Sequence record: NC_047815.1
DNA: 64,000 bases
Reading direction: 5' to 3' (one strand)
Made by a program: the position numbers and the translations under genes. Position 1 is the stretch's first letter. The number at the start of each line of letters is the position of its first letter. Below are positions 1-64,000 of the stretch, one piece after another. A model generated the notes under the pieces. The model had not been told where the DNA came from, searched no databases, and was given only the letters and a program-made list of their open reading frames with translations.

Positions 1-1422
1 ATGTTGGGGCGTCTTGGCGTTCATCATTTCAGTTCAGAGGTAACACGTAAGGCATATCGTCGTCTCAACAAGCTGCTTGAAGTTAAAGGCGAATTGCTTG
101 ATTGGGAAGACCTGTTAGAAGACCCGAACTTGGGTGAAGAATTCCGCGATGAGCTAAGAGCTTCGGAGGAAAAGCCAGCTAAATCAAAGCAGGGATTTGA
201 TCGTATCTTTGATGGACTTGAGAAGTATCGCAAGCGCCGTCAGATCATGATGCTTGGTAAACAGATTGCCAAAGACCTCGACAGCGATGAAGAGGAGTTT
301 GATGAAGACGAGTATCTGCAAACAGTAGCAGACCAGTTGAATCAGGCATCTAAAGGCAGCAACATCACCGAGAAAGTCTGGACGTTTGGCGGCAAGAAAG
401 GCAACGCGGTCAAGCTGGCCAAGCAGACGATTCATAACCCGCAAGAGTTGATGTACAAGACAGGCTTCAAGGTCTATGACACCAAGAACGGCGGTTGGCC
501 AACGACAGGGGTTGTGTTGTTAGCTGGTTCAACGTCTGGTGGTAAGTCTGTTATGTCTATGAACCTAGCGGACAACATAGCGCAACTGAACAGCATTCAT
601 TGTCTCAAGGTAACACTTGAAATGACTGCCGAACAGGAAATGAACCGTATGCTGTCAATGATCAGCGGCGTACCGTTCTGGAAGATCAAGCAAAAGAAAC
701 TCAGCGACCGCGAGAAGAAGAAACTTCTTGCTGCCGCGAAAGAGTATGACAAAAAGCTGCGTAAATCGAAAGGCAAGAACTCGTTTGTAAGTCCAGAACG
801 TGGCATGTCAATCGAAGACGTGTTGTACATGACCGTACCGTACAACGTGCAAGTCAGCTTTATCGACTATGTGGGATTGTTAGAAGGCATCGACAACGAC
901 AACCAGTGGCGTGAGCTATCAACCATTGTGCGTAAAGCCAAGGTACATGCATCGCGTACAGGACAGCTTGTTGTTATCCTGTGTCAGCTTGATGATCAGT
1001 CTGGTCGTATTCGTTACTCTGGTGGTATGCGAGAGCACGCCGACGTTGTGTGGGCATGGAACTACTCTGACCCAGAGATACGTGAGACCAAGATCATTCC
1101 TGTTCAAGTAATGAAAGCGCGTGATGGTGAACTGTTTGAAATGCCGTTACGTGACCTGTTCGAATACATGCAGGTTAAAGATGCAGATGAAGGCACAGAG
1201 ATTCCTCGTGCTGCTGCTTCTGCACTTGAGGATGATAGTGGTGAGAAGAAGTTTAAGAAAGGCAAAGGTGGCTTCAAGAAGAAGGACGTGGATAAGATTC
1301 CACTTAAAAAGAATCGACGATCCGCAACCGACTTCTTGAAAGGCAACGACCGCGACGGCGATGATGACGATGACGACATTATGCCGAAGAAAAAGAAAAA
1401 GAAATATGCTGTAGTTAGTTAA
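1..1422 (+). CDS. DnaB-like (SF4) replicative DNA helicase, probably 5'-partial
   Basis: Walker A LLAGSTSGGKS, H1a TLEMTAEQ, Walker B FIDYVGLL, LCQL, YSGGMREHADVV, Arg finger MKARDG; starts at window edge. Confidence 0.85.
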   Translation: MLGRLGVHHFSSEVTRKAYRRLNKLLEVKGELLDWEDLLEDPNLGEEFRDELRASEEKPAKSKQGFDRIFDGLEKYRKRRQIMMLGKQIAKDLDSDEEEFDEDEYLQTVADQLNQASKGSNITEKVWTFGGKKGNAVKLAKQTIHNPQELMYKTGFKVYDTKNGGWPTTGVVLLAGSTSGGKSVMSMNLADNIAQLNSIHCLKVTLEMTAEQEMNRMLSMISGVPFWKIKQKKLSDREKKKLLAAAKEYDKKLRKSKGKNSFVSPERGMSIEDVLYMTVPYNVQVSFIDYVGLLEGIDNDNQWRELSTIVRKAKVHASRTGQLVVILCQLDDQSGRIRYSGGMREHADVVWAWNYSDPEIRETKIIPVQVMKARDGELFEMPLRDLFEYMQVKDADEGTEIPRAAASALEDDSGEKKFKKGKGGFKKKDVDKIPLKKNRRSATDFLKGNDRDGDDDDDDIMPKKKKKKYAVVS

Positions 1423-1431
1423 GGAGCCAGC

Positions 1432-1680
1432 ATGTCCGAACAACTTGAGTGGTTTCCTTACGACCCTGTTGAATGTGTCGAGAAGGAAATCTATCACATC
1501 CGTACCAAGGAAGGTACGGAATACAGTTTCATGTACCCCAATGGTGAAGGCTTTCATCGTCAACATGATCATGCCTTGTGCAAGCAACTGCGTGTGCCTA
1601 AATCTGAGGTAACTCATGTGGCACTGCACATGACGCACGATGACTTCCTCGACAACTTTATTCTTGGGCGCAACGCGTGA
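1432..1680 (+). CDS. hypothetical protein
   Basis: AAGGAG RBS, abuts neighbouring genes. Confidence 0.7.
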   Translation: MSEQLEWFPYDPVECVEKEIYHIRTKEGTEYSFMYPNGEGFHRQHDHALCKQLRVPKSEVTHVALHMTHDDFLDNFILGRNA

Positions 1681-2483
1681 CAACAAGACCGTATGAAGGT
1701 CCGTACGGCATTATCGAAACAGAGCGCCTAGTCCCAAGGTGGCAACATAAGATTCAGCACGGCATGGTGCGCGAAGTTGAATCTTGGACTATTGGTGCTC
1801 TGCCGAATATTGTATCAGAAGCACCGCTTGTGAATGACATTCACGCTATCCATCAGAACCAAGTGACTGACTATGACGATGCAGATCAAATCGACCTCGA
1901 CGCAGAAGCCACAGCGCAGCAAAAAACTAACAGCCGACTTCTTATCAAGCCTAAGCTCAAGAAAATCCGAAACCGTAGTAGGAAAGACGACTTTAGTCCT
2001 GAGAACGTCTTCGATGTAACGGCTGAAACTCTCGATACAACCGTTCAGCATATCGAAACATCAGCGCGTGAAATGCGTGACTTGCTGTTGGACAACGTTG
2101 TCAGTACAATGCTTGGCTATGACATTGCAGCAGGTGAGGCAGAAGCTATCAGCCGCGATTGTCTTGAAACGCAAGTAGAGATTGATGACGAACTGGTTCC
2201 ATATCTTGAGCGTATTGGTCTCGGTAACATTCTTGGCAAGATGCTGGCAAACAGCACACACATTCCAGAAGCTGTTCGCAATGAGGTACTCAAAGACCTT
2301 ATGAACAAGTGGATGGAAGATGTGCGTCAGGAATTCAAGAACAAAAACAAGAGCAATCTACTGCGTCGCCTACGTCATGAGTACAGCGACCTAGTTGCTC
2401 AAAGTCCACCACAAGCTCCTTCGATTGGAACCACGAGAGGTTTCAGTGAGCTAAGAAAACGCGAGGCTAATGGCCAAACCTAA
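1677..2483 (+). CDS. hypothetical protein, possible terminase small subunit
   Basis: 268-aa helical protein overlapping the terminase large subunit start; function inferred from position only. Confidence 0.5.
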   Translation: MTTRPYEGPYGIIETERLVPRWQHKIQHGMVREVESWTIGALPNIVSEAPLVNDIHAIHQNQVTDYDDADQIDLDAEATAQQKTNSRLLIKPKLKKIRNRSRKDDFSPENVFDVTAETLDTTVQHIETSAREMRDLLLDNVVSTMLGYDIAAGEAEAISRDCLETQVEIDDELVPYLERIGLGNILGKMLANSTHIPEAVRNEVLKDLMNKWMEDVRQEFKNKNKSNLLRRLRHEYSDLVAQSPPQAPSIGTTRGFSELRKREANGQT

Positions 2484-5283
2484 GAAAGGGCCTGCGTTTA
2501 CGATTCAACCCAAGCGCATTGCAGCATTCGATGCGCTGTTGGGTGATGACGTAGCCGTAGCAGACGACCAGATGGACTTTCTGTCTGAGAATAGTGTAGG
2601 TAGTTTAGCGTTCCTCGAAAAGGGTGAACTCAACATTGTTGACCTCGTAGAGAAGGCGCTTGAAGACAGATCGCTAGTACCGCGTGATTTAAAGTTTGAC
2701 GACAGCGCAATGTCTGTGCCTCCGAACTTTCTTGAGTGGACAACAAGTCCTACTTACTTGAAAGCTGACCCATATCTGGAGCAGGCACTGATAGGCATTC
2801 GTCTGTTTGCTGAGTGGTGTCCTCGATGTTCAAACAATGAATGGTTGCATATTGAAAATCATGAACCTCAAGAGGGTATCGCAGGCATCCGCAAGAATCT
2901 TGTGCTGCTTGAACACAACAAATGTCCTAAGTGTGGTGCACGTCGTTCGGAACTACTCAAGAACGGTGAACTCGATTTCTACAACGAACTAGCAGTGAAT
3001 GCTGGTCAACGTTGTGTTACGGGTGCTACACCTGTTGTGACCTCAGGCGGCATCAAGCCTATTCATCACATGTTCATCGGGCATACAACTCCCGGCTTTC
3101 ACAAAGCACGTCTTGGCTGTGCTGCCCACAACGGCACACGCATCGCTCAGGTAAAGCAAATCTTTATCAGCAGCGAAGAAGCAGTCAAGTGTGTTGTGCT
3201 TGAGAACGGGATGTTTATCGAAGCTACAGATGACCATCCTCTCCGCTGTGTTCAGGGTTTCAAACACGTCAAGAACATTCAAGCAGGCGAATCAGTACAG
3301 ATTGTACTTGGTACCAATAGTTGGGGCAAGGTAACAAGCCCAACAAACATATTCGACGCAGGTATATCCACGCGTGCATCAGCCCTCGACTATCTGACCA
3401 GAAACTCCTTAGGTCACGATACAGAGGGCACTCGCGTTTATGTCTGCGATTCAGAGCAAGCTCAGATGGCTTGGTCTATTTTACTCAACGCTGGGTTTAT
3501 GCCCGATGTGCATCGCCACCAGCATGAGTTTTATGTTACGTTTGACCTCACACAGGAATGTCGTCCACGCTCAGTGTATCTTGAAGTGCTTGAGGTACAC
3601 GAGACCGAACCGCAGATTACATACGACTTGTTGATGGATGGAATGCCTCAGTTTGTTGCTGGCGGCTTTCTTAATCACAACAGTGGTAAGTCAGTTGTAA
3701 CGGCAATGATCTCAACATATCTGACACAAAAGATATTGATGAGTCAAAGCCCGACAGGTATCTTGGGCATCGACCCAACAACCATGCTGCACGGTACGTT
3801 TGTTGCTCTTACTCAGAAGCAAGCGTCAGATACCTTGTGGACGCCGTATTTCCAATACATATCGCAAAGCCCTTGGTTCCAGCAGTATCATGAAATCATT
3901 CGTCGCCACGAACGTCGTTATGGCGTAGAGGTCATGAAGATTCGTGATACGTTTGTTATGTATGGCCATCGTAACCTAGTTGTTTATCCTGCCGGCCCAG
4001 ATGGTCGTATACTACGTGGTCGTACACGTATTTTTGCGGCCATCGATGAGGTAGCCTACTTCGACAACGATGCAGACTCGAAAAAGGTTAAAGCCAGTGC
4101 CAGCATGGTCTATGGTGCACTTGACAGAAGTCTTGCAACCGTACGAAGCGCCGAACGTAAACAACTCGCATCAGGCTACGATAACGCGTTCACTGGTTAC
4201 TTCTTTAATATCTCAAGTCCAGTACATGCGCGTGACAAGATCAACGAACTGTTGCGTCTCAGCTTTGGCTCGAAGAAAATCTTAGGCATTCACGCACCAA
4301 CGTGGAAGATGAACCCCACGATGCCTCGTGATTCAGAGTTCCTTGTTGAAGCGTTTCGTCGTGACCCTGTTGGTGCAGCACGAGACTATGGAGCAGAAGC
4401 TCCTATGTCTGCTAACCCGTTCATCACGCAGCCTGTGTTTATCGAGAAGTCTATTCGTGAGAAGGGACGCAATATGGTTGTGTATCAACACCACTATATT
4501 AAATTCCCGAACGGTAAAAAACAACGCTATGGTTCCATTGTTAAAGCTGCGACAACAACACGTCCAAGCATTATGGCAATCGATGCTGGTTACACCAACA
4601 ACAGCTTTGCACTTGTTGTGGGCAGCAGGAACGATAACAGCGTTATCAGCGTGGACTGTCTTGTTGAGATAGTTCCAAAGCCAGGCATTCCTCTCAGCTA
4701 CAACAAAATCTTTGAGGAGATTATTGTACCTCTGTGTCGTGCGCGTAATGTGCGTGTGTTGCTTGCTGACCAATGGCAATCTCTCAAGCTGTTGCAGGAT
4801 GCCTTAGCTGCGTGCAGTCTTGATGCGTCTGATCAGTACAGTCTCAAGTACAGAGATATGTGGGGCGTCAAGACGTTGCTTGAATCTGATCCGCCTCGCA
4901 TTAGTCTGCCGCGTCTGCAACACGCCGATGATATTTATGAAACGTTGAAGTATGACGGTGATGAATATCCTTGGTGCTTTGAAGGCAAGCCGACTGAACA
5001 CTTAATGATGCAGCTACAGACAGTGCAGGACACAGGTCACAGCGTGCTTAAAAACACAGGCGCTACCGATGACTTGTGGCGTGCTATGGCGCTGATGACG
5101 TATGGCTTTGAGTGTACTGAATACGATGAATACCTTGTTGTTAAGGAAACGAAAGCTATCAACCGTGACCCTAACCGTCTCGGTACAATGGCTGGTCGTC
5201 GTAACGTTGCTCAGAGCCTAAGTAAAACAGTTGGCAGTATGGCGTTAGGCAGCGTGCGCACACGACGCATAGGCAGGAATTAG
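2470..5283 (+). CDS. terminase large subunit with intein
   Basis: After intein removal Walker A is AGQRSGKS; Walker B IFAAIDEVAY; coupling motif ISSP; RNase H-like nuclease AIDAG; CxxC pairs in the N-terminal region. Confidence 0.85.
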   Translation: MAKPKKGPAFTIQPKRIAAFDALLGDDVAVADDQMDFLSENSVGSLAFLEKGELNIVDLVEKALEDRSLVPRDLKFDDSAMSVPPNFLEWTTSPTYLKADPYLEQALIGIRLFAEWCPRCSNNEWLHIENHEPQEGIAGIRKNLVLLEHNKCPKCGARRSELLKNGELDFYNELAVNAGQRCVTGATPVVTSGGIKPIHHMFIGHTTPGFHKARLGCAAHNGTRIAQVKQIFISSEEAVKCVVLENGMFIEATDDHPLRCVQGFKHVKNIQAGESVQIVLGTNSWGKVTSPTNIFDAGISTRASALDYLTRNSLGHDTEGTRVYVCDSEQAQMAWSILLNAGFMPDVHRHQHEFYVTFDLTQECRPRSVYLEVLEVHETEPQITYDLLMDGMPQFVAGGFLNHNSGKSVVTAMISTYLTQKILMSQSPTGILGIDPTTMLHGTFVALTQKQASDTLWTPYFQYISQSPWFQQYHEIIRRHERRYGVEVMKIRDTFVMYGHRNLVVYPAGPDGRILRGRTRIFAAIDEVAYFDNDADSKKVKASASMVYGALDRSLATVRSAERKQLASGYDNAFTGYFFNISSPVHARDKINELLRLSFGSKKILGIHAPTWKMNPTMPRDSEFLVEAFRRDPVGAARDYGAEAPMSANPFITQPVFIEKSIREKGRNMVVYQHHYIKFPNGKKQRYGSIVKAATTTRPSIMAIDAGYTNNSFALVVGSRNDNSVISVDCLVEIVPKPGIPLSYNKIFEEIIVPLCRARNVRVLLADQWQSLKLLQDALAACSLDASDQYSLKYRDMWGVKTLLESDPPRISLPRLQHADDIYETLKYDGDEYPWCFEGKPTEHLMMQLQTVQDTGHSVLKNTGATDDLWRAMALMTYGFECTEYDEYLVVKETKAINRDPNRLGTMAGRRNVAQSLSKTVGSMALGSVRTRRIGRN
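3013..3681 (+). mobile_element. intein (223 aa) in terminase Walker A, with only a remnant of a homing endonuclease
   Basis: Starts CVTGATPV, block B ATDDHPL, ends YDLLMDGMPQFVAGGFLNHN followed by Ser (+1). Confidence 0.9.
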
Positions 5284-5290
5284 TAATTTA
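5282..5290 (+). promoter_or_regulatory. candidate late-promoter motif AGTAATTTA
   Basis: Upstream of the Zn-ribbon/portal genes; identical 9-mer occurs upstream of - strand structural genes at 46466 and 56494. Confidence 0.4.
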
Positions 5291-5316
5291 CGAGTACCAA
5301 ATAGGAGATCTCTGCT

Positions 5317-5538
5317 ATGAGCGAAAGTAAATTCTTTAATCCACTTGCTGTCAAACCAACTGTAAAGTCCACTAGCGCGGCGCAATCAGTAGAATCTGTC
5401 AGCAGCGCATTCATTATCGACAACCCGAATATGTGCCCCAAGTGCAATTCAGCAACAGTCGCAACAGAGCTTATGTCTGGTGAGCCTGTTATGTTTTGCA
5501 CCAACTGCCGAGTAAGTATGGCACAACGTTTAGAGTGA
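5317..5538 (+). CDS. small zinc-ribbon protein
   Basis: CPKC...CTNC; AGGAG RBS. Confidence 0.7.
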   Translation: MSESKFFNPLAVKPTVKSTSAAQSVESVSSAFIIDNPNMCPKCNSATVATELMSGEPVMFCTNCRVSMAQRLE

Positions 5539-5545
5539 GGTACAG

Positions 5546-7489
5546 ATGGGTATTCGAGTAGGACGTGGCGTTTCAGCACAACAGGCTGAGACCAAACAAG
5601 ACGTTCCGAAAAAGAAGAACTCGTCGGTGGGCGTTGCCAGTTTGCCACAAGCGATTGGCAACGCTATTCGTAGTCATAGCTCAAAGAGTCAGCTTGCGGC
5701 TGCCTCAGAGTTTCGTTCGCAATCAGCGGGCGGTCAAGCAATGGCTGGTGGGAGTATGCAGACAGGTGCAATCCCACTAGACATTGACCTTGAGCCTATG
5801 ATGGAAGGCATGGATTATGATGCCGACGACCGACAGCTATTCAACGTCTATCGTGATATTTATAACTTTGACCCGATTTGTGGCGCGTATGTAGACCTGT
5901 TCTCAACCCTGCCATTCTCCGATGTGAGTTTCAGCGGTGCTAAGGACAGTATTCTCGACCCGTACTATGAAATGAACGAGCGTCTTGGACTAACGTCTGC
6001 GATGCCGAATATTACTACTGACATTCAGGTTACAGGTGCCTTTGTTGGTTCGATGCTGTACAACAAAGACAAAAAGAAATTCATCGATATGATGACGCAC
6101 CGCTATGATAACTTGGACGTCACAAGTCTGCCGTTTCTTTCTCAAGACCCTATGTTTGAACTGCGTATTCCACGCGAAGTAAAGCAGGCGTTTGGCAAAG
6201 AAGGCAAGCGTATGGATGCGTTGCGCAAAGAGCTTGGTCCATCGTTTGTTGACAAGATTATGAATGAAGCAACGATGGAACTTGACCCTATCGGAACAAT
6301 CTATATTCCTCGCAAGACGTTTACGTTTGGTGAAGGAGTATCAGTGTTTCGTCGCGTGCTGCCCATCTGGTTGATTGAAAAGAATCTGTATCGTGGAACG
6401 CTTATCGAGTCAGGCAGACGTCAACGTGGTATTCTTCACGCCCAGCTTGGTGATGGCGATCAGTGGGAACCCTCTACCGAAGAGATGGACTTTATCACTG
6501 ACTTGCTGTTGTCAGCAGACAGCGACCCTATTGGTTCAATCATCACAACACGTCTCGGTGTGAACATCAGTGAGTTCCGTCAAGGCGGTGATTTCTGGAA
6601 GATTACCGATATCTGGGACCAGACCTCGCAGTTTAAGATGCGTGCTATGGGTATCAGTGAAGCATTCCTCAGTGGTGAAGCGAACTACGATAGCGGTGCT
6701 GCTGGACTGACTATCTTTGTTGAGTCTATGCGTGCTTTCCGCGACCATCTTACTCGCAAGGTCTACTACGAGAAAGCGTTCCCTATTATCAGTCTCATGA
6801 ATGGTCTGGCAGTTCAAAAGAACGGCAAGATTATCAAAAAGAGCGGCATGATGGACGGCGATACTCAAGAGATCATGCATCGTCTTGCAGATGGCAGCAA
6901 GCTGTTTATTCCTAACGTTCACTGGTCTAAGCAACTCAAGCCTGATGTAGACCAAGCAATGATGGAAAACTTGCGTACAATGACAGAGCTTGGTGTGCCT
7001 GTTCCGCTGCGTGCTATTGCCGCTGCTGGTGGCTTTAACTTTGATCAGTTACTGATGGACCAAGACGAAGACATTGCAATGCGCCGCAAGCTAGGTGCGT
7101 TCCACAAGCGTCAGCAAGAAGTTGATCGTGAGTTTGCTCTGCCAGAAGCTGGTATGGACAGCGAGAGCAGTGCGTTCCAGTCAACGTCTAGCACATCACG
7201 CAACAGACCCATTGCTGGCTTTGGTGCAAGTTCTGTTATTGGTAGCGGTCGTCGTAAACACTTGCTTGACCGTGATTACGGTGAACGTTCCGAAATCTTC
7301 GAGCTGTCCAAGACAGGCAAGAAGAAGCATGTGTTCCGTCAGGCAGTTGCTCAACAGCGTGCCAATGACCACATCATGAAAAGTATCAAGAACTATGATG
7401 AGCATCGTACCATGCCTCTTGATACAGGTAAAGTAAGCCGTAAAGCCACGCCAGGGGAATTACGAGCACTTCGTAAGGGGATGCGCTGA
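5546..7489 (+). CDS. putative portal protein
   Basis: 647 aa, close downstream of terminase, helical core with flexible termini; position and size only, no diagnostic motif recognised. Confidence 0.55.
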   Translation: MGIRVGRGVSAQQAETKQDVPKKKNSSVGVASLPQAIGNAIRSHSSKSQLAAASEFRSQSAGGQAMAGGSMQTGAIPLDIDLEPMMEGMDYDADDRQLFNVYRDIYNFDPICGAYVDLFSTLPFSDVSFSGAKDSILDPYYEMNERLGLTSAMPNITTDIQVTGAFVGSMLYNKDKKKFIDMMTHRYDNLDVTSLPFLSQDPMFELRIPREVKQAFGKEGKRMDALRKELGPSFVDKIMNEATMELDPIGTIYIPRKTFTFGEGVSVFRRVLPIWLIEKNLYRGTLIESGRRQRGILHAQLGDGDQWEPSTEEMDFITDLLLSADSDPIGSIITTRLGVNISEFRQGGDFWKITDIWDQTSQFKMRAMGISEAFLSGEANYDSGAAGLTIFVESMRAFRDHLTRKVYYEKAFPIISLMNGLAVQKNGKIIKKSGMMDGDTQEIMHRLADGSKLFIPNVHWSKQLKPDVDQAMMENLRTMTELGVPVPLRAIAAAGGFNFDQLLMDQDEDIAMRRKLGAFHKRQQEVDREFALPEAGMDSESSAFQSTSSTSRNRPIAGFGASSVIGSGRRKHLLDRDYGERSEIFELSKTGKKKHVFRQAVAQQRANDHIMKSIKNYDEHRTMPLDTGKVSRKATPGELRALRKGMR

Positions 7490-7815
7490 TGTATCGCTTT
7501 CCAACGTGTACTGTCGAGGGTCAGGCAACTGCCCTCGTGTATATTCATCCACAGTATAAAAACTACGGTGTTGCGTTCAAAGTAGATCGCAGCGACAAGC
7601 AAACAGATGTGCTGTGTGACATTGTTTATGGCGACATTGACGGCAAGACAAAACTCACACCCCAGCAAGATTTCAGTGCACCACTTGATGTAACTATTTG
7701 GGCACTGAATGCCATGCGCATCATCCAACAATCTGTAAATAGTGAAAGCATTAACATTGAAGACCTCTTCGCTAATCACGGCGGAGTTATTGTGTATACT
7801 ACCAATCAGGAGTAA
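7489..7815 (+). CDS. hypothetical protein
   Basis: Start overlaps upstream stop codon. Confidence 0.7.
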   Translation: MYRFPTCTVEGQATALVYIHPQYKNYGVAFKVDRSDKQTDVLCDIVYGDIDGKTKLTPQQDFSAPLDVTIWALNAMRIIQQSVNSESINIEDLFANHGGVIVYTTNQE

Positions 7816-7820
7816 GCATC

Positions 7821-8201
7821 GTGAGTGGATTATTTACCCATCGCGTGTTTGATAAAAAAGAAGGTTTCGTTTTCGTTGTTGCACCAGTTGATGACAGCGA
7901 ACAAGACTCCGTTGATATGGCTCGTGAGTGTGAAGACATTCTTAACTCTCGTTGGGAAGAACTTCAAGAAAGCGATCTGACCGTCGATGAAGTGCGTGAC
8001 GGTGAAGAAGCTGAACTGATTTATCCAGAAGCAGTTGATGTGCTGTCTCGCGCAGACTATGGCCTGGCTGATTGCTTCATTATCAGCAGCATCACCGTTA
8101 TCGGTAAAGTGTGCATCGTTCACGGTCTGTTGGCTCTTGCTGACGAGGATGAAGACGAAGATGATGATTCCATTGACGCAGACGAAGAAGATTTCGACTA
8201 G
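7821..8201 (+). CDS. very acidic hypothetical protein
   Basis: About 39 of 126 residues are D/E; AGGAG RBS; GTG start. Confidence 0.7.
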   Translation: MSGLFTHRVFDKKEGFVFVVAPVDDSEQDSVDMARECEDILNSRWEELQESDLTVDEVRDGEEAELIYPEAVDVLSRADYGLADCFIISSITVIGKVCIVHGLLALADEDEDEDDDSIDADEEDFD

Positions 8202-8210
8202 TCAATCAAG

Positions 8211-8230
8211 TGAGGGCCTTCGGGTCCTCA
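8211..8230 (+). terminator. hairpin with C(UUCG)G tetraloop
   Basis: TGAGGGCC-TTCG-GGTCCTCA; no clear U-tract, so possibly a processing or stability hairpin. Confidence 0.5.
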
Positions 8231-8363
8231 TGAATCTTGCACAAGTCGATGTGGTTGCAGCGTGCAGCTTTCTCATTAAACTAGACAGGACTGAGGCAGA
8301 TGTGTTAGTACGACAACTTGATAACCGTGAAGTCTCTGACCTGTACCATCAGCTGGTGGTCTA

Positions 8364-8825
8364 ATGGAAAAAGATGATAGTGTAAGGCACAGATTGATTT
8401 GCTCAGGCGTGCCGCAACGAGTACCTCCTTTCGATTCTGCATTTGTGAACACCGCTCATCGTGATGGTCTCAAACTGCTAGTCAAAGCTGCTCCTGAATC
8501 GTGTCAGATACTGACCGTGACGGACGGTACCAGCGCCGCTTACGCATTCAAACTCCTCCATAAGCGAAACTTCAATCTTCGTTGTACAGCACTTGAACTA
8601 GACCTTCATACGCTAGAATTTTCAGGTCGTGTTGCTCATCTTTTCGTAAAAGGTAATTTCAACTATACCAAACTGAGTCGTTGGTTCTGTCGTGGTGAAT
8701 CAATGCTGCATGAACTAAGTCAGAGTCAGGGCAACGTGATTGATATGTTTTGCTTTGGCAAGGAGCTGCATCAAGCCTTGCATCAACGCAATCGTGGAAA
8801 ATCTATTGTATTTGTGGAGGAGTAG
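8364..8825 (+). CDS. hypothetical protein
   Basis: 153-aa ORF in operon context. Confidence 0.65.
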   Translation: MEKDDSVRHRLICSGVPQRVPPFDSAFVNTAHRDGLKLLVKAAPESCQILTVTDGTSAAYAFKLLHKRNFNLRCTALELDLHTLEFSGRVAHLFVKGNFNYTKLSRWFCRGESMLHELSQSQGNVIDMFCFGKELHQALHQRNRGKSIVFVEE

Positions 8826-9862
8826 TGGCTAGAACGTTTTCTTCCGTACCAGACTCAAGCAATCAGCTTGCTCCTGGTTACGCTACAAAAATAAAGTATG
8901 GCAAGGTGCCTATGCTGCACGTTGTCGATGCTTCTAACTGGATGGCTCGTGCCTTCTTTGCTACGCAGAACGCTGACCCTTACATGCGTGCAGCAGACGG
9001 TACACCAACTGGTGGCTTGCGTCAGTTCCTTATTATGGCGCAGACGTTGATCAACACAGCAAAGGCAGATCCCAACGGATGCTTTATTGCATTCTGCTTT
9101 GACCCTTCTGGTACACAGACATGGCGCTATCGTGCTATGTCTCATTTTGCCGAAGAGAACAAGAAAAGTTATCTGCGTCAGGTGTTTAAGAAAAGTCACA
9201 TGTATAAAGGCAATCGTGACAAAACAAAGTCCAGCGATATGCCTATTCAGATGCAGCTAGCCCGTGAGATACTCGCTAAAGCTGGTTACTGGGTTGGTCT
9301 AAAAGCTCCATATGAAGCTGATGACCTTGTTGGTACTATTGTGCATCGCTTTGCTCGTGACTATCTGATCAAGATGTATTCGCGCGATAAGGACTATGTG
9401 CAGCTTGTGATCAACAAAAACGTTGAGCTTATCATGCAGCGTCAGGCAAACAGTCCTGAACGTCGATTTAGTCACAAGACAGCCAAGACGTTCTTTGGTG
9501 TTCCTGCTGATCGTGTTATTGATATGCTGGCACTGAGTGGTGATGGTGTTGATAACGTTCCGGGTCTGCCTGGTATCGCAGAAGGCACAGCGTGCAAGTT
9601 GATCAACGAATGGGGTTCAGCACTTGGTGTACAACGAGCTGTGCGTACAGGCAAGATTAAAAGCAAAGCTGCTTGGGCAAGAGCACTGCGTGGTGAGATT
9701 CCTCACATGCCTCTTGAGCTACAGCTTGAGCTGGTAACGATTGATAAAAACGTTCCACGTCTGCCTCAATCTATCTTGGGTTTTGCACAAAAGCCCAGCG
9801 ATGATCGTGAACTCAAGCGCCTCAAGAAACGTTTGGGCTTTAGCTCGATGTTGCATCTTTAG
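8825..9862 (+). CDS. 5'-3' exonuclease / flap endonuclease (PolI N-terminal, T4 RNase H-like)
   Basis: VVDAS, FCFD, YKGNR, YEADDLVGT, SRDKDYVQL, H3TH motif GDGVDNVPGLPGIAEGTA; start set at GTG 8825 (ATG 8912 is an alternative). Confidence 0.9.
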   Translation: MARTFSSVPDSSNQLAPGYATKIKYGKVPMLHVVDASNWMARAFFATQNADPYMRAADGTPTGGLRQFLIMAQTLINTAKADPNGCFIAFCFDPSGTQTWRYRAMSHFAEENKKSYLRQVFKKSHMYKGNRDKTKSSDMPIQMQLAREILAKAGYWVGLKAPYEADDLVGTIVHRFARDYLIKMYSRDKDYVQLVINKNVELIMQRQANSPERRFSHKTAKTFFGVPADRVIDMLALSGDGVDNVPGLPGIAEGTACKLINEWGSALGVQRAVRTGKIKSKAAWARALRGEIPHMPLELQLELVTIDKNVPRLPQSILGFAQKPSDDRELKRLKKRLGFSSMLHL

Positions 9863-9870
9863 GAGATGAT

Positions 9871-10422
9871 ATGTCTCGTAAACTAATTGAAGAATGTTGT
9901 GACTATATGGACGAAAAGATTACGCTGCATCACGAAACAAAACTAGAGTCTTGGTTGCAGGCAGCAGACGTTGCCTACACGATGGGATCTCAACATGTTT
10001 CAGGTGATGTTGCCAAGATACTAGCTTTTATCTTACTGGCAGAAAAGAAAAACATCCTTGATGAATTCTGGACTGACTACCGTGAAGCCAATCCTGCTGT
10101 TGTTGCGTTTGAAAAGCGTTTCAACACAGAGATCTATCCAGACTTTGCACTGCCTCCGTGCTTAATCGCTTACATCTGTGAGACTACTGACCGCTTCGGT
10201 TCGATGTTTATGCTGGGAACGTTCTTGCATCTACGCCGTGCTCGTACAATGTCAGACCTGCTGCGCCTGCTGCCTAACGGTATTCCAGCCGAAGACGCTT
10301 TAGGCATGTTGTGGTCGTTACAGAAACACAGTGGTCCAGAAACTGACAGTGAGATTAATCTGATCGATCAGATAAATTCTGTAAATAGTCTATACAAAAA
10401 GCTGCATAAGGAAACTTCCTAA
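9871..10422 (+). CDS. hypothetical protein
   Basis: AGGAG RBS, 183 aa. Confidence 0.7.
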   Translation: MSRKLIEECCDYMDEKITLHHETKLESWLQAADVAYTMGSQHVSGDVAKILAFILLAEKKNILDEFWTDYREANPAVVAFEKRFNTEIYPDFALPPCLIAYICETTDRFGSMFMLGTFLHLRRARTMSDLLRLLPNGIPAEDALGMLWSLQKHSGPETDSEINLIDQINSVNSLYKKLHKETS

Positions 10423-11006
10423 TGGATCTTTCTGCGTTAGGTATCAAACATAAACAGCACCGCGTTATCCCTGTAACTGACAGCAACATCATCAAAGACT
10501 TTCTTGATGGTAAGATTCAAGTTATCGGTGTCGAGTGTAACACGCGCGGTGTTTACGGCAGCCCAATTCAAAAGCGACTCGGTGGCATCTTTCCTGAAAT
10601 GATACCGCATGTTAGCGGCGAAGGCTGTGCAAACAAGATTGGCACAACAGTGCTGTGGCGCATCAACAGCAAGCAACACACTGTGCGTCAGTTTGTAGCG
10701 AACATGTTTTTAACAACGGGTTATGGATTGGGTCGCAGTGGTCCGAATCGCAGCGACAAACCTGTTAACCGTTTCTCAGCGCGTCATCTGGAACAAGCGT
10801 TTGACGATCTGATTAGCAAGTGCAGACAAAACAACGTGCAGCTTGACCGTACTATTGGTATGCAGCGCGTGTTTGGTGGACTTGGCGGTGTTTCTTGGCA
10901 AGAGGTATTGACTGTGCTTGACGCCCTGTGCGAACGCCACCAGATCAGTATCTATGTTTACTTGCCAAAGAACTATGATACAACCTATGTGCGAGGTGCA
11001 CAGTAA
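10422..11006 (+). CDS. macrodomain (Poa1/DarG-like ADP-ribose hydrolase fold) protein
   Basis: VECNTRGVYGS (cf. xCNxxGxMGxG), FVANMF, IGMQRVFGGLGGVSWQEV (cf. PRIGCGLGGLxWxxV). Confidence 0.75.
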   Translation: MDLSALGIKHKQHRVIPVTDSNIIKDFLDGKIQVIGVECNTRGVYGSPIQKRLGGIFPEMIPHVSGEGCANKIGTTVLWRINSKQHTVRQFVANMFLTTGYGLGRSGPNRSDKPVNRFSARHLEQAFDDLISKCRQNNVQLDRTIGMQRVFGGLGGVSWQEVLTVLDALCERHQISIYVYLPKNYDTTYVRGAQ

Positions 11007-11021
11007 ACTAAGGTTCTGCGC

Positions 11022-11354
11022 ATGAATACAATACGCGGATTTGATTGGGTCTTTTACGGAGACGGTACTGACAGCGGGCAACACAGCATTGAACGCATCA
11101 CAGTAGAGGATGCAGAGCGATCTGTCTGGGTCGAGCTTGACCTTGATTGTCAACAGGCAGTAATACAAGCTATTCAGGAAAACTCCGTAATTTACGCACA
11201 AGCAGCAGAAGGGTTATACAAAATAACTTATCGCTGTTCCTTTAAGTATCTGGATTCGTCCAGCTTTCCTCCTACACAGAAACGCTTTCGCCTTGATTTG
11301 GTCAAGACAGAGTTTCTTGTGGGTGTAACAACACACGACAAGATTATTAATTAG
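11022..11354 (+). CDS. hypothetical protein
   Basis: ORF in operon context. Confidence 0.65.
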   Translation: MNTIRGFDWVFYGDGTDSGQHSIERITVEDAERSVWVELDLDCQQAVIQAIQENSVIYAQAAEGLYKITYRCSFKYLDSSSFPPTQKRFRLDLVKTEFLVGVTTHDKIIN

Positions 11355-11365
11355 GACTATTAATT

Positions 11366-12079
11366 ATGATCACTACCCAGCAAGTTGAGAAACGTCTGGG
11401 GCAGGTGAATTTCACACAGTTCAACCGCCCAACCGAAACAGAAATTAAAGCTATAAATCTCGAAGGCCGAAGTCGCATCTTGAAAAATGCTGAACACGAT
11501 GGTCTTTGCGAACGAAGTGATAAATACTTTGAATTCTGCTGGATGACCGTTGGTCGGTTCTGTAGTCAGAGCTACAACGCTGTTGAAATCGCGTATCTTG
11601 TAGGCATGCAACCTATCAATGTTGCCGCTGCTATACAACAATACGGGCACGATTGGACTTATCGCCTGTTCACGTTGAAACGATTTGTTGGGGTTGATCG
11701 TGGTCGTCATACCATTATGCAATCAACTAACTGGTTCTGGTCTCCTGCTGAGATCGCGCATCGTGTTAATGACGTTATCTGCAACACGCGTCAGGCAAAA
11801 CTGTTGCATAAAATTCGCAACAACCGTATTGAGGAAATCAAAACAGTTCTCAATGCAGCACCTTACGCTATCTTGAGTCTGATCGATCAAAAGCGTGTGC
11901 CAGTATTTCGTGATTGTCGCTGGAAACAAGAGGCGAATCGTCCGAAAGGAAATGCTATGACGGTAAAGCGTCGAATTGATCACGAACTTGCGGTGTGTAG
12001 CGCACCTCGTGACGTAACGCTACCACGTCCTACTGTTTTCACTCGCCGTGACGGCAGCAGCTACCAATACAATAGTTAA
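11366..12079 (+). CDS. hypothetical protein, possible HTH
   Basis: AGGA RBS; NAVEIAYLVGMQPINVAAAI resembles a helix-turn-helix. Confidence 0.6.
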   Translation: MITTQQVEKRLGQVNFTQFNRPTETEIKAINLEGRSRILKNAEHDGLCERSDKYFEFCWMTVGRFCSQSYNAVEIAYLVGMQPINVAAAIQQYGHDWTYRLFTLKRFVGVDRGRHTIMQSTNWFWSPAEIAHRVNDVICNTRQAKLLHKIRNNRIEEIKTVLNAAPYAILSLIDQKRVPVFRDCRWKQEANRPKGNAMTVKRRIDHELAVCSAPRDVTLPRPTVFTRRDGSSYQYNS

Positions 12080-12084
12080 AAATT

Positions 12085-12092
12085 CTGTAAAT
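12085..12092 (+). promoter_or_regulatory. putative phage promoter CTGTAAAT upstream of cmoA-like gene
   Basis: Recurrent + strand motif, intergenic here. Confidence 0.6.
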
Positions 12093-12157
12093 TAATTCTG
12101 AATATGGTAATTAAGAGAGGTCAAAACTAATGGCCTCTCTTTTATAGGACAGAAACC

Positions 12158-12931
12158 ATGAACGTAGATAAAACAATGCCACAAGGCAAATGGGAGTTTG
12201 ATGAACCCGTAGCCGCTGTGTTCGACAGCATGTTGCAAAACAGTATTCCTTCTTATGATCGTATGCGTGACCTGACATATCGTATCGGTCGCAAGTTCGT
12301 GCAGCCTGGAACAACCATCGTTGACTTAGGCGCATCGCTGGGTCGTGCCATTGAACCGTTTGCCGAAGAGTTCGGTGCGTATCTCGCGTCACCGCATCAC
12401 GTTAATGGCGAAGTCAGTGACATTATCGAAACAGGCAACTACTATGATCTGTACGAAGTCAGTGATCCGATGCGCAGCCGTCTCGTTCAAAACGAAGTGT
12501 TGCAATCCGTACGCGCTGAACTCCGTGATGAAAGCCTTGTAGATGTGCAAGACTTTGCTCGTAATAACGGTGCTGGTTGTAGCCTGATTCTCAGCGTGTT
12601 GACTCTCCAGTTCACTCCGCTTGAGCATCGCCAGCGCATCCTTGATCGTATCAGCAACAGTCTCAACGCTGGTGGTGCTTTCATTCTTGTTGAGAAAGTA
12701 TTGGGTGATTCGCACGCGCTTGATGACATGATGGTCGATGTGTACTACAGCATGAAAGGCGATAACGGTTATACCAAAGAAGCCATTGCCGCCAAGCGCA
12801 AGTCATTAGAAGGTGTATTGGTTCCGATGAAAGCAAGTTGGAACGAAGAACTGTTGCGTCAAGCAGGCTTCCGTCATGTTGATTGCTTCTATCGTGACTT
12901 GAACTTCGCTGGTTGGATTGCAGTTAAATAA
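12158..12931 (+). CDS. cmoA: carboxy-S-adenosyl-L-methionine synthase (CmoA-like)
   Basis: End-to-end match to the CmoA pattern: WEFDEPVAAVFDSMLQNSIPSY, VQPGTTIVDLGASLG, LTLQF, GGAFILVEK, KGDNGY...KRKSLEGVL, LRQAGF, LNFAGWIAVK. Confidence 0.85.
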   Translation: MNVDKTMPQGKWEFDEPVAAVFDSMLQNSIPSYDRMRDLTYRIGRKFVQPGTTIVDLGASLGRAIEPFAEEFGAYLASPHHVNGEVSDIIETGNYYDLYEVSDPMRSRLVQNEVLQSVRAELRDESLVDVQDFARNNGAGCSLILSVLTLQFTPLEHRQRILDRISNSLNAGGAFILVEKVLGDSHALDDMMVDVYYSMKGDNGYTKEAIAAKRKSLEGVLVPMKASWNEELLRQAGFRHVDCFYRDLNFAGWIAVK

Positions 12932-12940
12932 GGAGCGGTT

Positions 12941-13816
12941 ATGAGTACCACAGCCGCAATGCGCGAGAAGATTCGTGCTGGTGTAATCGAAAGTCACAAC
13001 AAGCCTGTTGATATGCGACAGGCTTTGATGGACACGCTTGCTTGGATTCCTAAAGACGACCAAGTGACTGTGTTTATGTCTGGTGGCATTGATAGTCATG
13101 CATGTTTATTTGCTGCTATTGATCTCGGACTGAAAGTTAACGTGCTTTCTTTTACGCTTGATACGCATGAATCAGCAGACTTTAAATCAGCACGTCACGC
13201 AGCAGAAGTGTTTGACCTCAAGTTTATCCCTATCGTGTTGCCTACCAACGAGCAACATTTAAAAAGCTGGGTTAAGTTTGCAGTCCACAAGTTGGGTCTA
13301 TCAAACAAAAGTGAAATCGAATGTAGCTGGCCGTTGTATTCAGCTATCCGTGCGCTTGAGCAGATGGGTGAGACCAAGCATATCGTGTTAGGTCTTGGTG
13401 GTGACAGCTACTTCCTCATGGCCAAGAGCGCATCAATGCACTGCAAAGACCTTGTGCTTGAGCAGCGACGCAAAGCTACTCGCCGTGTACTTAGTCAGAA
13501 CACACTGGTAAAGCGTGAGGCATTCGCACGAGGCATCTACGCACACCTGCCCTACTACGAGCTTGGTCGTGTGTATGCTGAATTGCAGATGGAAACAGAC
13601 TTCAAGAAGATCAACAGTCCTCAGAAGTCTTTCTACAATCAAGCATTTCCTGAATACCGCAAGCGTTGTAAAGTACGTGGTCATCAGAACTTCCAGCTGG
13701 GCGACACCAACATCAGCGGTATCTTTAGCGAAGTGTTGTTGAAGTCTGATTGGAACACAAGAAATTTAAAGGCCATTACAGGCATTTATAATGATGTAGC
13801 CGCTGGAATTATTTAA
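12941..13816 (+). CDS. asparagine-synthetase-like ATP-dependent amide ligase lacking the glutaminase domain
   Basis: PP-loop FMSGGIDS, LSFTL, D...ARHAAEVFDL, VLGLGGDSYF (cf. SGEGADELF), HLPY, NFQLG; only 291 aa. Confidence 0.75.
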   Translation: MSTTAAMREKIRAGVIESHNKPVDMRQALMDTLAWIPKDDQVTVFMSGGIDSHACLFAAIDLGLKVNVLSFTLDTHESADFKSARHAAEVFDLKFIPIVLPTNEQHLKSWVKFAVHKLGLSNKSEIECSWPLYSAIRALEQMGETKHIVLGLGGDSYFLMAKSASMHCKDLVLEQRRKATRRVLSQNTLVKREAFARGIYAHLPYYELGRVYAELQMETDFKKINSPQKSFYNQAFPEYRKRCKVRGHQNFQLGDTNISGIFSEVLLKSDWNTRNLKAITGIYNDVAAGII

Positions 13817-13834
13817 TTTCCGCCTACACGAAAA

Positions 13835-13842
13835 CTGTAAAT
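13835..13842 (+). promoter_or_regulatory. putative phage promoter CTGTAAAT upstream of the DPA-repeat peptide gene
   Basis: AAAACTGTAAATA, intergenic. Confidence 0.6.
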
Positions 13843-13912
13843 ACTAATTTGAGAAAGCATATTATTTGTAGACTCAAGTACATACCATCAATCCTATAAC
13901 AGGAGTTATACC

Positions 13913-14047
13913 ATGCGTAATCGTTTTGATCCAGCAGCTAAAGCAGACCCAGCAATCGTTGACCCAGCTGATCCAGCAATGTTTGATCCAGCAGACCCTG
14001 CTGATCCAGCGATGATCGACCCAGCTGATCCAGCAGCTCGCTTCTAA
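13913..14047 (+). CDS. 44-aa Asp-Pro-Ala repeat peptide (absent from the ORF track)
   Basis: MRNRFDPAAKADPAIVDPADPAMFDPADPADPAMIDPADPAARF; AGGAG RBS at 13901; synonymous codon variation between repeat units; own promoter-like motif and terminator. Confidence 0.85.
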   Translation: MRNRFDPAAKADPAIVDPADPAMFDPADPADPAMIDPADPAARF

Positions 14048-14059
14048 GCAAAAACCCAG

Positions 14060-14085
14060 AGGGTGGCCAATCGGCTGCCCTTTTT
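14060..14085 (+). terminator. intrinsic terminator
   Basis: AGGGTGGCC-AATC-GGCTGCCCT followed by TTTT. Confidence 0.75.
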
Positions 14086-14103
14086 CTTGTCAGAGGTTAT
14101 GTC

Positions 14104-14745
14104 ATGACTACACAACTCGTTAACAACATCCCACTAATCCATACCCAACGTTGCCACAATGTCAGCAGCGTAGACCACACACCGTTATTTGTCTATCACA
14201 ACTTCTTTTCTGACGACATGTGTGCCGCACTGATAGCAGAAGCACAGCAGTACCTCGAACCAAGCCGTGTAGGCGGTCCAAACAATACAACTAAAATCGA
14301 CCGTTCGGTACGCAGTTCCAGCACAGCTATGTTAAGCGAAGTGAGCACAGCGCCTTGTGTGCTTGAAGCAATCAAACTGATCGACCTTGCTTATGGTCAT
14401 CCTCATCTGAACAGCAACCCACTCCAGTTCAATCAATATCAAACCGGTGAAGAATTCAAAGCGCATCATGATTGGCATAATCCTGAAACGCAGCAAGCAC
14501 GTATTGAACTCGAAGGTCAACGTACCTGGACTTTCTTGATGTATCTCAACGAGGACTTCGATGGCGGCACGACAGTGTTCCCTCATCTGGACATTGAAAT
14601 CATGCCTCAACGTGGTATGCTTGTTGCGTGGAACAATCTGAATGCAGATGGTAGTGTTAACATCGCAACAGAACACGCATCCCAGCCGGTAGTACGTGGT
14701 ACAAAGTACATGATGACCAAGTGGTTTAAAAACAAAGTTTTATAA
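14104..14745 (+). CDS. 2OG-Fe(II) oxygenase, prolyl-4-hydroxylase-like
   Basis: RSSSTA, LQFNQYQTGEEFKAHHD (HxD), RTWTFLMYLNEDFDGGTTVFP, distal H in TEHASQPV, TKYMMTKW. Confidence 0.9.
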   Translation: MTTQLVNNIPLIHTQRCHNVSSVDHTPLFVYHNFFSDDMCAALIAEAQQYLEPSRVGGPNNTTKIDRSVRSSSTAMLSEVSTAPCVLEAIKLIDLAYGHPHLNSNPLQFNQYQTGEEFKAHHDWHNPETQQARIELEGQRTWTFLMYLNEDFDGGTTVFPHLDIEIMPQRGMLVAWNNLNADGSVNIATEHASQPVVRGTKYMMTKWFKNKVL

Positions 14746-14750
14746 TACAT

Positions 14751-14772
14751 GTGGGTGGCTTAGGCTGCCCAC
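14751..14772 (+). terminator. hairpin / probable terminator
   Basis: GTGGGTGGC-TTAG-GCTGCCCAC just after the oxygenase stop. Confidence 0.6.
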
Positions 14773-14794
14773 GGTTGTGTCTGTGTCAAGAAAA

Positions 14795-14802
14795 CTGTAA
14801 AT
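14795..14802 (+). promoter_or_regulatory. putative phage promoter CTGTAAAT
   Basis: AAAACTGTAAATA, intergenic after a hairpin. Confidence 0.6.
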
Positions 14803-14828
14803 AAATAGAAACACACTAGGACAATCTC

Positions 14829-15071
14829 ATGCTATTCTTAGCCTGCCTTTTCTACGCGCTGTTTGGCCTGCTGTTTGTAGCAGGTATGCTGGTAACTTTA
14901 GGTGGCTACTTTATTAAACATGGCTATCACAACTTACTCAAATATGAATTACCCGACGACTTTGAGGAAGTAATCACAAAGCGTTGGTCAGCAATGGTTA
15001 CTGTGCTTGGTGTTTTATGTTTGGTGTGCCACTTGCTGTACACCATCTTCTGGTACTTAGGCACTCATTAG
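14829..15071 (+). CDS. small two-TM membrane protein
   Basis: Two hydrophobic segments; AGGA RBS. Confidence 0.7.
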   Translation: MLFLACLFYALFGLLFVAGMLVTLGGYFIKHGYHNLLKYELPDDFEEVITKRWSAMVTVLGVLCLVCHLLYTIFWYLGTH

Positions 15072-15080
15072 AGGACACGC

Positions 15081-15344
15081 ATGATTAACAAGTTTAGATT
15101 AAAACAAATTCCGACCATTGAGGCTTGTCAGTGGAACGGAGAGAATCGTCAAGAGATTGAGGAATTCATCGGCACAAGCGGCCATGTTCAAGGCAGATAT
15201 GTTATGCTCGGCGCCTTAGATCGATACGGCAAACCTACTATCCAAAACATCAGCGTAGGCAACTATGTTGTTCGAACAGATAGTGGCAAGTTGTGTGGTA
15301 TGGTCAGCACTGAGCTTTTCGAACTGTATGTTCTGGAGGATTGA
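15081..15344 (+). CDS. conserved phage hypothetical protein
   Basis: IEACQWNGEN...GNYVVR...ELFE pattern, which I recall as common in phages. Confidence 0.7.
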   Translation: MINKFRLKQIPTIEACQWNGENRQEIEEFIGTSGHVQGRYVMLGALDRYGKPTIQNISVGNYVVRTDSGKLCGMVSTELFELYVLED

Positions 15345-15596
15345 ATGACAGAGAAAACCGTTACGACCAAATGGGTGCCCGTGATTGATATTAAAATCTC
15401 GGGGGATGAAGGTCCTGCTATGAACGCATTGTATGTTCAGATTCATCAGGCGCTTGAAGATGCTGGTGTGTTTGTCGAACACGCTAAGCCTGAACTGTGG
15501 GAAGAAATTCAGGCAACAGGCGAACAGCATCTTGCTTTGGGCGTTCTGGATGAAATCAGCCCGCACGTTATTCTCAGCCAATCGGTAACACGCTGA
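15345..15596 (+). CDS. hypothetical protein
   Basis: GGAGG RBS, operon context. Confidence 0.65.
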   Translation: MTEKTVTTKWVPVIDIKISGDEGPAMNALYVQIHQALEDAGVFVEHAKPELWEEIQATGEQHLALGVLDEISPHVILSQSVTR

Positions 15597-16018
15597 TGCC
15601 TACAGTTAAAGTTAGCAAAGACCAGTGCCCAGGATTTATTGATGGCAGCATTGCATATTGGGAACGCAGCGAAGACCCATTCCACAAGAAGGCTTATCCG
15701 AAACAGATTCGTCATCTTGCTCCTATACAGGAAGGTCGTCGTCGCGCGGGTTGGATGGCAATCGATGGTCATGAGAATCCAGTTGGCTTTGTTGCAGACG
15801 GTCAGGAAGTTGAAGCAGACAGCACGGAATGGATTACTTACATCGGTCCCTTCGATCGGCCTGTCTGTGTACCGCTTGCCCAACACAGTATCAAGACCAT
15901 TGAACAGCACTGCAAGATGCGCACAGAGCGTCAGCGCAAGAACCTCAAGACGGTTGAACGCACTACTGGTATCGTCGAACAGGCTAAAGCAGTAGTACGC
16001 CGTATAATCTGTAAATAG
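15596..16018 (+). CDS. hypothetical protein
   Basis: Start overlaps upstream stop codon. Confidence 0.65.
   Translation: MPTVKVSKDQCPGFIDGSIAYWERSEDPFHKKAYPKQIRHLAPIQEGRRRAGWMAIDGHENPVGFVADGQEVEADSTEWITYIGPFDRPVCVPLAQHSIKTIEQHCKMRTERQRKNLKTVERTTGIVEQAKAVVRRIICK
16009..16016 (+). promoter_or_regulatory. putative phage promoter CTGTAAAT
   Basis: Overlaps the upstream stop codon, about 30 nt before the next start. Confidence 0.55.
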
Positions 16019-16047
16019 CTAGTACATTCAACAACAAGGTAATTGAA

Positions 16048-16506
16048 ATGAGTCCGTTTTCAATACTACAACGTCAGGTTGTCCGAGCCTTAACCGGAGA
16101 AGCCAACCTTGAACCAGAAGAACGTGCGTTGTTTGACTGGCGATTCGTAGTAGACGTTGGTGGCAAGTTTTATACAGTCGGTAAAACTGGTGCAAACACT
16201 GTGTATTACATGACACCAGAAATGACTGAGCCAGTACCGTGCTATCCAGACCAGATAGCTGAAATCATTACAGGTTGGGCCAAGCCTAAATATATCAGTT
16301 ATATGATTTGCCACAAACGTTTCGATAACGTCAAGCTGGACAATATCAAAACTGAACAGGAAGCCTTGCGTAAGGTGCCTAAGACGTTTCATGACAAGAC
16401 GTTTATTGTTGGTATCACGTCGAAAGGCAAGCGCCACAAGCTGTATCGTCTGCAAGCTGGACTTAACGGTAATGCCTGGGTACCAGTCAGCGAAGAATCA
16501 GAATAG
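16048..16506 (+). CDS. hypothetical protein
   Basis: 152 aa, flanked by promoter-like motif and terminator. Confidence 0.7.
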   Translation: MSPFSILQRQVVRALTGEANLEPEERALFDWRFVVDVGGKFYTVGKTGANTVYYMTPEMTEPVPCYPDQIAEIITGWAKPKYISYMICHKRFDNVKLDNIKTEQEALRKVPKTFHDKTFIVGITSKGKRHKLYRLQAGLNGNAWVPVSEESE

Positions 16507-16512
16507 TGCTAT

Positions 16513-16535
16513 AGGGTGCCTCAGGGTGCCCTTTT
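16513..16535 (+). terminator. intrinsic terminator
   Basis: AGGGTGCC-TCAG-GGTGCCCT followed by TTT. Confidence 0.7.
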
Positions 16536-16553
16536 CTGATCTTGTGCAGAAAT

Positions 16554-16561
16554 CTGTAAAT
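16554..16561 (+). promoter_or_regulatory. putative phage promoter CTGTAAAT upstream of dam
   Basis: AAATCTGTAAATA, intergenic. Confidence 0.6.
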
Positions 16562-16589
16562 ATGATAAAAGCAACAAAAGAGAAAGCAG

Positions 16590-17429
16590 ATGCCTATTCT
16601 AGTTAGCCCCGTCCGCTATCAGGGCTCGAAGCGAAGTCTTATGTCTCAGATTAAAAGTTTGGCGCCAGCAGACTGCCCGCGCATGATTGATGCTTTTGGT
16701 GGTTCAGCAACGGTTGTGTGTAACATGAATCAGCCACATCGTATCTATTGCGAAAGCCACCAGCATGTATACAACATCATCAAGGTGTTGTGTGACGTTG
16801 AGCCTTCTCAGACAATGGCAAAGATTCGCCGGCTTGTACGACAATGGTGTTTGACCAACAGCAATCCCGATCAATACTTTGCCTTTCGTGCGCACGCCAA
16901 TCAGCGACGTGATCCGCTTATGTACTACATCTTGCATCGTCATGCACACAGCAACCTGATTCGCTTCAATCAAAGTGGTGAGTTCAATACACCGTTCGGC
17001 AATCGTGGTCTGATTGGCAGATGGGAAGAGCTTGAGCGTGAGATCTACCAGTTCTATTATGCGATGCAAGGCGTGCGCCTTGTGAACATGCGCTATGGTG
17101 ACTTGCTCAACAAAGTAAAGCCGAGCCTGAACCAGAACACGTTCATCTACTTTGACCCGCCCTATCTTGCATCAGGCGCTAACGCCTATGACGGTTGGTC
17201 AGTTGAGCTTGAACTCAAGTTACTGCGTAACCTCGAACACCTGACCAGTATGGGTGTACGCTGGATGTTGAGTAACGTTGTGCGTCACAGACACTTTGAA
17301 AACAAGTTGCTTGAGCAGTGGCTGCGCAAGAACAAGATTCGTGTTGTCTATCCTCAAAAGAGCTATGCGTTTGCTAATGCCCAACAGGACAGCCACAGCA
17401 CCATAGAAATCATCGCGATGAACTATTGA
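16590..17429 (+). CDS. dam: DNA adenine methyltransferase (D12/Dam class)
   Basis: SPVRYQGSKRSL, DAFGGSATV, RFNQSGEFNTPFG, FIYFDPPY, WMLSN; target sequence not determinable from sequence alone. Confidence 0.85.
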   Translation: MPILVSPVRYQGSKRSLMSQIKSLAPADCPRMIDAFGGSATVVCNMNQPHRIYCESHQHVYNIIKVLCDVEPSQTMAKIRRLVRQWCLTNSNPDQYFAFRAHANQRRDPLMYYILHRHAHSNLIRFNQSGEFNTPFGNRGLIGRWEELEREIYQFYYAMQGVRLVNMRYGDLLNKVKPSLNQNTFIYFDPPYLASGANAYDGWSVELELKLLRNLEHLTSMGVRWMLSNVVRHRHFENKLLEQWLRKNKIRVVYPQKSYAFANAQQDSHSTIEIIAMNY

Positions 17430-17436
17430 GGCGTGT

Positions 17437-17805
17437 ATGCTATACCGAGACGATAAGTATTCAGGCGAGTTAAAAGATCATCCTGTTGTGTTGTTGCTGT
17501 CCTTCAAGATAGGTGGTCCGTCACCGCACCGAGTAAGTGGTCGTGACCTTTATCGCTATATGGGTGTTTGCAAAAACTATAGCGGCTGGATAAACGACCG
17601 CATCAAAGTTCTCGGTCTGATTGAAAACACTGACTACAACATCGAATGGTTCAAGAGCGATCTCAATGGACACTCTATAGAACACATGCTAACGCAATTT
17701 GCAGCGATTGAGATAGTAATGAGCGGCAGAGGTGAGTTGTCGAGGTTGGTACGACGCAGTGCTGTCCGACGTGACGGTACGATACGTTTTAAAGAAAACG
17801 ACTAA
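17437..17805 (+). CDS. AntA/AntB antirepressor-like DNA-binding protein
   Basis: VSGRDLYRYMGVCKNYSGWINDRIKVLGLIENTDY...EHMLTQFAAIEI. Confidence 0.7.
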   Translation: MLYRDDKYSGELKDHPVVLLLSFKIGGPSPHRVSGRDLYRYMGVCKNYSGWINDRIKVLGLIENTDYNIEWFKSDLNGHSIEHMLTQFAAIEIVMSGRGELSRLVRRSAVRRDGTIRFKEND

Positions 17806-17817
17806 GGCGCAATATGA

Positions 17818-18165
17818 ATGCTGCCTGTAAGCAACTCGGAGAATCACAAAGTGTCAAATTCCAGAGAACTTAGATACCAGCTTGGTCATCTGCTGGAGAA
17901 GTTTGAACGCGACATTCATACAGAAATAAGGCGGCACGGTCCCAATCCTTATGGAGATTGGGGAAAGCTGGCAGATTTGACTGTAGAAAGCTATCGCAAA
18001 GTTACATTGAGTCGTGTACGTAGTTCGTACCGCATGCTGTGCAATATGTGCGGACTAGAACGCGGTTATTATGCGTTTCGCAAATTTCTATACACCAATC
18101 AAACTCTGAAACAAATTGATCAATTACTCAAGGAGCACTACAGTGGACAACACGATCCAACCTGA
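17818..18165 (+). CDS. hypothetical protein
   Basis: ORF in operon context. Confidence 0.6.
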   Translation: MLPVSNSENHKVSNSRELRYQLGHLLEKFERDIHTEIRRHGPNPYGDWGKLADLTVESYRKVTLSRVRSSYRMLCNMCGLERGYYAFRKFLYTNQTLKQIDQLLKEHYSGQHDPT

Positions 18166-18799
18166 AGACGAGATTAATGGTTTTCAAGTTACAGACAAAG
18201 CTAGCGATCTGTTTCGCTATGCCTTCTATTTAAAAACACTCAACTTCGAACTGCCTACTAGCTGGTGGCAGAGTCACATCGTAGCTAACGCTGATGAAGT
18301 GCTGGAGCGTGGTCTGTTAGTAGAAGGTCCAGTTGTTTTGGCGCACGATGTTAGCATATTCGATGGTTGGAAAACAGTGTGTCGCAACAGTCGTGATTAC
18401 TGTGATGCAGCATTTGCAGGCTTGCTTGATATGTATGATCGTTTCGAGCGCGTGTTGGAGCACACAAGCCGAATGACCAACGATTTTGAATACGAATTCA
18501 ATTTACCTCAAGACCAACAGTGGTTGAATCGTAATGCTGTGCTGTTCTTTGAGCGTGCTCGTTTATTGATTGTGGTGCGCAACAACACACTCGATTCGTG
18601 GCAGATTGGCGTTAGCCCTACTGTGCGTAGTTGGATCTATCGCAAACACAACATGCTGCCTAAAAAGAGTTTCGCAGAGTGGCAGAACTTGTATGCATCA
18701 CAGAGAACGTTAGGTGGTTTAGACAAACAGCAGATCGCCGCCTGCGCTACACAGTATCTGGCTGTTAACTTTCCTGATAAGTTTGGAGGCGGTTTGTGA
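18143..18799 (+). CDS. hypothetical protein
   Basis: GTG start after AAGGAG; in frame with track ORF 18116. Confidence 0.65.
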   Translation: MDNTIQPEDEINGFQVTDKASDLFRYAFYLKTLNFELPTSWWQSHIVANADEVLERGLLVEGPVVLAHDVSIFDGWKTVCRNSRDYCDAAFAGLLDMYDRFERVLEHTSRMTNDFEYEFNLPQDQQWLNRNAVLFFERARLLIVVRNNTLDSWQIGVSPTVRSWIYRKHNMLPKKSFAEWQNLYASQRTLGGLDKQQIAACATQYLAVNFPDKFGGGL

Positions 18800-19215
18800 T
18801 CAAGAACAAACCCATAAGCCCTCAGGCTGAATACGATCTGCGTCGTAAACTTGAAGCTGATTATGCTAAGACTTTGGGTTGGGTTGAGGTCGAAGCCTGG
18901 GACTACGAAGAATGCTGTGATGCACCTCACTGGCAGCGCCCTGACAAGCATCTTATCCCAAAAGACAAACTGCGTCTTGTACAAGATGATGTTATCATGG
19001 AAGCCATTGCACGTTACGGTATCAGCTTGACCGCAGGCAGTGTTGCACATGCTGGTGGCATACGTTATCGTCAGTGGACCGCAAGCTGTCAAACATCGAG
19101 CAAGCGTATTGCTGAGGTAGGTGATACCGTTGTTGAAGCCGTCGTGCGTCTGCGTATTAAAATAAACGAAACTCCTAACTTTCTCAACAAGGTACTTGCA
19201 GAAAATGAAAGATGA
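18796..19215 (+). CDS. hypothetical protein
   Basis: GGAGG RBS; 4-nt overlap with upstream gene. Confidence 0.7.
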   Translation: MIKNKPISPQAEYDLRRKLEADYAKTLGWVEVEAWDYEECCDAPHWQRPDKHLIPKDKLRLVQDDVIMEAIARYGISLTAGSVAHAGGIRYRQWTASCQTSSKRIAEVGDTVVEAVVRLRIKINETPNFLNKVLAENER

Positions 19216-19525
19216 AACTCAGCCTATTCCTGGCATCGTTAGTCCCGCTAAGTTACACAGTATTCTCAGCAGCCTTGCGCGTGAATCAGAACGTCTTGGT
19301 CGTGAGATCGATATAACTACAGGTATTCAAAACAATGGCGCACAAGGCCTGTGTGGTGACCTGTCTAGCGTTGAAGGTATCTACGCAGAGATTGAACGCC
19401 TCGTAGAAGTGATTGAAGGCAAGCGCCGTGAACTTGCCCGTGTTCGTCAAGGTACAGACCATGTCTATATCGAAAACCGTGTAGACTATCTCTATAATAA
19501 ATATTGCGGACGTTCCGCTAGTTAA
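19205..19525 (+). CDS. helical hypothetical protein
   Basis: Two amphipathic helices; start 19196 or 19205. Confidence 0.65.
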   Translation: MKDETQPIPGIVSPAKLHSILSSLARESERLGREIDITTGIQNNGAQGLCGDLSSVEGIYAEIERLVEVIEGKRRELARVRQGTDHVYIENRVDYLYNKYCGRSAS

Positions 19526-19536
19526 GGTAAATAAAA

Positions 19537-19908
19537 ATGCGTAAGATTATTGCTCTGTTTTTCGTTTTGTTTTTGACTTCATGCAACGATGCTGATGTGG
19601 CCAGTGACAATCTCTCTAAAGCCGCAGATAACTTTGAACTGAATCGCCGAATCGTTTTCTATAACGGCATTACTAGTGATTACATTTTCACTATTGAAGG
19701 TCTTTGTTCTAAGGACAACAGCAGCACTGAGAAAAAGCTGGCTATTACGTGCAAGACTGGTCCAAATACCTTCAAGAAACACTTCTTAGGTCTGAGTGAC
19801 AACGTGACCTATTTTATCGAACAGCTTGAGCCTGCAACCACTAGCGTGTATCACTATCGCGTTGTGTTCAAGCCATCCGTAATCATTCCTGATATTGAGA
19901 TCAAGTGA
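19537..19908 (+). CDS. putative lipoprotein, conserved phage family
   Basis: Signal peptide with lipobox LTS-C; ADNFELNRRIVFYNGIT. Confidence 0.75.
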   Translation: MRKIIALFFVLFLTSCNDADVASDNLSKAADNFELNRRIVFYNGITSDYIFTIEGLCSKDNSSTEKKLAITCKTGPNTFKKHFLGLSDNVTYFIEQLEPATTSVYHYRVVFKPSVIIPDIEIK

Positions 19909-20390
19909 TGACTGAGACCAAAGCTATCGCAATCATGGCAAGTCTGTTTGGACTTGCTACTATCAGTCACAGCCGTCGTCGTAGCTGTGCAGCAGCCGTT
20001 GTCAGACTGGTTGAAGGCGTACCAGTAATGATTGCTACTGGTGTTAACGGCACAGCGCCTGGCACGGAAAATGCGTGTGAGCCAGAAGATCTAAGCAGCA
20101 CCTTCTCACATGTTATTCATGCAGAAGATAACTGTTTGCGTCGTTATGCCTCTACGTGTACCTCTCAAGATGGCGACATGCTGTTTGTTACTGACAGTCC
20201 GTGTCCAGCCTGCTTTCAGCTTGTACTTAATACGGGCATTCGTCGCGTATACTATGCGCGTGGCTATCGCATTCAAGACCACTTGCCTCTTGCTGACGAA
20301 CACGGACTTGAATTTGTACAGGTCGATTTGCAGCAGGTGCGTATGGCTCTTGTTGAAGCCCACCAGCGTATTGACCGCGTAATCTGCTAA
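19905..20390 (+). CDS. dCMP deaminase (ComEB-like)
   Basis: HAEDN and SPCPAC zinc-deaminase motifs, TGVNG, GIRRVYY. Confidence 0.85.
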   Translation: MMTETKAIAIMASLFGLATISHSRRRSCAAAVVRLVEGVPVMIATGVNGTAPGTENACEPEDLSSTFSHVIHAEDNCLRRYASTCTSQDGDMLFVTDSPCPACFQLVLNTGIRRVYYARGYRIQDHLPLADEHGLEFVQVDLQQVRMALVEAHQRIDRVIC

Positions 20391-20400
20391 GGACAATTCT

Positions 20401-20880
20401 GTGGACGAGAAGACACTCGACAAAAGTTTCACTCTGGATGTAATCGGCGAGATTGAACTCCAAGCGGAATCTGAGCAGGTCATGCAAGATCTAGCCCAGA
20501 AAATGTATGATGAAACGCGTGATGCAGTAATCGCAGAACTGCGACACAAGCATGGCGGTGATCGTGTTGTGTTTCAAACAGACAAGGGCAACTGGTTTGA
20601 GACTACCGTTCAAGACTTAGCTGATCATGCAATGCGTGCTCACTATGAGAAAGGACTGAATGAACTTGACCAACCTTGGTTCCCACCTGAAGGTAGTGAT
20701 GTACGAACTGTGTTCGGCTCAACCAGTGCGGACATGACAGGTAAAGTCAATCTGACTAATCTCAAGAATCGCGTACTGCGTGAAGGCAGCAAGAGCACGC
20801 CTGTTGTGATCAAGAAATCTGTAAAAAGAAGTGCTGCCTCTGCACAACGCAAGGCACGTAAACAAAATCGTAAGAAGTGA
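20401..20880 (+). CDS. hypothetical protein with basic C-terminal tail
   Basis: AAGGA RBS, GTG start. Confidence 0.65.
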   Translation: MDEKTLDKSFTLDVIGEIELQAESEQVMQDLAQKMYDETRDAVIAELRHKHGGDRVVFQTDKGNWFETTVQDLADHAMRAHYEKGLNELDQPWFPPEGSDVRTVFGSTSADMTGKVNLTNLKNRVLREGSKSTPVVIKKSVKRSAASAQRKARKQNRKK

Positions 20881-20888
20881 GAACAACA

Positions 20889-21329
20889 ATGGCAAAAGAT
20901 TTATCTCAGTATTTGCGTCCGCACAACAGTGATGGACAAACTGGCGCGGTTGGTCCAGGCCCATGCCCTAAGGGCGAACCAGGACAGCCGAGCGTTAACG
21001 GCGAACCTGAACAGTCTGAATCACGCACCAACTATAGCGGTATCGCTCTTGCTTTGGGCTTTACTCTCGATCAGGCAATGGTCGTAAACGATGGACGTGA
21101 CGGTGAATTCTTCCGTGACATTATCGACTCATACGCACCTAAGATGCGTCAAGAACTTGAAACGTTGTGGGCTGAATACTCAGCACCAGCAACACCTGTT
21201 GCTGACAGCTTTGACCTCGACGCGCTTGATGCTATTGAGATCGACGAAGAAGCTGTTGCCGCTAAACAAGCTGGTGGCGGTGAAGCTATCGATGAAGATG
21301 ATGCGGACTGTGAAGGCTGCAAAATCTAA
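20889..21329 (+). CDS. acidic hypothetical protein ending in CxxCKI
   Basis: C-terminus DEDDADCEGCKI; short Gly/Pro-rich N-terminal segment. Confidence 0.7.
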   Translation: MAKDLSQYLRPHNSDGQTGAVGPGPCPKGEPGQPSVNGEPEQSESRTNYSGIALALGFTLDQAMVVNDGRDGEFFRDIIDSYAPKMRQELETLWAEYSAPATPVADSFDLDALDAIEIDEEAVAAKQAGGGEAIDEDDADCEGCKI

Positions 21330-21337
21330 AACTAATT

Positions 21338-21360
21338 GGGTGGCCTTGTGCCGCCCTCTT
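21338..21360 (+). terminator. probable intrinsic terminator
   Basis: GGGTGGC-CTTGT-GCCGCCC followed by TCTTT. Confidence 0.6.
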
Positions 21361-21373
21361 TCAGGATTATGCA

Positions 21374-21907
21374 ATGCAAATTGGTTATCGCTGCAAAAAC
21401 TGTAAGTACGTCCACAACAGCATTGTGTCTAGCTGTGACTGTGAATCAAGTCATACATTCGAGTACACCAAAGTCGCTATTCATGATCTGCCACAAACAA
21501 CTCCAGAAGTGCCTGACATTACTACTCTTGACTATACGCAGGATGACTGGCATGTTAACATTCCTGGCGGTCAGTACGGTAACGGTGTGTATGCGTATAC
21601 AGGCCCGTGGCAAGAACACAATGCAAGGTTTGGGCATGAGACTGTTGCGCATGTAATGGGAACAGGTCAACACCTCGATCGTCACCATCGTGCAGATCGT
21701 AAAAACGAACGCGCTAATCTGGTGTTGGTCAGTGGTGCTAACCGACTGCTTGAAGCGTGCTATATGGCTCTTGCCTACTTTGAACTAAAGCAAAAAGTGC
21801 AAGGCAGCAGCCCACGTAACTCTGCACGTATTGCTGTTTTGAAAGATGCTATCGTCAAAGCAACAGACCAAAGTCCTCTCGACGTCCGCCACACTGAGAA
21901 GAAATAA
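21374..21907 (+). CDS. hypothetical protein with N-terminal Cys cluster
   Basis: CKNC...CDC. Confidence 0.65.
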   Translation: MQIGYRCKNCKYVHNSIVSSCDCESSHTFEYTKVAIHDLPQTTPEVPDITTLDYTQDDWHVNIPGGQYGNGVYAYTGPWQEHNARFGHETVAHVMGTGQHLDRHHRADRKNERANLVLVSGANRLLEACYMALAYFELKQKVQGSSPRNSARIAVLKDAIVKATDQSPLDVRHTEKK

Positions 21908-21922
21908 AGGAAGCACGAGAAA

Positions 21923-22243
21923 ATGTACAATGCCCTAAAGTATGTGATGTTTATCAGAACTGAAAAGCACCGTGATGGTACTGTTGTCCGTCAGCACTTG
22001 CCTGTTATCTTTGCTGCTTGTGTTATGCACAGCGACATGGCAGAGCGTATGCGCGAACAAGGCTGGAACGAAGGACGTCATGATCGCACTGACGTTGAAA
22101 TCGAACCCGTTAGTGCTGGCTTTATGTATATTCCGAAAATGGAATGTTTTGGTGAATCTGAATCTCTTGGACTCAAGAGCCGCAAAGAAGATACGTTGAT
22201 CATCCAGCAGTGGCCAGACAATAAGGGGATGATCGCAGAATGA
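21923..22243 (+). CDS. hypothetical protein
   Basis: AAGGA RBS. Confidence 0.65.
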   Translation: MYNALKYVMFIRTEKHRDGTVVRQHLPVIFAACVMHSDMAERMREQGWNEGRHDRTDVEIEPVSAGFMYIPKMECFGESESLGLKSRKEDTLIIQQWPDNKGMIAE

Positions 22244-22581
22244 CTTTGAGCATGTTTCTATACAATTTTGTAGGTATCATTGTCGCCGTTGCCGTGTTTC
22301 TCTTGCATTTGCATTTTACTGAACGCCGACCACGTGCCTTGTACTTGCGCAAGCAACAAGCTGCGTTGAGAGCGGTACAGAACGGTCTGTTACACAGAGG
22401 TCAGATCTACGAACATCATAGCGGGCGCAAGTACATTCTGTTGTTGGTAACAAACGATACCTGTGACGACCTTGTCAAGTGGCCTGTCACCGTTTCTTAC
22501 TGCGATATGGCCAGAGAAAACTATTACAGCAGACCTCTACATGAGTTTATGATCAACATGAAACTCTGCAAAGAACTGTAA
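22240..22581 (+). CDS. TM-anchored DUF1653-like protein
   Basis: N-terminal TM segment; GQIYEHHSGRKY...VSYCD...YYSRPLHEF. Confidence 0.6.
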   Translation: MTLSMFLYNFVGIIVAVAVFLLHLHFTERRPRALYLRKQQAALRAVQNGLLHRGQIYEHHSGRKYILLLVTNDTCDDLVKWPVTVSYCDMARENYYSRPLHEFMINMKLCKEL

Positions 22582-22583
22582 AT
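22576..22583 (+). promoter_or_regulatory. putative phage promoter CTGTAAAT upstream of thyA
   Basis: Overlaps the upstream stop codon; followed by (ACATA)x3 and AGGAG. Confidence 0.55.
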
Positions 22584-22620
22584 CTATAAAACATAACATA
22601 ACATAACAGGAGAGCGCCGC

Positions 22621-23721
22621 GTGAGTGCCAACTTTGATATTCGTAATCCCCAACACCGTGAAATGTATCTGATGGAAAGCGTTGATGGTCAGTACATGGG
22701 GCTGGTTAAAGCTATTCGTGAAACAGGTACTGTTGAAGGTGACTCACAGCGCAGTGAAGATACTTGGCGCTCCTTGATTGGTTGTGTGACTCAGTTACGC
22801 AACACCACACTAGCGTTTCCTGCTTTGCTGTCTAAGCAAGTTGCTTGGCTGCCTGCTGTTCGTGAGACCTGTTGGTTCATGCGCGGTGAGACTAACATCA
22901 AGACTCTCGACAGCAAGATCTGGGACGAGTGGGCAGACGTTGAGGGTGAGTGTGGTCCTATCTACGGTGAAATGTGGCGTCACTGGCCAGACAACAAGAT
23001 CTTCTATTCAAGCAACACGATGGACGAACTTCAGGTCAGCGAAGCATATCGCCAGCGCATCGATCGTGAAAAGCAGCGTATGCTTGCAGCAGGTGCGCAT
23101 GTTACTGAACTGCCAGATGGGCGTGAACTGTTTGAATTGGAGATTGACCAACTGCTTGATGCTCTGCTTGCTATTTGCAGTCATAGTCGCAGTCGTCGCA
23201 TTCTTGTTAATGCATTTAACCCTGGCTACATTCATATGCAGGGTCTGCCTCCTTGTCATGTTATGTTTGACTTCAACGTGACCAAGGCCACACGTTATGA
23301 TGAGCTTGCGGCAGCAGCGGCAGGTCGTGAAGTCTATGGCGATACACTGCACCTGACAGCAACCATGCGCAGCCAAGACGTCCTCCTCGGTCGTCCTTTC
23401 AACATCATCGGCTACACCACGCTGCTGCACCTGTTTGCCAAGTATGCTCGTCTCAATATTGGTACCATGACACTCAACACCAGCAACACCCATGTGTACG
23501 AACACCACTGGGACGCGCTGAAACAACAACAGCGTCAATACGAAGAACTGATTGCTGAAATGGAACAATCCGGTCAGCCTATGCAATATCCTACGTTGCG
23601 TATCAGCGATGACATATTCAAGTTCAGCCCTAAAGAACTGCTGGACAACATTACCGCAGACTATTTTCAGCTTGAAGGCTATCAGCCTAAAGCACCTGTT
23701 CGTGGGAGGGTGACAGTATAA
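22621..23721 (+). CDS. thyA: thymidylate synthase
   Basis: GPIYGEMWR, SRRILV, LPPCH catalytic Cys, RSQDVLLGRPFN (dUMP-specifying Asn), THVY. Confidence 0.9.
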   Translation: MSANFDIRNPQHREMYLMESVDGQYMGLVKAIRETGTVEGDSQRSEDTWRSLIGCVTQLRNTTLAFPALLSKQVAWLPAVRETCWFMRGETNIKTLDSKIWDEWADVEGECGPIYGEMWRHWPDNKIFYSSNTMDELQVSEAYRQRIDREKQRMLAAGAHVTELPDGRELFELEIDQLLDALLAICSHSRSRRILVNAFNPGYIHMQGLPPCHVMFDFNVTKATRYDELAAAAAGREVYGDTLHLTATMRSQDVLLGRPFNIIGYTTLLHLFAKYARLNIGTMTLNTSNTHVYEHHWDALKQQQRQYEELIAEMEQSGQPMQYPTLRISDDIFKFSPKELLDNITADYFQLEGYQPKAPVRGRVTV

Positions 23722-24359
23722 TGTTTCATCTTATCAAGCTACTGCCAAACAACTGTTTCGAAGTGCTGGCTGAACCTGATCAAGCACTGCCGGATGTTGG
23801 CGTATCAGTGTGCATTCATCTGATCTCGCGCTTCCGACTGCACAACTGCACGGTGCTTGCTCATATTGGTCACAACAAAGTCATTGTGCAACAAACACAA
23901 GATGAACCTACTGTTTGGCACGCAGACCAGATTTATCATGTAGGTGAAGAAGGTGATGTGTGGTCAGATCTCACTGAGGCTGGTCTCAAGTATATAACCA
24001 CCAGCCGTGATCACAAGATTCAGCAACTGTGTCAGGCTATGGTAGAGGAACTTGTTCGCGCAGAACAGAAACATCCCAAGTGGACAAGTGATGCCGTACA
24101 CGCTGCTGGTATCTTAGCAGAAGAAAGTGGTGAAGCGATGCAGGCGGCTGTTGACTTCAACGCAACTGGCGACAAGCAGCATATCCCGCTGTTGATTACG
24201 GAAACTATTCAGACTGGTGCTATGTGCTTGCGCCTGTTGCTCAACGCTGATAAGTTCCGCAAGCCTATTGACGCGCAAGCCGTGCTCAACATCCTCGAAA
24301 GCAATGAAATTGACGAGGCAGACAAGCTGTTTGAAATTGCTGCTTTGATTAAGGAATAA
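23721..24359 (+). CDS. two-domain protein with C-terminal MazG-like pyrophosphohydrolase
   Basis: ILAEESGEAMQAA...ETIQTGAM. Confidence 0.55.
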   Translation: MFHLIKLLPNNCFEVLAEPDQALPDVGVSVCIHLISRFRLHNCTVLAHIGHNKVIVQQTQDEPTVWHADQIYHVGEEGDVWSDLTEAGLKYITTSRDHKIQQLCQAMVEELVRAEQKHPKWTSDAVHAAGILAEESGEAMQAAVDFNATGDKQHIPLLITETIQTGAMCLRLLLNADKFRKPIDAQAVLNILESNEIDEADKLFEIAALIKE

Positions 24360-24360
24360 C

Positions 24361-25275
24361 ATGGAACTTAGTCAGTTAACAACGATGCATCTTAACGTGC
24401 GTGAAGTTTTAGCGCACGGTCCTTACGGTATGAAGAATGATCCAGACCCTTCGTACTATGTTATCCTTCGTGCAGATGAACCAGTAACAGTAGGTCAGTT
24501 TGCCAACATCGTCGTCAACGAGCATTTAACACTGTGGGATGTTGAAGTAACGGATAACGGCGATGACGTTGAGCCAGGTAACTTCTGGCAGTTGGTGTTT
24601 AAGGCAAGCAGACAAGATGACATGGAGCATGGTCTCAGTTTTCCAGACGTGTTTCGTGCATATGAATTGCGTCAAGCAGCACCAGACATGTTGCCCGTGC
24701 GTAAGCTGATGGAAGAAATTGTCGTTGCGGTGCAAGCTGCTTATGGCGCTGTTGATGGTAACGTGAGTGTAGATCTCGTAGGCGACATGTTGCACGTTAC
24801 AGGCAACGATCTCGATGAGCAAGTTCCTCTACATCCATTCTATGTTAGTCGTGCGCTGATGGGTCCTACAAGTTTTAGTCGCACTCAGACAGGCGAGTTG
24901 CATGTTCATCTTGAATATCCAGACGTTGACCCTCTTGTTAACTGGACAACGAATCACAACAGCGAGCTACAGGCACGCGCCCGCGACTATCTTGACGTCG
25001 TGTGTCTGGCTCTTGTGTGCAAGCCTGTAGATGAGCACGGTCGTCCGCAATACTGGTACATCACTGTGTTAAAGAACGGTAGCATGAGCGAGCAGTCCGT
25101 TCCATACACGCACATCATGCGCTTTGCCAAGCTGGGGCAATATCCAAAGGTCACGTTCGAGCGTGAGCGTGGTGGCTATCGTCTTGAAGTCAACAACGAT
25201 GAACTTCTTCCCCAAGAGGTGTTAGCCCTCGAGAAGTTTGATGGTCGTGCGCTTGCTCTAACATTCGGCTTGTAA
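24361..25275 (+). CDS. hypothetical protein
   Basis: AAGGA RBS, 304 aa. Confidence 0.7.
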   Translation: MELSQLTTMHLNVREVLAHGPYGMKNDPDPSYYVILRADEPVTVGQFANIVVNEHLTLWDVEVTDNGDDVEPGNFWQLVFKASRQDDMEHGLSFPDVFRAYELRQAAPDMLPVRKLMEEIVVAVQAAYGAVDGNVSVDLVGDMLHVTGNDLDEQVPLHPFYVSRALMGPTSFSRTQTGELHVHLEYPDVDPLVNWTTNHNSELQARARDYLDVVCLALVCKPVDEHGRPQYWYITVLKNGSMSEQSVPYTHIMRFAKLGQYPKVTFERERGGYRLEVNNDELLPQEVLALEKFDGRALALTFGL

Positions 25276-25322
25276 TCTTTCTCGCTAATTTCTGCACATG
25301 GTAATTTCGAGAGGACTAACAA

Positions 25323-25658
25323 ATGCAGCCAGGTCAAACGTTTTCATTCTACCCGTTCAAGATGTTTTCAGCACCACAGCGTGACCCTATCTATACAGGT
25401 CGCACTAACTTTACTACTCATGTGCGTGAACTTCCCGTCATGATAGGTCAGACGGATGTTGATTTTGAATTCAGTCATACCGAACGTCAGCAGATGGATC
25501 AGCCTAGCCTGTTCTTTACAGCACACGACGCAGCGGGACCTATCGAGATTGAACGAGTAGCTGTGCTGGGCTTAAAGATAACCGTATTATTTAAGCGACA
25601 GGTACAGGGCTTTGCCAAGCTAAGAGGCGAATGGCAGGTAATCACTCACTACTATTAA
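25323..25658 (+). CDS. hypothetical protein
   Basis: GAGGA RBS. Confidence 0.65.
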   Translation: MQPGQTFSFYPFKMFSAPQRDPIYTGRTNFTTHVRELPVMIGQTDVDFEFSHTERQQMDQPSLFFTAHDAAGPIEIERVAVLGLKITVLFKRQVQGFAKLRGEWQVITHYY

Positions 25659-25660
25659 AT

Positions 25661-25668
25661 CTGTAAAT
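25661..25668 (+). promoter_or_regulatory. putative phage promoter CTGTAAAT upstream of the ParB/methyltransferase pair
   Basis: AAATCTGTAAATA, intergenic. Confidence 0.6.
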
Positions 25669-25705
25669 ATGGGTTAGACAAGCTAGCCCATTCAAGAGAG
25701 TATCT

Positions 25706-26386
25706 ATGTCAACCACCAAAGTGAAAGTTAAAAAGAAAACTGGTAAAGGTGCTATTTCGCTCAAAGATCTAAAAGACGTAAAGCAACTTAAAGGTGCATC
25801 GTATAACCCACGCATCATTACCGATCGTCGTCTCAAAGACCTCGAAAAGTCTTTAGGTGCATTCGGTGACCTGTCAGGTGTTGTGTTCAACAACAACGTA
25901 AACAGTGGCGTGATGATTTCAGGCCACCAGCGTATCAGCAGTATCAAAGGTTGGAAGACACGTATTGAAGTGCAGCAGACCTCAGATGATCATGGCACTG
26001 TTGGTCTTGGCTTTATTCATGCTACCAGCCCTAAGGGCAAAAAGATTAGCATCCCACTGCGTGTTGTAGATTGGTCAGACAAGAAAGCAGAGTTTGCTGC
26101 TAACATTGCCGCCAACGCACACGGCGGTGAGTTTGATAACAAGAAACTTGCCAAGCTGGTTGAAAAGCTGGACATGAGCAAGATGCCAAGCGCCCTGATT
26201 GGTCTTGACCCGCTTCATATTCGCGGTCTGCAACAAAAGCTGATCAAAGATGGTGTGCCGCCAGAAAAAGCTGGTCGTACTACTGGTACCATGAACGGTG
26301 CAAGCGGTCAGTTCAACGAAGCAACAGTTGAAGACGTTGGTTCGGGTATGCAGCACAAGTGCCCACGTTGTAACTTCTCCTGGTAA
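25706..26386 (+). CDS. ParB/Srx-like N-terminal domain protein with C-terminal Cys motif
   Basis: LKGASYNPR, SLGAFG, MISGHQR, AANAHGGEFD; terminal HKCPRCNFSW. Confidence 0.75.
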   Translation: MSTTKVKVKKKTGKGAISLKDLKDVKQLKGASYNPRIITDRRLKDLEKSLGAFGDLSGVVFNNNVNSGVMISGHQRISSIKGWKTRIEVQQTSDDHGTVGLGFIHATSPKGKKISIPLRVVDWSDKKAEFAANIAANAHGGEFDNKKLAKLVEKLDMSKMPSALIGLDPLHIRGLQQKLIKDGVPPEKAGRTTGTMNGASGQFNEATVEDVGSGMQHKCPRCNFSW

Positions 26387-26395
26387 GGAACGTAC

Positions 26396-28504
26396 ATGCT
26401 TATCAAGCCACCTACTATGGCAGAGATTAACGCCCTGAAAAAGACTTGGACGGGCATGAGTTTCTTTGCTGGTTGTGGTGGTTCAAGCACGGGTCATAAA
26501 ATGAGCGGTATCGACATTCTTGTATCAAACGAGTTTGTCGATATTGCCCGCGACACCTATGCACTGAATCATCCAACAACAAAAGTGCTTGGTCAGGACA
26601 TTCGACGTCTTGACCCGAAAAAGATTCTGAATTTTAAAGGACTGAGTGTCGGCGAACTTGATTTGCTTGACGGCAGTCCTCCTTGCTTTCTCAAAGATAC
26701 CTTGATTCATACAGCAACCGGTATGCGCTACATCGACGCTATTCAAGCTGGTGATCTTGTGATGACGCATGAAGGTCGTTATCGTCGTGTTGTAGAACCA
26801 ATGCAGCGTCCGTATACTGGACCTATGCATCGCATTCAGACAACTATCGGTGAGAACGTAGCAACACCTGAGCACCCGTTCTATGTGCGTCGCATGAATG
26901 GCGGTGTGCTTGGTGCACCTGAATGGATTGATGCTCGTGATGTTCGTGCCGGTGATCGTGTTGCTACACCAACAGCAAGCCATGCGTCAGCCGCTAGCAA
27001 TGAGTCTAATCCTGTACTTGCTGCTTGGATGGAGATTCCTGAGTTCTGGTGGCTGTGTGGTCATTGGGTATCGAACGGTACTATCGAACAGGTCGGTCGC
27101 TATCGTGGTATCAAGTTCACAACACCGCGTGGGGGCCGCGCTAACCAACTGCTTGAGCAGGCTGTTGATACCTTAGGGTTCAGCACTATTCAAACAGCTC
27201 ATCAGACTGGTCAGTACATTGAACGTTTCATGATGGACGACACCTTGTTATCGTTCCTTGAGCGTTTCCTCACTGACACTGAATATGCACGTCAGATCCC
27301 AGGCACGGTGTTCCATCTTGACTCGTTCCTAAAGCGTGAGTTTATTTACGGCTTCCAGTCACGTTGTGCGTCTACCTCTTATGGTAAGACGCTGGTGGTG
27401 CAGACGCGTACCGCTCGATTCATGACTGGCATGAAATATCTGATTGCCTCCGCGTTTGGTTGCCCGCTGTTCGATCTCAGCCCGAACGTGACAACGGAAG
27501 AGATTCCACCTCATAGCTTTACGTTCCGTCCTGACTCAGACTTTGCGCAGCATGTTCGCTACACCACAGTGTTCTATCTTGATGATGCCGATCGTGGTTT
27601 CATTCGTGATGATACTGGTCACTTGTGGGTTGATGTTCTTGCCAACAACACGTCCGAAGTTGATACCGCAGTGTATAACTTTAGCGTAGCAGAGGACGAG
27701 ACCTACGTTGCCAACAACACTGTGGTGCACAACTGCAAAGGCTTCTCAACGTCTGGTGTGCAGCAAGATGGCTGGGGCAAAGAGGTCAAGTACAGCGAGA
27801 ACATCTATCAGCAGGTCGATGACTTGTTTGATGAGTTCTGCCGTATGCTGGGCGGTATCATGCCCAAGACCTTCACAGCAGAAAACGTTAGCGGTCTTGT
27901 TAAAGGTGCGTCGAAAGGTTACTTCCTTGAGATCATGAAAACGTTTGACGAGCTGGGCTATTATGTACGTGCACCGATACTCAACAGCAGTTGGTTAGGT
28001 GTTCCGCAGTCGCGTGAGCGTATCATCTTTATGGGTGTACGCAAAGACATAGCGAAAAAGCTCAAGCTACCTCAGAACTCTCAAGCTGTGCCAAGTGTTG
28101 TTCCGCAAGCAACACAAACAATGTTGGCTGATGCCCTGCCTCACATAGCAGGCTACAAGTCAACGCAGAAAGAGATCATCAAGTACAAGCCAGCAACAAA
28201 CGGTCCGATGCCAACAATCACAGCGGCAGATGCCATTGCTTATGAGACAGCACGATTCTCATCGGCAGGGTTTATCGAACTGCTTGACGGTACGAGGCGC
28301 AAGCTGACCATTGATGAACTGATTGTTGTTTCAGGCATGCCGAGTGATTACAAACTGCTTGGTACGTTTGAGCAACAGTGGGAACGTCTGGGGCGTGTAT
28401 GCGTTCCAGCAATGACCCACAACGCGTCGAAGGCATTGATCGAGAACATCTTGATTCCGTATGCCCGTGCGCGTAAGAAACAGCCGGGAGAGATCTTCCG
28501 CTAG
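26396..28504 (+). CDS. C5-cytosine DNA methyltransferase family protein with intein; probable carboxymethyltransferase (motif X GR)
   Basis: Motif I FFAGCGG, motif IV GSPP|C (split by intein), VI AENVSG, VIII GVPQSRERI, IX RRKLTIDE, X WERLGRVCVP. Confidence 0.9.
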   Translation: MLIKPPTMAEINALKKTWTGMSFFAGCGGSSTGHKMSGIDILVSNEFVDIARDTYALNHPTTKVLGQDIRRLDPKKILNFKGLSVGELDLLDGSPPCFLKDTLIHTATGMRYIDAIQAGDLVMTHEGRYRRVVEPMQRPYTGPMHRIQTTIGENVATPEHPFYVRRMNGGVLGAPEWIDARDVRAGDRVATPTASHASAASNESNPVLAAWMEIPEFWWLCGHWVSNGTIEQVGRYRGIKFTTPRGGRANQLLEQAVDTLGFSTIQTAHQTGQYIERFMMDDTLLSFLERFLTDTEYARQIPGTVFHLDSFLKREFIYGFQSRCASTSYGKTLVVQTRTARFMTGMKYLIASAFGCPLFDLSPNVTTEEIPPHSFTFRPDSDFAQHVRYTTVFYLDDADRGFIRDDTGHLWVDVLANNTSEVDTAVYNFSVAEDETYVANNTVVHNCKGFSTSGVQQDGWGKEVKYSENIYQQVDDLFDEFCRMLGGIMPKTFTAENVSGLVKGASKGYFLEIMKTFDELGYYVRAPILNSSWLGVPQSRERIIFMGVRKDIAKKLKLPQNSQAVPSVVPQATQTMLADALPHIAGYKSTQKEIIKYKPATNGPMPTITAADAIAYETARFSSAGFIELLDGTRRKLTIDELIVVSGMPSDYKLLGTFEQQWERLGRVCVPAMTHNASKALIENILIPYARARKKQPGEIFR
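26684..27733 (+). mobile_element. intein (350 aa) with degenerate LAGLIDADG domain
   Basis: Starts CFLKDTLI, block B ATPEHPF, ends VYNFSVAEDETYVANNTVVHN followed by Cys (+1); blocks C/E-like LCGHWVSNG and FIYGFQSRC lack the catalytic acids. Confidence 0.92.
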
Positions 28505-28595
28505 TGACACCAGACACGGACGTCGAACTATTTCTCGAAGCCGTCACATTTGGAGGGACAGCATTCGCCGTCCTAGAGAAATAGGAAATATCATT

Positions 28596-28901
28596 ATGTC
28601 AAACAGCTTCTTGTTCCGCCTTCGTGCAAAAGATACTCCAATCGGCGTTAGCGAAGATACGTTGAATCGCTTGTGCGAGGCAATGAACATGAACAAAACA
28701 GAAGTAATGCATCTTGCGCTGTTGCGTATGGCTGTCGAATGGGGAGTGCGTGAGGAACCTCCTTACTACGAAGCGGACGATGGTCCTCTCACAGAACAGC
28801 AACTTGCACGCATACAACAGCTAGCCAACGAAGATAGCATTCGACGCACAGGCAAACCTCTGCCTGCTGATGATGACCCTCGTTGGGTACGTTTGTTCTA
28901 A
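28596..28901 (+). CDS. antitoxin-like / RHH-like small protein
   Basis: FLFRLRAKDTPIGVSEDTLNRLCEAMNMNKTEVMHLAL...YEADDGPLT; resembles a proteobacterial family as I recall it. Confidence 0.5.
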   Translation: MSNSFLFRLRAKDTPIGVSEDTLNRLCEAMNMNKTEVMHLALLRMAVEWGVREEPPYYEADDGPLTEQQLARIQQLANEDSIRRTGKPLPADDDPRWVRLF

Positions 28902-28939
28902 GCAACAAGGGACAAGGACGTCCAACTCGAGGAGAAGAT

Positions 28940-29041
28940 ATGTTGTTCATATCCGGATTATGTTTCGGTACCTGCATAGGTATCGTGCTGACGCTTGCTG
29001 TGTTGTGGTTTACGTTCTTCCGTAAACTGAAAGTATTTTGA
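28940..29041 (+). CDS. 33-aa single-TM peptide (absent from the ORF track)
   Basis: GAGGAG RBS; MLFISGLCFGTCIGIVLTLAVLWFTFFRKLKVF. Confidence 0.6.
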   Translation: MLFISGLCFGTCIGIVLTLAVLWFTFFRKLKVF

Positions 29042-29076
29042 ATCTATCAATAGCAGTATCATTTGAGGATGTAACC

Positions 29077-29193
29077 TTGATTGCATTCTATTGTGTTGTT
29101 TTAATTGTCTCGGTTTTAGGGTTATGTGAGTTAGCGGGTTGGGCAAAGAACGAGTTAGAGAGTTATCTCTTTGACTTATTTATGGAGAGTTAA
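29077..29193 (+). CDS. 38-aa single-TM peptide (TTG start, absent from the ORF track)
   Basis: GAGGA RBS; MIAFYCVVLIVSVLGLCELAGWAKNELESYLFDLFMES. Confidence 0.45.
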   Translation: MIAFYCVVLIVSVLGLCELAGWAKNELESYLFDLFMES

Positions 29194-29213
29194 TTCCCAA
29201 TCGGGAGGATACC

Positions 29214-29543
29214 TTGCTCAAGATTAATGATTGTCGCACGGCTGAGGTGCATACGTATCATGTAAGCATAAACAATATCGCAACACTTCCAGAACGCGTT
29301 GGCCAGCGTATCGATAGCCTGTTGGGCAATGAGTTGTTTGAAGCAGCATTCAAAGCAAGTCTGAGCCGTGAAGTAGTTATCAACATGTTGCCGACACACA
29401 GGCAACTGAAACAGCCTCATGAAGTTGATCGTCGTGAGTTCACTGAGGAAAGTCTCACCAGTTATCTAAGCGGTCTGTTTAGTGGTAAGACGGAGATCAA
29501 CGTTGTCGATGATAAGTTCAGAGGCATTATCTATGTCGAATGA
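29214..29543 (+). CDS. hypothetical protein
   Basis: GGAGG RBS, TTG start. Confidence 0.65.
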   Translation: MLKINDCRTAEVHTYHVSINNIATLPERVGQRIDSLLGNELFEAAFKASLSREVVINMLPTHRQLKQPHEVDRREFTEESLTSYLSGLFSGKTEINVVDDKFRGIIYVE

Positions 29544-29766
29544 ACCTGACTTTATGACGTTGCAATGCAACATCGAAGGTCTGCTTGGCCTTATGGGCAT
29601 AGGCCATTTGCCCTACATACAGCAAACAATATTCTATACGTTATTATTTTTGATGATGTTGGCCTTGAGTGTGGTTGTTGGTACAACATCATATTACGCC
29701 TGCTTGATAGTGCGCAGTTGTTTTGTGCGCTACCGTGTTCGCAAGACCCGACAGATAGACGGTTAA
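29533..29766 (+). CDS. small membrane protein
   Basis: Long hydrophobic segment, basic C-terminus. Confidence 0.55.
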   Translation: MSNEPDFMTLQCNIEGLLGLMGIGHLPYIQQTIFYTLLFLMMLALSVVVGTTSYYACLIVRSCFVRYRVRKTRQIDG

Positions 29767-29826
29767 TTCTATCAACAAGTGGCAGGCACAGACGTGTCCT
29801 GCCCTACTCAACTAATGAGGTAATAT

Positions 29827-30450
29827 ATGTCTCAGAAATATAGTTCAGCGTTCTCTATTGGCGATCATGCCGCTCTTAGTCTGGACAGGTTCGGTGCTGA
29901 CACTCCCTACGGTGTTATTGACGGCATACTGTTTTACGGTCCTCAAGTACGCTATCGTGTCTCGTTGTTTGTGAATGATGGCCCGAAGTCTAAGCCTAGT
30001 GCTTTTCGACATGAAGGTCGTCCTGTTGACGGCTTTATTGAAGATGATCTGTGTGCTGTTACAGACCAGTACGTTCCTCATGTTGGTCACGTAGGAAGAT
30101 ACGAGCCTGTCGAAAGTCTTGTTCTGCCGTGTGCTTTCCAAATGGGACAACTAGTAGCAATCAATTGGTCTGGCATGGAAGATGCGCAAGACCCGTTCAA
30201 TGTGCCGGTGATGGTAACAGGCGTGCGCTACGAAGAAGGCAAAGTGCTGTATGATGTGAGTCTTCAACGCAAGCACTATACAGATGGCTCGATGTGTATC
30301 GATACCTCTACTACTTACGGACGTTTGATCGGAGACAGTCTGTCTGGAATTGATAGCATCTTTATCAAACCACTTGATGGTTGGCCTGAGGATGAATGGA
30401 GTATCATTCAGCGCAGCGTACCCCAAGTAGGCGATGACGTTCCGCATTGA
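29827..30450 (+). CDS. hypothetical protein with two internal beta-barrel-like repeats
   Basis: SAFSIGD...YRVSL and CAFQMGQ...YDVSL; GAGGT RBS. Confidence 0.7.
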   Translation: MSQKYSSAFSIGDHAALSLDRFGADTPYGVIDGILFYGPQVRYRVSLFVNDGPKSKPSAFRHEGRPVDGFIEDDLCAVTDQYVPHVGHVGRYEPVESLVLPCAFQMGQLVAINWSGMEDAQDPFNVPVMVTGVRYEEGKVLYDVSLQRKHYTDGSMCIDTSTTYGRLIGDSLSGIDSIFIKPLDGWPEDEWSIIQRSVPQVGDDVPH

Positions 30451-30457
30451 TTGATAA

Positions 30458-30483
30458 AAGGGGTGGCTTCGGCTGCCCCTTCT
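30458..30483 (+). terminator. intrinsic terminator with C(UUCG)G loop
   Basis: AAGGGGTGGC-TTCG-GCTGCCCCTT. Confidence 0.7.
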
Positions 30484-30574
30484 TGATCGTGCAAGAATCA
30501 GAATAGGACGATTAAGAATATTCTGCACCCAGTTTAATTTTAGCAGACGGCCCGAGCTGTCTATTGATCAGAAT

Positions 30575-30582
30575 CTGTAAAT
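30575..30582 (+). promoter_or_regulatory. putative phage promoter CTGTAAAT
   Basis: GAATCTGTAAATA, intergenic. Confidence 0.6.
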
Positions 30583-30599
30583 AACTGTTAGAGGTTAAC

Positions 30600-30770
30600 A
30601 TGACTAAGTTTATGCTGCTTGTCGCAATGTCAATTATAGCACTTGTCAGTGGCTTCTTGACATACACCGTTACACTCAATGGCGGCCTTGCTGCACTGGC
30701 CGTAATTGTAGTGTTTGTTGGCTACATCATATTTGCTGTCCGTTGTGGCGGCAAACCTAAAACAAGATAA
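30600..30770 (+). CDS. 56-aa two-TM membrane protein (absent from the ORF track)
   Basis: GAGGT RBS; MTKFMLLVAMSIIALVSGFLTYTVTLNGGLAALAVIVVFVGYIIFAVRCGGKPKTR. Confidence 0.7.
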   Translation: MTKFMLLVAMSIIALVSGFLTYTVTLNGGLAALAVIVVFVGYIIFAVRCGGKPKTR

Positions 30771-30788
30771 CATAGGGAGCAACGGGAA

Positions 30789-30980
30789 TTGAAACGATTC
30801 CTTATTCAGTCCGCGATCTTTATCGTATACTGCATTGTGTTTGGTATCGTCGCCCACATGTTGGGTGCTGCGGCATTCTACTATTCGGAGAACTTGTGGA
30901 TTGGCGTTGGCACCAACACTGGTTTTATATTTTTGTTCCTATGTTTGTTCTTCATCGTGACTCGTCGCAATCGTCCTTAA
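30789..30980 (+). CDS. 63-aa two-TM membrane protein
   Basis: GGGAG RBS; two hydrophobic helices, basic tail. Confidence 0.7.
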   Translation: MKRFLIQSAIFIVYCIVFGIVAHMLGAAAFYYSENLWIGVGTNTGFIFLFLCLFFIVTRRNRP

Positions 30981-30989
30981 GGAGTATGT

Positions 30990-31391
30990 ATGAAATGTCT
31001 CGCAGTCCGCCAGCCATGGGCTTGGTTGCTAGTCAAAGGCTACAAAAAGATTGAAAACCGTAGTCGTCGCAGTCACTATCGTGGTGAGTTCTTGATTCAT
31101 GCCTCATCTGTAATCAAGCGCAGTGACTACGAAGCCGCTGAGGAAGTATGTCGTCCTCTAGGTATCAAGCTACCTCCTATCGACGAGCTTGTGACTGGTG
31201 CAATCTTAGGCAGCGTTGAGCTGGTGGACTGTGTTGATAGTTCTCGTGATCCGTTCTTCTTTGGTCCTTACGGCTATGTTGTTGCAAACGCACGCGAAGC
31301 GCAAAGACCGATACCGTTTGTCGGCCAGCTTAACTTCTTTGAAACAAACTTAAAACTTAGCAGTAAAAACCGATTCGTATCAGACAAATAA
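30990..31391 (+). CDS. ASCH domain protein
   Basis: CLAVRQPWAWLLVKGYKKIENR...YRGEFLIHAS; GAILGSVELVDC; GQLNFF. Confidence 0.85.
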   Translation: MKCLAVRQPWAWLLVKGYKKIENRSRRSHYRGEFLIHASSVIKRSDYEAAEEVCRPLGIKLPPIDELVTGAILGSVELVDCVDSSRDPFFFGPYGYVVANAREAQRPIPFVGQLNFFETNLKLSSKNRFVSDK

Positions 31392-31430
31392 TCCATTAAC
31401 TATCTACAGTCCGCCGAGACAGGAGATACC

Positions 31431-31805
31431 ATGACAAAGCTACAAAAACGACAAGTGTTCCTGCTGGAAGATACAGACCTCGAAACGGTACTAGCTCGCA
31501 CTAGTCGCAATACTGTTAATCTACTACGTTCAGCCACACCTAACAGTAAGGCAGTGCTTGAGCAACGCTCCGTAAAGCCGTGTGTGTATCGTATTAAAGG
31601 AACTGATACTAGTTTCTTTGCAACACTCAGCGGTGAGCTGCATGAAAACATTGTGGCCTGCTGCGGGCTTGAGCTTGTGCATCAATTCGACTTCTTCCGT
31701 CGCGAGGGTCTTGTGTTTGAACGCAAGCAAGATATGGAAATCCCTATCCTCAACAGCAAGCCTCGTGCCGACCGATTTCAGTTTGATCATAAGGACCTAA
31801 ATTGA
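31431..31805 (+). CDS. hypothetical protein
   Basis: AGGAG RBS. Confidence 0.7.
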   Translation: MTKLQKRQVFLLEDTDLETVLARTSRNTVNLLRSATPNSKAVLEQRSVKPCVYRIKGTDTSFFATLSGELHENIVACCGLELVHQFDFFRREGLVFERKQDMEIPILNSKPRADRFQFDHKDLN

Positions 31806-32326
31806 TGCGTGAACTTCCTTTGTCGTTGCGTATGATACACAAGTTGTTCGCGGGTAAGTTGACAATGTATCAAGATTGTTCGGCGGAGCAAGTTGGTGCA
31901 CTTGCGTATTTTCATGCGGTTGAGTTCTTGCATTCACGCAAACCAGATTACTTTCATGGTGTATTGTCGCGCAGTCCTAAAGTGTATCTCTATCGCAACG
32001 ATGGTCATGTTGTTTACATAGAGGTATTCAACGACGACCTGCCTCAATACGTCATTACAGACTTAGACCTAACTTTGGTCTATCGTCCATACCTTTACCG
32101 CGTGTTTGGCGACAGAGATTGCGGTGTCATTCAAGTATTAAACAGCGGACAGAGTGTTGATGCCTTGTCCAACGTTGCAGATCATTTAAGAGGTTATCTA
32201 CATGGGATTCAGAACACTGTTGGGAGCGATAGCGAGAACGCTGTTGACTCAGGAGGACAAACAGAGCCTGCTGGCGCAGCAACGATTCCGAACGTACAGT
32301 CAGGAAGCAGTCCATTGGCTGAGTAG
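31802..32326 (+). CDS. hypothetical protein
   Basis: Operon context; 3' end overlaps the next gene by 125 nt. Confidence 0.6.
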   Translation: MMRELPLSLRMIHKLFAGKLTMYQDCSAEQVGALAYFHAVEFLHSRKPDYFHGVLSRSPKVYLYRNDGHVVYIEVFNDDLPQYVITDLDLTLVYRPYLYRVFGDRDCGVIQVLNSGQSVDALSNVADHLRGYLHGIQNTVGSDSENAVDSGGQTEPAGAATIPNVQSGSSPLAE

Positions 32327-32591
32327 CAGTCTGCCCGAAATGGCTGATGGTGTTCGCCTGATGCAAGCAGCAACAACAGGCAACATCACTGAGGGCGGTC
32401 GCAAGCTAATGGCTCGCAGCGATCTGCGTCAAGGTATCAGTGAATTCCGTATGCGTGCGCAACAGCACTATAATCGCACCGATACTGGCAGTGTCAAGAT
32501 GCCTGAACTTGATTTTGATATGTCAGGGTTTGATACCACTGATCTGTATAAACAACACGCGGATGAGAAGCAGCAACAATGTACCCAGTAA
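32202..32591 (+). CDS. hypothetical protein
   Basis: AGAGGT RBS; abuts the next gene. Confidence 0.65.
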   Translation: MGFRTLLGAIARTLLTQEDKQSLLAQQRFRTYSQEAVHWLSSSLPEMADGVRLMQAATTGNITEGGRKLMARSDLRQGISEFRMRAQQHYNRTDTGSVKMPELDFDMSGFDTTDLYKQHADEKQQQCTQ

Positions 32592-33040
32592 GAATCTACA
32601 GCACAGAGGAACAGGCCCAGAAGATTGAGCCACTAGTTTTACGTCAGCGTGGCGTTGTTGAATCGTTTCTGTATCGTGACCGTGATCGTGACCTGTTTGT
32701 TGCGTCCGACACAGATACTTCCAGTTTTTTACGCACAAAGATAGGTGGCCAACAGTTCAACTGTGTGTATTGGGAGACAGTTCAGGCTGCACCAAACGTG
32801 TTGCGTGTGTATACGCTGCTTGACCGTATGTACAGCGGTGAGCATGATTATCTAAGCGCACACATCCAAACACAGGGCATGAATCAGGCCACCAGCTATG
32901 TCTATCGTGTGCCTGAAACAATGACCTATATTGCCTCAGACATTTATCTCGGAACCGAGCTGCACACAGACCTTGATGGTCGATATGTTGTGGCCGAGTT
33001 CTTTACTGTTCATGGTAAAGCGAAAATAGTACGAGGATAA
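32579..33040 (+). CDS. hypothetical protein
   Basis: Operon context. Confidence 0.65.
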   Translation: MYPVRIYSTEEQAQKIEPLVLRQRGVVESFLYRDRDRDLFVASDTDTSSFLRTKIGGQQFNCVYWETVQAAPNVLRVYTLLDRMYSGEHDYLSAHIQTQGMNQATSYVYRVPETMTYIASDIYLGTELHTDLDGRYVVAEFFTVHGKAKIVRG

Positions 33041-33043
33041 CCT

Positions 33044-33298
33044 GTGCGAGTACGTTTCTATGCGAATTTAGACCAGGCCAATGTTGAGGAACGTGAAGTT
33101 CTTGCACAGCGTGCCTTAGCGAATCACACCACACAGGAAACCAGCTATCTGTACGTCAATGAAAAGACAGGTCGTGTTATGGCCCGTGACGCGCATGATG
33201 GCAAGATGATTACCGTTGCTGGTTCAGATGATCTTCACAATGACGGTAGCTACGTATTACGTCAGGGTTTTCGCATAGAGACTGCCCGCAATATCTAG
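33044..33298 (+). CDS. hypothetical protein
   Basis: GAGGA RBS, GTG start. Confidence 0.65.
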   Translation: MRVRFYANLDQANVEEREVLAQRALANHTTQETSYLYVNEKTGRVMARDAHDGKMITVAGSDDLHNDGSYVLRQGFRIETARNI

Positions 33299-33304
33299 AT
33301 CAAC

Positions 33305-33328
33305 GGGGTGCTTTCGAGCGCCCCTTTT
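33305..33328 (+). terminator. intrinsic terminator
   Basis: GGGGTGCT-TTCG-AGCGCCCC followed by TTTT. Confidence 0.7.
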
Positions 33329-33343
33329 ACGTTTGAGGACCGT

Positions 33344-33775
33344 ATGCTACCAATGGCTGAAAAGACCCGCGTTGTTTCGATGCGTAATGGCAACAAGGAA
33401 TATGATGTTCGCATAGACCGCGAGACTCGATGGGGCAATCGTCACTACATGCGCAATGAATCACAACAGGAACGTGCGCGTGTCATCTATGACTATGGTG
33501 TTGACTTGTGGACAGCTATCTATGCTGGTGACATTACTCTCAGCGACCTTGATGCCTTGTACGGCAAACGTCTTGGTTGCTGGTGTCACCCTAAGCCTTG
33601 TCATGGTGATGAGATTGTCAAGGCCGTTATCTGGGCGCATGAGACGCTTGAAAAGTGGCGTCGCATCGAGGCCAAGTACGCTCGTAAGAAAACAGCACGT
33701 AAGAAAACTGTAAATAAACAGAAAGCGAAACAAATACGGAGCGTGATAGATGATCTACGATGTGGACGGTATTGA
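33344..33775 (+). CDS. DUF4326 family protein
   Basis: YDVRIDRETRWGN...LYGKRLGCWCHPKPCHGDEI. Confidence 0.8.
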   Translation: MLPMAEKTRVVSMRNGNKEYDVRIDRETRWGNRHYMRNESQQERARVIYDYGVDLWTAIYAGDITLSDLDALYGKRLGCWCHPKPCHGDEIVKAVIWAHETLEKWRRIEAKYARKKTARKKTVNKQKAKQIRSVIDDLRCGRY

Positions 33776-34052
33776 TTTAAAGCGTATGCATGATGGTGAC
33801 CGTGAGTTCAGTCTTGTGCGTCTCAGTCACATTATCGCCTGCCTTGAAAGCGGTGTGAAGTACACAGCAGTTGGTTACGGCAAGATGTTGGCCGAGATTC
33901 AAAACGCACACCATCAGTCAGAACCATTTAAAACTTGGCTGTACGATGAGCTGGAATCTCATTATGCAACATTGAGCGAAGGCGGTAAAGAGCTTATGTT
34001 TGATACCAAAGACCTCATCGTGCGTCAGCAAATCTATAACAGTAAGGACTGA
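33750..34052 (+). CDS. hypothetical protein
   Basis: GGAG RBS. Confidence 0.65.
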   Translation: MIYDVDGIDLKRMHDGDREFSLVRLSHIIACLESGVKYTAVGYGKMLAEIQNAHHQSEPFKTWLYDELESHYATLSEGGKELMFDTKDLIVRQQIYNSKD

Positions 34053-34054
34053 TC

Positions 34055-34369
34055 ATGCTTGATCATTTTGAACATGCACTTACCACTCTGTCGGAAGAAT
34101 GTGCTGAGGTCATCATAGAGTGTGCCAAGATAAAGCGATTTGGTACAGACAGCTTTGATCCTGCTGATCCACAGCGTATCGATAACCTAACGCGCCTGTA
34201 CAAAGAACTACATGACGTTATGGGCGCTATCGAAAACTTAAATAACTTGCCTGGATCTGTGTTTTCATTTGTACCTGACACCATTACAGCACTAAACAAG
34301 ATGGACAAGATTCACAAATACCGTAAGGTCAGTGAGCGTCTTGGTCGTGTTGAGAAGGAGCATGAGTAG
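34055..34369 (+). CDS. MazG-like nucleotide pyrophosphohydrolase
   Basis: LSEECAEVIIECAKIKRFG...KELHDV. Confidence 0.65.
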   Translation: MLDHFEHALTTLSEECAEVIIECAKIKRFGTDSFDPADPQRIDNLTRLYKELHDVMGAIENLNNLPGSVFSFVPDTITALNKMDKIHKYRKVSERLGRVEKEHE

Positions 34370-34986
34370 TGGCTACTATTGCACAGTTACAGCAGGCGCG
34401 GCAGCAGATAGAGCAAGACTCTGACTGGTCCCGTTATTGGCAGGCAGCACAGTTGATGATCGCAGCCGAGTCTGCGTTTGTAGAACGATCAGAATCAGTT
34501 GATGTGTTGTTTGATCCAGAGCTGCTTGAGCCTCACATGATTCAGGCAGAAGTTCGTGTTAAACAGCTACAGCACGACGTCCTGTGTCACATGGTTGATA
34601 GTGATAGTGATTGGACGATACCTCGCATGTTCGTTTCTGAATCTGGTCACGAATTGAATATAGAGATTTTGTTTGCAGCAAGGACTTTATATGAAGAAAA
34701 CAAGCGTACTGGAACAAGCCCTCGCATTGCTATTGCTGGTTATGGTATCGGCTGGTCTAGTAAAGACAAAGAAGGACTGACGCAGGCGAATCGTTATGCG
34801 GAACAGATTCGCAACCAGATGCAAGAAGCTGCTCAGTGTGCTGGTGAGTTTCACGTACCTAAGTCACAACGCAACGAGTTTCCTGATACTCGTGGACCTC
34901 GTCCTCAGAACGATCACTACTTCTCTCGTCGCGGTAGTCGTGCGCACAGACCTCAAGTGCAGAGGCAGCGAGGCAGAGGTCGATAA
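34369..34986 (+). CDS. hypothetical protein
   Basis: AAGGAG RBS, GTG start; Arg-rich tail. Confidence 0.65.
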   Translation: MATIAQLQQARQQIEQDSDWSRYWQAAQLMIAAESAFVERSESVDVLFDPELLEPHMIQAEVRVKQLQHDVLCHMVDSDSDWTIPRMFVSESGHELNIEILFAARTLYEENKRTGTSPRIAIAGYGIGWSSKDKEGLTQANRYAEQIRNQMQEAAQCAGEFHVPKSQRNEFPDTRGPRPQNDHYFSRRGSRAHRPQVQRQRGRGR

Positions 34987-35012
34987 CAACAAAGATTAAT
35001 GCAGTAGAATAA

Positions 35013-35020
35013 CTGTAAAT
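35013..35020 (+). promoter_or_regulatory. putative phage promoter CTGTAAAT
   Basis: ATAACTGTAAATA, intergenic. Confidence 0.6.
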
Positions 35021-35076
35021 AAAACAAGTAACACATACTATTAATTGTTTCACAGCAAACTCGGATCTCACTATTA

Positions 35077-35451
35077 ATGAAAAACAATAACATGCTGGCC
35101 TTTGATGCTAGCGAATTAGATCATATTGTACCACAGCCAACAACAATCGCAGCAAAGACAAAGGCAGACTTCTTTGAAGAAGACCCCGAGTCGATTCGCT
35201 ATTGGACTGCATATCGTGCCGATGTTATGGAGCAGTTGCTGCAAGGCAACATCACCGTTCCAGACGGCATGACAGCAGATCAGGTTGTTGATCAACACGT
35301 AGCCAAAATCAAGAACATGTGCGCTTTGTTCAGTGATGATGGTCTTCCAGTGGATCGAGTTATCTTGCCTTCACCAGGGACAGTTCTCAATCCGGCAGCA
35401 AACATATCAAGTTACATCAAGGCTGGTCTGAATCTGACTGGTAAACACTAG
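35077..35451 (+). CDS. hypothetical protein
   Basis: ORF downstream of the promoter-like motif. Confidence 0.65.
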   Translation: MKNNNMLAFDASELDHIVPQPTTIAAKTKADFFEEDPESIRYWTAYRADVMEQLLQGNITVPDGMTADQVVDQHVAKIKNMCALFSDDGLPVDRVILPSPGTVLNPAANISSYIKAGLNLTGKH

Positions 35452-35459
35452 GAGAATTT

Positions 35460-35957
35460 ATGATAGGCGATTTGGCGCGGGACCTAGCACAGAGATTTTA
35501 TCAAGGTCAGGCTGATTTGGAACGTTCGCAGCTTGAGTTCTGGTCTCATTGTCGTATCAGCAGCAAGATCAATCTGGAACTACCTTCATCGATTACTATC
35601 GAGTATGCGCCTCGATTGCGCGATGCCGCCAAGAACCAAATGCAACTAGCAGCATGTTGGTCACAAGCGGTTCCAGCAAGTGCCGATGAAGAATTCACAG
35701 AACGCTTGTCTTGGGCTGTGAACGAGGTGCATCAACAAGCTCTGTCCATCATGTTTTATGAGACTCGCTTAGCACTTGCAAACATGGTCGTTGCGTCTCT
35801 AGCTGAATTGAATAAAAACGTTCAAGGCCAATATCGACTAAGCAGCGACCTTATCATTATTGCGGATTTTATCATCGACCCCTACAAGAATCACCCGCAG
35901 TCAGGTGACTTCGAAAAGTTCCGTAAGTGGCTGACTGATAATTCTGTAAACGTTTAA
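35460..35957 (+). CDS. hypothetical protein
   Basis: AGGAG RBS. Confidence 0.7.
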   Translation: MIGDLARDLAQRFYQGQADLERSQLEFWSHCRISSKINLELPSSITIEYAPRLRDAAKNQMQLAACWSQAVPASADEEFTERLSWAVNEVHQQALSIMFYETRLALANMVVASLAELNKNVQGQYRLSSDLIIIADFIIDPYKNHPQSGDFEKFRKWLTDNSVNV

Positions 35958-35983
35958 AACACAACAGCAAGAGGATATTTATC

Positions 35984-36646
35984 GTGGCAACTAAACAACT
36001 TCAAAGCGTAGCAAAACAAGAAACAGCAGTACGTGGTCCAGTAATGGCACAGACTGCTAGTGCCGTGCCTAACGCACGTATCGCAGAACGTTTAAACAGT
36101 CTGCGTAACGAAGTGGGGTATGCTATGTCTCGTCTGGAGCATATGTTGTTTTGCGTAGGCGCAGTTCAAAGCACCGAATTTAGCGACAAACGCAATGCAC
36201 CACAAGCTGGGGAAGTTGGCAAAATAACAGAAGGTCCAGTATTGTACGAATCTGTTACCATGATGGACACAGAGCTGAATGCCGTGCGCAGTCGTCTCGA
36301 AATCTGCGTGTTTGGTGAAGACGCTGACTGTGAAGACGATGCAGACTGTGTAGAGGACGTAGGCAGTAAGCAAGTTCGCCCTACAGCCTGCCGTACCTCG
36401 TTTGGTGACACTATGTGGAAGTTAACGCAGAACGTATCACGCAGCGCGTACGGCATCAACGGCCTGCTGACTCGTATCAGTGAAAGCGTTGTTGAGCGCA
36501 CAACTGATGAACACAGTGCAGTCGGCGTCGAATCAGGCGAAGAACCTCAGTCTGTAATCGAATTTGTAGAGCAACTGGAGCGTACGGTTGAAGCATTAGT
36601 TGTTCGTTTCAGCCATCTCAACAACCGCATGGAAAGCACGTTCTAA
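35984..36646 (+). CDS. helical hypothetical protein with two helix-loop-helix repeats
   Basis: GAGGA RBS, GTG start. Confidence 0.7.
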   Translation: MATKQLQSVAKQETAVRGPVMAQTASAVPNARIAERLNSLRNEVGYAMSRLEHMLFCVGAVQSTEFSDKRNAPQAGEVGKITEGPVLYESVTMMDTELNAVRSRLEICVFGEDADCEDDADCVEDVGSKQVRPTACRTSFGDTMWKLTQNVSRSAYGINGLLTRISESVVERTTDEHSAVGVESGEEPQSVIEFVEQLERTVEALVVRFSHLNNRMESTF

Positions 36647-36656
36647 GAGATACCCA

Positions 36657-37373
36657 ATGACAAAAGCAAAAGTTGTACGCGGTGCTGGTGGCCGCTTTGA
36701 ACGTGTGGCGGATGCCACCGATAATGAAACTATTAAGGTAGAACCCGTGTCTGATAAAAAAGAAGTTCCACTGAATATTGCTGCACACATCGAACAGATC
36801 TCTAATGACCTGACCGCAGTGAGTGCTAATCTGGCAAATCATTTGTACATGCTGGGCGTTGCTCCATACAACGATATTCATAGCGGTATGTATGAAGACA
36901 GCGAAAGCAATTCCGCGTCAGACTCGATTAGTGGCAGTGATAGTCACTTCGTAGAACTTCGCCGTCAGGCAGAAGCCATTGCAGCAGAAAACCCGCTGTG
37001 TGTATCAGCAGGTCAGGTTGTAGCGTATAAAGCTATCCCTGCGCTCTGCATTGCTGTGCAGGCTGTGCGCTCTTACACAGCAGAAAGTTTGCCAAACGAA
37101 AGCATGGTTGAATTCCTGATTAACGGACGTCATCTGTCTGCGTATGACCGCTACAATTCTGTAGTGCAGATGTTTAACTCACTGATTGATCAAAGTTCCG
37201 TGCTGTCCAATCGTTTGATTGGCCAAGAACTCAATGAAGACTTCAAGCCAGCTCTTGTAGAATCAGAAGGTCTTCCGCTGATTAGTATGCTGAAACAAGT
37301 ACGCGATCTGCTGGGTGCTGCATACAATCTCGTTGTATCTATTCAGAACGAACTTGAAGTCAATTTCGGCTGA
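36657..37373 (+). CDS. helical hypothetical protein with two helix-loop-helix repeats
   Basis: Last + strand gene; in frame with track ORF 36600. Confidence 0.7.
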   Translation: MTKAKVVRGAGGRFERVADATDNETIKVEPVSDKKEVPLNIAAHIEQISNDLTAVSANLANHLYMLGVAPYNDIHSGMYEDSESNSASDSISGSDSHFVELRRQAEAIAAENPLCVSAGQVVAYKAIPALCIAVQAVRSYTAESLPNESMVEFLINGRHLSAYDRYNSVVQMFNSLIDQSSVLSNRLIGQELNEDFKPALVESEGLPLISMLKQVRDLLGAAYNLVVSIQNELEVNFG

Positions 37374-37382
37374 TAGAAATAG

Positions 37383-37416
37383 AAAAGGGAGGCCCCGTAA
37401 TGAGGTCTCCCTTTTT
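37383..37416. terminator. bidirectional intrinsic terminator at the strand switch
   Basis: AAAAGGGAGGCC...GGTCTCCCTTTT between convergent gene blocks. Confidence 0.85.
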
Positions 37417-37418
37417 GA

Positions 37419-37895
37419 TCAGAATACTAATCCAACGCCAAGCAATACACCAGCACCTATTCGAGTAAACCACAGTTCACGATTAGCCTGTTCTTGATCA
37501 GCTATTCGGTTCTTGCGCTCAGTCTCAAGGTCTTGTGCTAGACCATTCGAACGTAGTTCCTCGCTTTTCGCCACGTCTAACAGTTTATTCCGCTCATCAA
37601 TCGTTGCATTCAGCACATCAATCAACTTGTTGCGTTCATCCACTGTTTCCTTATCGGACTTGTAGAGGTTGTACAGGTCGATCATGCCTTGCTTGTCTAG
37701 CACTGCAACTCGCTCGGTATCAACTTCCTTTATCTCTACAGCAGGCTTAGCTGGAACCGTTCTTGCTTCCCATGTCAGCTTTGTTACTTGTGGGATTGCT
37801 TGAATGGTTGCTTTGGTCTGTGCTGGACGCTGTTCCAGATTGCTTGAGCACGCCGTCAGCAACAACAAACACATCAACACGACTATTGTTCTCAT
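37419..37895 (-). CDS. spanin-like outer-membrane lipoprotein with C-terminal hydrophobic helix
   Basis: Lipobox LTA-C then Ser (+2); coiled coil; C-terminal LWFTRIGAGVLLGVGLVF. Confidence 0.65.
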   Translation of the reverse strand: MRTIVVLMCLLLLTACSSNLEQRPAQTKATIQAIPQVTKLTWEARTVPAKPAVEIKEVDTERVAVLDKQGMIDLYNLYKSDKETVDERNKLIDVLNATIDERNKLLDVAKSEELRSNGLAQDLETERKNRIADQEQANRELWFTRIGAGVLLGVGLVF

Positions 37896-38206
37896 AGCTT
37901 GTCATAGTCCTTCTTAATGTCATCGATGGACTGTTCGCTGCGTGTCTTTGCATCGGTTGCTGCGGGTTTAGTCTGAGGTGGATTCTGGTTCATGTCTTGA
38001 ATAGTCGCATCAACTTGTGTGGCTTGTTCAGCCTGCTCCTCGATACGCTTCTCACGAATCTTATCCTCAGCCTCTTTCAGACCGTTCAAAGTTGCATCTT
38101 TTGTTGTGCTTCGACCAGGCCGCAACAAGAACGCCCCAAAGATGATACCGAGAACTGCAACAAACATCTTCCAGTATTTAATAAAGAACGCCCATGCTGC
38201 TTTCAT
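37892..38206 (-). CDS. putative i-spanin
   Basis: N-terminal TM segment plus coiled coil; overlaps the lipoprotein gene by 4 nt. Confidence 0.55.
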   Translation of the reverse strand: MKAAWAFFIKYWKMFVAVLGIIFGAFLLRPGRSTTKDATLNGLKEAEDKIREKRIEEQAEQATQVDATIQDMNQNPPQTKPAATDAKTRSEQSIDDIKKDYDKL

Positions 38207-38214
38207 AACGACCT

Positions 38215-38616
38215 CTACACTTGTTTATCTGCTTGTGTGTCATCACGTGGACGGCTGGTGGTTTGAGCTTGTGGAGTTTCTTCCGACTTGCTGTTGCCAT
38301 CACCAGTACCACGACTGTTAATCAAGTTCTCCGCCATAAACGCGACAGAGAAATAGGTCAGGTGATTAGTCTCCTCACTGATAAGCAGACTGATACACAG
38401 ACCAAACGATACAACCAAGCTAGCAACAGTGGTCAGTGGGTTACGTGACCAATATTCTTTCCAGTTCAGTTTCTCGCGCACTGTTTTATTTACGTAGTTA
38501 ACCAGAACACCACCAGCCCAGGTGCAAAGAAACGCAATGATTTCAAGTACGGTAAGGTGGCCTGCTGCGGCTGAGGTTACTGCGATTGTTTCGTTCACTT
38601 TTAGTTCTCCACTCAC
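38215..38616 (-). CDS. putative holin (2-3 TM segments)
   Basis: Hydrophobic segments and charged tail; upstream of the spanin-like pair. Confidence 0.5.
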   Translation of the reverse strand: MSGELKVNETIAVTSAAAGHLTVLEIIAFLCTWAGGVLVNYVNKTVREKLNWKEYWSRNPLTTVASLVVSFGLCISLLISEETNHLTYFSVAFMAENLINSRGTGDGNSKSEETPQAQTTSRPRDDTQADKQV

Positions 38617-38659
38617 TTAGAAACCAAGCAAGTGGCCACATGAGCCACCCGCCTGACGG

Positions 38660-38899
38660 TTACAACTGCTCCTTGCTAATCTTACCTTCCTTATACATCT
38701 GTGCCTTCTGAATTTTCCAGTCAGCAGATACCTCACGGAAGAACTCCGACAGTTGTTGATCATCCAACTGCGAAGGACTTGTCACATCACGTTGTTCCAG
38801 CTTTGAACGAAACAGGTCTTGGTAAGCATCCTGCAACATGCTGTTTTCAGCACTTACCGAGATATATTCTTTAGCTTGCATTGCCAGACGTACTTTCAT
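38660..38899 (-). CDS. small hypothetical protein
   Basis: GAGG RBS; YQDLFRSKL...SPSQLDD...FF pattern. Confidence 0.65.
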   Translation of the reverse strand: MKVRLAMQAKEYISVSAENSMLQDAYQDLFRSKLEQRDVTSPSQLDDQQLSEFFREVSADWKIQKAQMYKEGKISKEQL

Positions 38900-38936
38900 T
38901 GTGTTGCCCTCTGTTGTATTGTAGCTTTAAATTATA

Positions 38937-38960
38937 AAGGGACAGCCGAAGCCGTCCCTT
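38937..38960 (-). terminator. intrinsic terminator with C(UUCG)G loop
   Basis: Minus strand AAGGGACGGC-TTCG-GCTGTCCCTT, right after the stop at 38965. Confidence 0.7.
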
Positions 38961-38964
38961 GTTT

Positions 38965-39588
38965 TTAGTTTAGCTTGATACGCAAATCACTGAGGTTGAT
39001 ACTACGACTCTGATCAGTAATGTCCGCGCTGTTGGCATAAACACGACCACCTTTAATACGCAGATCAGCAGTAGAGTTTTCATCACCAACAGTACCGAAC
39101 ACACCAAACACAACGTTTGTACCATTACCAGTAAGCGGGTTATCAAGCGTAATGCTTGATGCAGGTAGAGCGGCTAACACAAACCACGTAGGCGTTCCAT
39201 CTGCTAAGATATAGCTAGCTCTCGGGCTTTTTGAAGGTCCGAACGACGCACCACTGATTGCAGCAGAGTTAATGCGAGCAACAATTCTACCAACGTCTGA
39301 TTCGAACGTACCATCGAAACGAGTACGACCTGTAACAGCACCTAGATAGTCACCCACACGGGGCATGATAACATCTTGATAGTTCAAGTATGGCTCGCGG
39401 TTAGCAGAACCTGTATCGAGAATGTTAGGCGCGTTGAGTGCTGCATTCACTGTAGCATAATCAGGCACTGTTCCCTTGTATAGAAACAGTGCCCAACTCA
39501 GGTTCGACGTTGTGCTTGCGGCAGCCGAGGAGATTTCCCCGATAGCACCTAAATGCAGCGCAGCCGCAGTGCCTTTACTAAATTTCAT
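38965..39588 (-). CDS. putative virion structural protein (paralog array)
   Basis: LFLYKGTVPD...GTPTWFVL...GTVGDENSTADLRI; AAGGAG RBS. Confidence 0.6.
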   Translation of the reverse strand: MKFSKGTAAALHLGAIGEISSAAASTTSNLSWALFLYKGTVPDYATVNAALNAPNILDTGSANREPYLNYQDVIMPRVGDYLGAVTGRTRFDGTFESDVGRIVARINSAAISGASFGPSKSPRASYILADGTPTWFVLAALPASSITLDNPLTGNGTNVVFGVFGTVGDENSTADLRIKGGRVYANSADITDQSRSINLSDLRIKLN

Positions 39589-39589
39589 A

Positions 39590-40471
39590 TCAGGCTCCTT
39601 GACGCACAGCGGCTTTGATGGGAATCGACCAGTCTTGAACAGCAACGTGTCCGAACTTGCCTGTCTGCACAGTGTCTAGCTTTAGGTCTGTGCCTACATC
39701 AAGAATTAATGACAGGTAATCCATCTTTGTTGTGTCAATAAGGCCAGCATAGCTTGTTGCAGCTAGCTCTGGTACAAGCACGCCGTGAGTGATAGGCCGC
39801 ACGGAGAACTCGGTACCACGCTCTGCCCAGAACATCATACTCGCAGTGCCCGTGCTCGTTGTTGTGGCATTAACGATACGTACTTTGCGTGCAGTGAAAT
39901 CAAACTGATATTCACCGTTAGCCAGACTTGGTAAGGCCTGAGTCCACGTAACACCATCAGCAGCCAGATAGTACAGCACCGATGTGGAAAAGTTGGAACT
40001 TGAAAACACAGTAATACCACGAAAGCGCAGTGTCCGCCCGAAGTCCAGCGTTGTTTGACCCGCAACTTGAAGACCCGTCATGCTTGGCCCGTAGTCACCA
40101 AAGATACCAGCACGTTGTGCATATTGAGCAGGAGTCTGCACTGTTGCCGTGTTTTCAATCAACACAGTTTCAGGCACAACGTGATATGCAAGAACTTGTT
40201 GACTGCTTACCGTGTAGGTACGACGCTGACCATATCCGCCGACAGGCTGCAAGCTACGCGCACGGCCATAGGTACGACGTAACAATGCATCATTACCGGC
40301 AGTCTGTGCTCGATATGCGATAGATACAGCAGCAACGGAACTAGCAGCTAAATCTTGTAGCTTTTGTGGTACTGTATCGCTGCTTCCTGTACGCAAGAAC
40401 AGGGTGGCACCGTTAGATGACACATAGCCGTTTAGAAATCGGTACAGCGCGTACTTGTCTGAGATTAACAT
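39590..40471 (-). CDS. putative virion structural protein (paralog array)
   Basis: LFLRTGSSDTVP N-terminal block, LDFGRTLRF beta domain, ILDVGTDLKL C-terminal block. Confidence 0.6.
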   Translation of the reverse strand: MLISDKYALYRFLNGYVSSNGATLFLRTGSSDTVPQKLQDLAASSVAAVSIAYRAQTAGNDALLRRTYGRARSLQPVGGYGQRRTYTVSSQQVLAYHVVPETVLIENTATVQTPAQYAQRAGIFGDYGPSMTGLQVAGQTTLDFGRTLRFRGITVFSSSNFSTSVLYYLAADGVTWTQALPSLANGEYQFDFTARKVRIVNATTTSTGTASMMFWAERGTEFSVRPITHGVLVPELAATSYAGLIDTTKMDYLSLILDVGTDLKLDTVQTGKFGHVAVQDWSIPIKAAVRQGA

Positions 40472-40480
40472 ACACGCTCC

Positions 40481-41002
40481 TTACAGATTGACTTGCAGAT
40501 CAGTAAAGCGATAGCTCTGACCAGAAGTTACCACACCACCAAGAATACGCAGCTCCGCATCTGATGTATCACTGCCTACAGTAAGAACTAAGGCGTTTAA
40601 AACGTTAACACCGTTTGCAAGTGCTCCTGCATAGGTATCAGCAGAGCCAACAGCACTGCCTTGACGAATCACAGCATAAGTAGGAGTACCGGACGCAACA
40701 GCAGGCATACTTGCAGTCAGTGCGCTGAGTCCTAAACGCCACACGTTCATCATTGGATCGTAACTTGGCGTCATTTGAGGCACGCGCTGTACGGCCAAAC
40801 AGTTTTCCGCTGTAGCACCCAACGCAGTCATAAAGTTAGCAGCAGTGATTGTGTTGTTTGCTGTCAATGCAGCAACAGCAGCATCCAAATCAGGCACGGC
40901 GCCTTTAAACAGGCCGATAGTGGTGAAGTTAGCTGAGGTAGTGAACATAGCCTGTAGCGTTGCGAATGCTAAACAGCTATTTGCACCTTTGTTGTTATTC
41001 AT
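40481..41002 (-). CDS. putative virion structural protein (paralog array)
   Basis: IGLFKGAVPD...GTPTYAVI...LTVGSDTSDAELRI; clear paralog of 38965..39588. Confidence 0.6.
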   Translation of the reverse strand: MNNNKGANSCLAFATLQAMFTTSANFTTIGLFKGAVPDLDAAVAALTANNTITAANFMTALGATAENCLAVQRVPQMTPSYDPMMNVWRLGLSALTASMPAVASGTPTYAVIRQGSAVGSADTYAGALANGVNVLNALVLTVGSDTSDAELRILGGVVTSGQSYRFTDLQVNL

Positions 41003-42060
41003 ACTGGACTCCCTACAACTGACTTGATCGTAGCAAAGATGGTTGGCGGATTGATCTCTGTGCCTGGAACAACAACAGCGTTAGGCATATAGATGTCCTT
41101 TGTACCAGCAGCAGTCAGATCTTTGGTAAAGCTGAAACCGTAAGTGGCATAATTGTTGCTGTAGTTTGCAGCAGCCATGCCTTCAGTTGTGCTGAAACCT
41201 GTGGAAGCATTTGCACCACCACCAACAAGAACAACGTGTCCGATTTCAGGAATAGTGCGGAAGTCAGTACCTGATGTGTACTGTCCGTAGAAGTTCAGAC
41301 TAAACTGCACAAAGCCATAGCTGGCATTGACTTGATTGCCCAGACCTTTCTTGTTGACGATACGCCACTTCTGAGCAGACACAGCAGCAGGTAATGTATA
41401 CGTCTTTTCCGTGGTGCTTGATACGGTAGTCAGGTCTGTTGTACAACTGGCAACATCCGTCCACACAGCACCAACAAGAGCCTGAACAACGTTGTCATTT
41501 GCCGTTTTAACTGACGGGAACACGTTGTAGTTGTTGCTGTTTTGCTGTGTAAGACTGCCCAGACTTGTTACAGTTACAGCAGCGCCAAAATCGTACTGAG
41601 CAATGATACCATAGCCTTCTTCTGTGGCATAAGTATCAGCAGGACGCATGTACAAGGCAGTTGCAGGATAATACCCGATTTCAGCGCGATGCCACATGAT
41701 CGTGTTGTGAACCCAGTCCGAATAGCTTGCAAGCAGTGCGGAGTTAGCTGCAACACGAGGCAGTCTGCCACTCACGCGCACATCAGGGAACAGGCGACGA
41801 CGACCATCGGCTTGTAAAACACTTACTTGTGCAGGGTTAGTAGCACCACAGACTGCGCTGGCTGTGCGATCAACAGGCGCAAAGTTGAAGCTGCCTACAG
41901 GTGCTGTATTGATTGTACGCACAAACCACTTTGTTGTCAGTGCTTTGTTGTAGAGGTCTTGCATTGAATAAGCCAAAGGATTTGGCAGTTCACCATCAAG
42001 GAACATAGCCTGATAGTAACGTGTTGCTTGCTGCGCTAGCGTTAGCGGTAAAATCTTCAT
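40999..42060 (-). CDS. putative virion structural protein (paralog array)
   Basis: MFLDGELP N-terminal block; central YDFGAAVTVTSL...AQKWRI discoidin-like domain. Confidence 0.6.
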   Translation of the reverse strand: MKILPLTLAQQATRYYQAMFLDGELPNPLAYSMQDLYNKALTTKWFVRTINTAPVGSFNFAPVDRTASAVCGATNPAQVSVLQADGRRRLFPDVRVSGRLPRVAANSALLASYSDWVHNTIMWHRAEIGYYPATALYMRPADTYATEEGYGIIAQYDFGAAVTVTSLGSLTQQNSNNYNVFPSVKTANDNVVQALVGAVWTDVASCTTDLTTVSSTTEKTYTLPAAVSAQKWRIVNKKGLGNQVNASYGFVQFSLNFYGQYTSGTDFRTIPEIGHVVLVGGGANASTGFSTTEGMAAANYSNNYATYGFSFTKDLTAAGTKDIYMPNAVVVPGTEINPPTIFATIKSVVGSPV

Positions 42061-42071
42061 CGGTTGCTCCG

Positions 42072-42632
42072 TTATTTAATCACAATGCTGTTCAGCGTCA
42101 GCGGGCTATTCAATGTACCAACACCATTCGCATCAATGGTAATGTCTGCACCCATCGCTTTTAAATCAGCAGGCGTAAGCTCAATCATACTCGAAATGCC
42201 AGTACTGGTTGAGATGGAAGTGGCATTGGTGATCATGATGTACATGCGAGTAAACGCTGATGCATACGTGAAATAGCCCAGCGTGTTATCCACAAAATCA
42301 ACAGTGCGTTGACCTTCTTGAAACAGCAATCGAGCTGGACCTGTTGAGGCAAATGTTGTAGACCAAGTAACATCGCTGCGATTAGCTATGGTCCACGTGC
42401 GGATAGCAGCCAAGCTCATAACAGAAGCTTGGATTGCCATCCAATCAGTGTCAGTTAACGCAGAGCCTGAACTGAATGCAACGCCACACGCACGCTCTAA
42501 TCCGACAGGTGCTTGCAGAGGCATTGCTTGGTCAGCAATAAAAACTGGAGACCAGAAGTAGTCTGCGGCTAGTGATGAATAATTACCGCTAGGTCGCTGG
42601 CGAATGTTTTGCAATGCTTTGGAGATAAACAT
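42072..42632 (-). CDS. putative virion structural protein
   Basis: AAGGAG RBS; C-terminal LNSIVIK end similar to array members. Confidence 0.55.
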   Translation of the reverse strand: MFISKALQNIRQRPSGNYSSLAADYFWSPVFIADQAMPLQAPVGLERACGVAFSSGSALTDTDWMAIQASVMSLAAIRTWTIANRSDVTWSTTFASTGPARLLFQEGQRTVDFVDNTLGYFTYASAFTRMYIMITNATSISTSTGISSMIELTPADLKAMGADITIDANGVGTLNSPLTLNSIVIK

Positions 42633-43525
42633 TAAGCACTCCTTGGCAAGAAACGAATCTTGGGACAATAGATGATGTTTGCCTTGTTACCAGCAAAGGG
42701 ACCAACTACATTGAACGGACCACTAGCGCCTACTGCATCTGCGAGATACATAATGCTGTCTGAGCCTTCAAAATCACCATGCACAAACGTGTTAGCGTGA
42801 GCAAGCACAGCCCAAGTAGGCAATGCAAGTTCAGTTGCTGTAGGCATGGTAGTATCGCTGAGTAGCGCAAACGGTGCGTGCAAGGTGTTTGCCGCGTACT
42901 TGAGACGGAATCGTTTGGCCGTCTGAGGGTTGGCAAATGAATACACACTAGCATCCCCTGAAACTACAGGGCGATTGCCTAGACTTGTCTCAACACCGCT
43001 GTCGTCTACAGCGACGATTACGCCAGACAACGGACTTGAGCCAAATAGTTTGATGTGACTGACACGCACTGCCTGATCAAACTCTACAGTGAAGTCCTCA
43101 GTACCAACCGTAGTGGAGTAATCACCAACGGCACTTGGTGCACACACGATACGGCTGATAGCTCGGTCAGTTGATCCTGTACGCGTCACACGATTAGGCA
43201 GCAACTGACTTAAATTCAGCGTTCCCACTGTTCCATACAGACTTGCACCTTTAGGTACGTAAGGAGCACGGGGGCGTAGATTAAGAATCGTACCGTTACT
43301 TACGCTGAGTAGCGGATTACGTACAATGCCCAAAGAAGCGTTGAACAAGTCAGCAACACTACGCTGGTTAAACACAGCAGCCATCTGAGATTCAGTTGTA
43401 GGCATTGTGCCTGACATAAGAAACAACGTCCAACCCCCAGAGTGAGCGGGATCGTCGTAGCCAACAGCAGTACCGCTTGTACCGAAAACAGCTTGCGCCA
43501 TGATTGCGCTGTTAATCAATTTCAT
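42632..43525 (-). CDS. putative virion structural protein (paralog array)
   Basis: LFLMSGTMPT N-terminal block; VEFDQAVRVSHI...AKRFRL; PTWAVL. Confidence 0.6.
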   Translation of the reverse strand: MKLINSAIMAQAVFGTSGTAVGYDDPAHSGGWTLFLMSGTMPTTESQMAAVFNQRSVADLFNASLGIVRNPLLSVSNGTILNLRPRAPYVPKGASLYGTVGTLNLSQLLPNRVTRTGSTDRAISRIVCAPSAVGDYSTTVGTEDFTVEFDQAVRVSHIKLFGSSPLSGVIVAVDDSGVETSLGNRPVVSGDASVYSFANPQTAKRFRLKYAANTLHAPFALLSDTTMPTATELALPTWAVLAHANTFVHGDFEGSDSIMYLADAVGASGPFNVVGPFAGNKANIIYCPKIRFLPRSA

Positions 43526-43526
43526 G

Positions 43527-43925
43527 TTAGCCCACCACTGGAGTTGTTGATGAGTTAGTGGCGTTTGTTTCGCTGAGATCAAACGACGATACGTTTACGC
43601 GAACAACAGGGTTATCTTGCGCTGGGTATTGCACAGAAGCATTCAAGGCAGGACCGTAGTTACCAGCCAGCTTGTATGTTGACTGTTCTGCCTGACCTAT
43701 ATCAACGCTGTCAAACGAACGAGACTGAAACCCAGACCATACTTGATTTGGATAAGTCTCGGTCAGCGTGCTGTTGTTGGTAACGGTCTGATTGCGAATC
43801 TGTGTAGGCACAAGTGACACAACACGAGCAAGTGCCTGTGAGTTGTCGCGTGTTTCAAAATCACTGAGTACAAACGTGTTCGCAACGAAGTAGTCAGGAT
43901 CATACTGAACAACATTTATGATCAT
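43527..43925 (-). CDS. putative virion structural protein
   Basis: AAGGAG RBS; within the array. Confidence 0.55.
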   Translation of the reverse strand: MIINVVQYDPDYFVANTFVLSDFETRDNSQALARVVSLVPTQIRNQTVTNNSTLTETYPNQVWSGFQSRSFDSVDIGQAEQSTYKLAGNYGPALNASVQYPAQDNPVVRVNVSSFDLSETNATNSSTTPVVG

Positions 43926-44977
43926 AAGAACACTCCTTGACGCACACGGAAGTTATCAATAAACGGATGCACTGTGGCATCATATGCGCCACTGCCGCCG
44001 ATACGATGAACAGTGGTATTGGGCTTGATGTTCACGTAGGTGAAGCTATCCACCAGCTGATCATTGATAAACACTCGGTGAAGGTTTGTCGTCGCATCAT
44101 ACACATACTTGACTGTGACAAACGTTGTACTTTTCAGCGCGGCGTAGTTATCAATAGGACGACTTACTTTTGCAGTAACAGCCTGATTCCAAATAGCAAA
44201 TTGATTTTGACCTGGCTCCAGACCAATAGCCCAGCGAACTGTTGTGCTAGAAAATAGAGAGAAGAAACTAAAGTCAGGAAACTTAGTCGTAGCAGACTGT
44301 CTGTATTTAAAATCAATGGTAAAGCTCTGTGTAACGTCAAGACCCGCAGTGCTTGTAGTCATTGCTGGGTTAGCGTTGTTCATATCAATACCGTTACTGG
44401 TATCTGCAACGGTACCAGCTTGCACTGAGATTACATTGCCTGCATAGTCATTGAAACCCGCACCGTAAAACACAGTGCTGTCAATGGCAAGCAATTCATT
44501 ACCTGCAAGCCAGCTAGACAGACCAAGAATGTTTGTCATCGACAGATTAAATGCAGGACAGTATACAACAGAACCTGCTGCGGTAACGTCGATAACAAGC
44601 TCTGAGTTAGGATAAAGCAAGTTGACGTCCGTACCAATTTCAAGAGCGATAGGCAAGATACCGCCAAGAACGATGTGCGTCGGACGACCTGTTGCTGTGG
44701 TAGTAATGTTGATCTCGCTGACGGACAACACGTTGTTAGCAAAAGCACGAGTACAATCCGTGCTTGTGCCCAACAGTGTGCAGATGCCTGACATTCGTGT
44801 TGTATCAAACGAATAACCAGCACCAGTCGCATGATAGTTGAGACAGGCATTCAGATCTTTTACCGTCTTGCCTAAGGCCAATGCAACCAAGTACACGTTC
44901 TTTGTGTCGTAGGTTGTTGAACCGAACAGGCGACTAAGCTGATTCAGCATCGGCACGTTAAAGAGTTTCAAGTTCAT
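43922..44977 (-). CDS. putative virion protein with C-terminal LamG/concanavalin-like domain
   Basis: TGRPTHIVL...EIGTDVNL block, then FTIDFKY...VKYVYD...HRVFINDQLV...RIGG...IDNFRV. Confidence 0.65.
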   Translation of the reverse strand: MNLKLFNVPMLNQLSRLFGSTTYDTKNVYLVALALGKTVKDLNACLNYHATGAGYSFDTTRMSGICTLLGTSTDCTRAFANNVLSVSEINITTTATGRPTHIVLGGILPIALEIGTDVNLLYPNSELVIDVTAAGSVVYCPAFNLSMTNILGLSSWLAGNELLAIDSTVFYGAGFNDYAGNVISVQAGTVADTSNGIDMNNANPAMTTSTAGLDVTQSFTIDFKYRQSATTKFPDFSFFSLFSSTTVRWAIGLEPGQNQFAIWNQAVTAKVSRPIDNYAALKSTTFVTVKYVYDATTNLHRVFINDQLVDSFTYVNIKPNTTVHRIGGSGAYDATVHPFIDNFRVRQGVFL

Positions 44978-45945
44978 TATGAAATCTCCGTAGCTGTGCT
45001 TACTTGGCTAACAGTTGCATATTCACCAACGCCTAAAGTTGTTTTTTGGAGTTCAATCAGCGTACCAGCACCAGTTGCACCTACCGCACAAGCAAAGTAT
45101 TGCACATCACCCAAACCAGCAGCAAGCGCACCGTAGTTTGTGTCAGTGATGGTCACAATCGCCCACTTGATTGTGACGTTACGTGAAGCAGGGTTTGTAT
45201 TGCCCTGAGTAGCAGGCAAACCACGACGCGCTGTACCCACTGTCTGACCGATACGAAAACGAGTGGCAGATGCTGGTGGTGTAGCAATCACGTTACCTTC
45301 TTGATTAGCTGCAATAGACCACGAACTAGCAGTGCCCAAAGTCGTAGACATACCATTTGCGTCTTGAGCAGTAACAGGCGTGATTGTACCGCTAACAGCA
45401 GCAGTGAGGTCGGGCCCAGGCGCAACAAAAGCATCGATAACAACAGCACTGTCAAACTCAACATCGGCTGCGCTCACACTTGCTAGTGGTTGTTGTTGCG
45501 TGTCCAGTGGAAAGCCCGGATATTGCTGAGGTCTGCGTGTCAGATTGCCCAGCAGTCGCTTGTTACCCGTTACTGCGCTGCTTACGTAGCCTGTAGGAAC
45601 GTCAGTGCCAGCGGCTGTGTAACCAATTGGCTGAATGTCCTTAGGGTAATGCAGGGTAACACCCATCTGGGCTTTGTACACACTGCCGCTGACAGCCTTA
45701 AACCCAACTGACTGGTCCAGCATCAAAGTCAAGCCTTCTGTTTCAGGACGCAGTTTGATTTCAGTAGCAGCAGCACATCGACGCAGCAACTGGCGGAAGT
45801 CAATCAGATACTGAGAGAAGTTCGTAGGCATATCTTCTGAGAAAAAGAAGCATTCAGCTACGATACCGTTCGATGCAGTTGCAGCCCAAGCTGAGGACTG
45901 TTGCGCTACACTGAACGGCAATAAGTTGTGACCTAAAAGGCGCAT
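44977..45945 (-). CDS. putative virion structural protein (paralog array)
   Basis: FFFSEDMPT; VEFDSAVVIDAF...ATRFRI; IKWAIV; AVGATGAGTLIEL. Confidence 0.6.
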   Translation of the reverse strand: MRLLGHNLLPFSVAQQSSAWAATASNGIVAECFFFSEDMPTNFSQYLIDFRQLLRRCAAATEIKLRPETEGLTLMLDQSVGFKAVSGSVYKAQMGVTLHYPKDIQPIGYTAAGTDVPTGYVSSAVTGNKRLLGNLTRRPQQYPGFPLDTQQQPLASVSAADVEFDSAVVIDAFVAPGPDLTAAVSGTITPVTAQDANGMSTTLGTASSWSIAANQEGNVIATPPASATRFRIGQTVGTARRGLPATQGNTNPASRNVTIKWAIVTITDTNYGALAAGLGDVQYFACAVGATGAGTLIELQKTTLGVGEYATVSQVSTATEIS

Positions 45946-46439
45946 TAGAACTCCTTACTATCACGCACAACACTTGCCAAGAAGCGACCATTCTTGAGAT
46001 TAGCCGCTGTAAGAATAAGGTCTGCACCAGATCCAGCAGCACCAATCGTTAGAATAAGGAATCCACCGTAAGGCGTGCTAGAAATATCTTTGTTAAACAC
46101 AATGACGTTGTACTGCGCAAGCAAGTCCGTGATGGTACCAGCGAAAGTTCCACGCAGTGTAGCAGCCAGTTTAAACTTCAAACGGTTGCCCGAAGCATGA
46201 ATCCAACGCACAGGGCTAGCTGTGAGACTTGTGAGATCAAGACTTGCAGTAGCACCAATAGCTGTGAGACTTGTACCTGAGGAGACTACGACGTTGGCAG
46301 GGTCTGGGACTTTTGCAAGACACACAGTAAACTGCATGTTGTCTAGTCCGTATTTTAATGGCGGATCTGTTGCATCGCGCTTGCCCTCATCTGGAATAGT
46401 AATCCCGTTGGCGACGAGGGGAAATGAAATGATTTCCAT
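45945..46439 (-). CDS. putative virion structural protein (paralog array)
   Basis: VCLAKVPD...ILTIGAAGSGADLIL; AGGAG RBS. Confidence 0.6.
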   Translation of the reverse strand: MEIISFPLVANGITIPDEGKRDATDPPLKYGLDNMQFTVCLAKVPDPANVVVSSGTSLTAIGATASLDLTSLTASPVRWIHASGNRLKFKLAATLRGTFAGTITDLLAQYNVIVFNKDISSTPYGGFLILTIGAAGSGADLILTAANLKNGRFLASVVRDSKEF

Positions 46440-46465
46440 TGCGTTTCTCCTGGGTTAATCTCGTT

Positions 46466-46474
46466 TAAATTACT
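46466..46474 (-). promoter_or_regulatory. candidate late-promoter motif AGTAATTTA
   Basis: Intergenic, about 27 nt upstream of the 46439 start. Confidence 0.4.
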
Positions 46475-46483
46475 GTGAACTGC

Positions 46484-47560
46484 TTACAGAGAAAATAGTT
46501 GGTTCGACTGAGGTAGGTCTTGCAGGTTGGACTTAACTTGAGGTAATGTAGCCACCGCGCTTTGACCTGTCTGAATCAAGTCCTGCACAAAATCAGCGAT
46601 CTGAATATACACGCTATTGTCAGGCATCAGCACTGGCATGAATGCGTGATCAAACAGATAGCTTGGTGTATTTGTCTGGCTGTTTCCCTTGCTGTAGAAG
46701 CGATGTGCATCAATGCTTTTGTTCAAACTAAGTTGACGACTACGCGTAGTCGTATAGTTCCAACCTCCACCTGAGAAATAGCGTGTGCCATACCTACTCC
46801 AATAATTACTAAACACAAGACGGGCAGTAGTGGCGTTGGCTGCAACTTGACTACTAACAACATACTCCTGACCAGCGGCATAGTTACTAAGAATTGTAGC
46901 ATTGCCATAATAAGTAATCTGGCCTGCATTGTTTGCTGTCTGATACCACGTCTGAATGTAACGTGCTGTTCTGCTTTCGTAGCTACCAATAGTTCCGATA
47001 CTACCACTAGCACTAGTGCTGTTGGTAATCGCTTCATCGACTGTATCGAACACTTGACCATCTATCACACTGCCTTCAAAATGAGGCAGAATCATCGTAG
47101 GAAAGCGTACTACCATAGCTGTGGACACGTCTTCATACTTATCGGCTGCTGTATCGTGTAATGTTCCTGTATCAGCAACAAACCCCAATCCAGGCTGAGG
47201 TGCCGAGCCTATACTATACATTCTCTTGAATGCACTCAGTTCCGAGTAAGCAGTTAAAGCCATATTCAGATACAGCGTACTGCCGCCGGAGTCTTCATCG
47301 GACCAATCATAGCGCATTGGTCCCACAAGCGTATGGAAATAGTGATTGCCTGCCCAGCCAGCAGCTCGCGTACACAGCATTGAGTTATCACTCTGCTTGC
47401 CGTGAATAAAGCTGCGTGCTTTATCTATCTTGGCCATGAGAGAGGCAAGACTATCGGATGCTGTCGGTCTAGCCACATCACTAGTAATCAAAAACATGCG
47501 TTTACGTGCAACGTTGAGGTTATCCGTTACAAGTTTTGCTCCCTGAGATATGAATTGCAT
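46484..47560 (-). CDS. MQF-family paralog 1 (putative virion fibre/surface protein)
   Basis: MQFISQGAKLVTDNLNVARKRMFL...MLCTRAAGW. Confidence 0.6.
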   Translation of the reverse strand: MQFISQGAKLVTDNLNVARKRMFLITSDVARPTASDSLASLMAKIDKARSFIHGKQSDNSMLCTRAAGWAGNHYFHTLVGPMRYDWSDEDSGGSTLYLNMALTAYSELSAFKRMYSIGSAPQPGLGFVADTGTLHDTAADKYEDVSTAMVVRFPTMILPHFEGSVIDGQVFDTVDEAITNSTSASGSIGTIGSYESRTARYIQTWYQTANNAGQITYYGNATILSNYAAGQEYVVSSQVAANATTARLVFSNYWSRYGTRYFSGGGWNYTTTRSRQLSLNKSIDAHRFYSKGNSQTNTPSYLFDHAFMPVLMPDNSVYIQIADFVQDLIQTGQSAVATLPQVKSNLQDLPQSNQLFSL

Positions 47561-47568
47561 AACGACTC

Positions 47569-48642
47569 CTAAATATCGAACACAGTTTCATTGCTCATAA
47601 AATCTGTGTTGGCCGTGATGATGAGCTTTGCTGCTGCGGCGACAGGCGCTGAACCAGATTGAACAAGTTCTTTATCCTGCCCGACATAGGCACGCAACAT
47701 ACAACTGTCTGGACCGCACTTGAACACTGCTACTGCTTTGACAAACACAGCATCAGAGTCGTCAGGTAGAGCGGCGTCAGCCGCTAGACGCATAGCGAAA
47801 GCATCAGCACTGTCACGCGTAAATCCTGTATTGCCTGTAGTAGCATACAACGATCCTACAGCACTGTAGCTATATTGATTAAGACCGTTGGCGGAGTATC
47901 TGTGGCTGATCGGTCTGACAAACAACAGATTATTATTGGCCGCAGTTAGACTAGGTATATTAGGAGATACAGTTGGTACGGTAGTGCTCTGAATTACTTG
48001 GCCTGAAGACACCACTTCCTTGAGTGTTGACATATCTAGATTAGCATTACAGTAGCCACCGTCGTCGCCAGTAGCAGTTTTCCAAAAGCTATCCACAATG
48101 CGCGTGTACATGCTTACGGCACGGCTGCTGTATGTATACAGTTTGTTATCACCAGACAGCTTTTTATTTTGTGGCACAAGCATCATGCAACTAGAGGGCC
48201 AGTATTTACCTAAAGAAGTTTCTGTGCTTGGTCCGTTTTGACCCGTGAATACTGGATAAGTGACGTCTGCCCAATCTTGACCATCCGCGCTTGGTTGAAC
48301 AGTGAAATATCTGTCTACCACTTGCTTGACCGTCATCGTAGTAGAATTGGACCCATACACATTCGCACCTGTTGTTGCAGTAGCGTTGTTGGTCAATGCG
48401 GGGCTTTTAGCAGGATAGTAATAGTCACCAAGTTTCCCACTGACTGGCGTTGTCTCAGCAGCACCTGTTGCGGTATCACTGTTGTTGATGTACGCACGAG
48501 CATTCACGGCGGCAGCTAAGAACTGATCATAACCTAAATGCACGTCTGCAACAGATTGAGTGCTGTCAAACAGTAATGCTGTATTTAGGGCCTGTCGTGA
48601 CATTGCGTTTGACATGGGCCCACGTCGTGTCACAAATTGCAT
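47569..48642 (-). CDS. MQF-family paralog 2
   Basis: MQFVTRRG...ALLFDS...GKLGDYYY; GAGGT RBS. Confidence 0.6.
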   Translation of the reverse strand: MQFVTRRGPMSNAMSRQALNTALLFDSTQSVADVHLGYDQFLAAAVNARAYINNSDTATGAAETTPVSGKLGDYYYPAKSPALTNNATATTGANVYGSNSTTMTVKQVVDRYFTVQPSADGQDWADVTYPVFTGQNGPSTETSLGKYWPSSCMMLVPQNKKLSGDNKLYTYSSRAVSMYTRIVDSFWKTATGDDGGYCNANLDMSTLKEVVSSGQVIQSTTVPTVSPNIPSLTAANNNLLFVRPISHRYSANGLNQYSYSAVGSLYATTGNTGFTRDSADAFAMRLAADAALPDDSDAVFVKAVAVFKCGPDSCMLRAYVGQDKELVQSGSAPVAAAAKLIITANTDFMSNETVFDI

Positions 48643-48649
48643 AACTACC

Positions 48650-49687
48650 TCACATAATAAATTTGCTTCTAACTTCCCGAGCAGTAAAAGCATTCATAGA
48701 CAGAGAAGGCTTAACTCCTGCAGTGGTCAAACCTTCTTGCGTGAAATCTTCATCTGCTTTAACAATAATTGCGTAGATGGGGCCAGACTCATCTGTACCG
48801 CTGATAGGCATCATTCCCCACTCGATAGAATAGTCTTGAGTGTCGGTCATGTTAGACTTCGTACCAAACAAAATATCAGCGTCGGCTGCTACGGGAGCAG
48901 TCATTCTTGGGCCATTAACGTTATTCGTTGTATTGGAAATAATACTCTCCGAATAAGCACTGCGCCCTATAGTCTGAGTTTGTGTAAATGCACCAAACAA
49001 TCTAGGACCTACGATAGATGAATCTGAGGCATAAGAAGAACCTGAAAATGTGTTTACTTTTTTTGTTATTGTAGATGATTCGCCAATAGCAGTTACTTGA
49101 ACATATGTCATAAATGTATTGACGGTTTCTGTGTATCTGCCGGTTACTATTCCAAGACTTGTTGTAGTTGACCAAGATCTAGAGCTTGACATAGTTAAGT
49201 TTGATGATGGAATTGTACTAAGACCATAGTTCAAGGCACTACCATCAAATGGAGGTAATACCATAACGTTTCTTGACGGTGCAATCTGAGTCTCATTTGC
49301 AAGTGTCTCCAGAAGGCTACCTGTCCCTGAATATTTCGATCCAGCGTTCGGACGCCCGACGCTGTAGAAGCGGGAAAATATATCAAACAGCGACACTGCT
49401 TTAGAGCCAGACACCGAGTCTACTACTGTATCTGTAGGCAACACAGCAGGGACATAGTTGTAATACAGACGATTATTTTTCCAACCAGCAGCACGTACAC
49501 AGTTCATTGAAAGATCTTCATTAACTGTGGCGCAGAAACAACGACTGGCGTTTATTTTGTTGATAAGGTCAAGCATACTAGAATTTTCATCAGGCACAAC
49601 AATATCGTCGGAAAATAAAAACATTCTTTGCCGAGCAATATTAATCTTATCTTCTAATAGTTTTGCTCCAGCTGAAATGAATTGCAT
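48650..49687 (-). CDS. MQF-family paralog 3
   Basis: MQFISAGAKLLEDKINIARQRMFL...MNCVRAAGW. Confidence 0.6.
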   Translation of the reverse strand: MQFISAGAKLLEDKINIARQRMFLFSDDIVVPDENSSMLDLINKINASRCFCATVNEDLSMNCVRAAGWKNNRLYYNYVPAVLPTDTVVDSVSGSKAVSLFDIFSRFYSVGRPNAGSKYSGTGSLLETLANETQIAPSRNVMVLPPFDGSALNYGLSTIPSSNLTMSSSRSWSTTTSLGIVTGRYTETVNTFMTYVQVTAIGESSTITKKVNTFSGSSYASDSSIVGPRLFGAFTQTQTIGRSAYSESIISNTTNNVNGPRMTAPVAADADILFGTKSNMTDTQDYSIEWGMMPISGTDESGPIYAIIVKADEDFTQEGLTTAGVKPSLSMNAFTAREVRSKFIM

Positions 49688-49696
49688 AACATATCC

Positions 49697-50668
49697 TTAT
49701 AAATCATAAACACGTTGCTGTGCAAACTTAGGAAAATCCTCAATAGTACCTGACATGGATGTACCCGGATACGCGGCAGGAAAAGAGAAGTCCACGTCTG
49801 CCTCAAGTTTTAGCACGAACAAATGTTCTGGCGTTACGAAAAACGACAATCCTTTGACCAACACAATTGGTGCAGGGTCTTTATCAAGGAACGCAGTGAC
49901 ATAAGGTACGTTCGGCAATTGATTGTATTGCTTAACTGGCGGCGACGTTCTCGTCGGGTCATACACATCAGATGACCAGTTAAAGCCGACACCTCCATTT
50001 GTTGTTAGCGTCTGAGCGATATTCAACGCTTTAGTAATCCCTGACTCGCTTGATGTATATGACATAACGGTCGAATTAACTGTGGTAGTTACCGCGTTTG
50101 TCAGTATTTCTGAACGCTTGTGTTGGACACTACCACCACTCTGACCGCCAAACGTCTTATTCACCGCACTGGACATAGCTGGAGCTGCATACCCCCTAAG
50201 TCCGGAGGTAACAACTGTTCCTACCTTTGTTGGCCACAAACAAGTTATACCTTGAGAATAAACAAAATCGCTTTTTCTCAAGCCAAACATCTGAGTATCA
50301 GAAGTTTCGTCACTGATTGGTGCATCTACATTATTTTGATTATTTGTTCTGTCTCCTGTACCCAACACAGTAGGAACAAACGTTCGCAAAAATTCTCTAT
50401 CAGAACTGAAATCAGGCAACACACCTACAAATCCAATACGAGTCAGATAAAGATTTTGTACTCCACTATTACCTATAGGATTGTCTGCTATTCCAAGCAT
50501 TTCACTCATTACAACAGTGTCGCCTTCGAGCTTTAGCGGTGTAGACCGTGTATTACGCAGTATCTGAACCAACTGACTGATTGTTGTGAACTCAGTGTTG
50601 GTTGAGGCGTCAAAGAAATAACTGTACTTTTTAAGGTCCTGATCACCTTTAGGTAGAATGAGTTGCAT
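49697..50668 (-). CDS. MQF-family paralog 4
   Basis: MQLILP...YSYFFD; similar size and C-terminal layout. Confidence 0.55.
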   Translation of the reverse strand: MQLILPKGDQDLKKYSYFFDASTNTEFTTISQLVQILRNTRSTPLKLEGDTVVMSEMLGIADNPIGNSGVQNLYLTRIGFVGVLPDFSSDREFLRTFVPTVLGTGDRTNNQNNVDAPISDETSDTQMFGLRKSDFVYSQGITCLWPTKVGTVVTSGLRGYAAPAMSSAVNKTFGGQSGGSVQHKRSEILTNAVTTTVNSTVMSYTSSESGITKALNIAQTLTTNGGVGFNWSSDVYDPTRTSPPVKQYNQLPNVPYVTAFLDKDPAPIVLVKGLSFFVTPEHLFVLKLEADVDFSFPAAYPGTSMSGTIEDFPKFAQQRVYDL

Positions 50669-50677
50669 AGTCTTTCC

Positions 50678-51769
50678 TTATAGCACATAAACAGCGTCAG
50701 AAATAAACTTGGACAGATGCAAATCAATCGAGGTCTCTTCGTTTGGTAGGGCTGGTGTGCTGTGCGTAAAATCGTTCTCATCCAATACAGCCACCTTGAG
50801 TTGACCCTCGTGGCGAACTGCAAGCATTGCCCATTTCAGCGTTGTTGCCGCAGTGTCGTCTGCCTCACGTTCAACAAAATAGTTACCACTTCCAGTAAAA
50901 TCAGTGGCAACAGGACTTGCTGGACTATAGATACTGACACCACCACGAAGTAAACCACCAGCAGCTAGACCAAAATCTCTAGCATCTGTCGTGCTCCCTG
51001 CCTGTGTTATACAGCCTGACACCTGTAAAGATATGCCTTTCTTCACCAACGCATCACATATAATATTTACACCCTGTACAAGACTGTTTGCGATGCGCGA
51101 TGCGCCGTATGCATACTGTTTGCCGTCACGCACTTGGATAAAATCCATGTTGTAGTAATCGTAATAGCGACGACCGATCAAGCTAAAGTCACCCCAACCA
51201 TAACTGGATGTGGCTTTAGATACATCAAACTTTATTGCACTGGTTAAGTCAAAGGGAATACACACGATAGAACTGTCGGGATATAGCTGGCCAGTAGCAG
51301 CGTATTGTGGATTCTGTGCAACATCTTTATCCTGATTTACTGGATGCAGAAAGCTGTAACCGAATGTTTTAATCAAGCTGTTTCTAGGTACAGTTGGAAA
51401 AGCAGTTGATGCAAACTTTTCAATAGCCTGCATGTCGGTAATAGCTACATCAACTCGGGCATCTGTATATGATGTACTGTACAGGGTTGGTCCACGATTT
51501 CCGTTGTTGTTGGATGTTGTTGCTGCCAACGTTTTTGTATCTACTCCAGCACTACGCGCGAAATAATATCTACCGTCTCGCTGACCGCTGAGACGAGTAC
51601 ACTTTACCTTATCTTCTTGAACATCATAACCACAAGTACGAGCTTGCGTAATCTTGTCCAAATACTCTGAGGCAGTAATAGACGTAGGTTTCTCTACCGT
51701 GTCATCAAAATAGAACATACGTTCCGGATAAACGTTTGGGACAGCTAGAGAAGACAGTGCAAATTGCAT
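50678..51769 (-). CDS. MQF-family paralog 5
   Basis: MQFALSS...ERMFYFDDTVEKPT...DKITQART...KCTRLSG...YYF. Confidence 0.6.
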   Translation of the reverse strand: MQFALSSLAVPNVYPERMFYFDDTVEKPTSITASEYLDKITQARTCGYDVQEDKVKCTRLSGQRDGRYYFARSAGVDTKTLAATTSNNNGNRGPTLYSTSYTDARVDVAITDMQAIEKFASTAFPTVPRNSLIKTFGYSFLHPVNQDKDVAQNPQYAATGQLYPDSSIVCIPFDLTSAIKFDVSKATSSYGWGDFSLIGRRYYDYYNMDFIQVRDGKQYAYGASRIANSLVQGVNIICDALVKKGISLQVSGCITQAGSTTDARDFGLAAGGLLRGGVSIYSPASPVATDFTGSGNYFVEREADDTAATTLKWAMLAVRHEGQLKVAVLDENDFTHSTPALPNEETSIDLHLSKFISDAVYVL

Positions 51770-51831
51770 AAATAAATCCCTCGTAAGCACAAAAGGGCAG
51801 ATACCTCTCGATATCCACCCTTGATAAAGCA

Positions 51832-52413
51832 CTATACCAGCAAACGACCTGCGATGGTCATTGCAATACCACTGATTGTGCTGTCCACAGTTGCGGGTGC
51901 AGTAATCTTTAGCTGATCACCAGATACCAAAATGATTTCTGCGTCAACGTAAGCAGGTTCAGCAGCAAACACACCTGTCTTGCTGTTGGCGGCGAAAGTT
52001 ACTGTACCAATCTTGACCATTGTACCACTGGCGGCATCCATAACACGGATATCAAACACAGTTGCAGCCGTAGCAGCAATGTCTGCAACAGCCATACTAC
52101 CTGCGAAATTTTTAGCAATAGCAGTTGAGCGAACGCTGAGGTAACGTGCTACTTCGGCAGATGCTGCGTATCGTTTTAATAGGCTTACTGCAACGTCATA
52201 GGGATTGACTGATTGAAGCTGCGACACCCACTTAGCACGCGATGTGGAATACACATACAGGCCAGGTTGGTTCTGACCATTCACAGCAGTCAGATACCAG
52301 ATTTGACCATTCTGTGGGTTAGCGGGAAACGTTGCACCGCTTGTAGTAGGGTCACCAGGCGCACGTAGAATCTGAGCAGCAGGTCCTACTAATTGAATAC
52401 CAAAGGCATACAT
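51832..52413 (-). CDS. putative tail/fibre-associated structural protein
   Basis: FPANPQNGQIWY motif; C-terminal FAGSMAVA...GTVTFAA...GDQLKI beta domain. Confidence 0.55.
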   Translation of the reverse strand: MYAFGIQLVGPAAQILRAPGDPTTSGATFPANPQNGQIWYLTAVNGQNQPGLYVYSTSRAKWVSQLQSVNPYDVAVSLLKRYAASAEVARYLSVRSTAIAKNFAGSMAVADIAATAATVFDIRVMDAASGTMVKIGTVTFAANSKTGVFAAEPAYVDAEIILVSGDQLKITAPATVDSTISGIAMTIAGRLLV

Positions 52414-52425
52414 AAACTATTCCTC

Positions 52426-52647
52426 TTAGGCTACGCGCACATGACCCGTAACTTCATACGGAAAAATCACCTGCAGGTTGTTGTCGTCCACAATCACAAC
52501 GTCTTGTGCCATCACTTGATGCAGTTTACCATCTGGCATGTTCACGCACACAGTAACACCGACAGGACGGCCACAGTTGTGTTGAATTTCCCACGTAGAG
52601 GCAGGTGTTTCTTGAAGAAACGTTCTGCCACTTGATGCGTTAATCAT
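52426..52647 (-). CDS. small protein made of one W-x-I-x-HN module
   Basis: WEIQHNCGRPVGV...DDNNLQVIF...GHV. Confidence 0.65.
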   Translation of the reverse strand: MINASSGRTFLQETPASTWEIQHNCGRPVGVTVCVNMPDGKLHQVMAQDVVIVDDNNLQVIFPYEVTGHVRVA

Positions 52648-52658
52648 TAGCTCGCTCC

Positions 52659-53261
52659 TTAGTACAGGACAACAGTACCGGATTCCGGCTGGTCGAACGT
52701 TACGGTCAGTTGGTTAACGTTGTCATGCACAATAGACTTAGGCTGTACTTCATTCGAGCCTTGATAGATGCGCACTGCTGGATTGTAGCCAAGGTTGTGT
52801 ACAACAACCCATTCGGCACTATCAGTAAATGCAGCATTAAACGCAATTGTTTGTTTCGGCAGACCTGACTCAACACCAACGAGGAAGATAGCTGTACCAG
52901 CAACAGGCTCTGAGAACAGGATAACCATGTTGTTTGCATCAGTCAGACTGATCTCACTTGGCTGAATAACACCACCGTTCTCGTCATAGCACTGCACGAT
53001 AGGTGTGGCGTAGTTGAGGTTGTGCTGCACTTCCCAGCGAGACGATGCAGCAGCCTGCTTGTAAGTGAACATTGTCATTTCTTGGGTTAGCGGTACCCAG
53101 ATAGGCAAGGCGTTGTCACCAATAGACACGCACAGCATCAGACGACGCTCTTTGAAAATGGCTGTTCCAGGTTTAGGATTCAGGGGGAAATCTTCCTGAG
53201 TCGTAAACGTGAAGTTGCGAATGCCACCTTCGATAAGATCTAGATTTGACCAAACTTTCAT
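52659..53261 (-). CDS. structural protein with two HN modules
   Basis: WEVQHNLNY...DANNMVILFSEPVAG and WVVVHNLGYNP...NVNQLTVTFDQPESG; GAGGA RBS. Confidence 0.65.
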   Translation of the reverse strand: MKVWSNLDLIEGGIRNFTFTTQEDFPLNPKPGTAIFKERRLMLCVSIGDNALPIWVPLTQEMTMFTYKQAAASSRWEVQHNLNYATPIVQCYDENGGVIQPSEISLTDANNMVILFSEPVAGTAIFLVGVESGLPKQTIAFNAAFTDSAEWVVVHNLGYNPAVRIYQGSNEVQPKSIVHDNVNQLTVTFDQPESGTVVLY

Positions 53262-53282
53262 AAATTCCTCACACGAAGGTAA

Positions 53283-53306
53283 AAAGGGTGAGCAGAGGCC
53301 CACCCT
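53283..53306 (-). terminator. probable intrinsic terminator
   Basis: AAGGGTG...CACCCTT hairpin, with a T-tract on the minus strand. Confidence 0.55.
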
Positions 53307-53328
53307 TAGTTTAGACTATTGCTTGATG

Positions 53329-54918
53329 TTATTCGCCAGCAACAACAGCTACTGGAGTTGCAACAAACACGATAGCGACTTTCTTCGCCTGAGTGATTTC
53401 GACACGCACGTTATTCTCGTCAACCAAGATAACTTCATCTGGGATGATCTGATAGCCAGTGTCATCGTATACGGTAACTACACCGTACTTGCTGTTGGCG
53501 TTGTGCTCAAACGTGTGGACAGTAGCAGCAGTATCTTCCGCAGCAGTTTTGTCATACACGTAGGTCTTAGCTGCACCACTAGCACCACCAGCAGAGATAG
53601 CCTGGTCAACGTATGCTTTGTTGACAGCAGATGCATCAGTGTAGTCCGCAGCATCACCAGTCAGTTCCAGCGCAGCAACCGAACCACCAGTAGCATCGAT
53701 GAAGCCCAGAGTTTTCAGTGCAGCAGCATCAACAACAAACGCGCCGTTGTCTACAGTGATACCGTTTCCGAATGCAGCAGGAGCGATCTGAGCAAAGCCA
53801 ACACCGCCATCAGCAATCTTAACGCCATCAGCACCCGCAGCAAGACTAGCGCCATCCAGCTTAACGGCCAGTTCGTTGGTACCGTTGATTTCAACACCAC
53901 CAGCAGCAGCGACGTTAACACCGACTTTGTTGCCTACGATAGTAACAGCACGATCAACCTGAACGTTTAACGCATTGCCATCCAGAGTCAGACCATCACC
54001 AGCAGTCACACTTGACATACCGCCGAAGTTAGCCCACGCAGTACCGTCGAAACGAACATACTGCTCGGTGCCGTGGTTCCATGCGATAGCGCCATCCGCG
54101 CGATCGGCGGCTGGGTCAAACACTACATGGAAGTCAGCGCCATCAGATTCAACGATTGCGTTGTTGGCAACGTCTGTGATAGTACCGAAGTCAGCGTGCA
54201 GGTTAGCAGCATCGGTGATCACATAGCGCGAACCTTCTGCTTTGTTTGGTTGCAGAGTTGCATCGGTCTGTACAGCGTCAATATCTTCCTGCCAGTTCAT
54301 ACCGGCCAGCGCGTTGTCAATGTCGATCTTACGAGCAGCATCGTTAGCGTTGGTAGGAGCAGCAAGGTTAGTTACCTTATGTCCATCGGCATTCAGATCA
54401 CCAGACAGTTGTGCATTGTCACGCGACAGTTTGCTGTCTAACTGAGTCTGAACAGCAGAGGTAACGCCTTCCAGATAACCCAGTTCAGCAGCAGTAACGT
54501 TGCTGGTGGTCAGAGTGTTGTCTGCGCCTGCAACAACGATACCGTTCTCGGTCAGGCCAGTGAACTTGTCTTGCTTACCGCCAACGGCAGTAGAGATAGA
54601 GTCGTTCATGTAGCCTTTAGACACAGCGGCAGTCTCTTCTGACGCAGACTGGTCAGTGCTTGACAGAGTTAGGTCAGCAGTCATAGGCACTAAGCCATCT
54701 GCCGTGACGATACCCTCAGGAACTTCACCGCCGCTGCCGCCAAACTCTTGAATGGCGGTGCCATCAAAGTATTTGTATTTCTTGTCGGTGCTGTTGTACC
54801 AGATAACCGCTTCTTGTCCGGCTACGAGGCTTGCAACATCTGGATCTGCCGCTAATACTTCTGGGCGGAAGTTCTTGATTGATGCACCAACGAGTAACTG
54901 TAGATTACCAGTACGCAT
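53329..54918 (-). CDS. tail/head fibre-like protein
   Basis: Fibre repeats VTNLAAPTNANDAARK, AVSKGYM, AVNKAYVD; VTAGDGL; C-terminal HN module; Ala/Gly/Asp-rich. Confidence 0.65.
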   Translation of the reverse strand: MRTGNLQLLVGASIKNFRPEVLAADPDVASLVAGQEAVIWYNSTDKKYKYFDGTAIQEFGGSGGEVPEGIVTADGLVPMTADLTLSSTDQSASEETAAVSKGYMNDSISTAVGGKQDKFTGLTENGIVVAGADNTLTTSNVTAAELGYLEGVTSAVQTQLDSKLSRDNAQLSGDLNADGHKVTNLAAPTNANDAARKIDIDNALAGMNWQEDIDAVQTDATLQPNKAEGSRYVITDAANLHADFGTITDVANNAIVESDGADFHVVFDPAADRADGAIAWNHGTEQYVRFDGTAWANFGGMSSVTAGDGLTLDGNALNVQVDRAVTIVGNKVGVNVAAAGGVEINGTNELAVKLDGASLAAGADGVKIADGGVGFAQIAPAAFGNGITVDNGAFVVDAAALKTLGFIDATGGSVAALELTGDAADYTDASAVNKAYVDQAISAGGASGAAKTYVYDKTAAEDTAATVHTFEHNANSKYGVVTVYDDTGYQIIPDEVILVDENNVRVEITQAKKVAIVFVATPVAVVAGE

Positions 54919-54937
54919 TACTTATCTCCTGAGTGTT

Positions 54938-55687
54938 TTAAAAGTACCTGATATCGCATTCAGCTAAACTTGCACGCAAGCTACTGTAAGCAATACGTCG
55001 GCCTTCGGTGCCATTAATGAATTTTTCATCAATGCTGTGTTTGACACGAAGCTGAATATCTTCACCGTACGGCTCCAGCAGCTTGTGGCTGGTATAAACA
55101 GAAGCACGCAACAGTGGAATGCTTGTCTCGCTTACTTCCATGAGTGCTAGATCAATCTTGTCTGCATACACGAAAGGTTCGGGACGACGCACGATCAGAT
55201 AATCAACCTCATGCAAGTTAAATAAGGTATAGTTCATATACCCAATAGTAAAGTCCACAATCAATGCGAATGATTCGGACATGTCTTCCTTGAACTGGTG
55301 ATTAAGCAGCTTACACACGTAAGGCATAATCTTTTCACGCATATCAATCCACACAGAGGTAAACTCACTTGAGAAATCCTCTGGATTGTTTAGCATGATA
55401 TTGTGAACAAGTCGTTCCATCTGTACAAACGATTCGATCATTGTTTCTGTATCAGCACGAGAGCTAATGCCGTGGCCTGCACGAATGTACAGGCGCTCTA
55501 CATGCATCAACCAGTCAGTAGCTGACGAAACATATTGCAAAAGGGTCTCACGAGCTTGTGCTGTGAACTCGTGTCTGTTGGAATCAAGTATCTCGCCCAG
55601 CATAAACGCTTTGGCCTTATAAAACTCGGCATAGCGTTCGGCTGTGAAGCGTCTGAATCCAATGTTGTTTTTAAGGTAACCTTTCAT
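54938..55687 (-). CDS. helical hypothetical protein
   Basis: GAGGGAG RBS; 4-nt overlap with the upstream gene. Confidence 0.7.
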   Translation of the reverse strand: MKGYLKNNIGFRRFTAERYAEFYKAKAFMLGEILDSNRHEFTAQARETLLQYVSSATDWLMHVERLYIRAGHGISSRADTETMIESFVQMERLVHNIMLNNPEDFSSEFTSVWIDMREKIMPYVCKLLNHQFKEDMSESFALIVDFTIGYMNYTLFNLHEVDYLIVRRPEPFVYADKIDLALMEVSETSIPLLRASVYTSHKLLEPYGEDIQLRVKHSIDEKFINGTEGRRIAYSSLRASLAECDIRYF

Positions 55688-56169
55688 TGCAACTCCCTCA
55701 AGTCGCTAAAGCCACCACCTGCGGTGCCGGTTGTTTGATACAACGCACCAGAGATACTTTGTACGCGCTGACGCAATCCAGTAAGTTCTAAACGCATATC
55801 ATGGACAGTGCGTAAGATCTCCTGTTGAATTTCAGTACCGTCCTTTGCATCTTTGGAAATCGTTGATAGCGTGCGTTCAAAACGCTGCATAGCCTTGTAG
55901 ATGCTATCGATTCCTTCCTTGAAATCAAGATTATCAACAGGACCAGCTTCCGCCATAGCCGTTATAGCTTGCTGGATTAGGGCAAGCTGTTCTTTCGATT
56001 CGCTAGAGTCGAATGTTCCTGCCTCTTCCTTTGCTTCCAGTTCTTTCAGTCGTTCTAAACGAGGCAGAACATAAAAGTAATATCCGATAATTGCAGCAAC
56101 CGCCACAATCACGGATAGAATAGTTGGAAAATTCGAACCTAGTATCTGACCTATGAGATCTGTCCACAT
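55684..56169 (-). CDS. single-TM coiled-coil membrane protein
   Basis: TM ILSVIVAVAAIIGYYFYVL followed by heptads. Confidence 0.7.
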   Translation of the reverse strand: MWTDLIGQILGSNFPTILSVIVAVAAIIGYYFYVLPRLERLKELEAKEEAGTFDSSESKEQLALIQQAITAMAEAGPVDNLDFKEGIDSIYKAMQRFERTLSTISKDAKDGTEIQQEILRTVHDMRLELTGLRQRVQSISGALYQTTGTAGGGFSDLRELQ

Positions 56170-56175
56170 CTTTAT

Positions 56176-56490
56176 CTATCCTTTACAGGAATTATCGTTT
56201 AGGCTGATAACCAATCGATGTGCCCCAGGTTCATTCACATCGGTGGTCTGATAGATGTGTGCAATCTTAGGCTTGAACTCCGAACAGTTCTGGCCATAAG
56301 TACCTGTCACTGTGCATATAGCACTGATGCACCTCACTTCCTCTCTATCGACTTGATTGACAGGTTGTGGATTAACAGTTCGTACAGAGGAGACAACGAG
56401 ACTGATCAACAGCAAACACGCAACGGCAACTAGGCACATACGGATAACTTTGGTGTTCACCAGAATTACCTCCACTCTAATTGTTTTCAC
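56176..56490 (-). CDS. small TM-anchored protein with Cys-containing periplasmic domain
   Basis: TM MCLVAVACLLLISLVV; Cys residues in the soluble part; exact start uncertain. Confidence 0.6.
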   Translation of the reverse strand: MKTIRVEVILVNTKVIRMCLVAVACLLLISLVVSSVRTVNPQPVNQVDREEVRCISAICTVTGTYGQNCSEFKPKIAHIYQTTDVNEPGAHRLVISLNDNSCKG

Positions 56491-56493
56491 GAA

Positions 56494-56502
56494 TAAATTA
56501 CT
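56494..56502 (-). promoter_or_regulatory. candidate late-promoter motif AGTAATTTA
   Basis: Intergenic, upstream of the membrane-protein operon. Confidence 0.4.
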
Positions 56503-56526
56503 GAAAATCGAGTGGAGGCAAAAGGT

Positions 56527-57537
56527 TTACTCTGTAATAACTCCAGCAATATCCTCAAACATATTCTTGTAGACAATGCTAGCACCGAGGTCTTTTAAAC
56601 GGTCTGGGTCGACATAAAGCTGAGGTATTACTTGGTCTATCTGAATTTGGTCACCAGAAATCTTAGCACCAACAATGCGCGGTATAAACACAATGCTGAG
56701 ATTTCGATTGCCCCTAACCAATGATATATCAACATGCCTTTTGTTTGAGGCAACGATGTAATCATTTATGCGGTCTTGATCCAGAGTCTGATTGAACTCA
56801 GGATCAAACACAGTTCCTACAAGACTGACAAGGATGCCTTTCGGCTTGGACTGCAATTCTAACAATACGCGTTTTAAATCGCTTAATGTACCAGCACGGT
56901 TAAGATCTACCTCATGACCACGATCGCGGAGACACGCTGTTAAAGCTCGCGCGTCTTCTGCATGAAAGCTGTTTTCATCTCGGATGATATAGATAGGGTT
57001 GTCGTACAGGTAACCTCTACTCATGATGCGCTCAATCATTGCACATGTTGGGTTATCCTGTACGGTGCTGGCTTTGTACACGGTGATAAATTTTGAGCCG
57101 TATGTCTTCTGAACGCTTGGCGACATGTACTTCATGTAATCATCATCCATGCTGACAATATATCGAGGCTGCATGGATTCAATAACACGCTGTACACTTT
57201 GCACCGCTGTCCTGTATTCAATGTCAGACATAACCCTGCTGATTGGAACATACTGAACAATCAACGAGGGTGTGTCTAAGCTGTCTACAAGACCTCGGAT
57301 TACACTAGACCCAATGTAAGGCCCAGCGTTGTACTGGGCGACTACAAGAATACTGTTTTTAGTTGTGAACTGAGCAGGTATCGTGTTGACTTCTGCCTTG
57401 TTGCTTAACTGGTCGGACTGTCCGTCTGTGCTAGCGGCATATAGATAAGTTGAGCAACACCAGAGACAGGCTCCAAAAACGTAAGCAGCAATACGTTGTC
57501 TGGGTCGTCTTCTGACGGGTTCATAGTTTCCGGCCAT
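56527..57537 (-). CDS. secreted protein, ABC substrate-binding / periplasmic binding protein-like
   Basis: Signal peptide RRRPRQR-IAAYVFGACLWCC-LYAA; alternating beta/alpha pattern, SILVVAQYN...QPRYIVSMDDDY. Confidence 0.55.
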   Translation of the reverse strand: MAGNYEPVRRRPRQRIAAYVFGACLWCCSTYLYAASTDGQSDQLSNKAEVNTIPAQFTTKNSILVVAQYNAGPYIGSSVIRGLVDSLDTPSLIVQYVPISRVMSDIEYRTAVQSVQRVIESMQPRYIVSMDDDYMKYMSPSVQKTYGSKFITVYKASTVQDNPTCAMIERIMSRGYLYDNPIYIIRDENSFHAEDARALTACLRDRGHEVDLNRAGTLSDLKRVLLELQSKPKGILVSLVGTVFDPEFNQTLDQDRINDYIVASNKRHVDISLVRGNRNLSIVFIPRIVGAKISGDQIQIDQVIPQLYVDPDRLKDLGASIVYKNMFEDIAGVITE

Positions 57538-58226
57538 ATTACTTCACCTTCCTCAGAAAGCACCAGAGCAAAGCCAGAGCCTGCGCCAAATTCATGACGC
57601 AGGGACCAGACTGAATCAGCTTCCTGTTGAAGGAATACTTTGCCTGTCACTGTGGCTTTGTTTACTTCGAGAGCATCAACACGACTGCCTAACAATTGCT
57701 GTGCTGTTTTGAGAGTACGAATGTCCGCTGTGTTGACGTTGACACGCGCGTTCAAGTTGTTGAACATGGTAAAGAAGCTGGTATTCATCGCAGTACGAAC
57801 ACCGTCCGTATACGACTTAGGAACCAACTCGTTAGCATCATATGTAGTAGCACCAGTACGAGCTAACACTTTACCAAGAAGCTGACCGCCTTTGCCGCTA
57901 AGAATCTGTGGGGTAGGTAGGTCAGCCGAATCCCATGTCTGCACTGTTGTCAAAGCATCATCATAATCCGTAACTTCCGACCACGTATTAGTATACGGGC
58001 TGGTGGCTGTCTTTGAGCTACGACGCAACAAGTGTTTATAGTTTGCACTAGCGGGATCTGTAATCAACCACAGACCATTGAGAGGAAAGATGCGATCAGG
58101 TTCTTTGTATGCAAGAATCAAGATAACGTCAGGCGCTAGGCGGTACACAATGTCGTTGGTGCTGCTGTGACCCTGCTGAACGGCTAAGTCCACCAGCGTG
58201 TCAAGATAATCGCTCAACTTACTCAT
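57405..58226 (-). CDS. structural protein with C-terminal HN-like module
   Basis: ANELVPKSYTD fibre-type motif, coiled coil, WSLRHEFG...DNVLLLTFLEPVSGVA. Confidence 0.65.
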   Translation of the reverse strand: MSKLSDYLDTLVDLAVQQGHSSTNDIVYRLAPDVILILAYKEPDRIFPLNGLWLITDPASANYKHLLRRSSKTATSPYTNTWSEVTDYDDALTTVQTWDSADLPTPQILSGKGGQLLGKVLARTGATTYDANELVPKSYTDGVRTAMNTSFFTMFNNLNARVNVNTADIRTLKTAQQLLGSRVDALEVNKATVTGKVFLQQEADSVWSLRHEFGAGSGFALVLSEEGEVIWPETMNPSEDDPDNVLLLTFLEPVSGVAQLIYMPLAQTDSPTS

Positions 58227-58692
58227 CGGAGTCCTCTCCTGTGTTTAAAATTGATTCGCTGTGTCTCGCAACGGCGGCTGCGATAAGCTCACATGCCGCT
58301 TTGTCGATTGTAACGACAACAAATTTACCTGAAAGATCAGTACACAGGAGTGTTTGAGGAACATATTGAGCAAGAGCGATTGCAGCAAGCAACACTCTGC
58401 CAAATATACCACCTAGCGTTATCTGAATGTTAAGCTCAGGCACCGATATCATTTCTTGAATCTCGGTAGTATACCGCTCAACATTCTTTATATCGAATTC
58501 TTGAACGGGAGTCCCTTTATATTCTGCACGCAGTTCTATTGTGCGTGTCTCTGGAACAAACTCAAAAGCCGACATATCACCAACTATGCGGCCCCAGAGT
58601 TCATCACTAACTTCGATACAGTTGTCATCGGTCTGTTCTCGACTTCTGCCAACGATCTTGTTTGTTTGTGGGTTAATGCGGACGATTACCAT
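58219..58692 (-). CDS. hypothetical protein, possible fibre assembly chaperone
   Basis: Located downstream of the collagen-fibre gene; function inferred from position. Confidence 0.55.
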   Translation of the reverse strand: MVIVRINPQTNKIVGRSREQTDDNCIEVSDELWGRIVGDMSAFEFVPETRTIELRAEYKGTPVQEFDIKNVERYTTEIQEMISVPELNIQITLGGIFGRVLLAAIALAQYVPQTLLCTDLSGKFVVVTIDKAACELIAAAVARHSESILNTGEDSDE

Positions 58693-59514
58693 TTAGTCCC
58701 CCGTTGCATGGAAGAAGAAGTCCCAATCAACGACGTTCTGTCCGGTAGACTTGATAATGAATCCGCCGAGCAAGAAGTTTTCGTTCACTGCGCTTGTGCC
58801 ATCTAAATTATAGATCGCAAAGGTCTTGGCTTGGTTTACTGACACGTTGAGGAAGGTAATGTTGAGGCTTACACAACGGTTGATAAACGGCGTGTTGAAA
58901 AGTACGTGAACGGTATCTTGCGTTTTAGCAGCAATCTGGCGACCCATGTTCTGAGTAAAGCCAGTGTTGAGATCGCGGTTTGATGCCGTGTATGCGTTTG
59001 CAACAGCAGCACCTGTGAGTGGGTCAAGCACCTGACTGACAGCATAATCATCGATAGCTGCATCACGACCGGGATTACCAGTAGGGCCTGTAGAACCAGT
59101 AGGGCCAACGGGACCAGTATCACCAGTAGGTCCAATTGGTCCGGTATCACCAGTAGGTCCATTGCGACCGGGATCACCTTTAACGCCAGGACAGCCAGGT
59201 TCACCATCACGACCATCACGGCCATCTTTGCCTGGAGTGCCTTGAATACCCTGCTTGCCTTGAACACCCTCGCGACCACTTTTAAGTTGATCAGCAGTTG
59301 GCAAGCCCGTTACTGAGGCTTGCGTACCGTTAGGAAAGATGATCGTCAAAGTGCCGGACTGTGAATCAAAGTTAGCACTGCTACTTGTAGGTATTTCTTC
59401 AATCTCACTAGGATTAGCCCAACCTACAGCGTTAATCCCAGTCTTTGTCAACACTTGACCAGCAGGACTTGTTCCAGGACTAATCATGCTAGGCTTTACT
59501 GTTACTATTCCCAT
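58693..59514 (-). CDS. collagen-like fibre protein
   Basis: 24 consecutive Gly-X-Y triplets; C-terminal QNMGR...FNTPF...[10 protein letters not shown] gp53-like tip domain. Confidence 0.85.
59062..59277 (-). repeat. collagen Gly-X-Y repeat (24 triplets)
   Basis: GRE GVQ GKQ ... GPT GNP GRD. Confidence 0.9.
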
Positions 59515-59525
59515 CTACATATCCT

Positions 59526-59732
59526 CTAGCCGGTAAGTGACGTCCACTCAGGCTGTCCGTTTGTGGCGGTGTACTCAGGGTTACGGACTTTCGTGTTGTT
59601 GATAGTCATACGTGCCCATTGCACACTGCCATCAGCAGCCGTGTAACGAATCTTTGTTCCACCTGTAGCTAAATTAGCTACCCACTTGTCCGTGCTCGGA
59701 TCTTTGAATGCTAATCGTGCATAAGCTGGCAT
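59526..59732 (-). CDS. small hypothetical protein
   Basis: AAGGAG RBS; MPAYARLAFKD start. Confidence 0.65.
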   Translation of the reverse strand: MPAYARLAFKDPSTDKWVANLATGGTKIRYTAADGSVQWARMTINNTKVRNPEYTATNGQPEWTSLTG

Positions 59733-59742
59733 TCTTTTCTCC

Positions 59743-62613
59743 TTAAATCTCGTTCGGCTCAAAGCACAGGATAGGACGACGATATACTTGGAACACACCA
59801 ACAGGGGCAGCAGCACTACCAAGATAATCACTGGCATTCGTACTCAAGCGTGCAGTACCTGTTAATAACTTAGTACGATCATGCGACCATTGACAACGAC
59901 CACAAGACTCTGCTTCGATTGTAGCATCATCATCCCAGCCCTCAGTCTCAAACGTCTTGTTCCAGCCGTTGAAGTGGTGCGTAGAGAAGCCACCGTTACC
60001 GCAGCTACACAGAACCATATACTGATAGTTGTACTCAAGTGTCAGTCCGTAGTTGGATCCCTTAGGAATAGCTGTGCCGTTATTGTTCATAACAAGCTGC
60101 CAACCTGTACGATCTGTTTCACCGATAGACATAAACAGAGGACGTCTGATAATCATCATCAAACCATTCTCTGTGCCGTTATCGTTGGACTTGGTGCAGC
60201 GTGCGTTCATGGTCATGCTGCGACTTACTTCAAACAAGGTTGAGTTCGAGAAATCTTGGTTGTATACCGATGCAGCCCACTGAGGAAGGTTCTCAGCAGC
60301 AGGAACAATAAAGTGACGTTCTGCAAGTTCAAGAGTACCGTAGCGGTCATAGGCAAACGCGATGTACTCATAGCCTGGGTCAATCGGGATATTGTGACCC
60401 TGACTGCCTGGACCGTTCCACTTCCACAGCACCTGCCAGTCGTTTGTATCACGGCCGGGAATACCATCAATCAAGTTGTAGCTACGTTGATAGATCTGCC
60501 ACACACGCGCATTGCCCGCAGCAAAGTACAAGCTAGCTGGATTGTTTCTGTCGCCACCGCAAGACAGCAAGTGGTCAGGACCAGCTTCGTTGTATGCAAT
60601 GCTTCCGCCAACTCCATCAAACATATCCCAGTTCATCATCAGATGCGAGGTACACAATTCGTTTGGACCACTGTCATCTGTTGTTGTGACAAGATACTCA
60701 GTTAGATTGGCAAAAGGATAGTTAACTTGTGCTGCGCCTGCACCACTATAAACACGAATCCAGTCATGAGATTGAACAATCGGCATAGGCAAGCATGGGT
60801 TTTCAACTTCAACCACAAAGTCTGTTGCATCGGTCATAGACAGCTTTTTGAAACGCAAGTCCGTGATACGCGCATTGTGATTAACACCATACGTTTTGCC
60901 TGCATCTACTACATCGATTTCTTTGTAGTAGGACATGTGCGCACTTTTGGTATTATCAAACAGACCAGTGATAGGCATGTTGAGTGCTGTGTAGCTGTTG
61001 GTGCCAGTCATGTATGGATTGCCGTTGCGATCAAAATCATAACCAACATCAAACCAAGCATCAGGATCTGATTCTTTCGTGCCCTTCAACATTTCGTTGA
61101 TGGCATTACCTTCGCCCACACCAGGACTACCAAAGCAGTTGTACGCAGTACGATAGTAAAACGCGCTGCCTTCAAAGATACGCGAGCTAGCGCCGATACG
61201 ATACATAGCTTGAGGAAGACCGCCTAGAGTTCTGTTCTTTTCGGCAGTATCGTTCATAGCAACCAGAACCCAATAGTCACTTGAGATAGTGTTTAGGAAC
61301 TGAGCCATAGCTGCGGCGTTACTAGCACCAGGCTGACCGCCTTGACCACCAGCTTCGAGGTCATATGTTCTACGGTCAACAAGCACATGATCGCTTTTAC
61401 GAATCTGGAACACGTTGAAGCCACGAACCAAACTGTAGTGCGCGCCAAATATGTCAACGTAGCTGCTATCGCCAGTATCAATCGTGCGTTGATAGCCTAC
61501 GGTATGGCAAAAGATAGCTGATCGTTGTTGCACTGACTGACCGTTCTCTGAGGCCCAGTCGATACGCAGCGAACCCGCAGCAAGTTTATTCGACCAATCA
61601 TCGGGCTTGTATGGATTAGTAGTCACATCAAACGATACAGCATAGCCAGTACCTTCTTCCACGCAGCACGCATCACGATAAAAGACCGGTGGATCAAGCA
61701 CTGTGTCATCAGTAATGTCTACGTTGCCTGTAAAGAACTTCAACCACGCTCCAGGCTGACCTCCAAGAGAAGCAGGGCCTGCCGAGGTTGCAACGTTGAA
61801 CTGATAAGCAGCGGACGTGCGATACGTTTCTTGAATATGCAGCGCACTAACGTTGGTCCAACTAATATGGTCTTGATATACTTGCTTGCTACGCGCTTCA
61901 CCGTTCTCGGTAGCAACTACATAACCACTACCGTTAGATACGATACCCATTCCGCTGTAGACTGCGTTGAAGTTAGAGTTACCTTCATACGGACCTTTCT
62001 GCAACGTGATAACACTTACACCGTTCTTGATTGCTGTTTGTAAGGCGTTGCACATTGCAGTAGGCAGCGTTTGATTTGGTGCAGACAGCAGCAAGATAAC
62101 ACCTGCAAACTGATGGAAGTAATGCTCGTTGCTGTCATAACCATAAGCACCACCCAGAACATCTGTGTAGATGTGAGGCAAGGTGTCAAGTCCACTGCGT
62201 CGTAGATAAGCAGCAAGCTGTCCCCAACAGTTGTAGTTTGTCTGATCATCAACAGAGGCATAGTCAGACATAACAAGCCAAGAAAGTCCGTTAGCTGTGT
62301 TAGCGTTGTATCTAATCTGCGTCATCAAGTGGCGCAAGCAACCGATATTGTTGTATGTTTTATTTTGATAGTCACCCACCCAGCCTTGTCCTGCTACAAC
62401 AGCAATCGAACCAGCACGGGTGAATTGACCATTCATAAATACGGAGCCAAATCCGCAAATGTAACCAAGAGTATGGCCATCAATAACCATAGACGTAAAG
62501 CGGCTGCTGTCTACGCCCATAGCATTTGCTTCTGCTTCTGTGCCGCCGCCTGGACTGCCTGTAAACACAGGCGTTATCCCGCGTGCATACAAGCTACTGT
62601 TTCTGATTGTCAT
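59743..62613 (-). CDS. large modular tail/baseplate protein with ILEI/PANDER-like lectin domain
   Basis: RGFNVFQI...RRTYD...MAQFLNTI...VLVAMND...AMYRIGAS...YRTAYNCFG; repeated WQxxY segments near the C-terminus. Confidence 0.6.
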   Translation of the reverse strand: MTIRNSSLYARGITPVFTGSPGGGTEAEANAMGVDSSRFTSMVIDGHTLGYICGFGSVFMNGQFTRAGSIAVVAGQGWVGDYQNKTYNNIGCLRHLMTQIRYNANTANGLSWLVMSDYASVDDQTNYNCWGQLAAYLRRSGLDTLPHIYTDVLGGAYGYDSNEHYFHQFAGVILLLSAPNQTLPTAMCNALQTAIKNGVSVITLQKGPYEGNSNFNAVYSGMGIVSNGSGYVVATENGEARSKQVYQDHISWTNVSALHIQETYRTSAAYQFNVATSAGPASLGGQPGAWLKFFTGNVDITDDTVLDPPVFYRDACCVEEGTGYAVSFDVTTNPYKPDDWSNKLAAGSLRIDWASENGQSVQQRSAIFCHTVGYQRTIDTGDSSYVDIFGAHYSLVRGFNVFQIRKSDHVLVDRRTYDLEAGGQGGQPGASNAAAMAQFLNTISSDYWVLVAMNDTAEKNRTLGGLPQAMYRIGASSRIFEGSAFYYRTAYNCFGSPGVGEGNAINEMLKGTKESDPDAWFDVGYDFDRNGNPYMTGTNSYTALNMPITGLFDNTKSAHMSYYKEIDVVDAGKTYGVNHNARITDLRFKKLSMTDATDFVVEVENPCLPMPIVQSHDWIRVYSGAGAAQVNYPFANLTEYLVTTTDDSGPNELCTSHLMMNWDMFDGVGGSIAYNEAGPDHLLSCGGDRNNPASLYFAAGNARVWQIYQRSYNLIDGIPGRDTNDWQVLWKWNGPGSQGHNIPIDPGYEYIAFAYDRYGTLELAERHFIVPAAENLPQWAASVYNQDFSNSTLFEVSRSMTMNARCTKSNDNGTENGLMMIIRRPLFMSIGETDRTGWQLVMNNNGTAIPKGSNYGLTLEYNYQYMVLCSCGNGGFSTHHFNGWNKTFETEGWDDDATIEAESCGRCQWSHDRTKLLTGTARLSTNASDYLGSAAAPVGVFQVYRRPILCFEPNEI

Positions 62614-62627
62614 TGTTGATCCTTAAA

Positions 62628-62646
62628 GGGGAGAACAAGTCTCCCC
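62628..62646 (-). terminator. hairpin / probable terminator
   Basis: Minus strand GGGGAGA-CTTGT-TCTCCCC followed by TTT. Confidence 0.5.
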
Positions 62647-62656
62647 ACAAGAAGGC

Positions 62657-63988
62657 CTAACCAAATACGATGTTTGAAATTGCAAGATAGGTCACATCAT
62701 TCGAGTTACCGCGATCTCCACCACCAAACGCGTACAGCCAAACTTCTTCGCCTGCTGGAATGTTGGTATCAAACGTAATTGTCTGCATGACGTTGGCGCT
62801 GTTGTATACCCGCTGTGCAGCAGCCTCACCAGCATAACGCTCATAGATAGACATATCATGCCATGCTCCGTTGATACCATCAAACACCCACTGGAATGTG
62901 ATCTGCTTGATAGGCTTGACGAAGCTGTTGTTGAACTTGAACCAGCCTTGAGAGCCACCCCAGAAGTTCATGTAGCTGCCATCCCACGCTTTGAGATTCG
63001 CTACACTGCCACTAACACCGCGACCATCAACTTGATCGAATGCGTAACAGAACCAAGGTAAATCATCAGCTATTGGCGGCTGTGCTGAACCTCCCTCAAT
63101 AACAACGCAACGATAAGGAACAAGGAAGTCGCTGACGTCAATCTTAGGCGGCTGCACAGGACAGTAAACAAAGTATTGCCAGTCACAACCAATAGCTGCC
63201 GTCACTCGCACCACGATGTTCTGACGCAGCACATGTTCGGGATACTTCCAGAACTCAAGCGTACCAGTAGAGTTAGCTCCAAGAATCTCTGTGTCAAGCA
63301 GGTTCATGCTCTGATCAAACACTTCAAACTTGGTAGCGAAGTTGCCACTGTTGACCTGAATCAAACCAGCACGAATATCTGTCTGCGCACCAAGTGCAAA
63401 GCAGTCTTCTGTAACAGGATGACCCATGCTGCTGACTGTATAGCTTTCACAAGGGTGTCTGTACTCACGCGCACCACGTTCGGACGGGCAGTACAGATTG
63501 TAGTAGTTCGACTGTAAACTAGTTGCTGAACCAAAATCCTTGCTGACTACACGAATCATCAGGTCATAGCAGTTACTGCCACGTGGGTCAAACAGGAAGT
63601 AGAGATAACCGTTTGCTGTTTGTGCGTCAAGCGTTGTAGCAATACGACGACCACTATGATAGACCTCAATAAAGTCATAGGTCTCCCACGATGTGAAGTC
63701 AAGATACATCCAACCAGCAACCGTACCGATATAGTGATAATACTCAAACGCATTAGCATCCTGTATGCGAGCAGCAATAGGATAAACAGATGCGTGACAC
63801 GGTGCTGGGAATACTGGAGTACCGATATAGTCAGGATGCACAACATCTGGGAAGTTGATAACATCATAACTAAGCTGACTGTCTAGTGCTAAATTACCAC
63901 GATCAGAGGTTACAACAAGGCGCGGCGGGAACACTTGCAGCGACCAGTGAGCACCAGCCTCTGTACGCACACGAACCATGATACGCAT
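62657..63988 (-). CDS. putative baseplate/tail structural protein with repeated beta domains
   Basis: Repeated 'IxVRVxxxxGxxWxYxxYCP' ends; Tyr/Trp-rich. Confidence 0.55.
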   Translation of the reverse strand: MRIMVRVRTEAGAHWSLQVFPPRLVVTSDRGNLALDSQLSYDVINFPDVVHPDYIGTPVFPAPCHASVYPIAARIQDANAFEYYHYIGTVAGWMYLDFTSWETYDFIEVYHSGRRIATTLDAQTANGYLYFLFDPRGSNCYDLMIRVVSKDFGSATSLQSNYYNLYCPSERGAREYRHPCESYTVSSMGHPVTEDCFALGAQTDIRAGLIQVNSGNFATKFEVFDQSMNLLDTEILGANSTGTLEFWKYPEHVLRQNIVVRVTAAIGCDWQYFVYCPVQPPKIDVSDFLVPYRCVVIEGGSAQPPIADDLPWFCYAFDQVDGRGVSGSVANLKAWDGSYMNFWGGSQGWFKFNNSFVKPIKQITFQWVFDGINGAWHDMSIYERYAGEAAAQRVYNSANVMQTITFDTNIPAGEEVWLYAFGGGDRGNSNDVTYLAISNIVFG

Positions 63989-64000
63989 GTCATCAGCATC

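What the first reader, a model, noticed from the sequence alone, without database searches (positions are those of the whole stretch)
38965..51769. 13-kb tandem array of about 15 related putative virion proteins with conserved ends and swapped middles
Most genes share an N-terminal 'hydrophobic-F/L-x-x-G/D-x-x-P' block and a C-terminal 'PTW/Y/H-hydrophobic...T/D-VG/IG...D-L-x-L' block. Short members (164-207 aa) are nearly only these blocks, while long members insert different beta domains (discoidin-like xFDxAVxV...A-x-RFRI, LamG, or unknown). This looks like a modular scaffold displaying varied binding domains, possibly the hair-like fibres of hairy jumbo myoviruses or a multi-receptor or glycan-binding coat. 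I saw no reverse transcriptase or invertase, so diversity seems to come from duplication and domain shuffling.
Basis: partly seen in the sequence, partly recalled or inferred. Interest (0 to 1): 0.7.

Follow-up and report, generated by a model that had tools for sequence, protein, structure and literature searches.

The report
Garland-like tail accessory protein gene array
A jumbo fire-blight phage carries a 15-gene operon of distant relatives of the small 'garland' proteins that wrap phage tail-fibre tips; many carry sugar-binding or unknown inserts that are swapped between close relatives, so it is most likely a variable host-surface-binding part of the tail, not a new kind of system.

Summary
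The window is Erwinia phage vB_EamM_Yoloswag (bases 1-64000). The finding covers gp84 to gp70: 15 intact, tightly packed minus-strand genes between two terminator-like hairpins, just downstream of the tail-fibre genes.

They are not one family by ordinary criteria. Profiles give four families: A (gp70, gp72), B (gp71, gp73), C (gp75, gp78) and D (gp80-84). gp74, gp76, gp77 and gp79 stand alone.

The N-terminal block links A, B, C and D above controls. The C-terminal block links A, C and gp79.

Family A is homologous to the garland proteins of Agrobacterium phages Milano and 7-7-1 (hhalign 90.5%; Foldseek hit to 9RKV chain A). These are small virion proteins that wrap distal tail-fibre ends.

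Verdict: observation partly confirmed, interpretation partly supported. This is a new variant of a known kind. Virion location and any role as 'hairs' remain untested.

The parts
51793..51822 (-). Terminator-like hairpin (AAGGG..CCCTT) between gp85 and gp84; upstream boundary of the array unit
   Evidence: 13-bp stem; one of 5 such hairpins in the window (0.28 expected), all at the ends of gene blocks
50678..51769 (-). gp84, 363 aa, family D (shares the N-terminal ~100 residues with gp80-82; different body)
   Evidence: hhalign to gp80/81/82 97-98% over residues 1-72..119; alignment A4
49697..50668 (-). gp83, 323 aa, family D (shorter subtype)
   Evidence: hhalign to gp82 96% over the full length and to gp80 94%; 97% identical in close relative L016
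48650..49687 (-). gp82, 345 aa, family D; scaffold is residues ~1-110 plus ~282-345; inserted long-strand beta domain is residues ~111-281
   Evidence: AF2 pLDDT 87.2, pTM 0.83; no PDB fold match; ends 86-97% but middle 34-62% identical in L016
48845..49355 (-). Exchanged cassette inside gp82 (the middle beta domain): no nucleotide similarity to the otherwise 95-96% identical relative
   Evidence: gap in the blastn alignment between L016 and the window; per-decile identity
47569..48642 (-). gp81, 357 aa, family D; start at 48642 (MQF.., as in its paralogues) rather than the annotated 48615
   Evidence: hhalign to gp82 99% and gp84 98% over the N-terminal ~150 residues; Shine-Dalgarno-like site and alignment A4
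46484..47560 (-). gp80, 358 aa, family D; the whole gene is replaced by a different D member in the close relative
   Evidence: hhalign to gp82 100%; 22% identity to the gene at the same position in L016, which shares only the N-terminal ~85 residues with D members
45945..46439 (-). gp79, 164 aa, short member; C-terminal block like family A; by far the most conserved gene of the array (75-89% between genera)
   Evidence: family A C-block HMM z 8-9 at the correct position; merged A+garland profile 24%, E 8e-4; conservation; no transmembrane-grade segment
44977..45945 (-). gp78, 322 aa, family C: N block, discoidin-like middle (by motif), C block
   Evidence: hhalign to gp75 76%, and the two merge on HMM iteration; blocks; alignment A8
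43922..44977 (-). gp77, 351 aa: N-terminal domain (1-153) plus mobile LamG-like C-terminal domain (154-351)
   Evidence: Pfam Laminin_G_3 in 4 of 11 orthologous domains, best E 1.6e-5; the domain is fused to the gp78 orthologue in JA13 and is a stand-alone extra gene in pEa_SNUABM_7; Foldseek probability 0.54 to the gp72 model
43527..43925 (-). gp76, 132 aa, conserved small gene with no detectable link to the other members
   Evidence: 1:1 orthologues; no hit in any profile or block test
42632..43525 (-). gp75, 297 aa, family C: N block, discoidin-like middle (by motif), C block
   Evidence: family A N-block z 4 and C-block z 5; hhalign A3 to gp75 23%; alignment A8
42072..42632 (-). gp74, 186 aa, short member linked to family A by predicted fold only
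   Evidence: Foldseek/BFVD: a Yoloswag 186-aa protein at probability 0.92 and the JA13 197-aa orthologue at 0.98 against the gp72 model
40999..42060 (-). gp73, 353 aa, family B: N block, CBM32/discoidin-like middle, C-terminal region; stop overlaps the gp72 start
   Evidence: hhalign to gp71 93%; Pfam F5_F8_type_C in 6 of 21 family members, best E 2.5e-6; family profile hits CBM32 5zu6_A at E 0.0048
40481..41002 (-). gp72, 173 aa, family A: bare scaffold, garland-protein homologue
   Evidence: hhalign of the family A profile against the garland profile 90.5%, E 1.3e-6, full length; Foldseek 9rkv_A E 2e-4, probability 1.0; AF2 pLDDT 62.7, pTM 0.65
39590..40471 (-). gp71, 293 aa, family B (shorter subtype with CBM32/discoidin-like middle)
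38965..39588 (-). gp70, 207 aa, family A: bare scaffold with a short insertion just before the W-strand
   Evidence: hhalign to gp72 99%, E 9e-21; alignment A1; Foldseek E 2.4e-6 to the gp72 model
38937..38960 (-). Terminator-like hairpin just after the gp70 stop; downstream boundary of the array unit

Best explanation
**What it is.** The stretch is one transcription unit of Erwinia jumbo phage Yoloswag (gp84 to gp70). It lies directly downstream of the tail-fibre genes and upstream of a small block of membrane and lipoprotein genes.

**The scaffold.** Its products are built on a scaffold of about 170 residues. The N-terminal part is helix, strand, G/D-x-x-P, helix. The C-terminal part is a 'W-strand' followed by a hydrophobic strand ending in VG and an acidic D-L turn.

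**Shown.**
- In its bare form (gp70, gp72) the scaffold is homologous to the garland proteins of Agrobacterium phages Milano (gp125/gp127) and 7-7-1 (gp014, PDB 9RKV chain A). Those are small virion proteins that, as dimers, wrap the distal ends of tail fibres and tailspikes.
- gp79, gp75 and gp78 carry the same end blocks. gp74 has the same predicted fold.
- gp71 and gp73 carry a CBM32/discoidin-like domain between the blocks. By motif, gp75 and gp78 probably do too.
- gp77 carries a LamG-like domain that moves between array genes in related phages.
- gp80-84 share an N-terminal module and a C-terminal region that flank a variable all-beta domain without a solved relative.
- That middle domain (gp82), or the whole gene (gp80), is exchanged between phages that are otherwise 95-96% identical at nucleotide level.

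**Inferred.**
- All of these are late virion proteins. They assemble through the scaffold into homo- or heterodimers that decorate or bridge the tail-fibre network, either as a garland or as hair-like appendages.
- The inserted lectin-like domains give multivalent, reversible binding to host surface polysaccharide.
- Recombination at the conserved ends retunes that binding.
For: **Identity and context.**
- The window is Yoloswag.
- Tail-fibre families lie immediately upstream: gp93-95 and gp88.
- Terminator-like hairpins bracket the array.

**Family A and the garland proteins.**
- The family A profile (58 sequences) against a garland profile scores hhalign 90.5%, E 1.3e-6, with 135 co-linear columns covering both end blocks. 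The garland profile was built from 7-7-1_000103 and 000105, Milano_125 and 127, and two Rhizobium phage genes.
- The family A profile against 7-7-1_000105 alone scores 72%, E 3e-5, and 0% against 14 other 7-7-1 structural proteins.
- Foldseek of the gp72 model against the PDB gives one significant hit, 9rkv_A (E 2e-4, probability 1.0).
- That chain is the 141-aa gene next to the long tail-fibre gene, i.e. garland protein gp014. The GenBank record labels it 'structural protein'.
- The Milano paper describes gp125/gp127 dimers enveloping the distal ends of tailspikes and short fibres, with a fold like T4 gp8 and A511 gp105.

**End blocks shared beyond family A:**

**Same order of secondary-structure elements in the gp72 and gp82 models.** The D insert sits just before the W-strand, where gp70 also has a small insertion and where B and C have their middle domains.

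**Binding-type domains.**
- F5_F8_type_C in 6 of 21 B members.
- CBM32 5zu6_A at E 0.0048.
- Laminin_G_3 in 4 of 11 gp77 C-domains.

**Modularity and exchange.**
- The LamG-like domain is fused to another array gene in JA13 and stands alone in pEa_SNUABM_7.
- The gp82 middle and all of gp80 are replaced in L016.
- The B-A pair occurs 2, 3 or 4 times, and D genes 0 to 5 times, in relatives.
- An unrelated-lineage contig (L020) has six long paralogues with the N motif plus one short A member at the same locus.

**Soluble proteins with no defence signature.** None has a signal peptide or transmembrane segment, and there are no PADLOC hits for the ten members scanned.
Against: - No virion proteomics or structure exists for Yoloswag or its clade in what I could read. 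Virion location rests on homology of family A alone.
- Full-length profile comparisons do not unite the families.
- Family D has no Foldseek similarity to 9rkv_A or anything else. Its link to the rest is a weak N-block signal (15%, z 5-7) plus the order of secondary-structure elements.
- The gp72 model is only moderately confident (pLDDT 62.7), and TM-scores to 9rkv_A are 0.36-0.43.
- A511 gp105 appears only at E 1.2.
- Yoloswag's own gp71, gp73 and gp77 do not reach Pfam significance; only orthologues and the family profile do.
- gp76 is unexplained.
- The block z-scores use shuffled decoys and related orthologues, so they overstate independence. Controls reach z 4-5.
Confidence: 0.6

Rival explanations
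1. The proteins are virion appendages, but not a baseplate garland. They polymerise like beads on a string into the thin 'hairs' seen along the sheath (or capsid) of hairy myoviruses, with the lectin-like inserts pointing outward.
For: [quoted passage not shown]
- The hair proteins are unidentified even in the better-studied Rak2-like lineage.
- According to the Milano paper, proteins of the related fold in A511 form a chain of three dimers 'like beads on a string'.
- The 10-gene core is conserved across the clade.
Against: - No data place any of these proteins on the sheath or capsid.
- The solved homologue sits at the distal fibre ends.
- Yoloswag's own morphology was not described in what I read.
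- The garland family also occurs in non-hairy phages (7-7-1, Milano, Rhizobium phages).
Confidence: 0.2
2. The short members (gp70, gp72, gp74, gp76, gp79) are tail-fibre assembly chaperones for the long members encoded just upstream of them, and are absent from the mature particle. Only the long members are receptor-binding proteins.
For: - Gene lengths alternate: gp73-gp72, gp71-gp70, gp75-gp74 and gp77-gp76 are long-short pairs with overlapping or abutting stop and start codons.
- The B-A pair is duplicated as a unit.
- Chaperone genes typically follow fibre genes (general knowledge).
Against: - The homologous short proteins of 7-7-1 and Milano also follow a fibre gene, yet are present in the virion and were modelled in the map.
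- No Pfam or PHROG chaperone family is hit.
- Short and long members share the same end blocks, which is not expected of a chaperone and its client.
Confidence: 0.1
3. There is no single system. The stretch is a run of unrelated, fast-evolving late genes, some with lectin domains, and the shared motifs are convergent features of beta-rich proteins.
For: - Full-length hhalign and iterated HMM searches keep four families and four singles apart.
- PHROGs splits them.
- Family D has no structural match to family A's solved relative.
Against: - N-block enrichment against the rest of the window, p = 1.8e-5. Block-level hhalign above 32 controls, p = 5e-4.
- The motif is always at the same position.
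- The insertion point is the same in B, C, D and gp70.
- The genes form one unit between two hairpins.
- Long and short members co-occur again in an independent lineage.
- A domain moves between members.
Confidence: 0.07
4. The products are non-structural: secreted or intracellular proteins acting on the host envelope or against host defences.
For: - All are annotated hypothetical.
- A membrane/lipoprotein gene block follows the array.
Against: - None has a signal peptide or transmembrane segment.
- No PADLOC hit for the ten members scanned.
- Family A is homologous to a protein modelled in a virion map.
- The array sits inside the tail-fibre region.
Confidence: 0.03

Closest known systems
Garland proteins of Agrobacterium phages: Milano gp125/gp127 and 7-7-1 gp014 (PDB 9RKV chain A; GenBank 7-7-1_000103 and its paralogue 000105)
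   Same: - Family A (gp70, gp72) matches over its full length in profile-profile comparison: 90.5%, E 1.3e-6. It also matches in fold.
- Both carry the N block (hydrophobic-Y/F-x-G-x-x-P) and the C block (G-T-x-T-W-F ... D-L-K-L).
- Both are encoded in the tail-fibre region and occur as paralogue pairs.
   Different: - Two paralogues of about 140 aa there. Here there are at least five to seven members with the blocks, within a 15-gene unit.
- The bare members here are larger (164-207 aa).
- Most members here carry inserted or appended domains (CBM32-like, LamG-like, unknown beta), which the known garland proteins lack.
- Dimerisation and location are unknown here.
T4 gp8 and Listeria phage A511 gp105 (baseplate wedge 3 - tail fibre network connectors)
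   Same: According to the Milano paper, the garland fold resembles these dimeric connectors. By transitivity, the scaffold here may belong to the same fold class. In A511 they form a chain of dimers.
   Different: - The link is not shown here: A511 gp105 (6hhk) appears only at Foldseek E 1.2, TM 0.24-0.26, and T4 gp8 was not returned.
- Those proteins sit next to the baseplate, not at the fibre tips.
CBM32 / F5/8 type C (discoidin) and Laminin_G_3 (concanavalin-like) carbohydrate-binding modules
   Same: - Family B's middle domain hits F5_F8_type_C (6 of 21 members, best E 2.5e-6) and a solved CBM32 (E 0.0048).
- The gp77 C-domain hits Laminin_G_3 (4 of 11, best E 1.6e-5).
   Different: - Very divergent: the Yoloswag copies themselves do not reach significance.
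- In B and C the domains are embedded inside another fold rather than appended to an enzyme.
- Ligand-binding residues were not examined.
Receptor-binding protein cassettes of tailed phages with a conserved N-terminal anchor and an exchangeable distal part (general knowledge: T-even fibre tips, multi-tailspike phages)
   Same: Family D shows a conserved N-terminal ~85-110 residues, a variable body, copy-number variation (0-5), and clean replacement between phages that are 95-96% identical at nucleotide level.
   Different: - In gp82 both ends are kept and only the middle is exchanged.
- The predicted fold is not a trimeric fibre or beta-helix, and it has no PDB match.

Membership tests
Garland protein family (Milano gp125/gp127, 7-7-1 gp014) | Sequence homology over the whole protein to known garland proteins | tested here: met
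   Met for family A (gp70, gp72): hhalign of the A profile against a 6-sequence garland profile gives 90.5%, E 1.3e-6, 135 columns. Against 7-7-1_000105 alone it gives 72%, E 3e-5.
Garland protein family (Milano gp125/gp127, 7-7-1 gp014) | Fold matches the solved garland protein (9RKV chain A) | tested here: met
   The gp72 model has one significant PDB hit, 9rkv_A: E 2e-4, probability 1.0, TM 0.36/0.43. Caveat: model pLDDT is 62.7. Chain identity was inferred from length and gene order.
Garland protein family (Milano gp125/gp127, 7-7-1 gp014) | The same homology for the other array members | tested here: inconclusive
   - gp79: 24%, E 8e-4 against the merged profile.
- gp75 and gp78: block level only.
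- gp74: Foldseek only.
- B: weak.
- D, gp76 and gp77: not detected.
Garland protein family (Milano gp125/gp127, 7-7-1 gp014) | Forms homo- or heterodimers | not testable with these tools
   No multimer prediction is available. Only monomer models were made.
Garland protein family (Milano gp125/gp127, 7-7-1 gp014) | Present in the virion around the distal ends of tail fibres or tailspikes | not testable with these tools
   No proteome or map for this clade was found. The Y3 paper is not held.
Garland protein family (Milano gp125/gp127, 7-7-1 gp014) | Gene lies next to a tail-fibre or tailspike gene | tested here: inconclusive
   The array is in the tail-fibre region, downstream of gp93-95, gp97 and gp88. 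However, each A gene directly follows a family B gene, not a recognised fibre gene.
F5/8 type C / CBM32 carbohydrate-binding module | Profile match to the domain family | tested here: met
   Met at family level for B: Pfam F5_F8_type_C in 6 of 21 members, best E 2.5e-6, and the family profile hits CBM32 5zu6_A at E 0.0048. gp71 and gp73 themselves give no Pfam hit. Family C has motif resemblance only: B-middle against C-middle 5.9%, E 0.006.
F5/8 type C / CBM32 carbohydrate-binding module | Carbohydrate-binding site or ligand | not tested
   No residue-level comparison or structure of the B family was made.
Laminin_G_3 / concanavalin-like lectin fold | Profile match to the domain family | tested here: met
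   Met at family level: 4 of 11 gp77-type C-domains, best E 1.6e-5. The Yoloswag copy itself gives no hit.
Diversity-generating retroelement target genes | Template/variable repeat pair and a reverse transcriptase nearby | tested here: not met
   No near-identical DNA repeats in 38000-53500. No such family appears among the Pfam or PHROG hits of the genes scanned in 37.4-62.6 kb, i.e. most but not all genes there. The rest of the window was not scanned for a reverse transcriptase.
Tail-fibre assembly chaperones | Match to a known chaperone family | tested here: not met
   No Pfam or PHROG chaperone hit for any member.

The most novel reading that the evidence does not exclude
The array encodes the long-unidentified subunits of the 'hairs' of the Yoloswag/Y3/AD1/JA lineage of hairy myoviruses. 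Garland-fold dimers would string together into flexible filaments that display CBM32-like, LamG-like and a structurally new beta domain. The gp80-84 zone would act as an exchangeable specificity cassette.
Probability: 0.2. Interest if true: 0.75.

Novelty: new variant of a known kind. Interest (0 to 1): 0.55.

Why it matters
- Garland proteins were recognised only in 2024-2025, as a pair of small decorations on two Agrobacterium phages. This locus suggests that the same scaffold has been expanded into a 10-15 gene set in a whole clade of plant-pathogen jumbo phages.
- The scaffold appears to tolerate domain insertion at one point, just before the W-strand.
- One sub-family is exchanged between phages that are otherwise 95-96% identical at nucleotide level, which is the signature of a host-recognition determinant.
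- The locus gives named candidates for two open questions: what hairy myovirus appendages are made of, and what sets adsorption specificity in these phages. Both can be addressed by virion proteomics and cryo-EM.
- The middle domain of gp82 is a confidently predicted fold with no solved relative.

Tried and rejected
- **Frameshifted gp76/gp75.** Rejected: both genes are separate and conserved in all relatives.
- **One homogeneous paralogue family.** Rejected by BLASTP, iterated HMM search and full-length hhalign.
- **Recent tandem duplication or a diversity-generating retroelement.** No DNA repeats apart from an 81-nt, 72%-identical 5' stretch shared by gp80 and gp82.
- **Direct Pfam annotation of the Yoloswag proteins.** Nothing at E < 0.04.
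- **PDB sequence searches with the A, C, D and gp77-domain profiles.** Nothing significant.
- **Word-indexed homologue search.** It reached only the same clade.
- **Exhaustive representative search with the family A profile.** It found 59 representatives, all 62-213 aa and nearly all 160-213 aa. No long members were found this way.
- **Foldseek of the confident gp82 model against the PDB.** No match. I chose the PDB over the viral library for the last search, so cross-hits of family D to other array members in BFVD were not tested.
- **7-7-1 middle gene 000104 and Milano_126.** No relation to any array family.
- **Defence-system models.** No hits.
- **gp79 as a membrane protein.** Its most hydrophobic stretch is the C-block strand and contains an Asp.
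- **Literature.** No virion proteome or structure for this clade was found, and the Y3 paper is not held.

Full report
**Identity and anatomy**

The window is bases 1-64000 of Erwinia amylovora jumbo myovirus vB_EamM_Yoloswag, KY448244.1 (100% identity). The finding's coordinates are exactly gp70 to gp84, all annotated hypothetical except gp79, which is annotated 'putative membrane protein'. The 15 genes are intact, on the minus strand, and either overlap by 1-4 nt or lie about 10-60 nt apart.

A hairpin of the form AAGGG..CCCTT lies just upstream of gp84 (51793-51822). Another lies just after the gp70 stop (38937-38960). Five such hairpins occur in the window against 0.28 expected, each at the end of a gene block. 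I therefore read the array as one transcription unit.

- Upstream on the same strand are gp85-88 (gp88 belongs to a 'virion structural protein' PHROG) and the tail-fibre genes gp93-95 and gp97.
- Downstream are four small genes, including a lipoprotein and membrane proteins.
- No array protein has a signal peptide or a transmembrane-grade segment.

**Are the 15 proteins related?**

By ordinary criteria they are not one family.

- BLASTP finds only gp70-gp72, gp75-gp78 and gp80-gp82-gp84.
- I built per-gene alignments from nine related phages. Full-length hhalign on these gives:
  - Family A: gp70 and gp72 (99%).
  - Family B: gp71 and gp73 (93%).
  - Family C: gp75 and gp78 (76%).
  - Family D: gp80-84 (mostly 94-100%, but gp81-gp83 24% and gp83-gp84 47%).
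  - Everything else is near zero.
- Iterated HMM searches and merged-family profiles do not change this.
- PHROGs also keeps them apart.

**The end blocks are nevertheless real**

- *N block, literal motif.* It occurs in the first 70 residues of 7 of 15 array proteins, always at residues 19-34. It occurs in 1 of 63 other ORFs of the window (p = 1.8e-5).
- *N block, cut-out profiles* (hhalign):

| Pair | Probability |
|---|---|
| A-C | 76% (E 2e-5) |
| B-C | 16% |
| C-D | 15% |
| A-B | 9% |
| A-D | 3% |
| B-D | 0.3% |
| Maximum of 32 controls | 4.4% |

  Mann-Whitney p = 5e-4. Block HMMs scored against shuffled decoys agree, with C as the hub.
- *C block.* It is shared by A and C (52%, E 1.5e-4) and by gp79 (z 8-9; 24% against a merged profile). 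It is weak in B and undetected in D.
- *gp74.* It joins by fold only: two independent BFVD models, Yoloswag 186 aa and JA13 197 aa, match the gp72 model at probability 0.92 and 0.98.
- *gp77.* It has only a weak fold signal (0.5). gp76 has none.

The z-scores overstate independence, because orthologues share ancestry and controls reach z 4-5. I lean on the consistent positions and on the control comparisons.

**What the scaffold is**

- AlphaFold2 on gp72 gave a moderate model (pLDDT 62.7, pTM 0.65).
- Its only significant PDB match is 9rkv_A, 'Agrobacterium phage 7-7-1 tail fibers' (E 2e-4, probability 1.0, TM 0.36/0.43).
- The 7-7-1 paper and genome record identify a 141-aa gene directly after the long tail-fibre gene as garland protein gp014, annotated 'structural protein'. 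Thirty-six polypeptides form dimers around the distal baseplate and touch the lower parts of the short and long fibres. I assign the 139-residue chain A to gp014 by length and gene order.
- Its paralogue 000105 (31% identical) is hit by the family A profile at 72%, E 3e-5. Fourteen other 7-7-1 structural proteins score 0-2%.
- A six-sequence garland profile (7-7-1, Milano gp125/gp127, Rhizobium phage RHph_N46) matches the 58-sequence family A profile at 90.5%, E 1.3e-6. The match covers 135 co-linear columns and aligns both the N block and the C block.

The Milano paper reports that gp125/gp127 dimers envelop the distal ends of tailspikes and short fibres. It also reports that the fold resembles T4 gp8 and A511 gp105, which are connectors of the tail-fibre network. 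Here A511 gp105 appears only at E 1.2, so that further link is taken from the literature and is not shown.

An exhaustive search of 1.84 billion representatives found only 59 family A relatives. All are 62-213 aa and nearly all 160-213 aa.

**The inserts**

- *Family B.* A middle domain lies between the blocks. It hits Pfam F5_F8_type_C in 6 of 21 members (best E 2.5e-6), and as a profile it hits a solved CBM32 (5zu6_A, E 0.0048).
- *Family C.* It shows the same motif pattern at the same place, but reaches only 5.9% (E 0.006) against B's middle and gives no Pfam hit.
- *gp77.* The C-terminal 200 residues hit Laminin_G_3 in 4 of 11 orthologous domains (best E 1.6e-5).
- *Family D.* It has conserved ends and a gappy, variable middle.
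  - The gp82 model is confident (pLDDT 87.2, pTM 0.83).
  - It begins with the same helix-strand-helix order as gp72 and ends with four strands that parallel gp72's C block.
  - In between is a domain of long beta strands.
  - It has no PDB fold match: best E 0.023, TM at most 0.14.
- *Common insertion point.* In B, C and D, and in the small insertion of gp70, the extra material sits just before the W-strand.

**Evolution**

- gp70-79 have 1:1 orthologues in the same order in Rivsvirus, Sasquatchvirus, Alexandravirus, Snuvirus and Salmondvirus. Identity is 24-78% between genera, but 75-89% for gp79 among the Erwinia-phage and AD1 genera (54% to Salmondvirus JA13).
- The B-A pair occurs twice in Yoloswag, three times in Y3 and Alexandravirus, and four times in a metagenomic relative.
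- D genes number 0 to 5.
- The LamG-like domain is fused to the gp78 orthologue in JA13 and is an extra stand-alone gene in pEa_SNUABM_7.
- In a metagenomic phage 95-96% identical to Yoloswag at nucleotide level, 16 of the 18 genes compared (gp66-83) are 94-100% identical in protein. The two exceptions are in family D:
  - gp82 is 70% identical, with ends at 86-97% and middle at 34-62%.
  - gp80 is 22% identical.
  - The nucleotide alignment simply stops over window 48845-49355 (the gp82 middle domain) and over 46478-47545 (all of gp80).
  - The replacement gene at the gp80 position is another D member that shares only the first ~85 residues.
- The only DNA repeat in the array is the 81-nt 5' end shared by gp80 and gp82 (72% identical). 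It is a plausible substrate for such exchange.
- A contig of another lineage (L020) has six 400-431-aa paralogues, all with the N motif, followed by one short A member. These sit downstream of proteins whose sizes and C-terminal sequences resemble gp87, gp86 and gp85 (resemblance by eye only). Their profile matches C at 57% (E 1e-4), D at 4% (E 0.01), and A and B at about 2%. Controls score 0.2-0.3%.

**Interpretation**

The best reading is a tail-associated set of garland-type proteins, some bare and some carrying lectin-like or novel beta domains, with a fast-exchanging sub-zone (gp80-84).

*Shown:*
- Homology of family A to garland proteins.
- Shared blocks in C and gp79.
- The CBM32-like and LamG-like domains, at family level.
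- Domain mobility.
- Cassette replacement.

*Inferred:*
- Virion location of all members.
- Dimeric assembly.
- Glycan binding.
- A role in adsorption specificity.

*Rivals:*
- Hairs rather than a garland. This is plausible, because the clade is 'hairy' and the hair proteins are unknown.
- Chaperones for the short members.
- An unrelated gene run.
- Non-structural proteins.

I found no evidence for a defence or counter-defence role.

**Novelty**

This is a new variant of a known kind. The scaffold family and the idea of modular receptor-binding cassettes are known. The scale of the expansion, the internal insertion point, the mid-gene exchange and the unmatched gp82 domain are not described in the literature I could search.

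**Limits**

- Only two structure predictions and three fold searches were available.
- Family D was not searched against the viral structure library.
- No multimer modelling was possible.
- The Y3 paper, which might contain virion data, is not held.

Noticed in passing
window 30458-30481, 37385-37413, 38937-38960, 51793-51822, 53284-53307: A family of GC-rich hairpins beginning AAGGG and ending CCCTT: 5 copies against 0.28 expected. Each lies at the end of a gene block, and one lies between the convergent genes gp65 and gp66. They are probably this phage's intrinsic terminators.
   Followed up: partly
window 47569-48642 (gp81): The GenBank start (48615) is probably 9 codons too short. The upstream ATG at 48642 has a Shine-Dalgarno-like site and gives the MQF.. 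N-terminus shared by the D paralogues.
   Followed up: partly
window 45945-46439 (gp79): The 'putative membrane protein' label is probably wrong. The most hydrophobic 19-mer (Kyte-Doolittle 1.67) is the C-block strand and contains an Asp. gp79 is also far more conserved (75-89% between the Erwinia-phage and AD1 genera) than its neighbours in the array (roughly 25-78%), which is unexplained.
   Followed up: partly
window 37419-38899 (gp66-gp69): A small unit after the array, ended by its own hairpin. gp66 has a lipobox signal peptide, a coiled, charged middle and a C-terminal hydrophobic segment. gp67 and gp68 have transmembrane-grade segments. This looks like a lysis or envelope-acting cassette (spanin-like?).
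   Followed up: no
window 52426-54918 (gp86, gp87, gp88); also gp93 at 57405-58226: gp86, the middle of gp87, the C-terminus of gp88 and part of gp93 share one short domain (hhalign gp86-gp87 92%; cross-hits among PHROGs). One of those PHROGs (24148) is labelled 'HNH endonuclease', which looks like a mislabel for a tail-fibre-associated domain.
   Followed up: no
L014 (Dickeya phage JA13) 10875-12449; L005 (pEa_SNUABM_7) 12511-13158: The LamG-like domain of gp77 is found fused to the C-terminus of the gp78 orthologue in JA13. In that phage the gp77 orthologue carries a different C-terminal half. The domain is also an extra stand-alone 215-aa gene in pEa_SNUABM_7.
   Followed up: yes
L020 (Logan SRR22137104 contig, 42.7 kb) 2376-10549: An unrelated-lineage phage contig has six tandem 400-431-aa paralogues (22-35% identical), all with the N motif at residues ~24-35, followed by one 182-aa family A member. 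They lie downstream of proteins whose sizes and C-terminal sequences resemble gp87, gp86 and gp85 (judged by eye).
   Followed up: partly
L018 (Rhizobium phage RHph_N46) 4737-5609; L017 (Milano) 3157-4532: Garland-family paralogue pairs also occur in ~193-kb Rhizobium phages, directly after a 694-aa DUF1565 (pectin-lyase-like) protein. So the family regularly follows a receptor-binding gene.
   Followed up: partly
window 59526-64000 (gp96, gp98): The GenBank notes mention intein domains in gp96 and gp98, next to the large tail-fibre-region proteins. I did not examine this.
   Followed up: no
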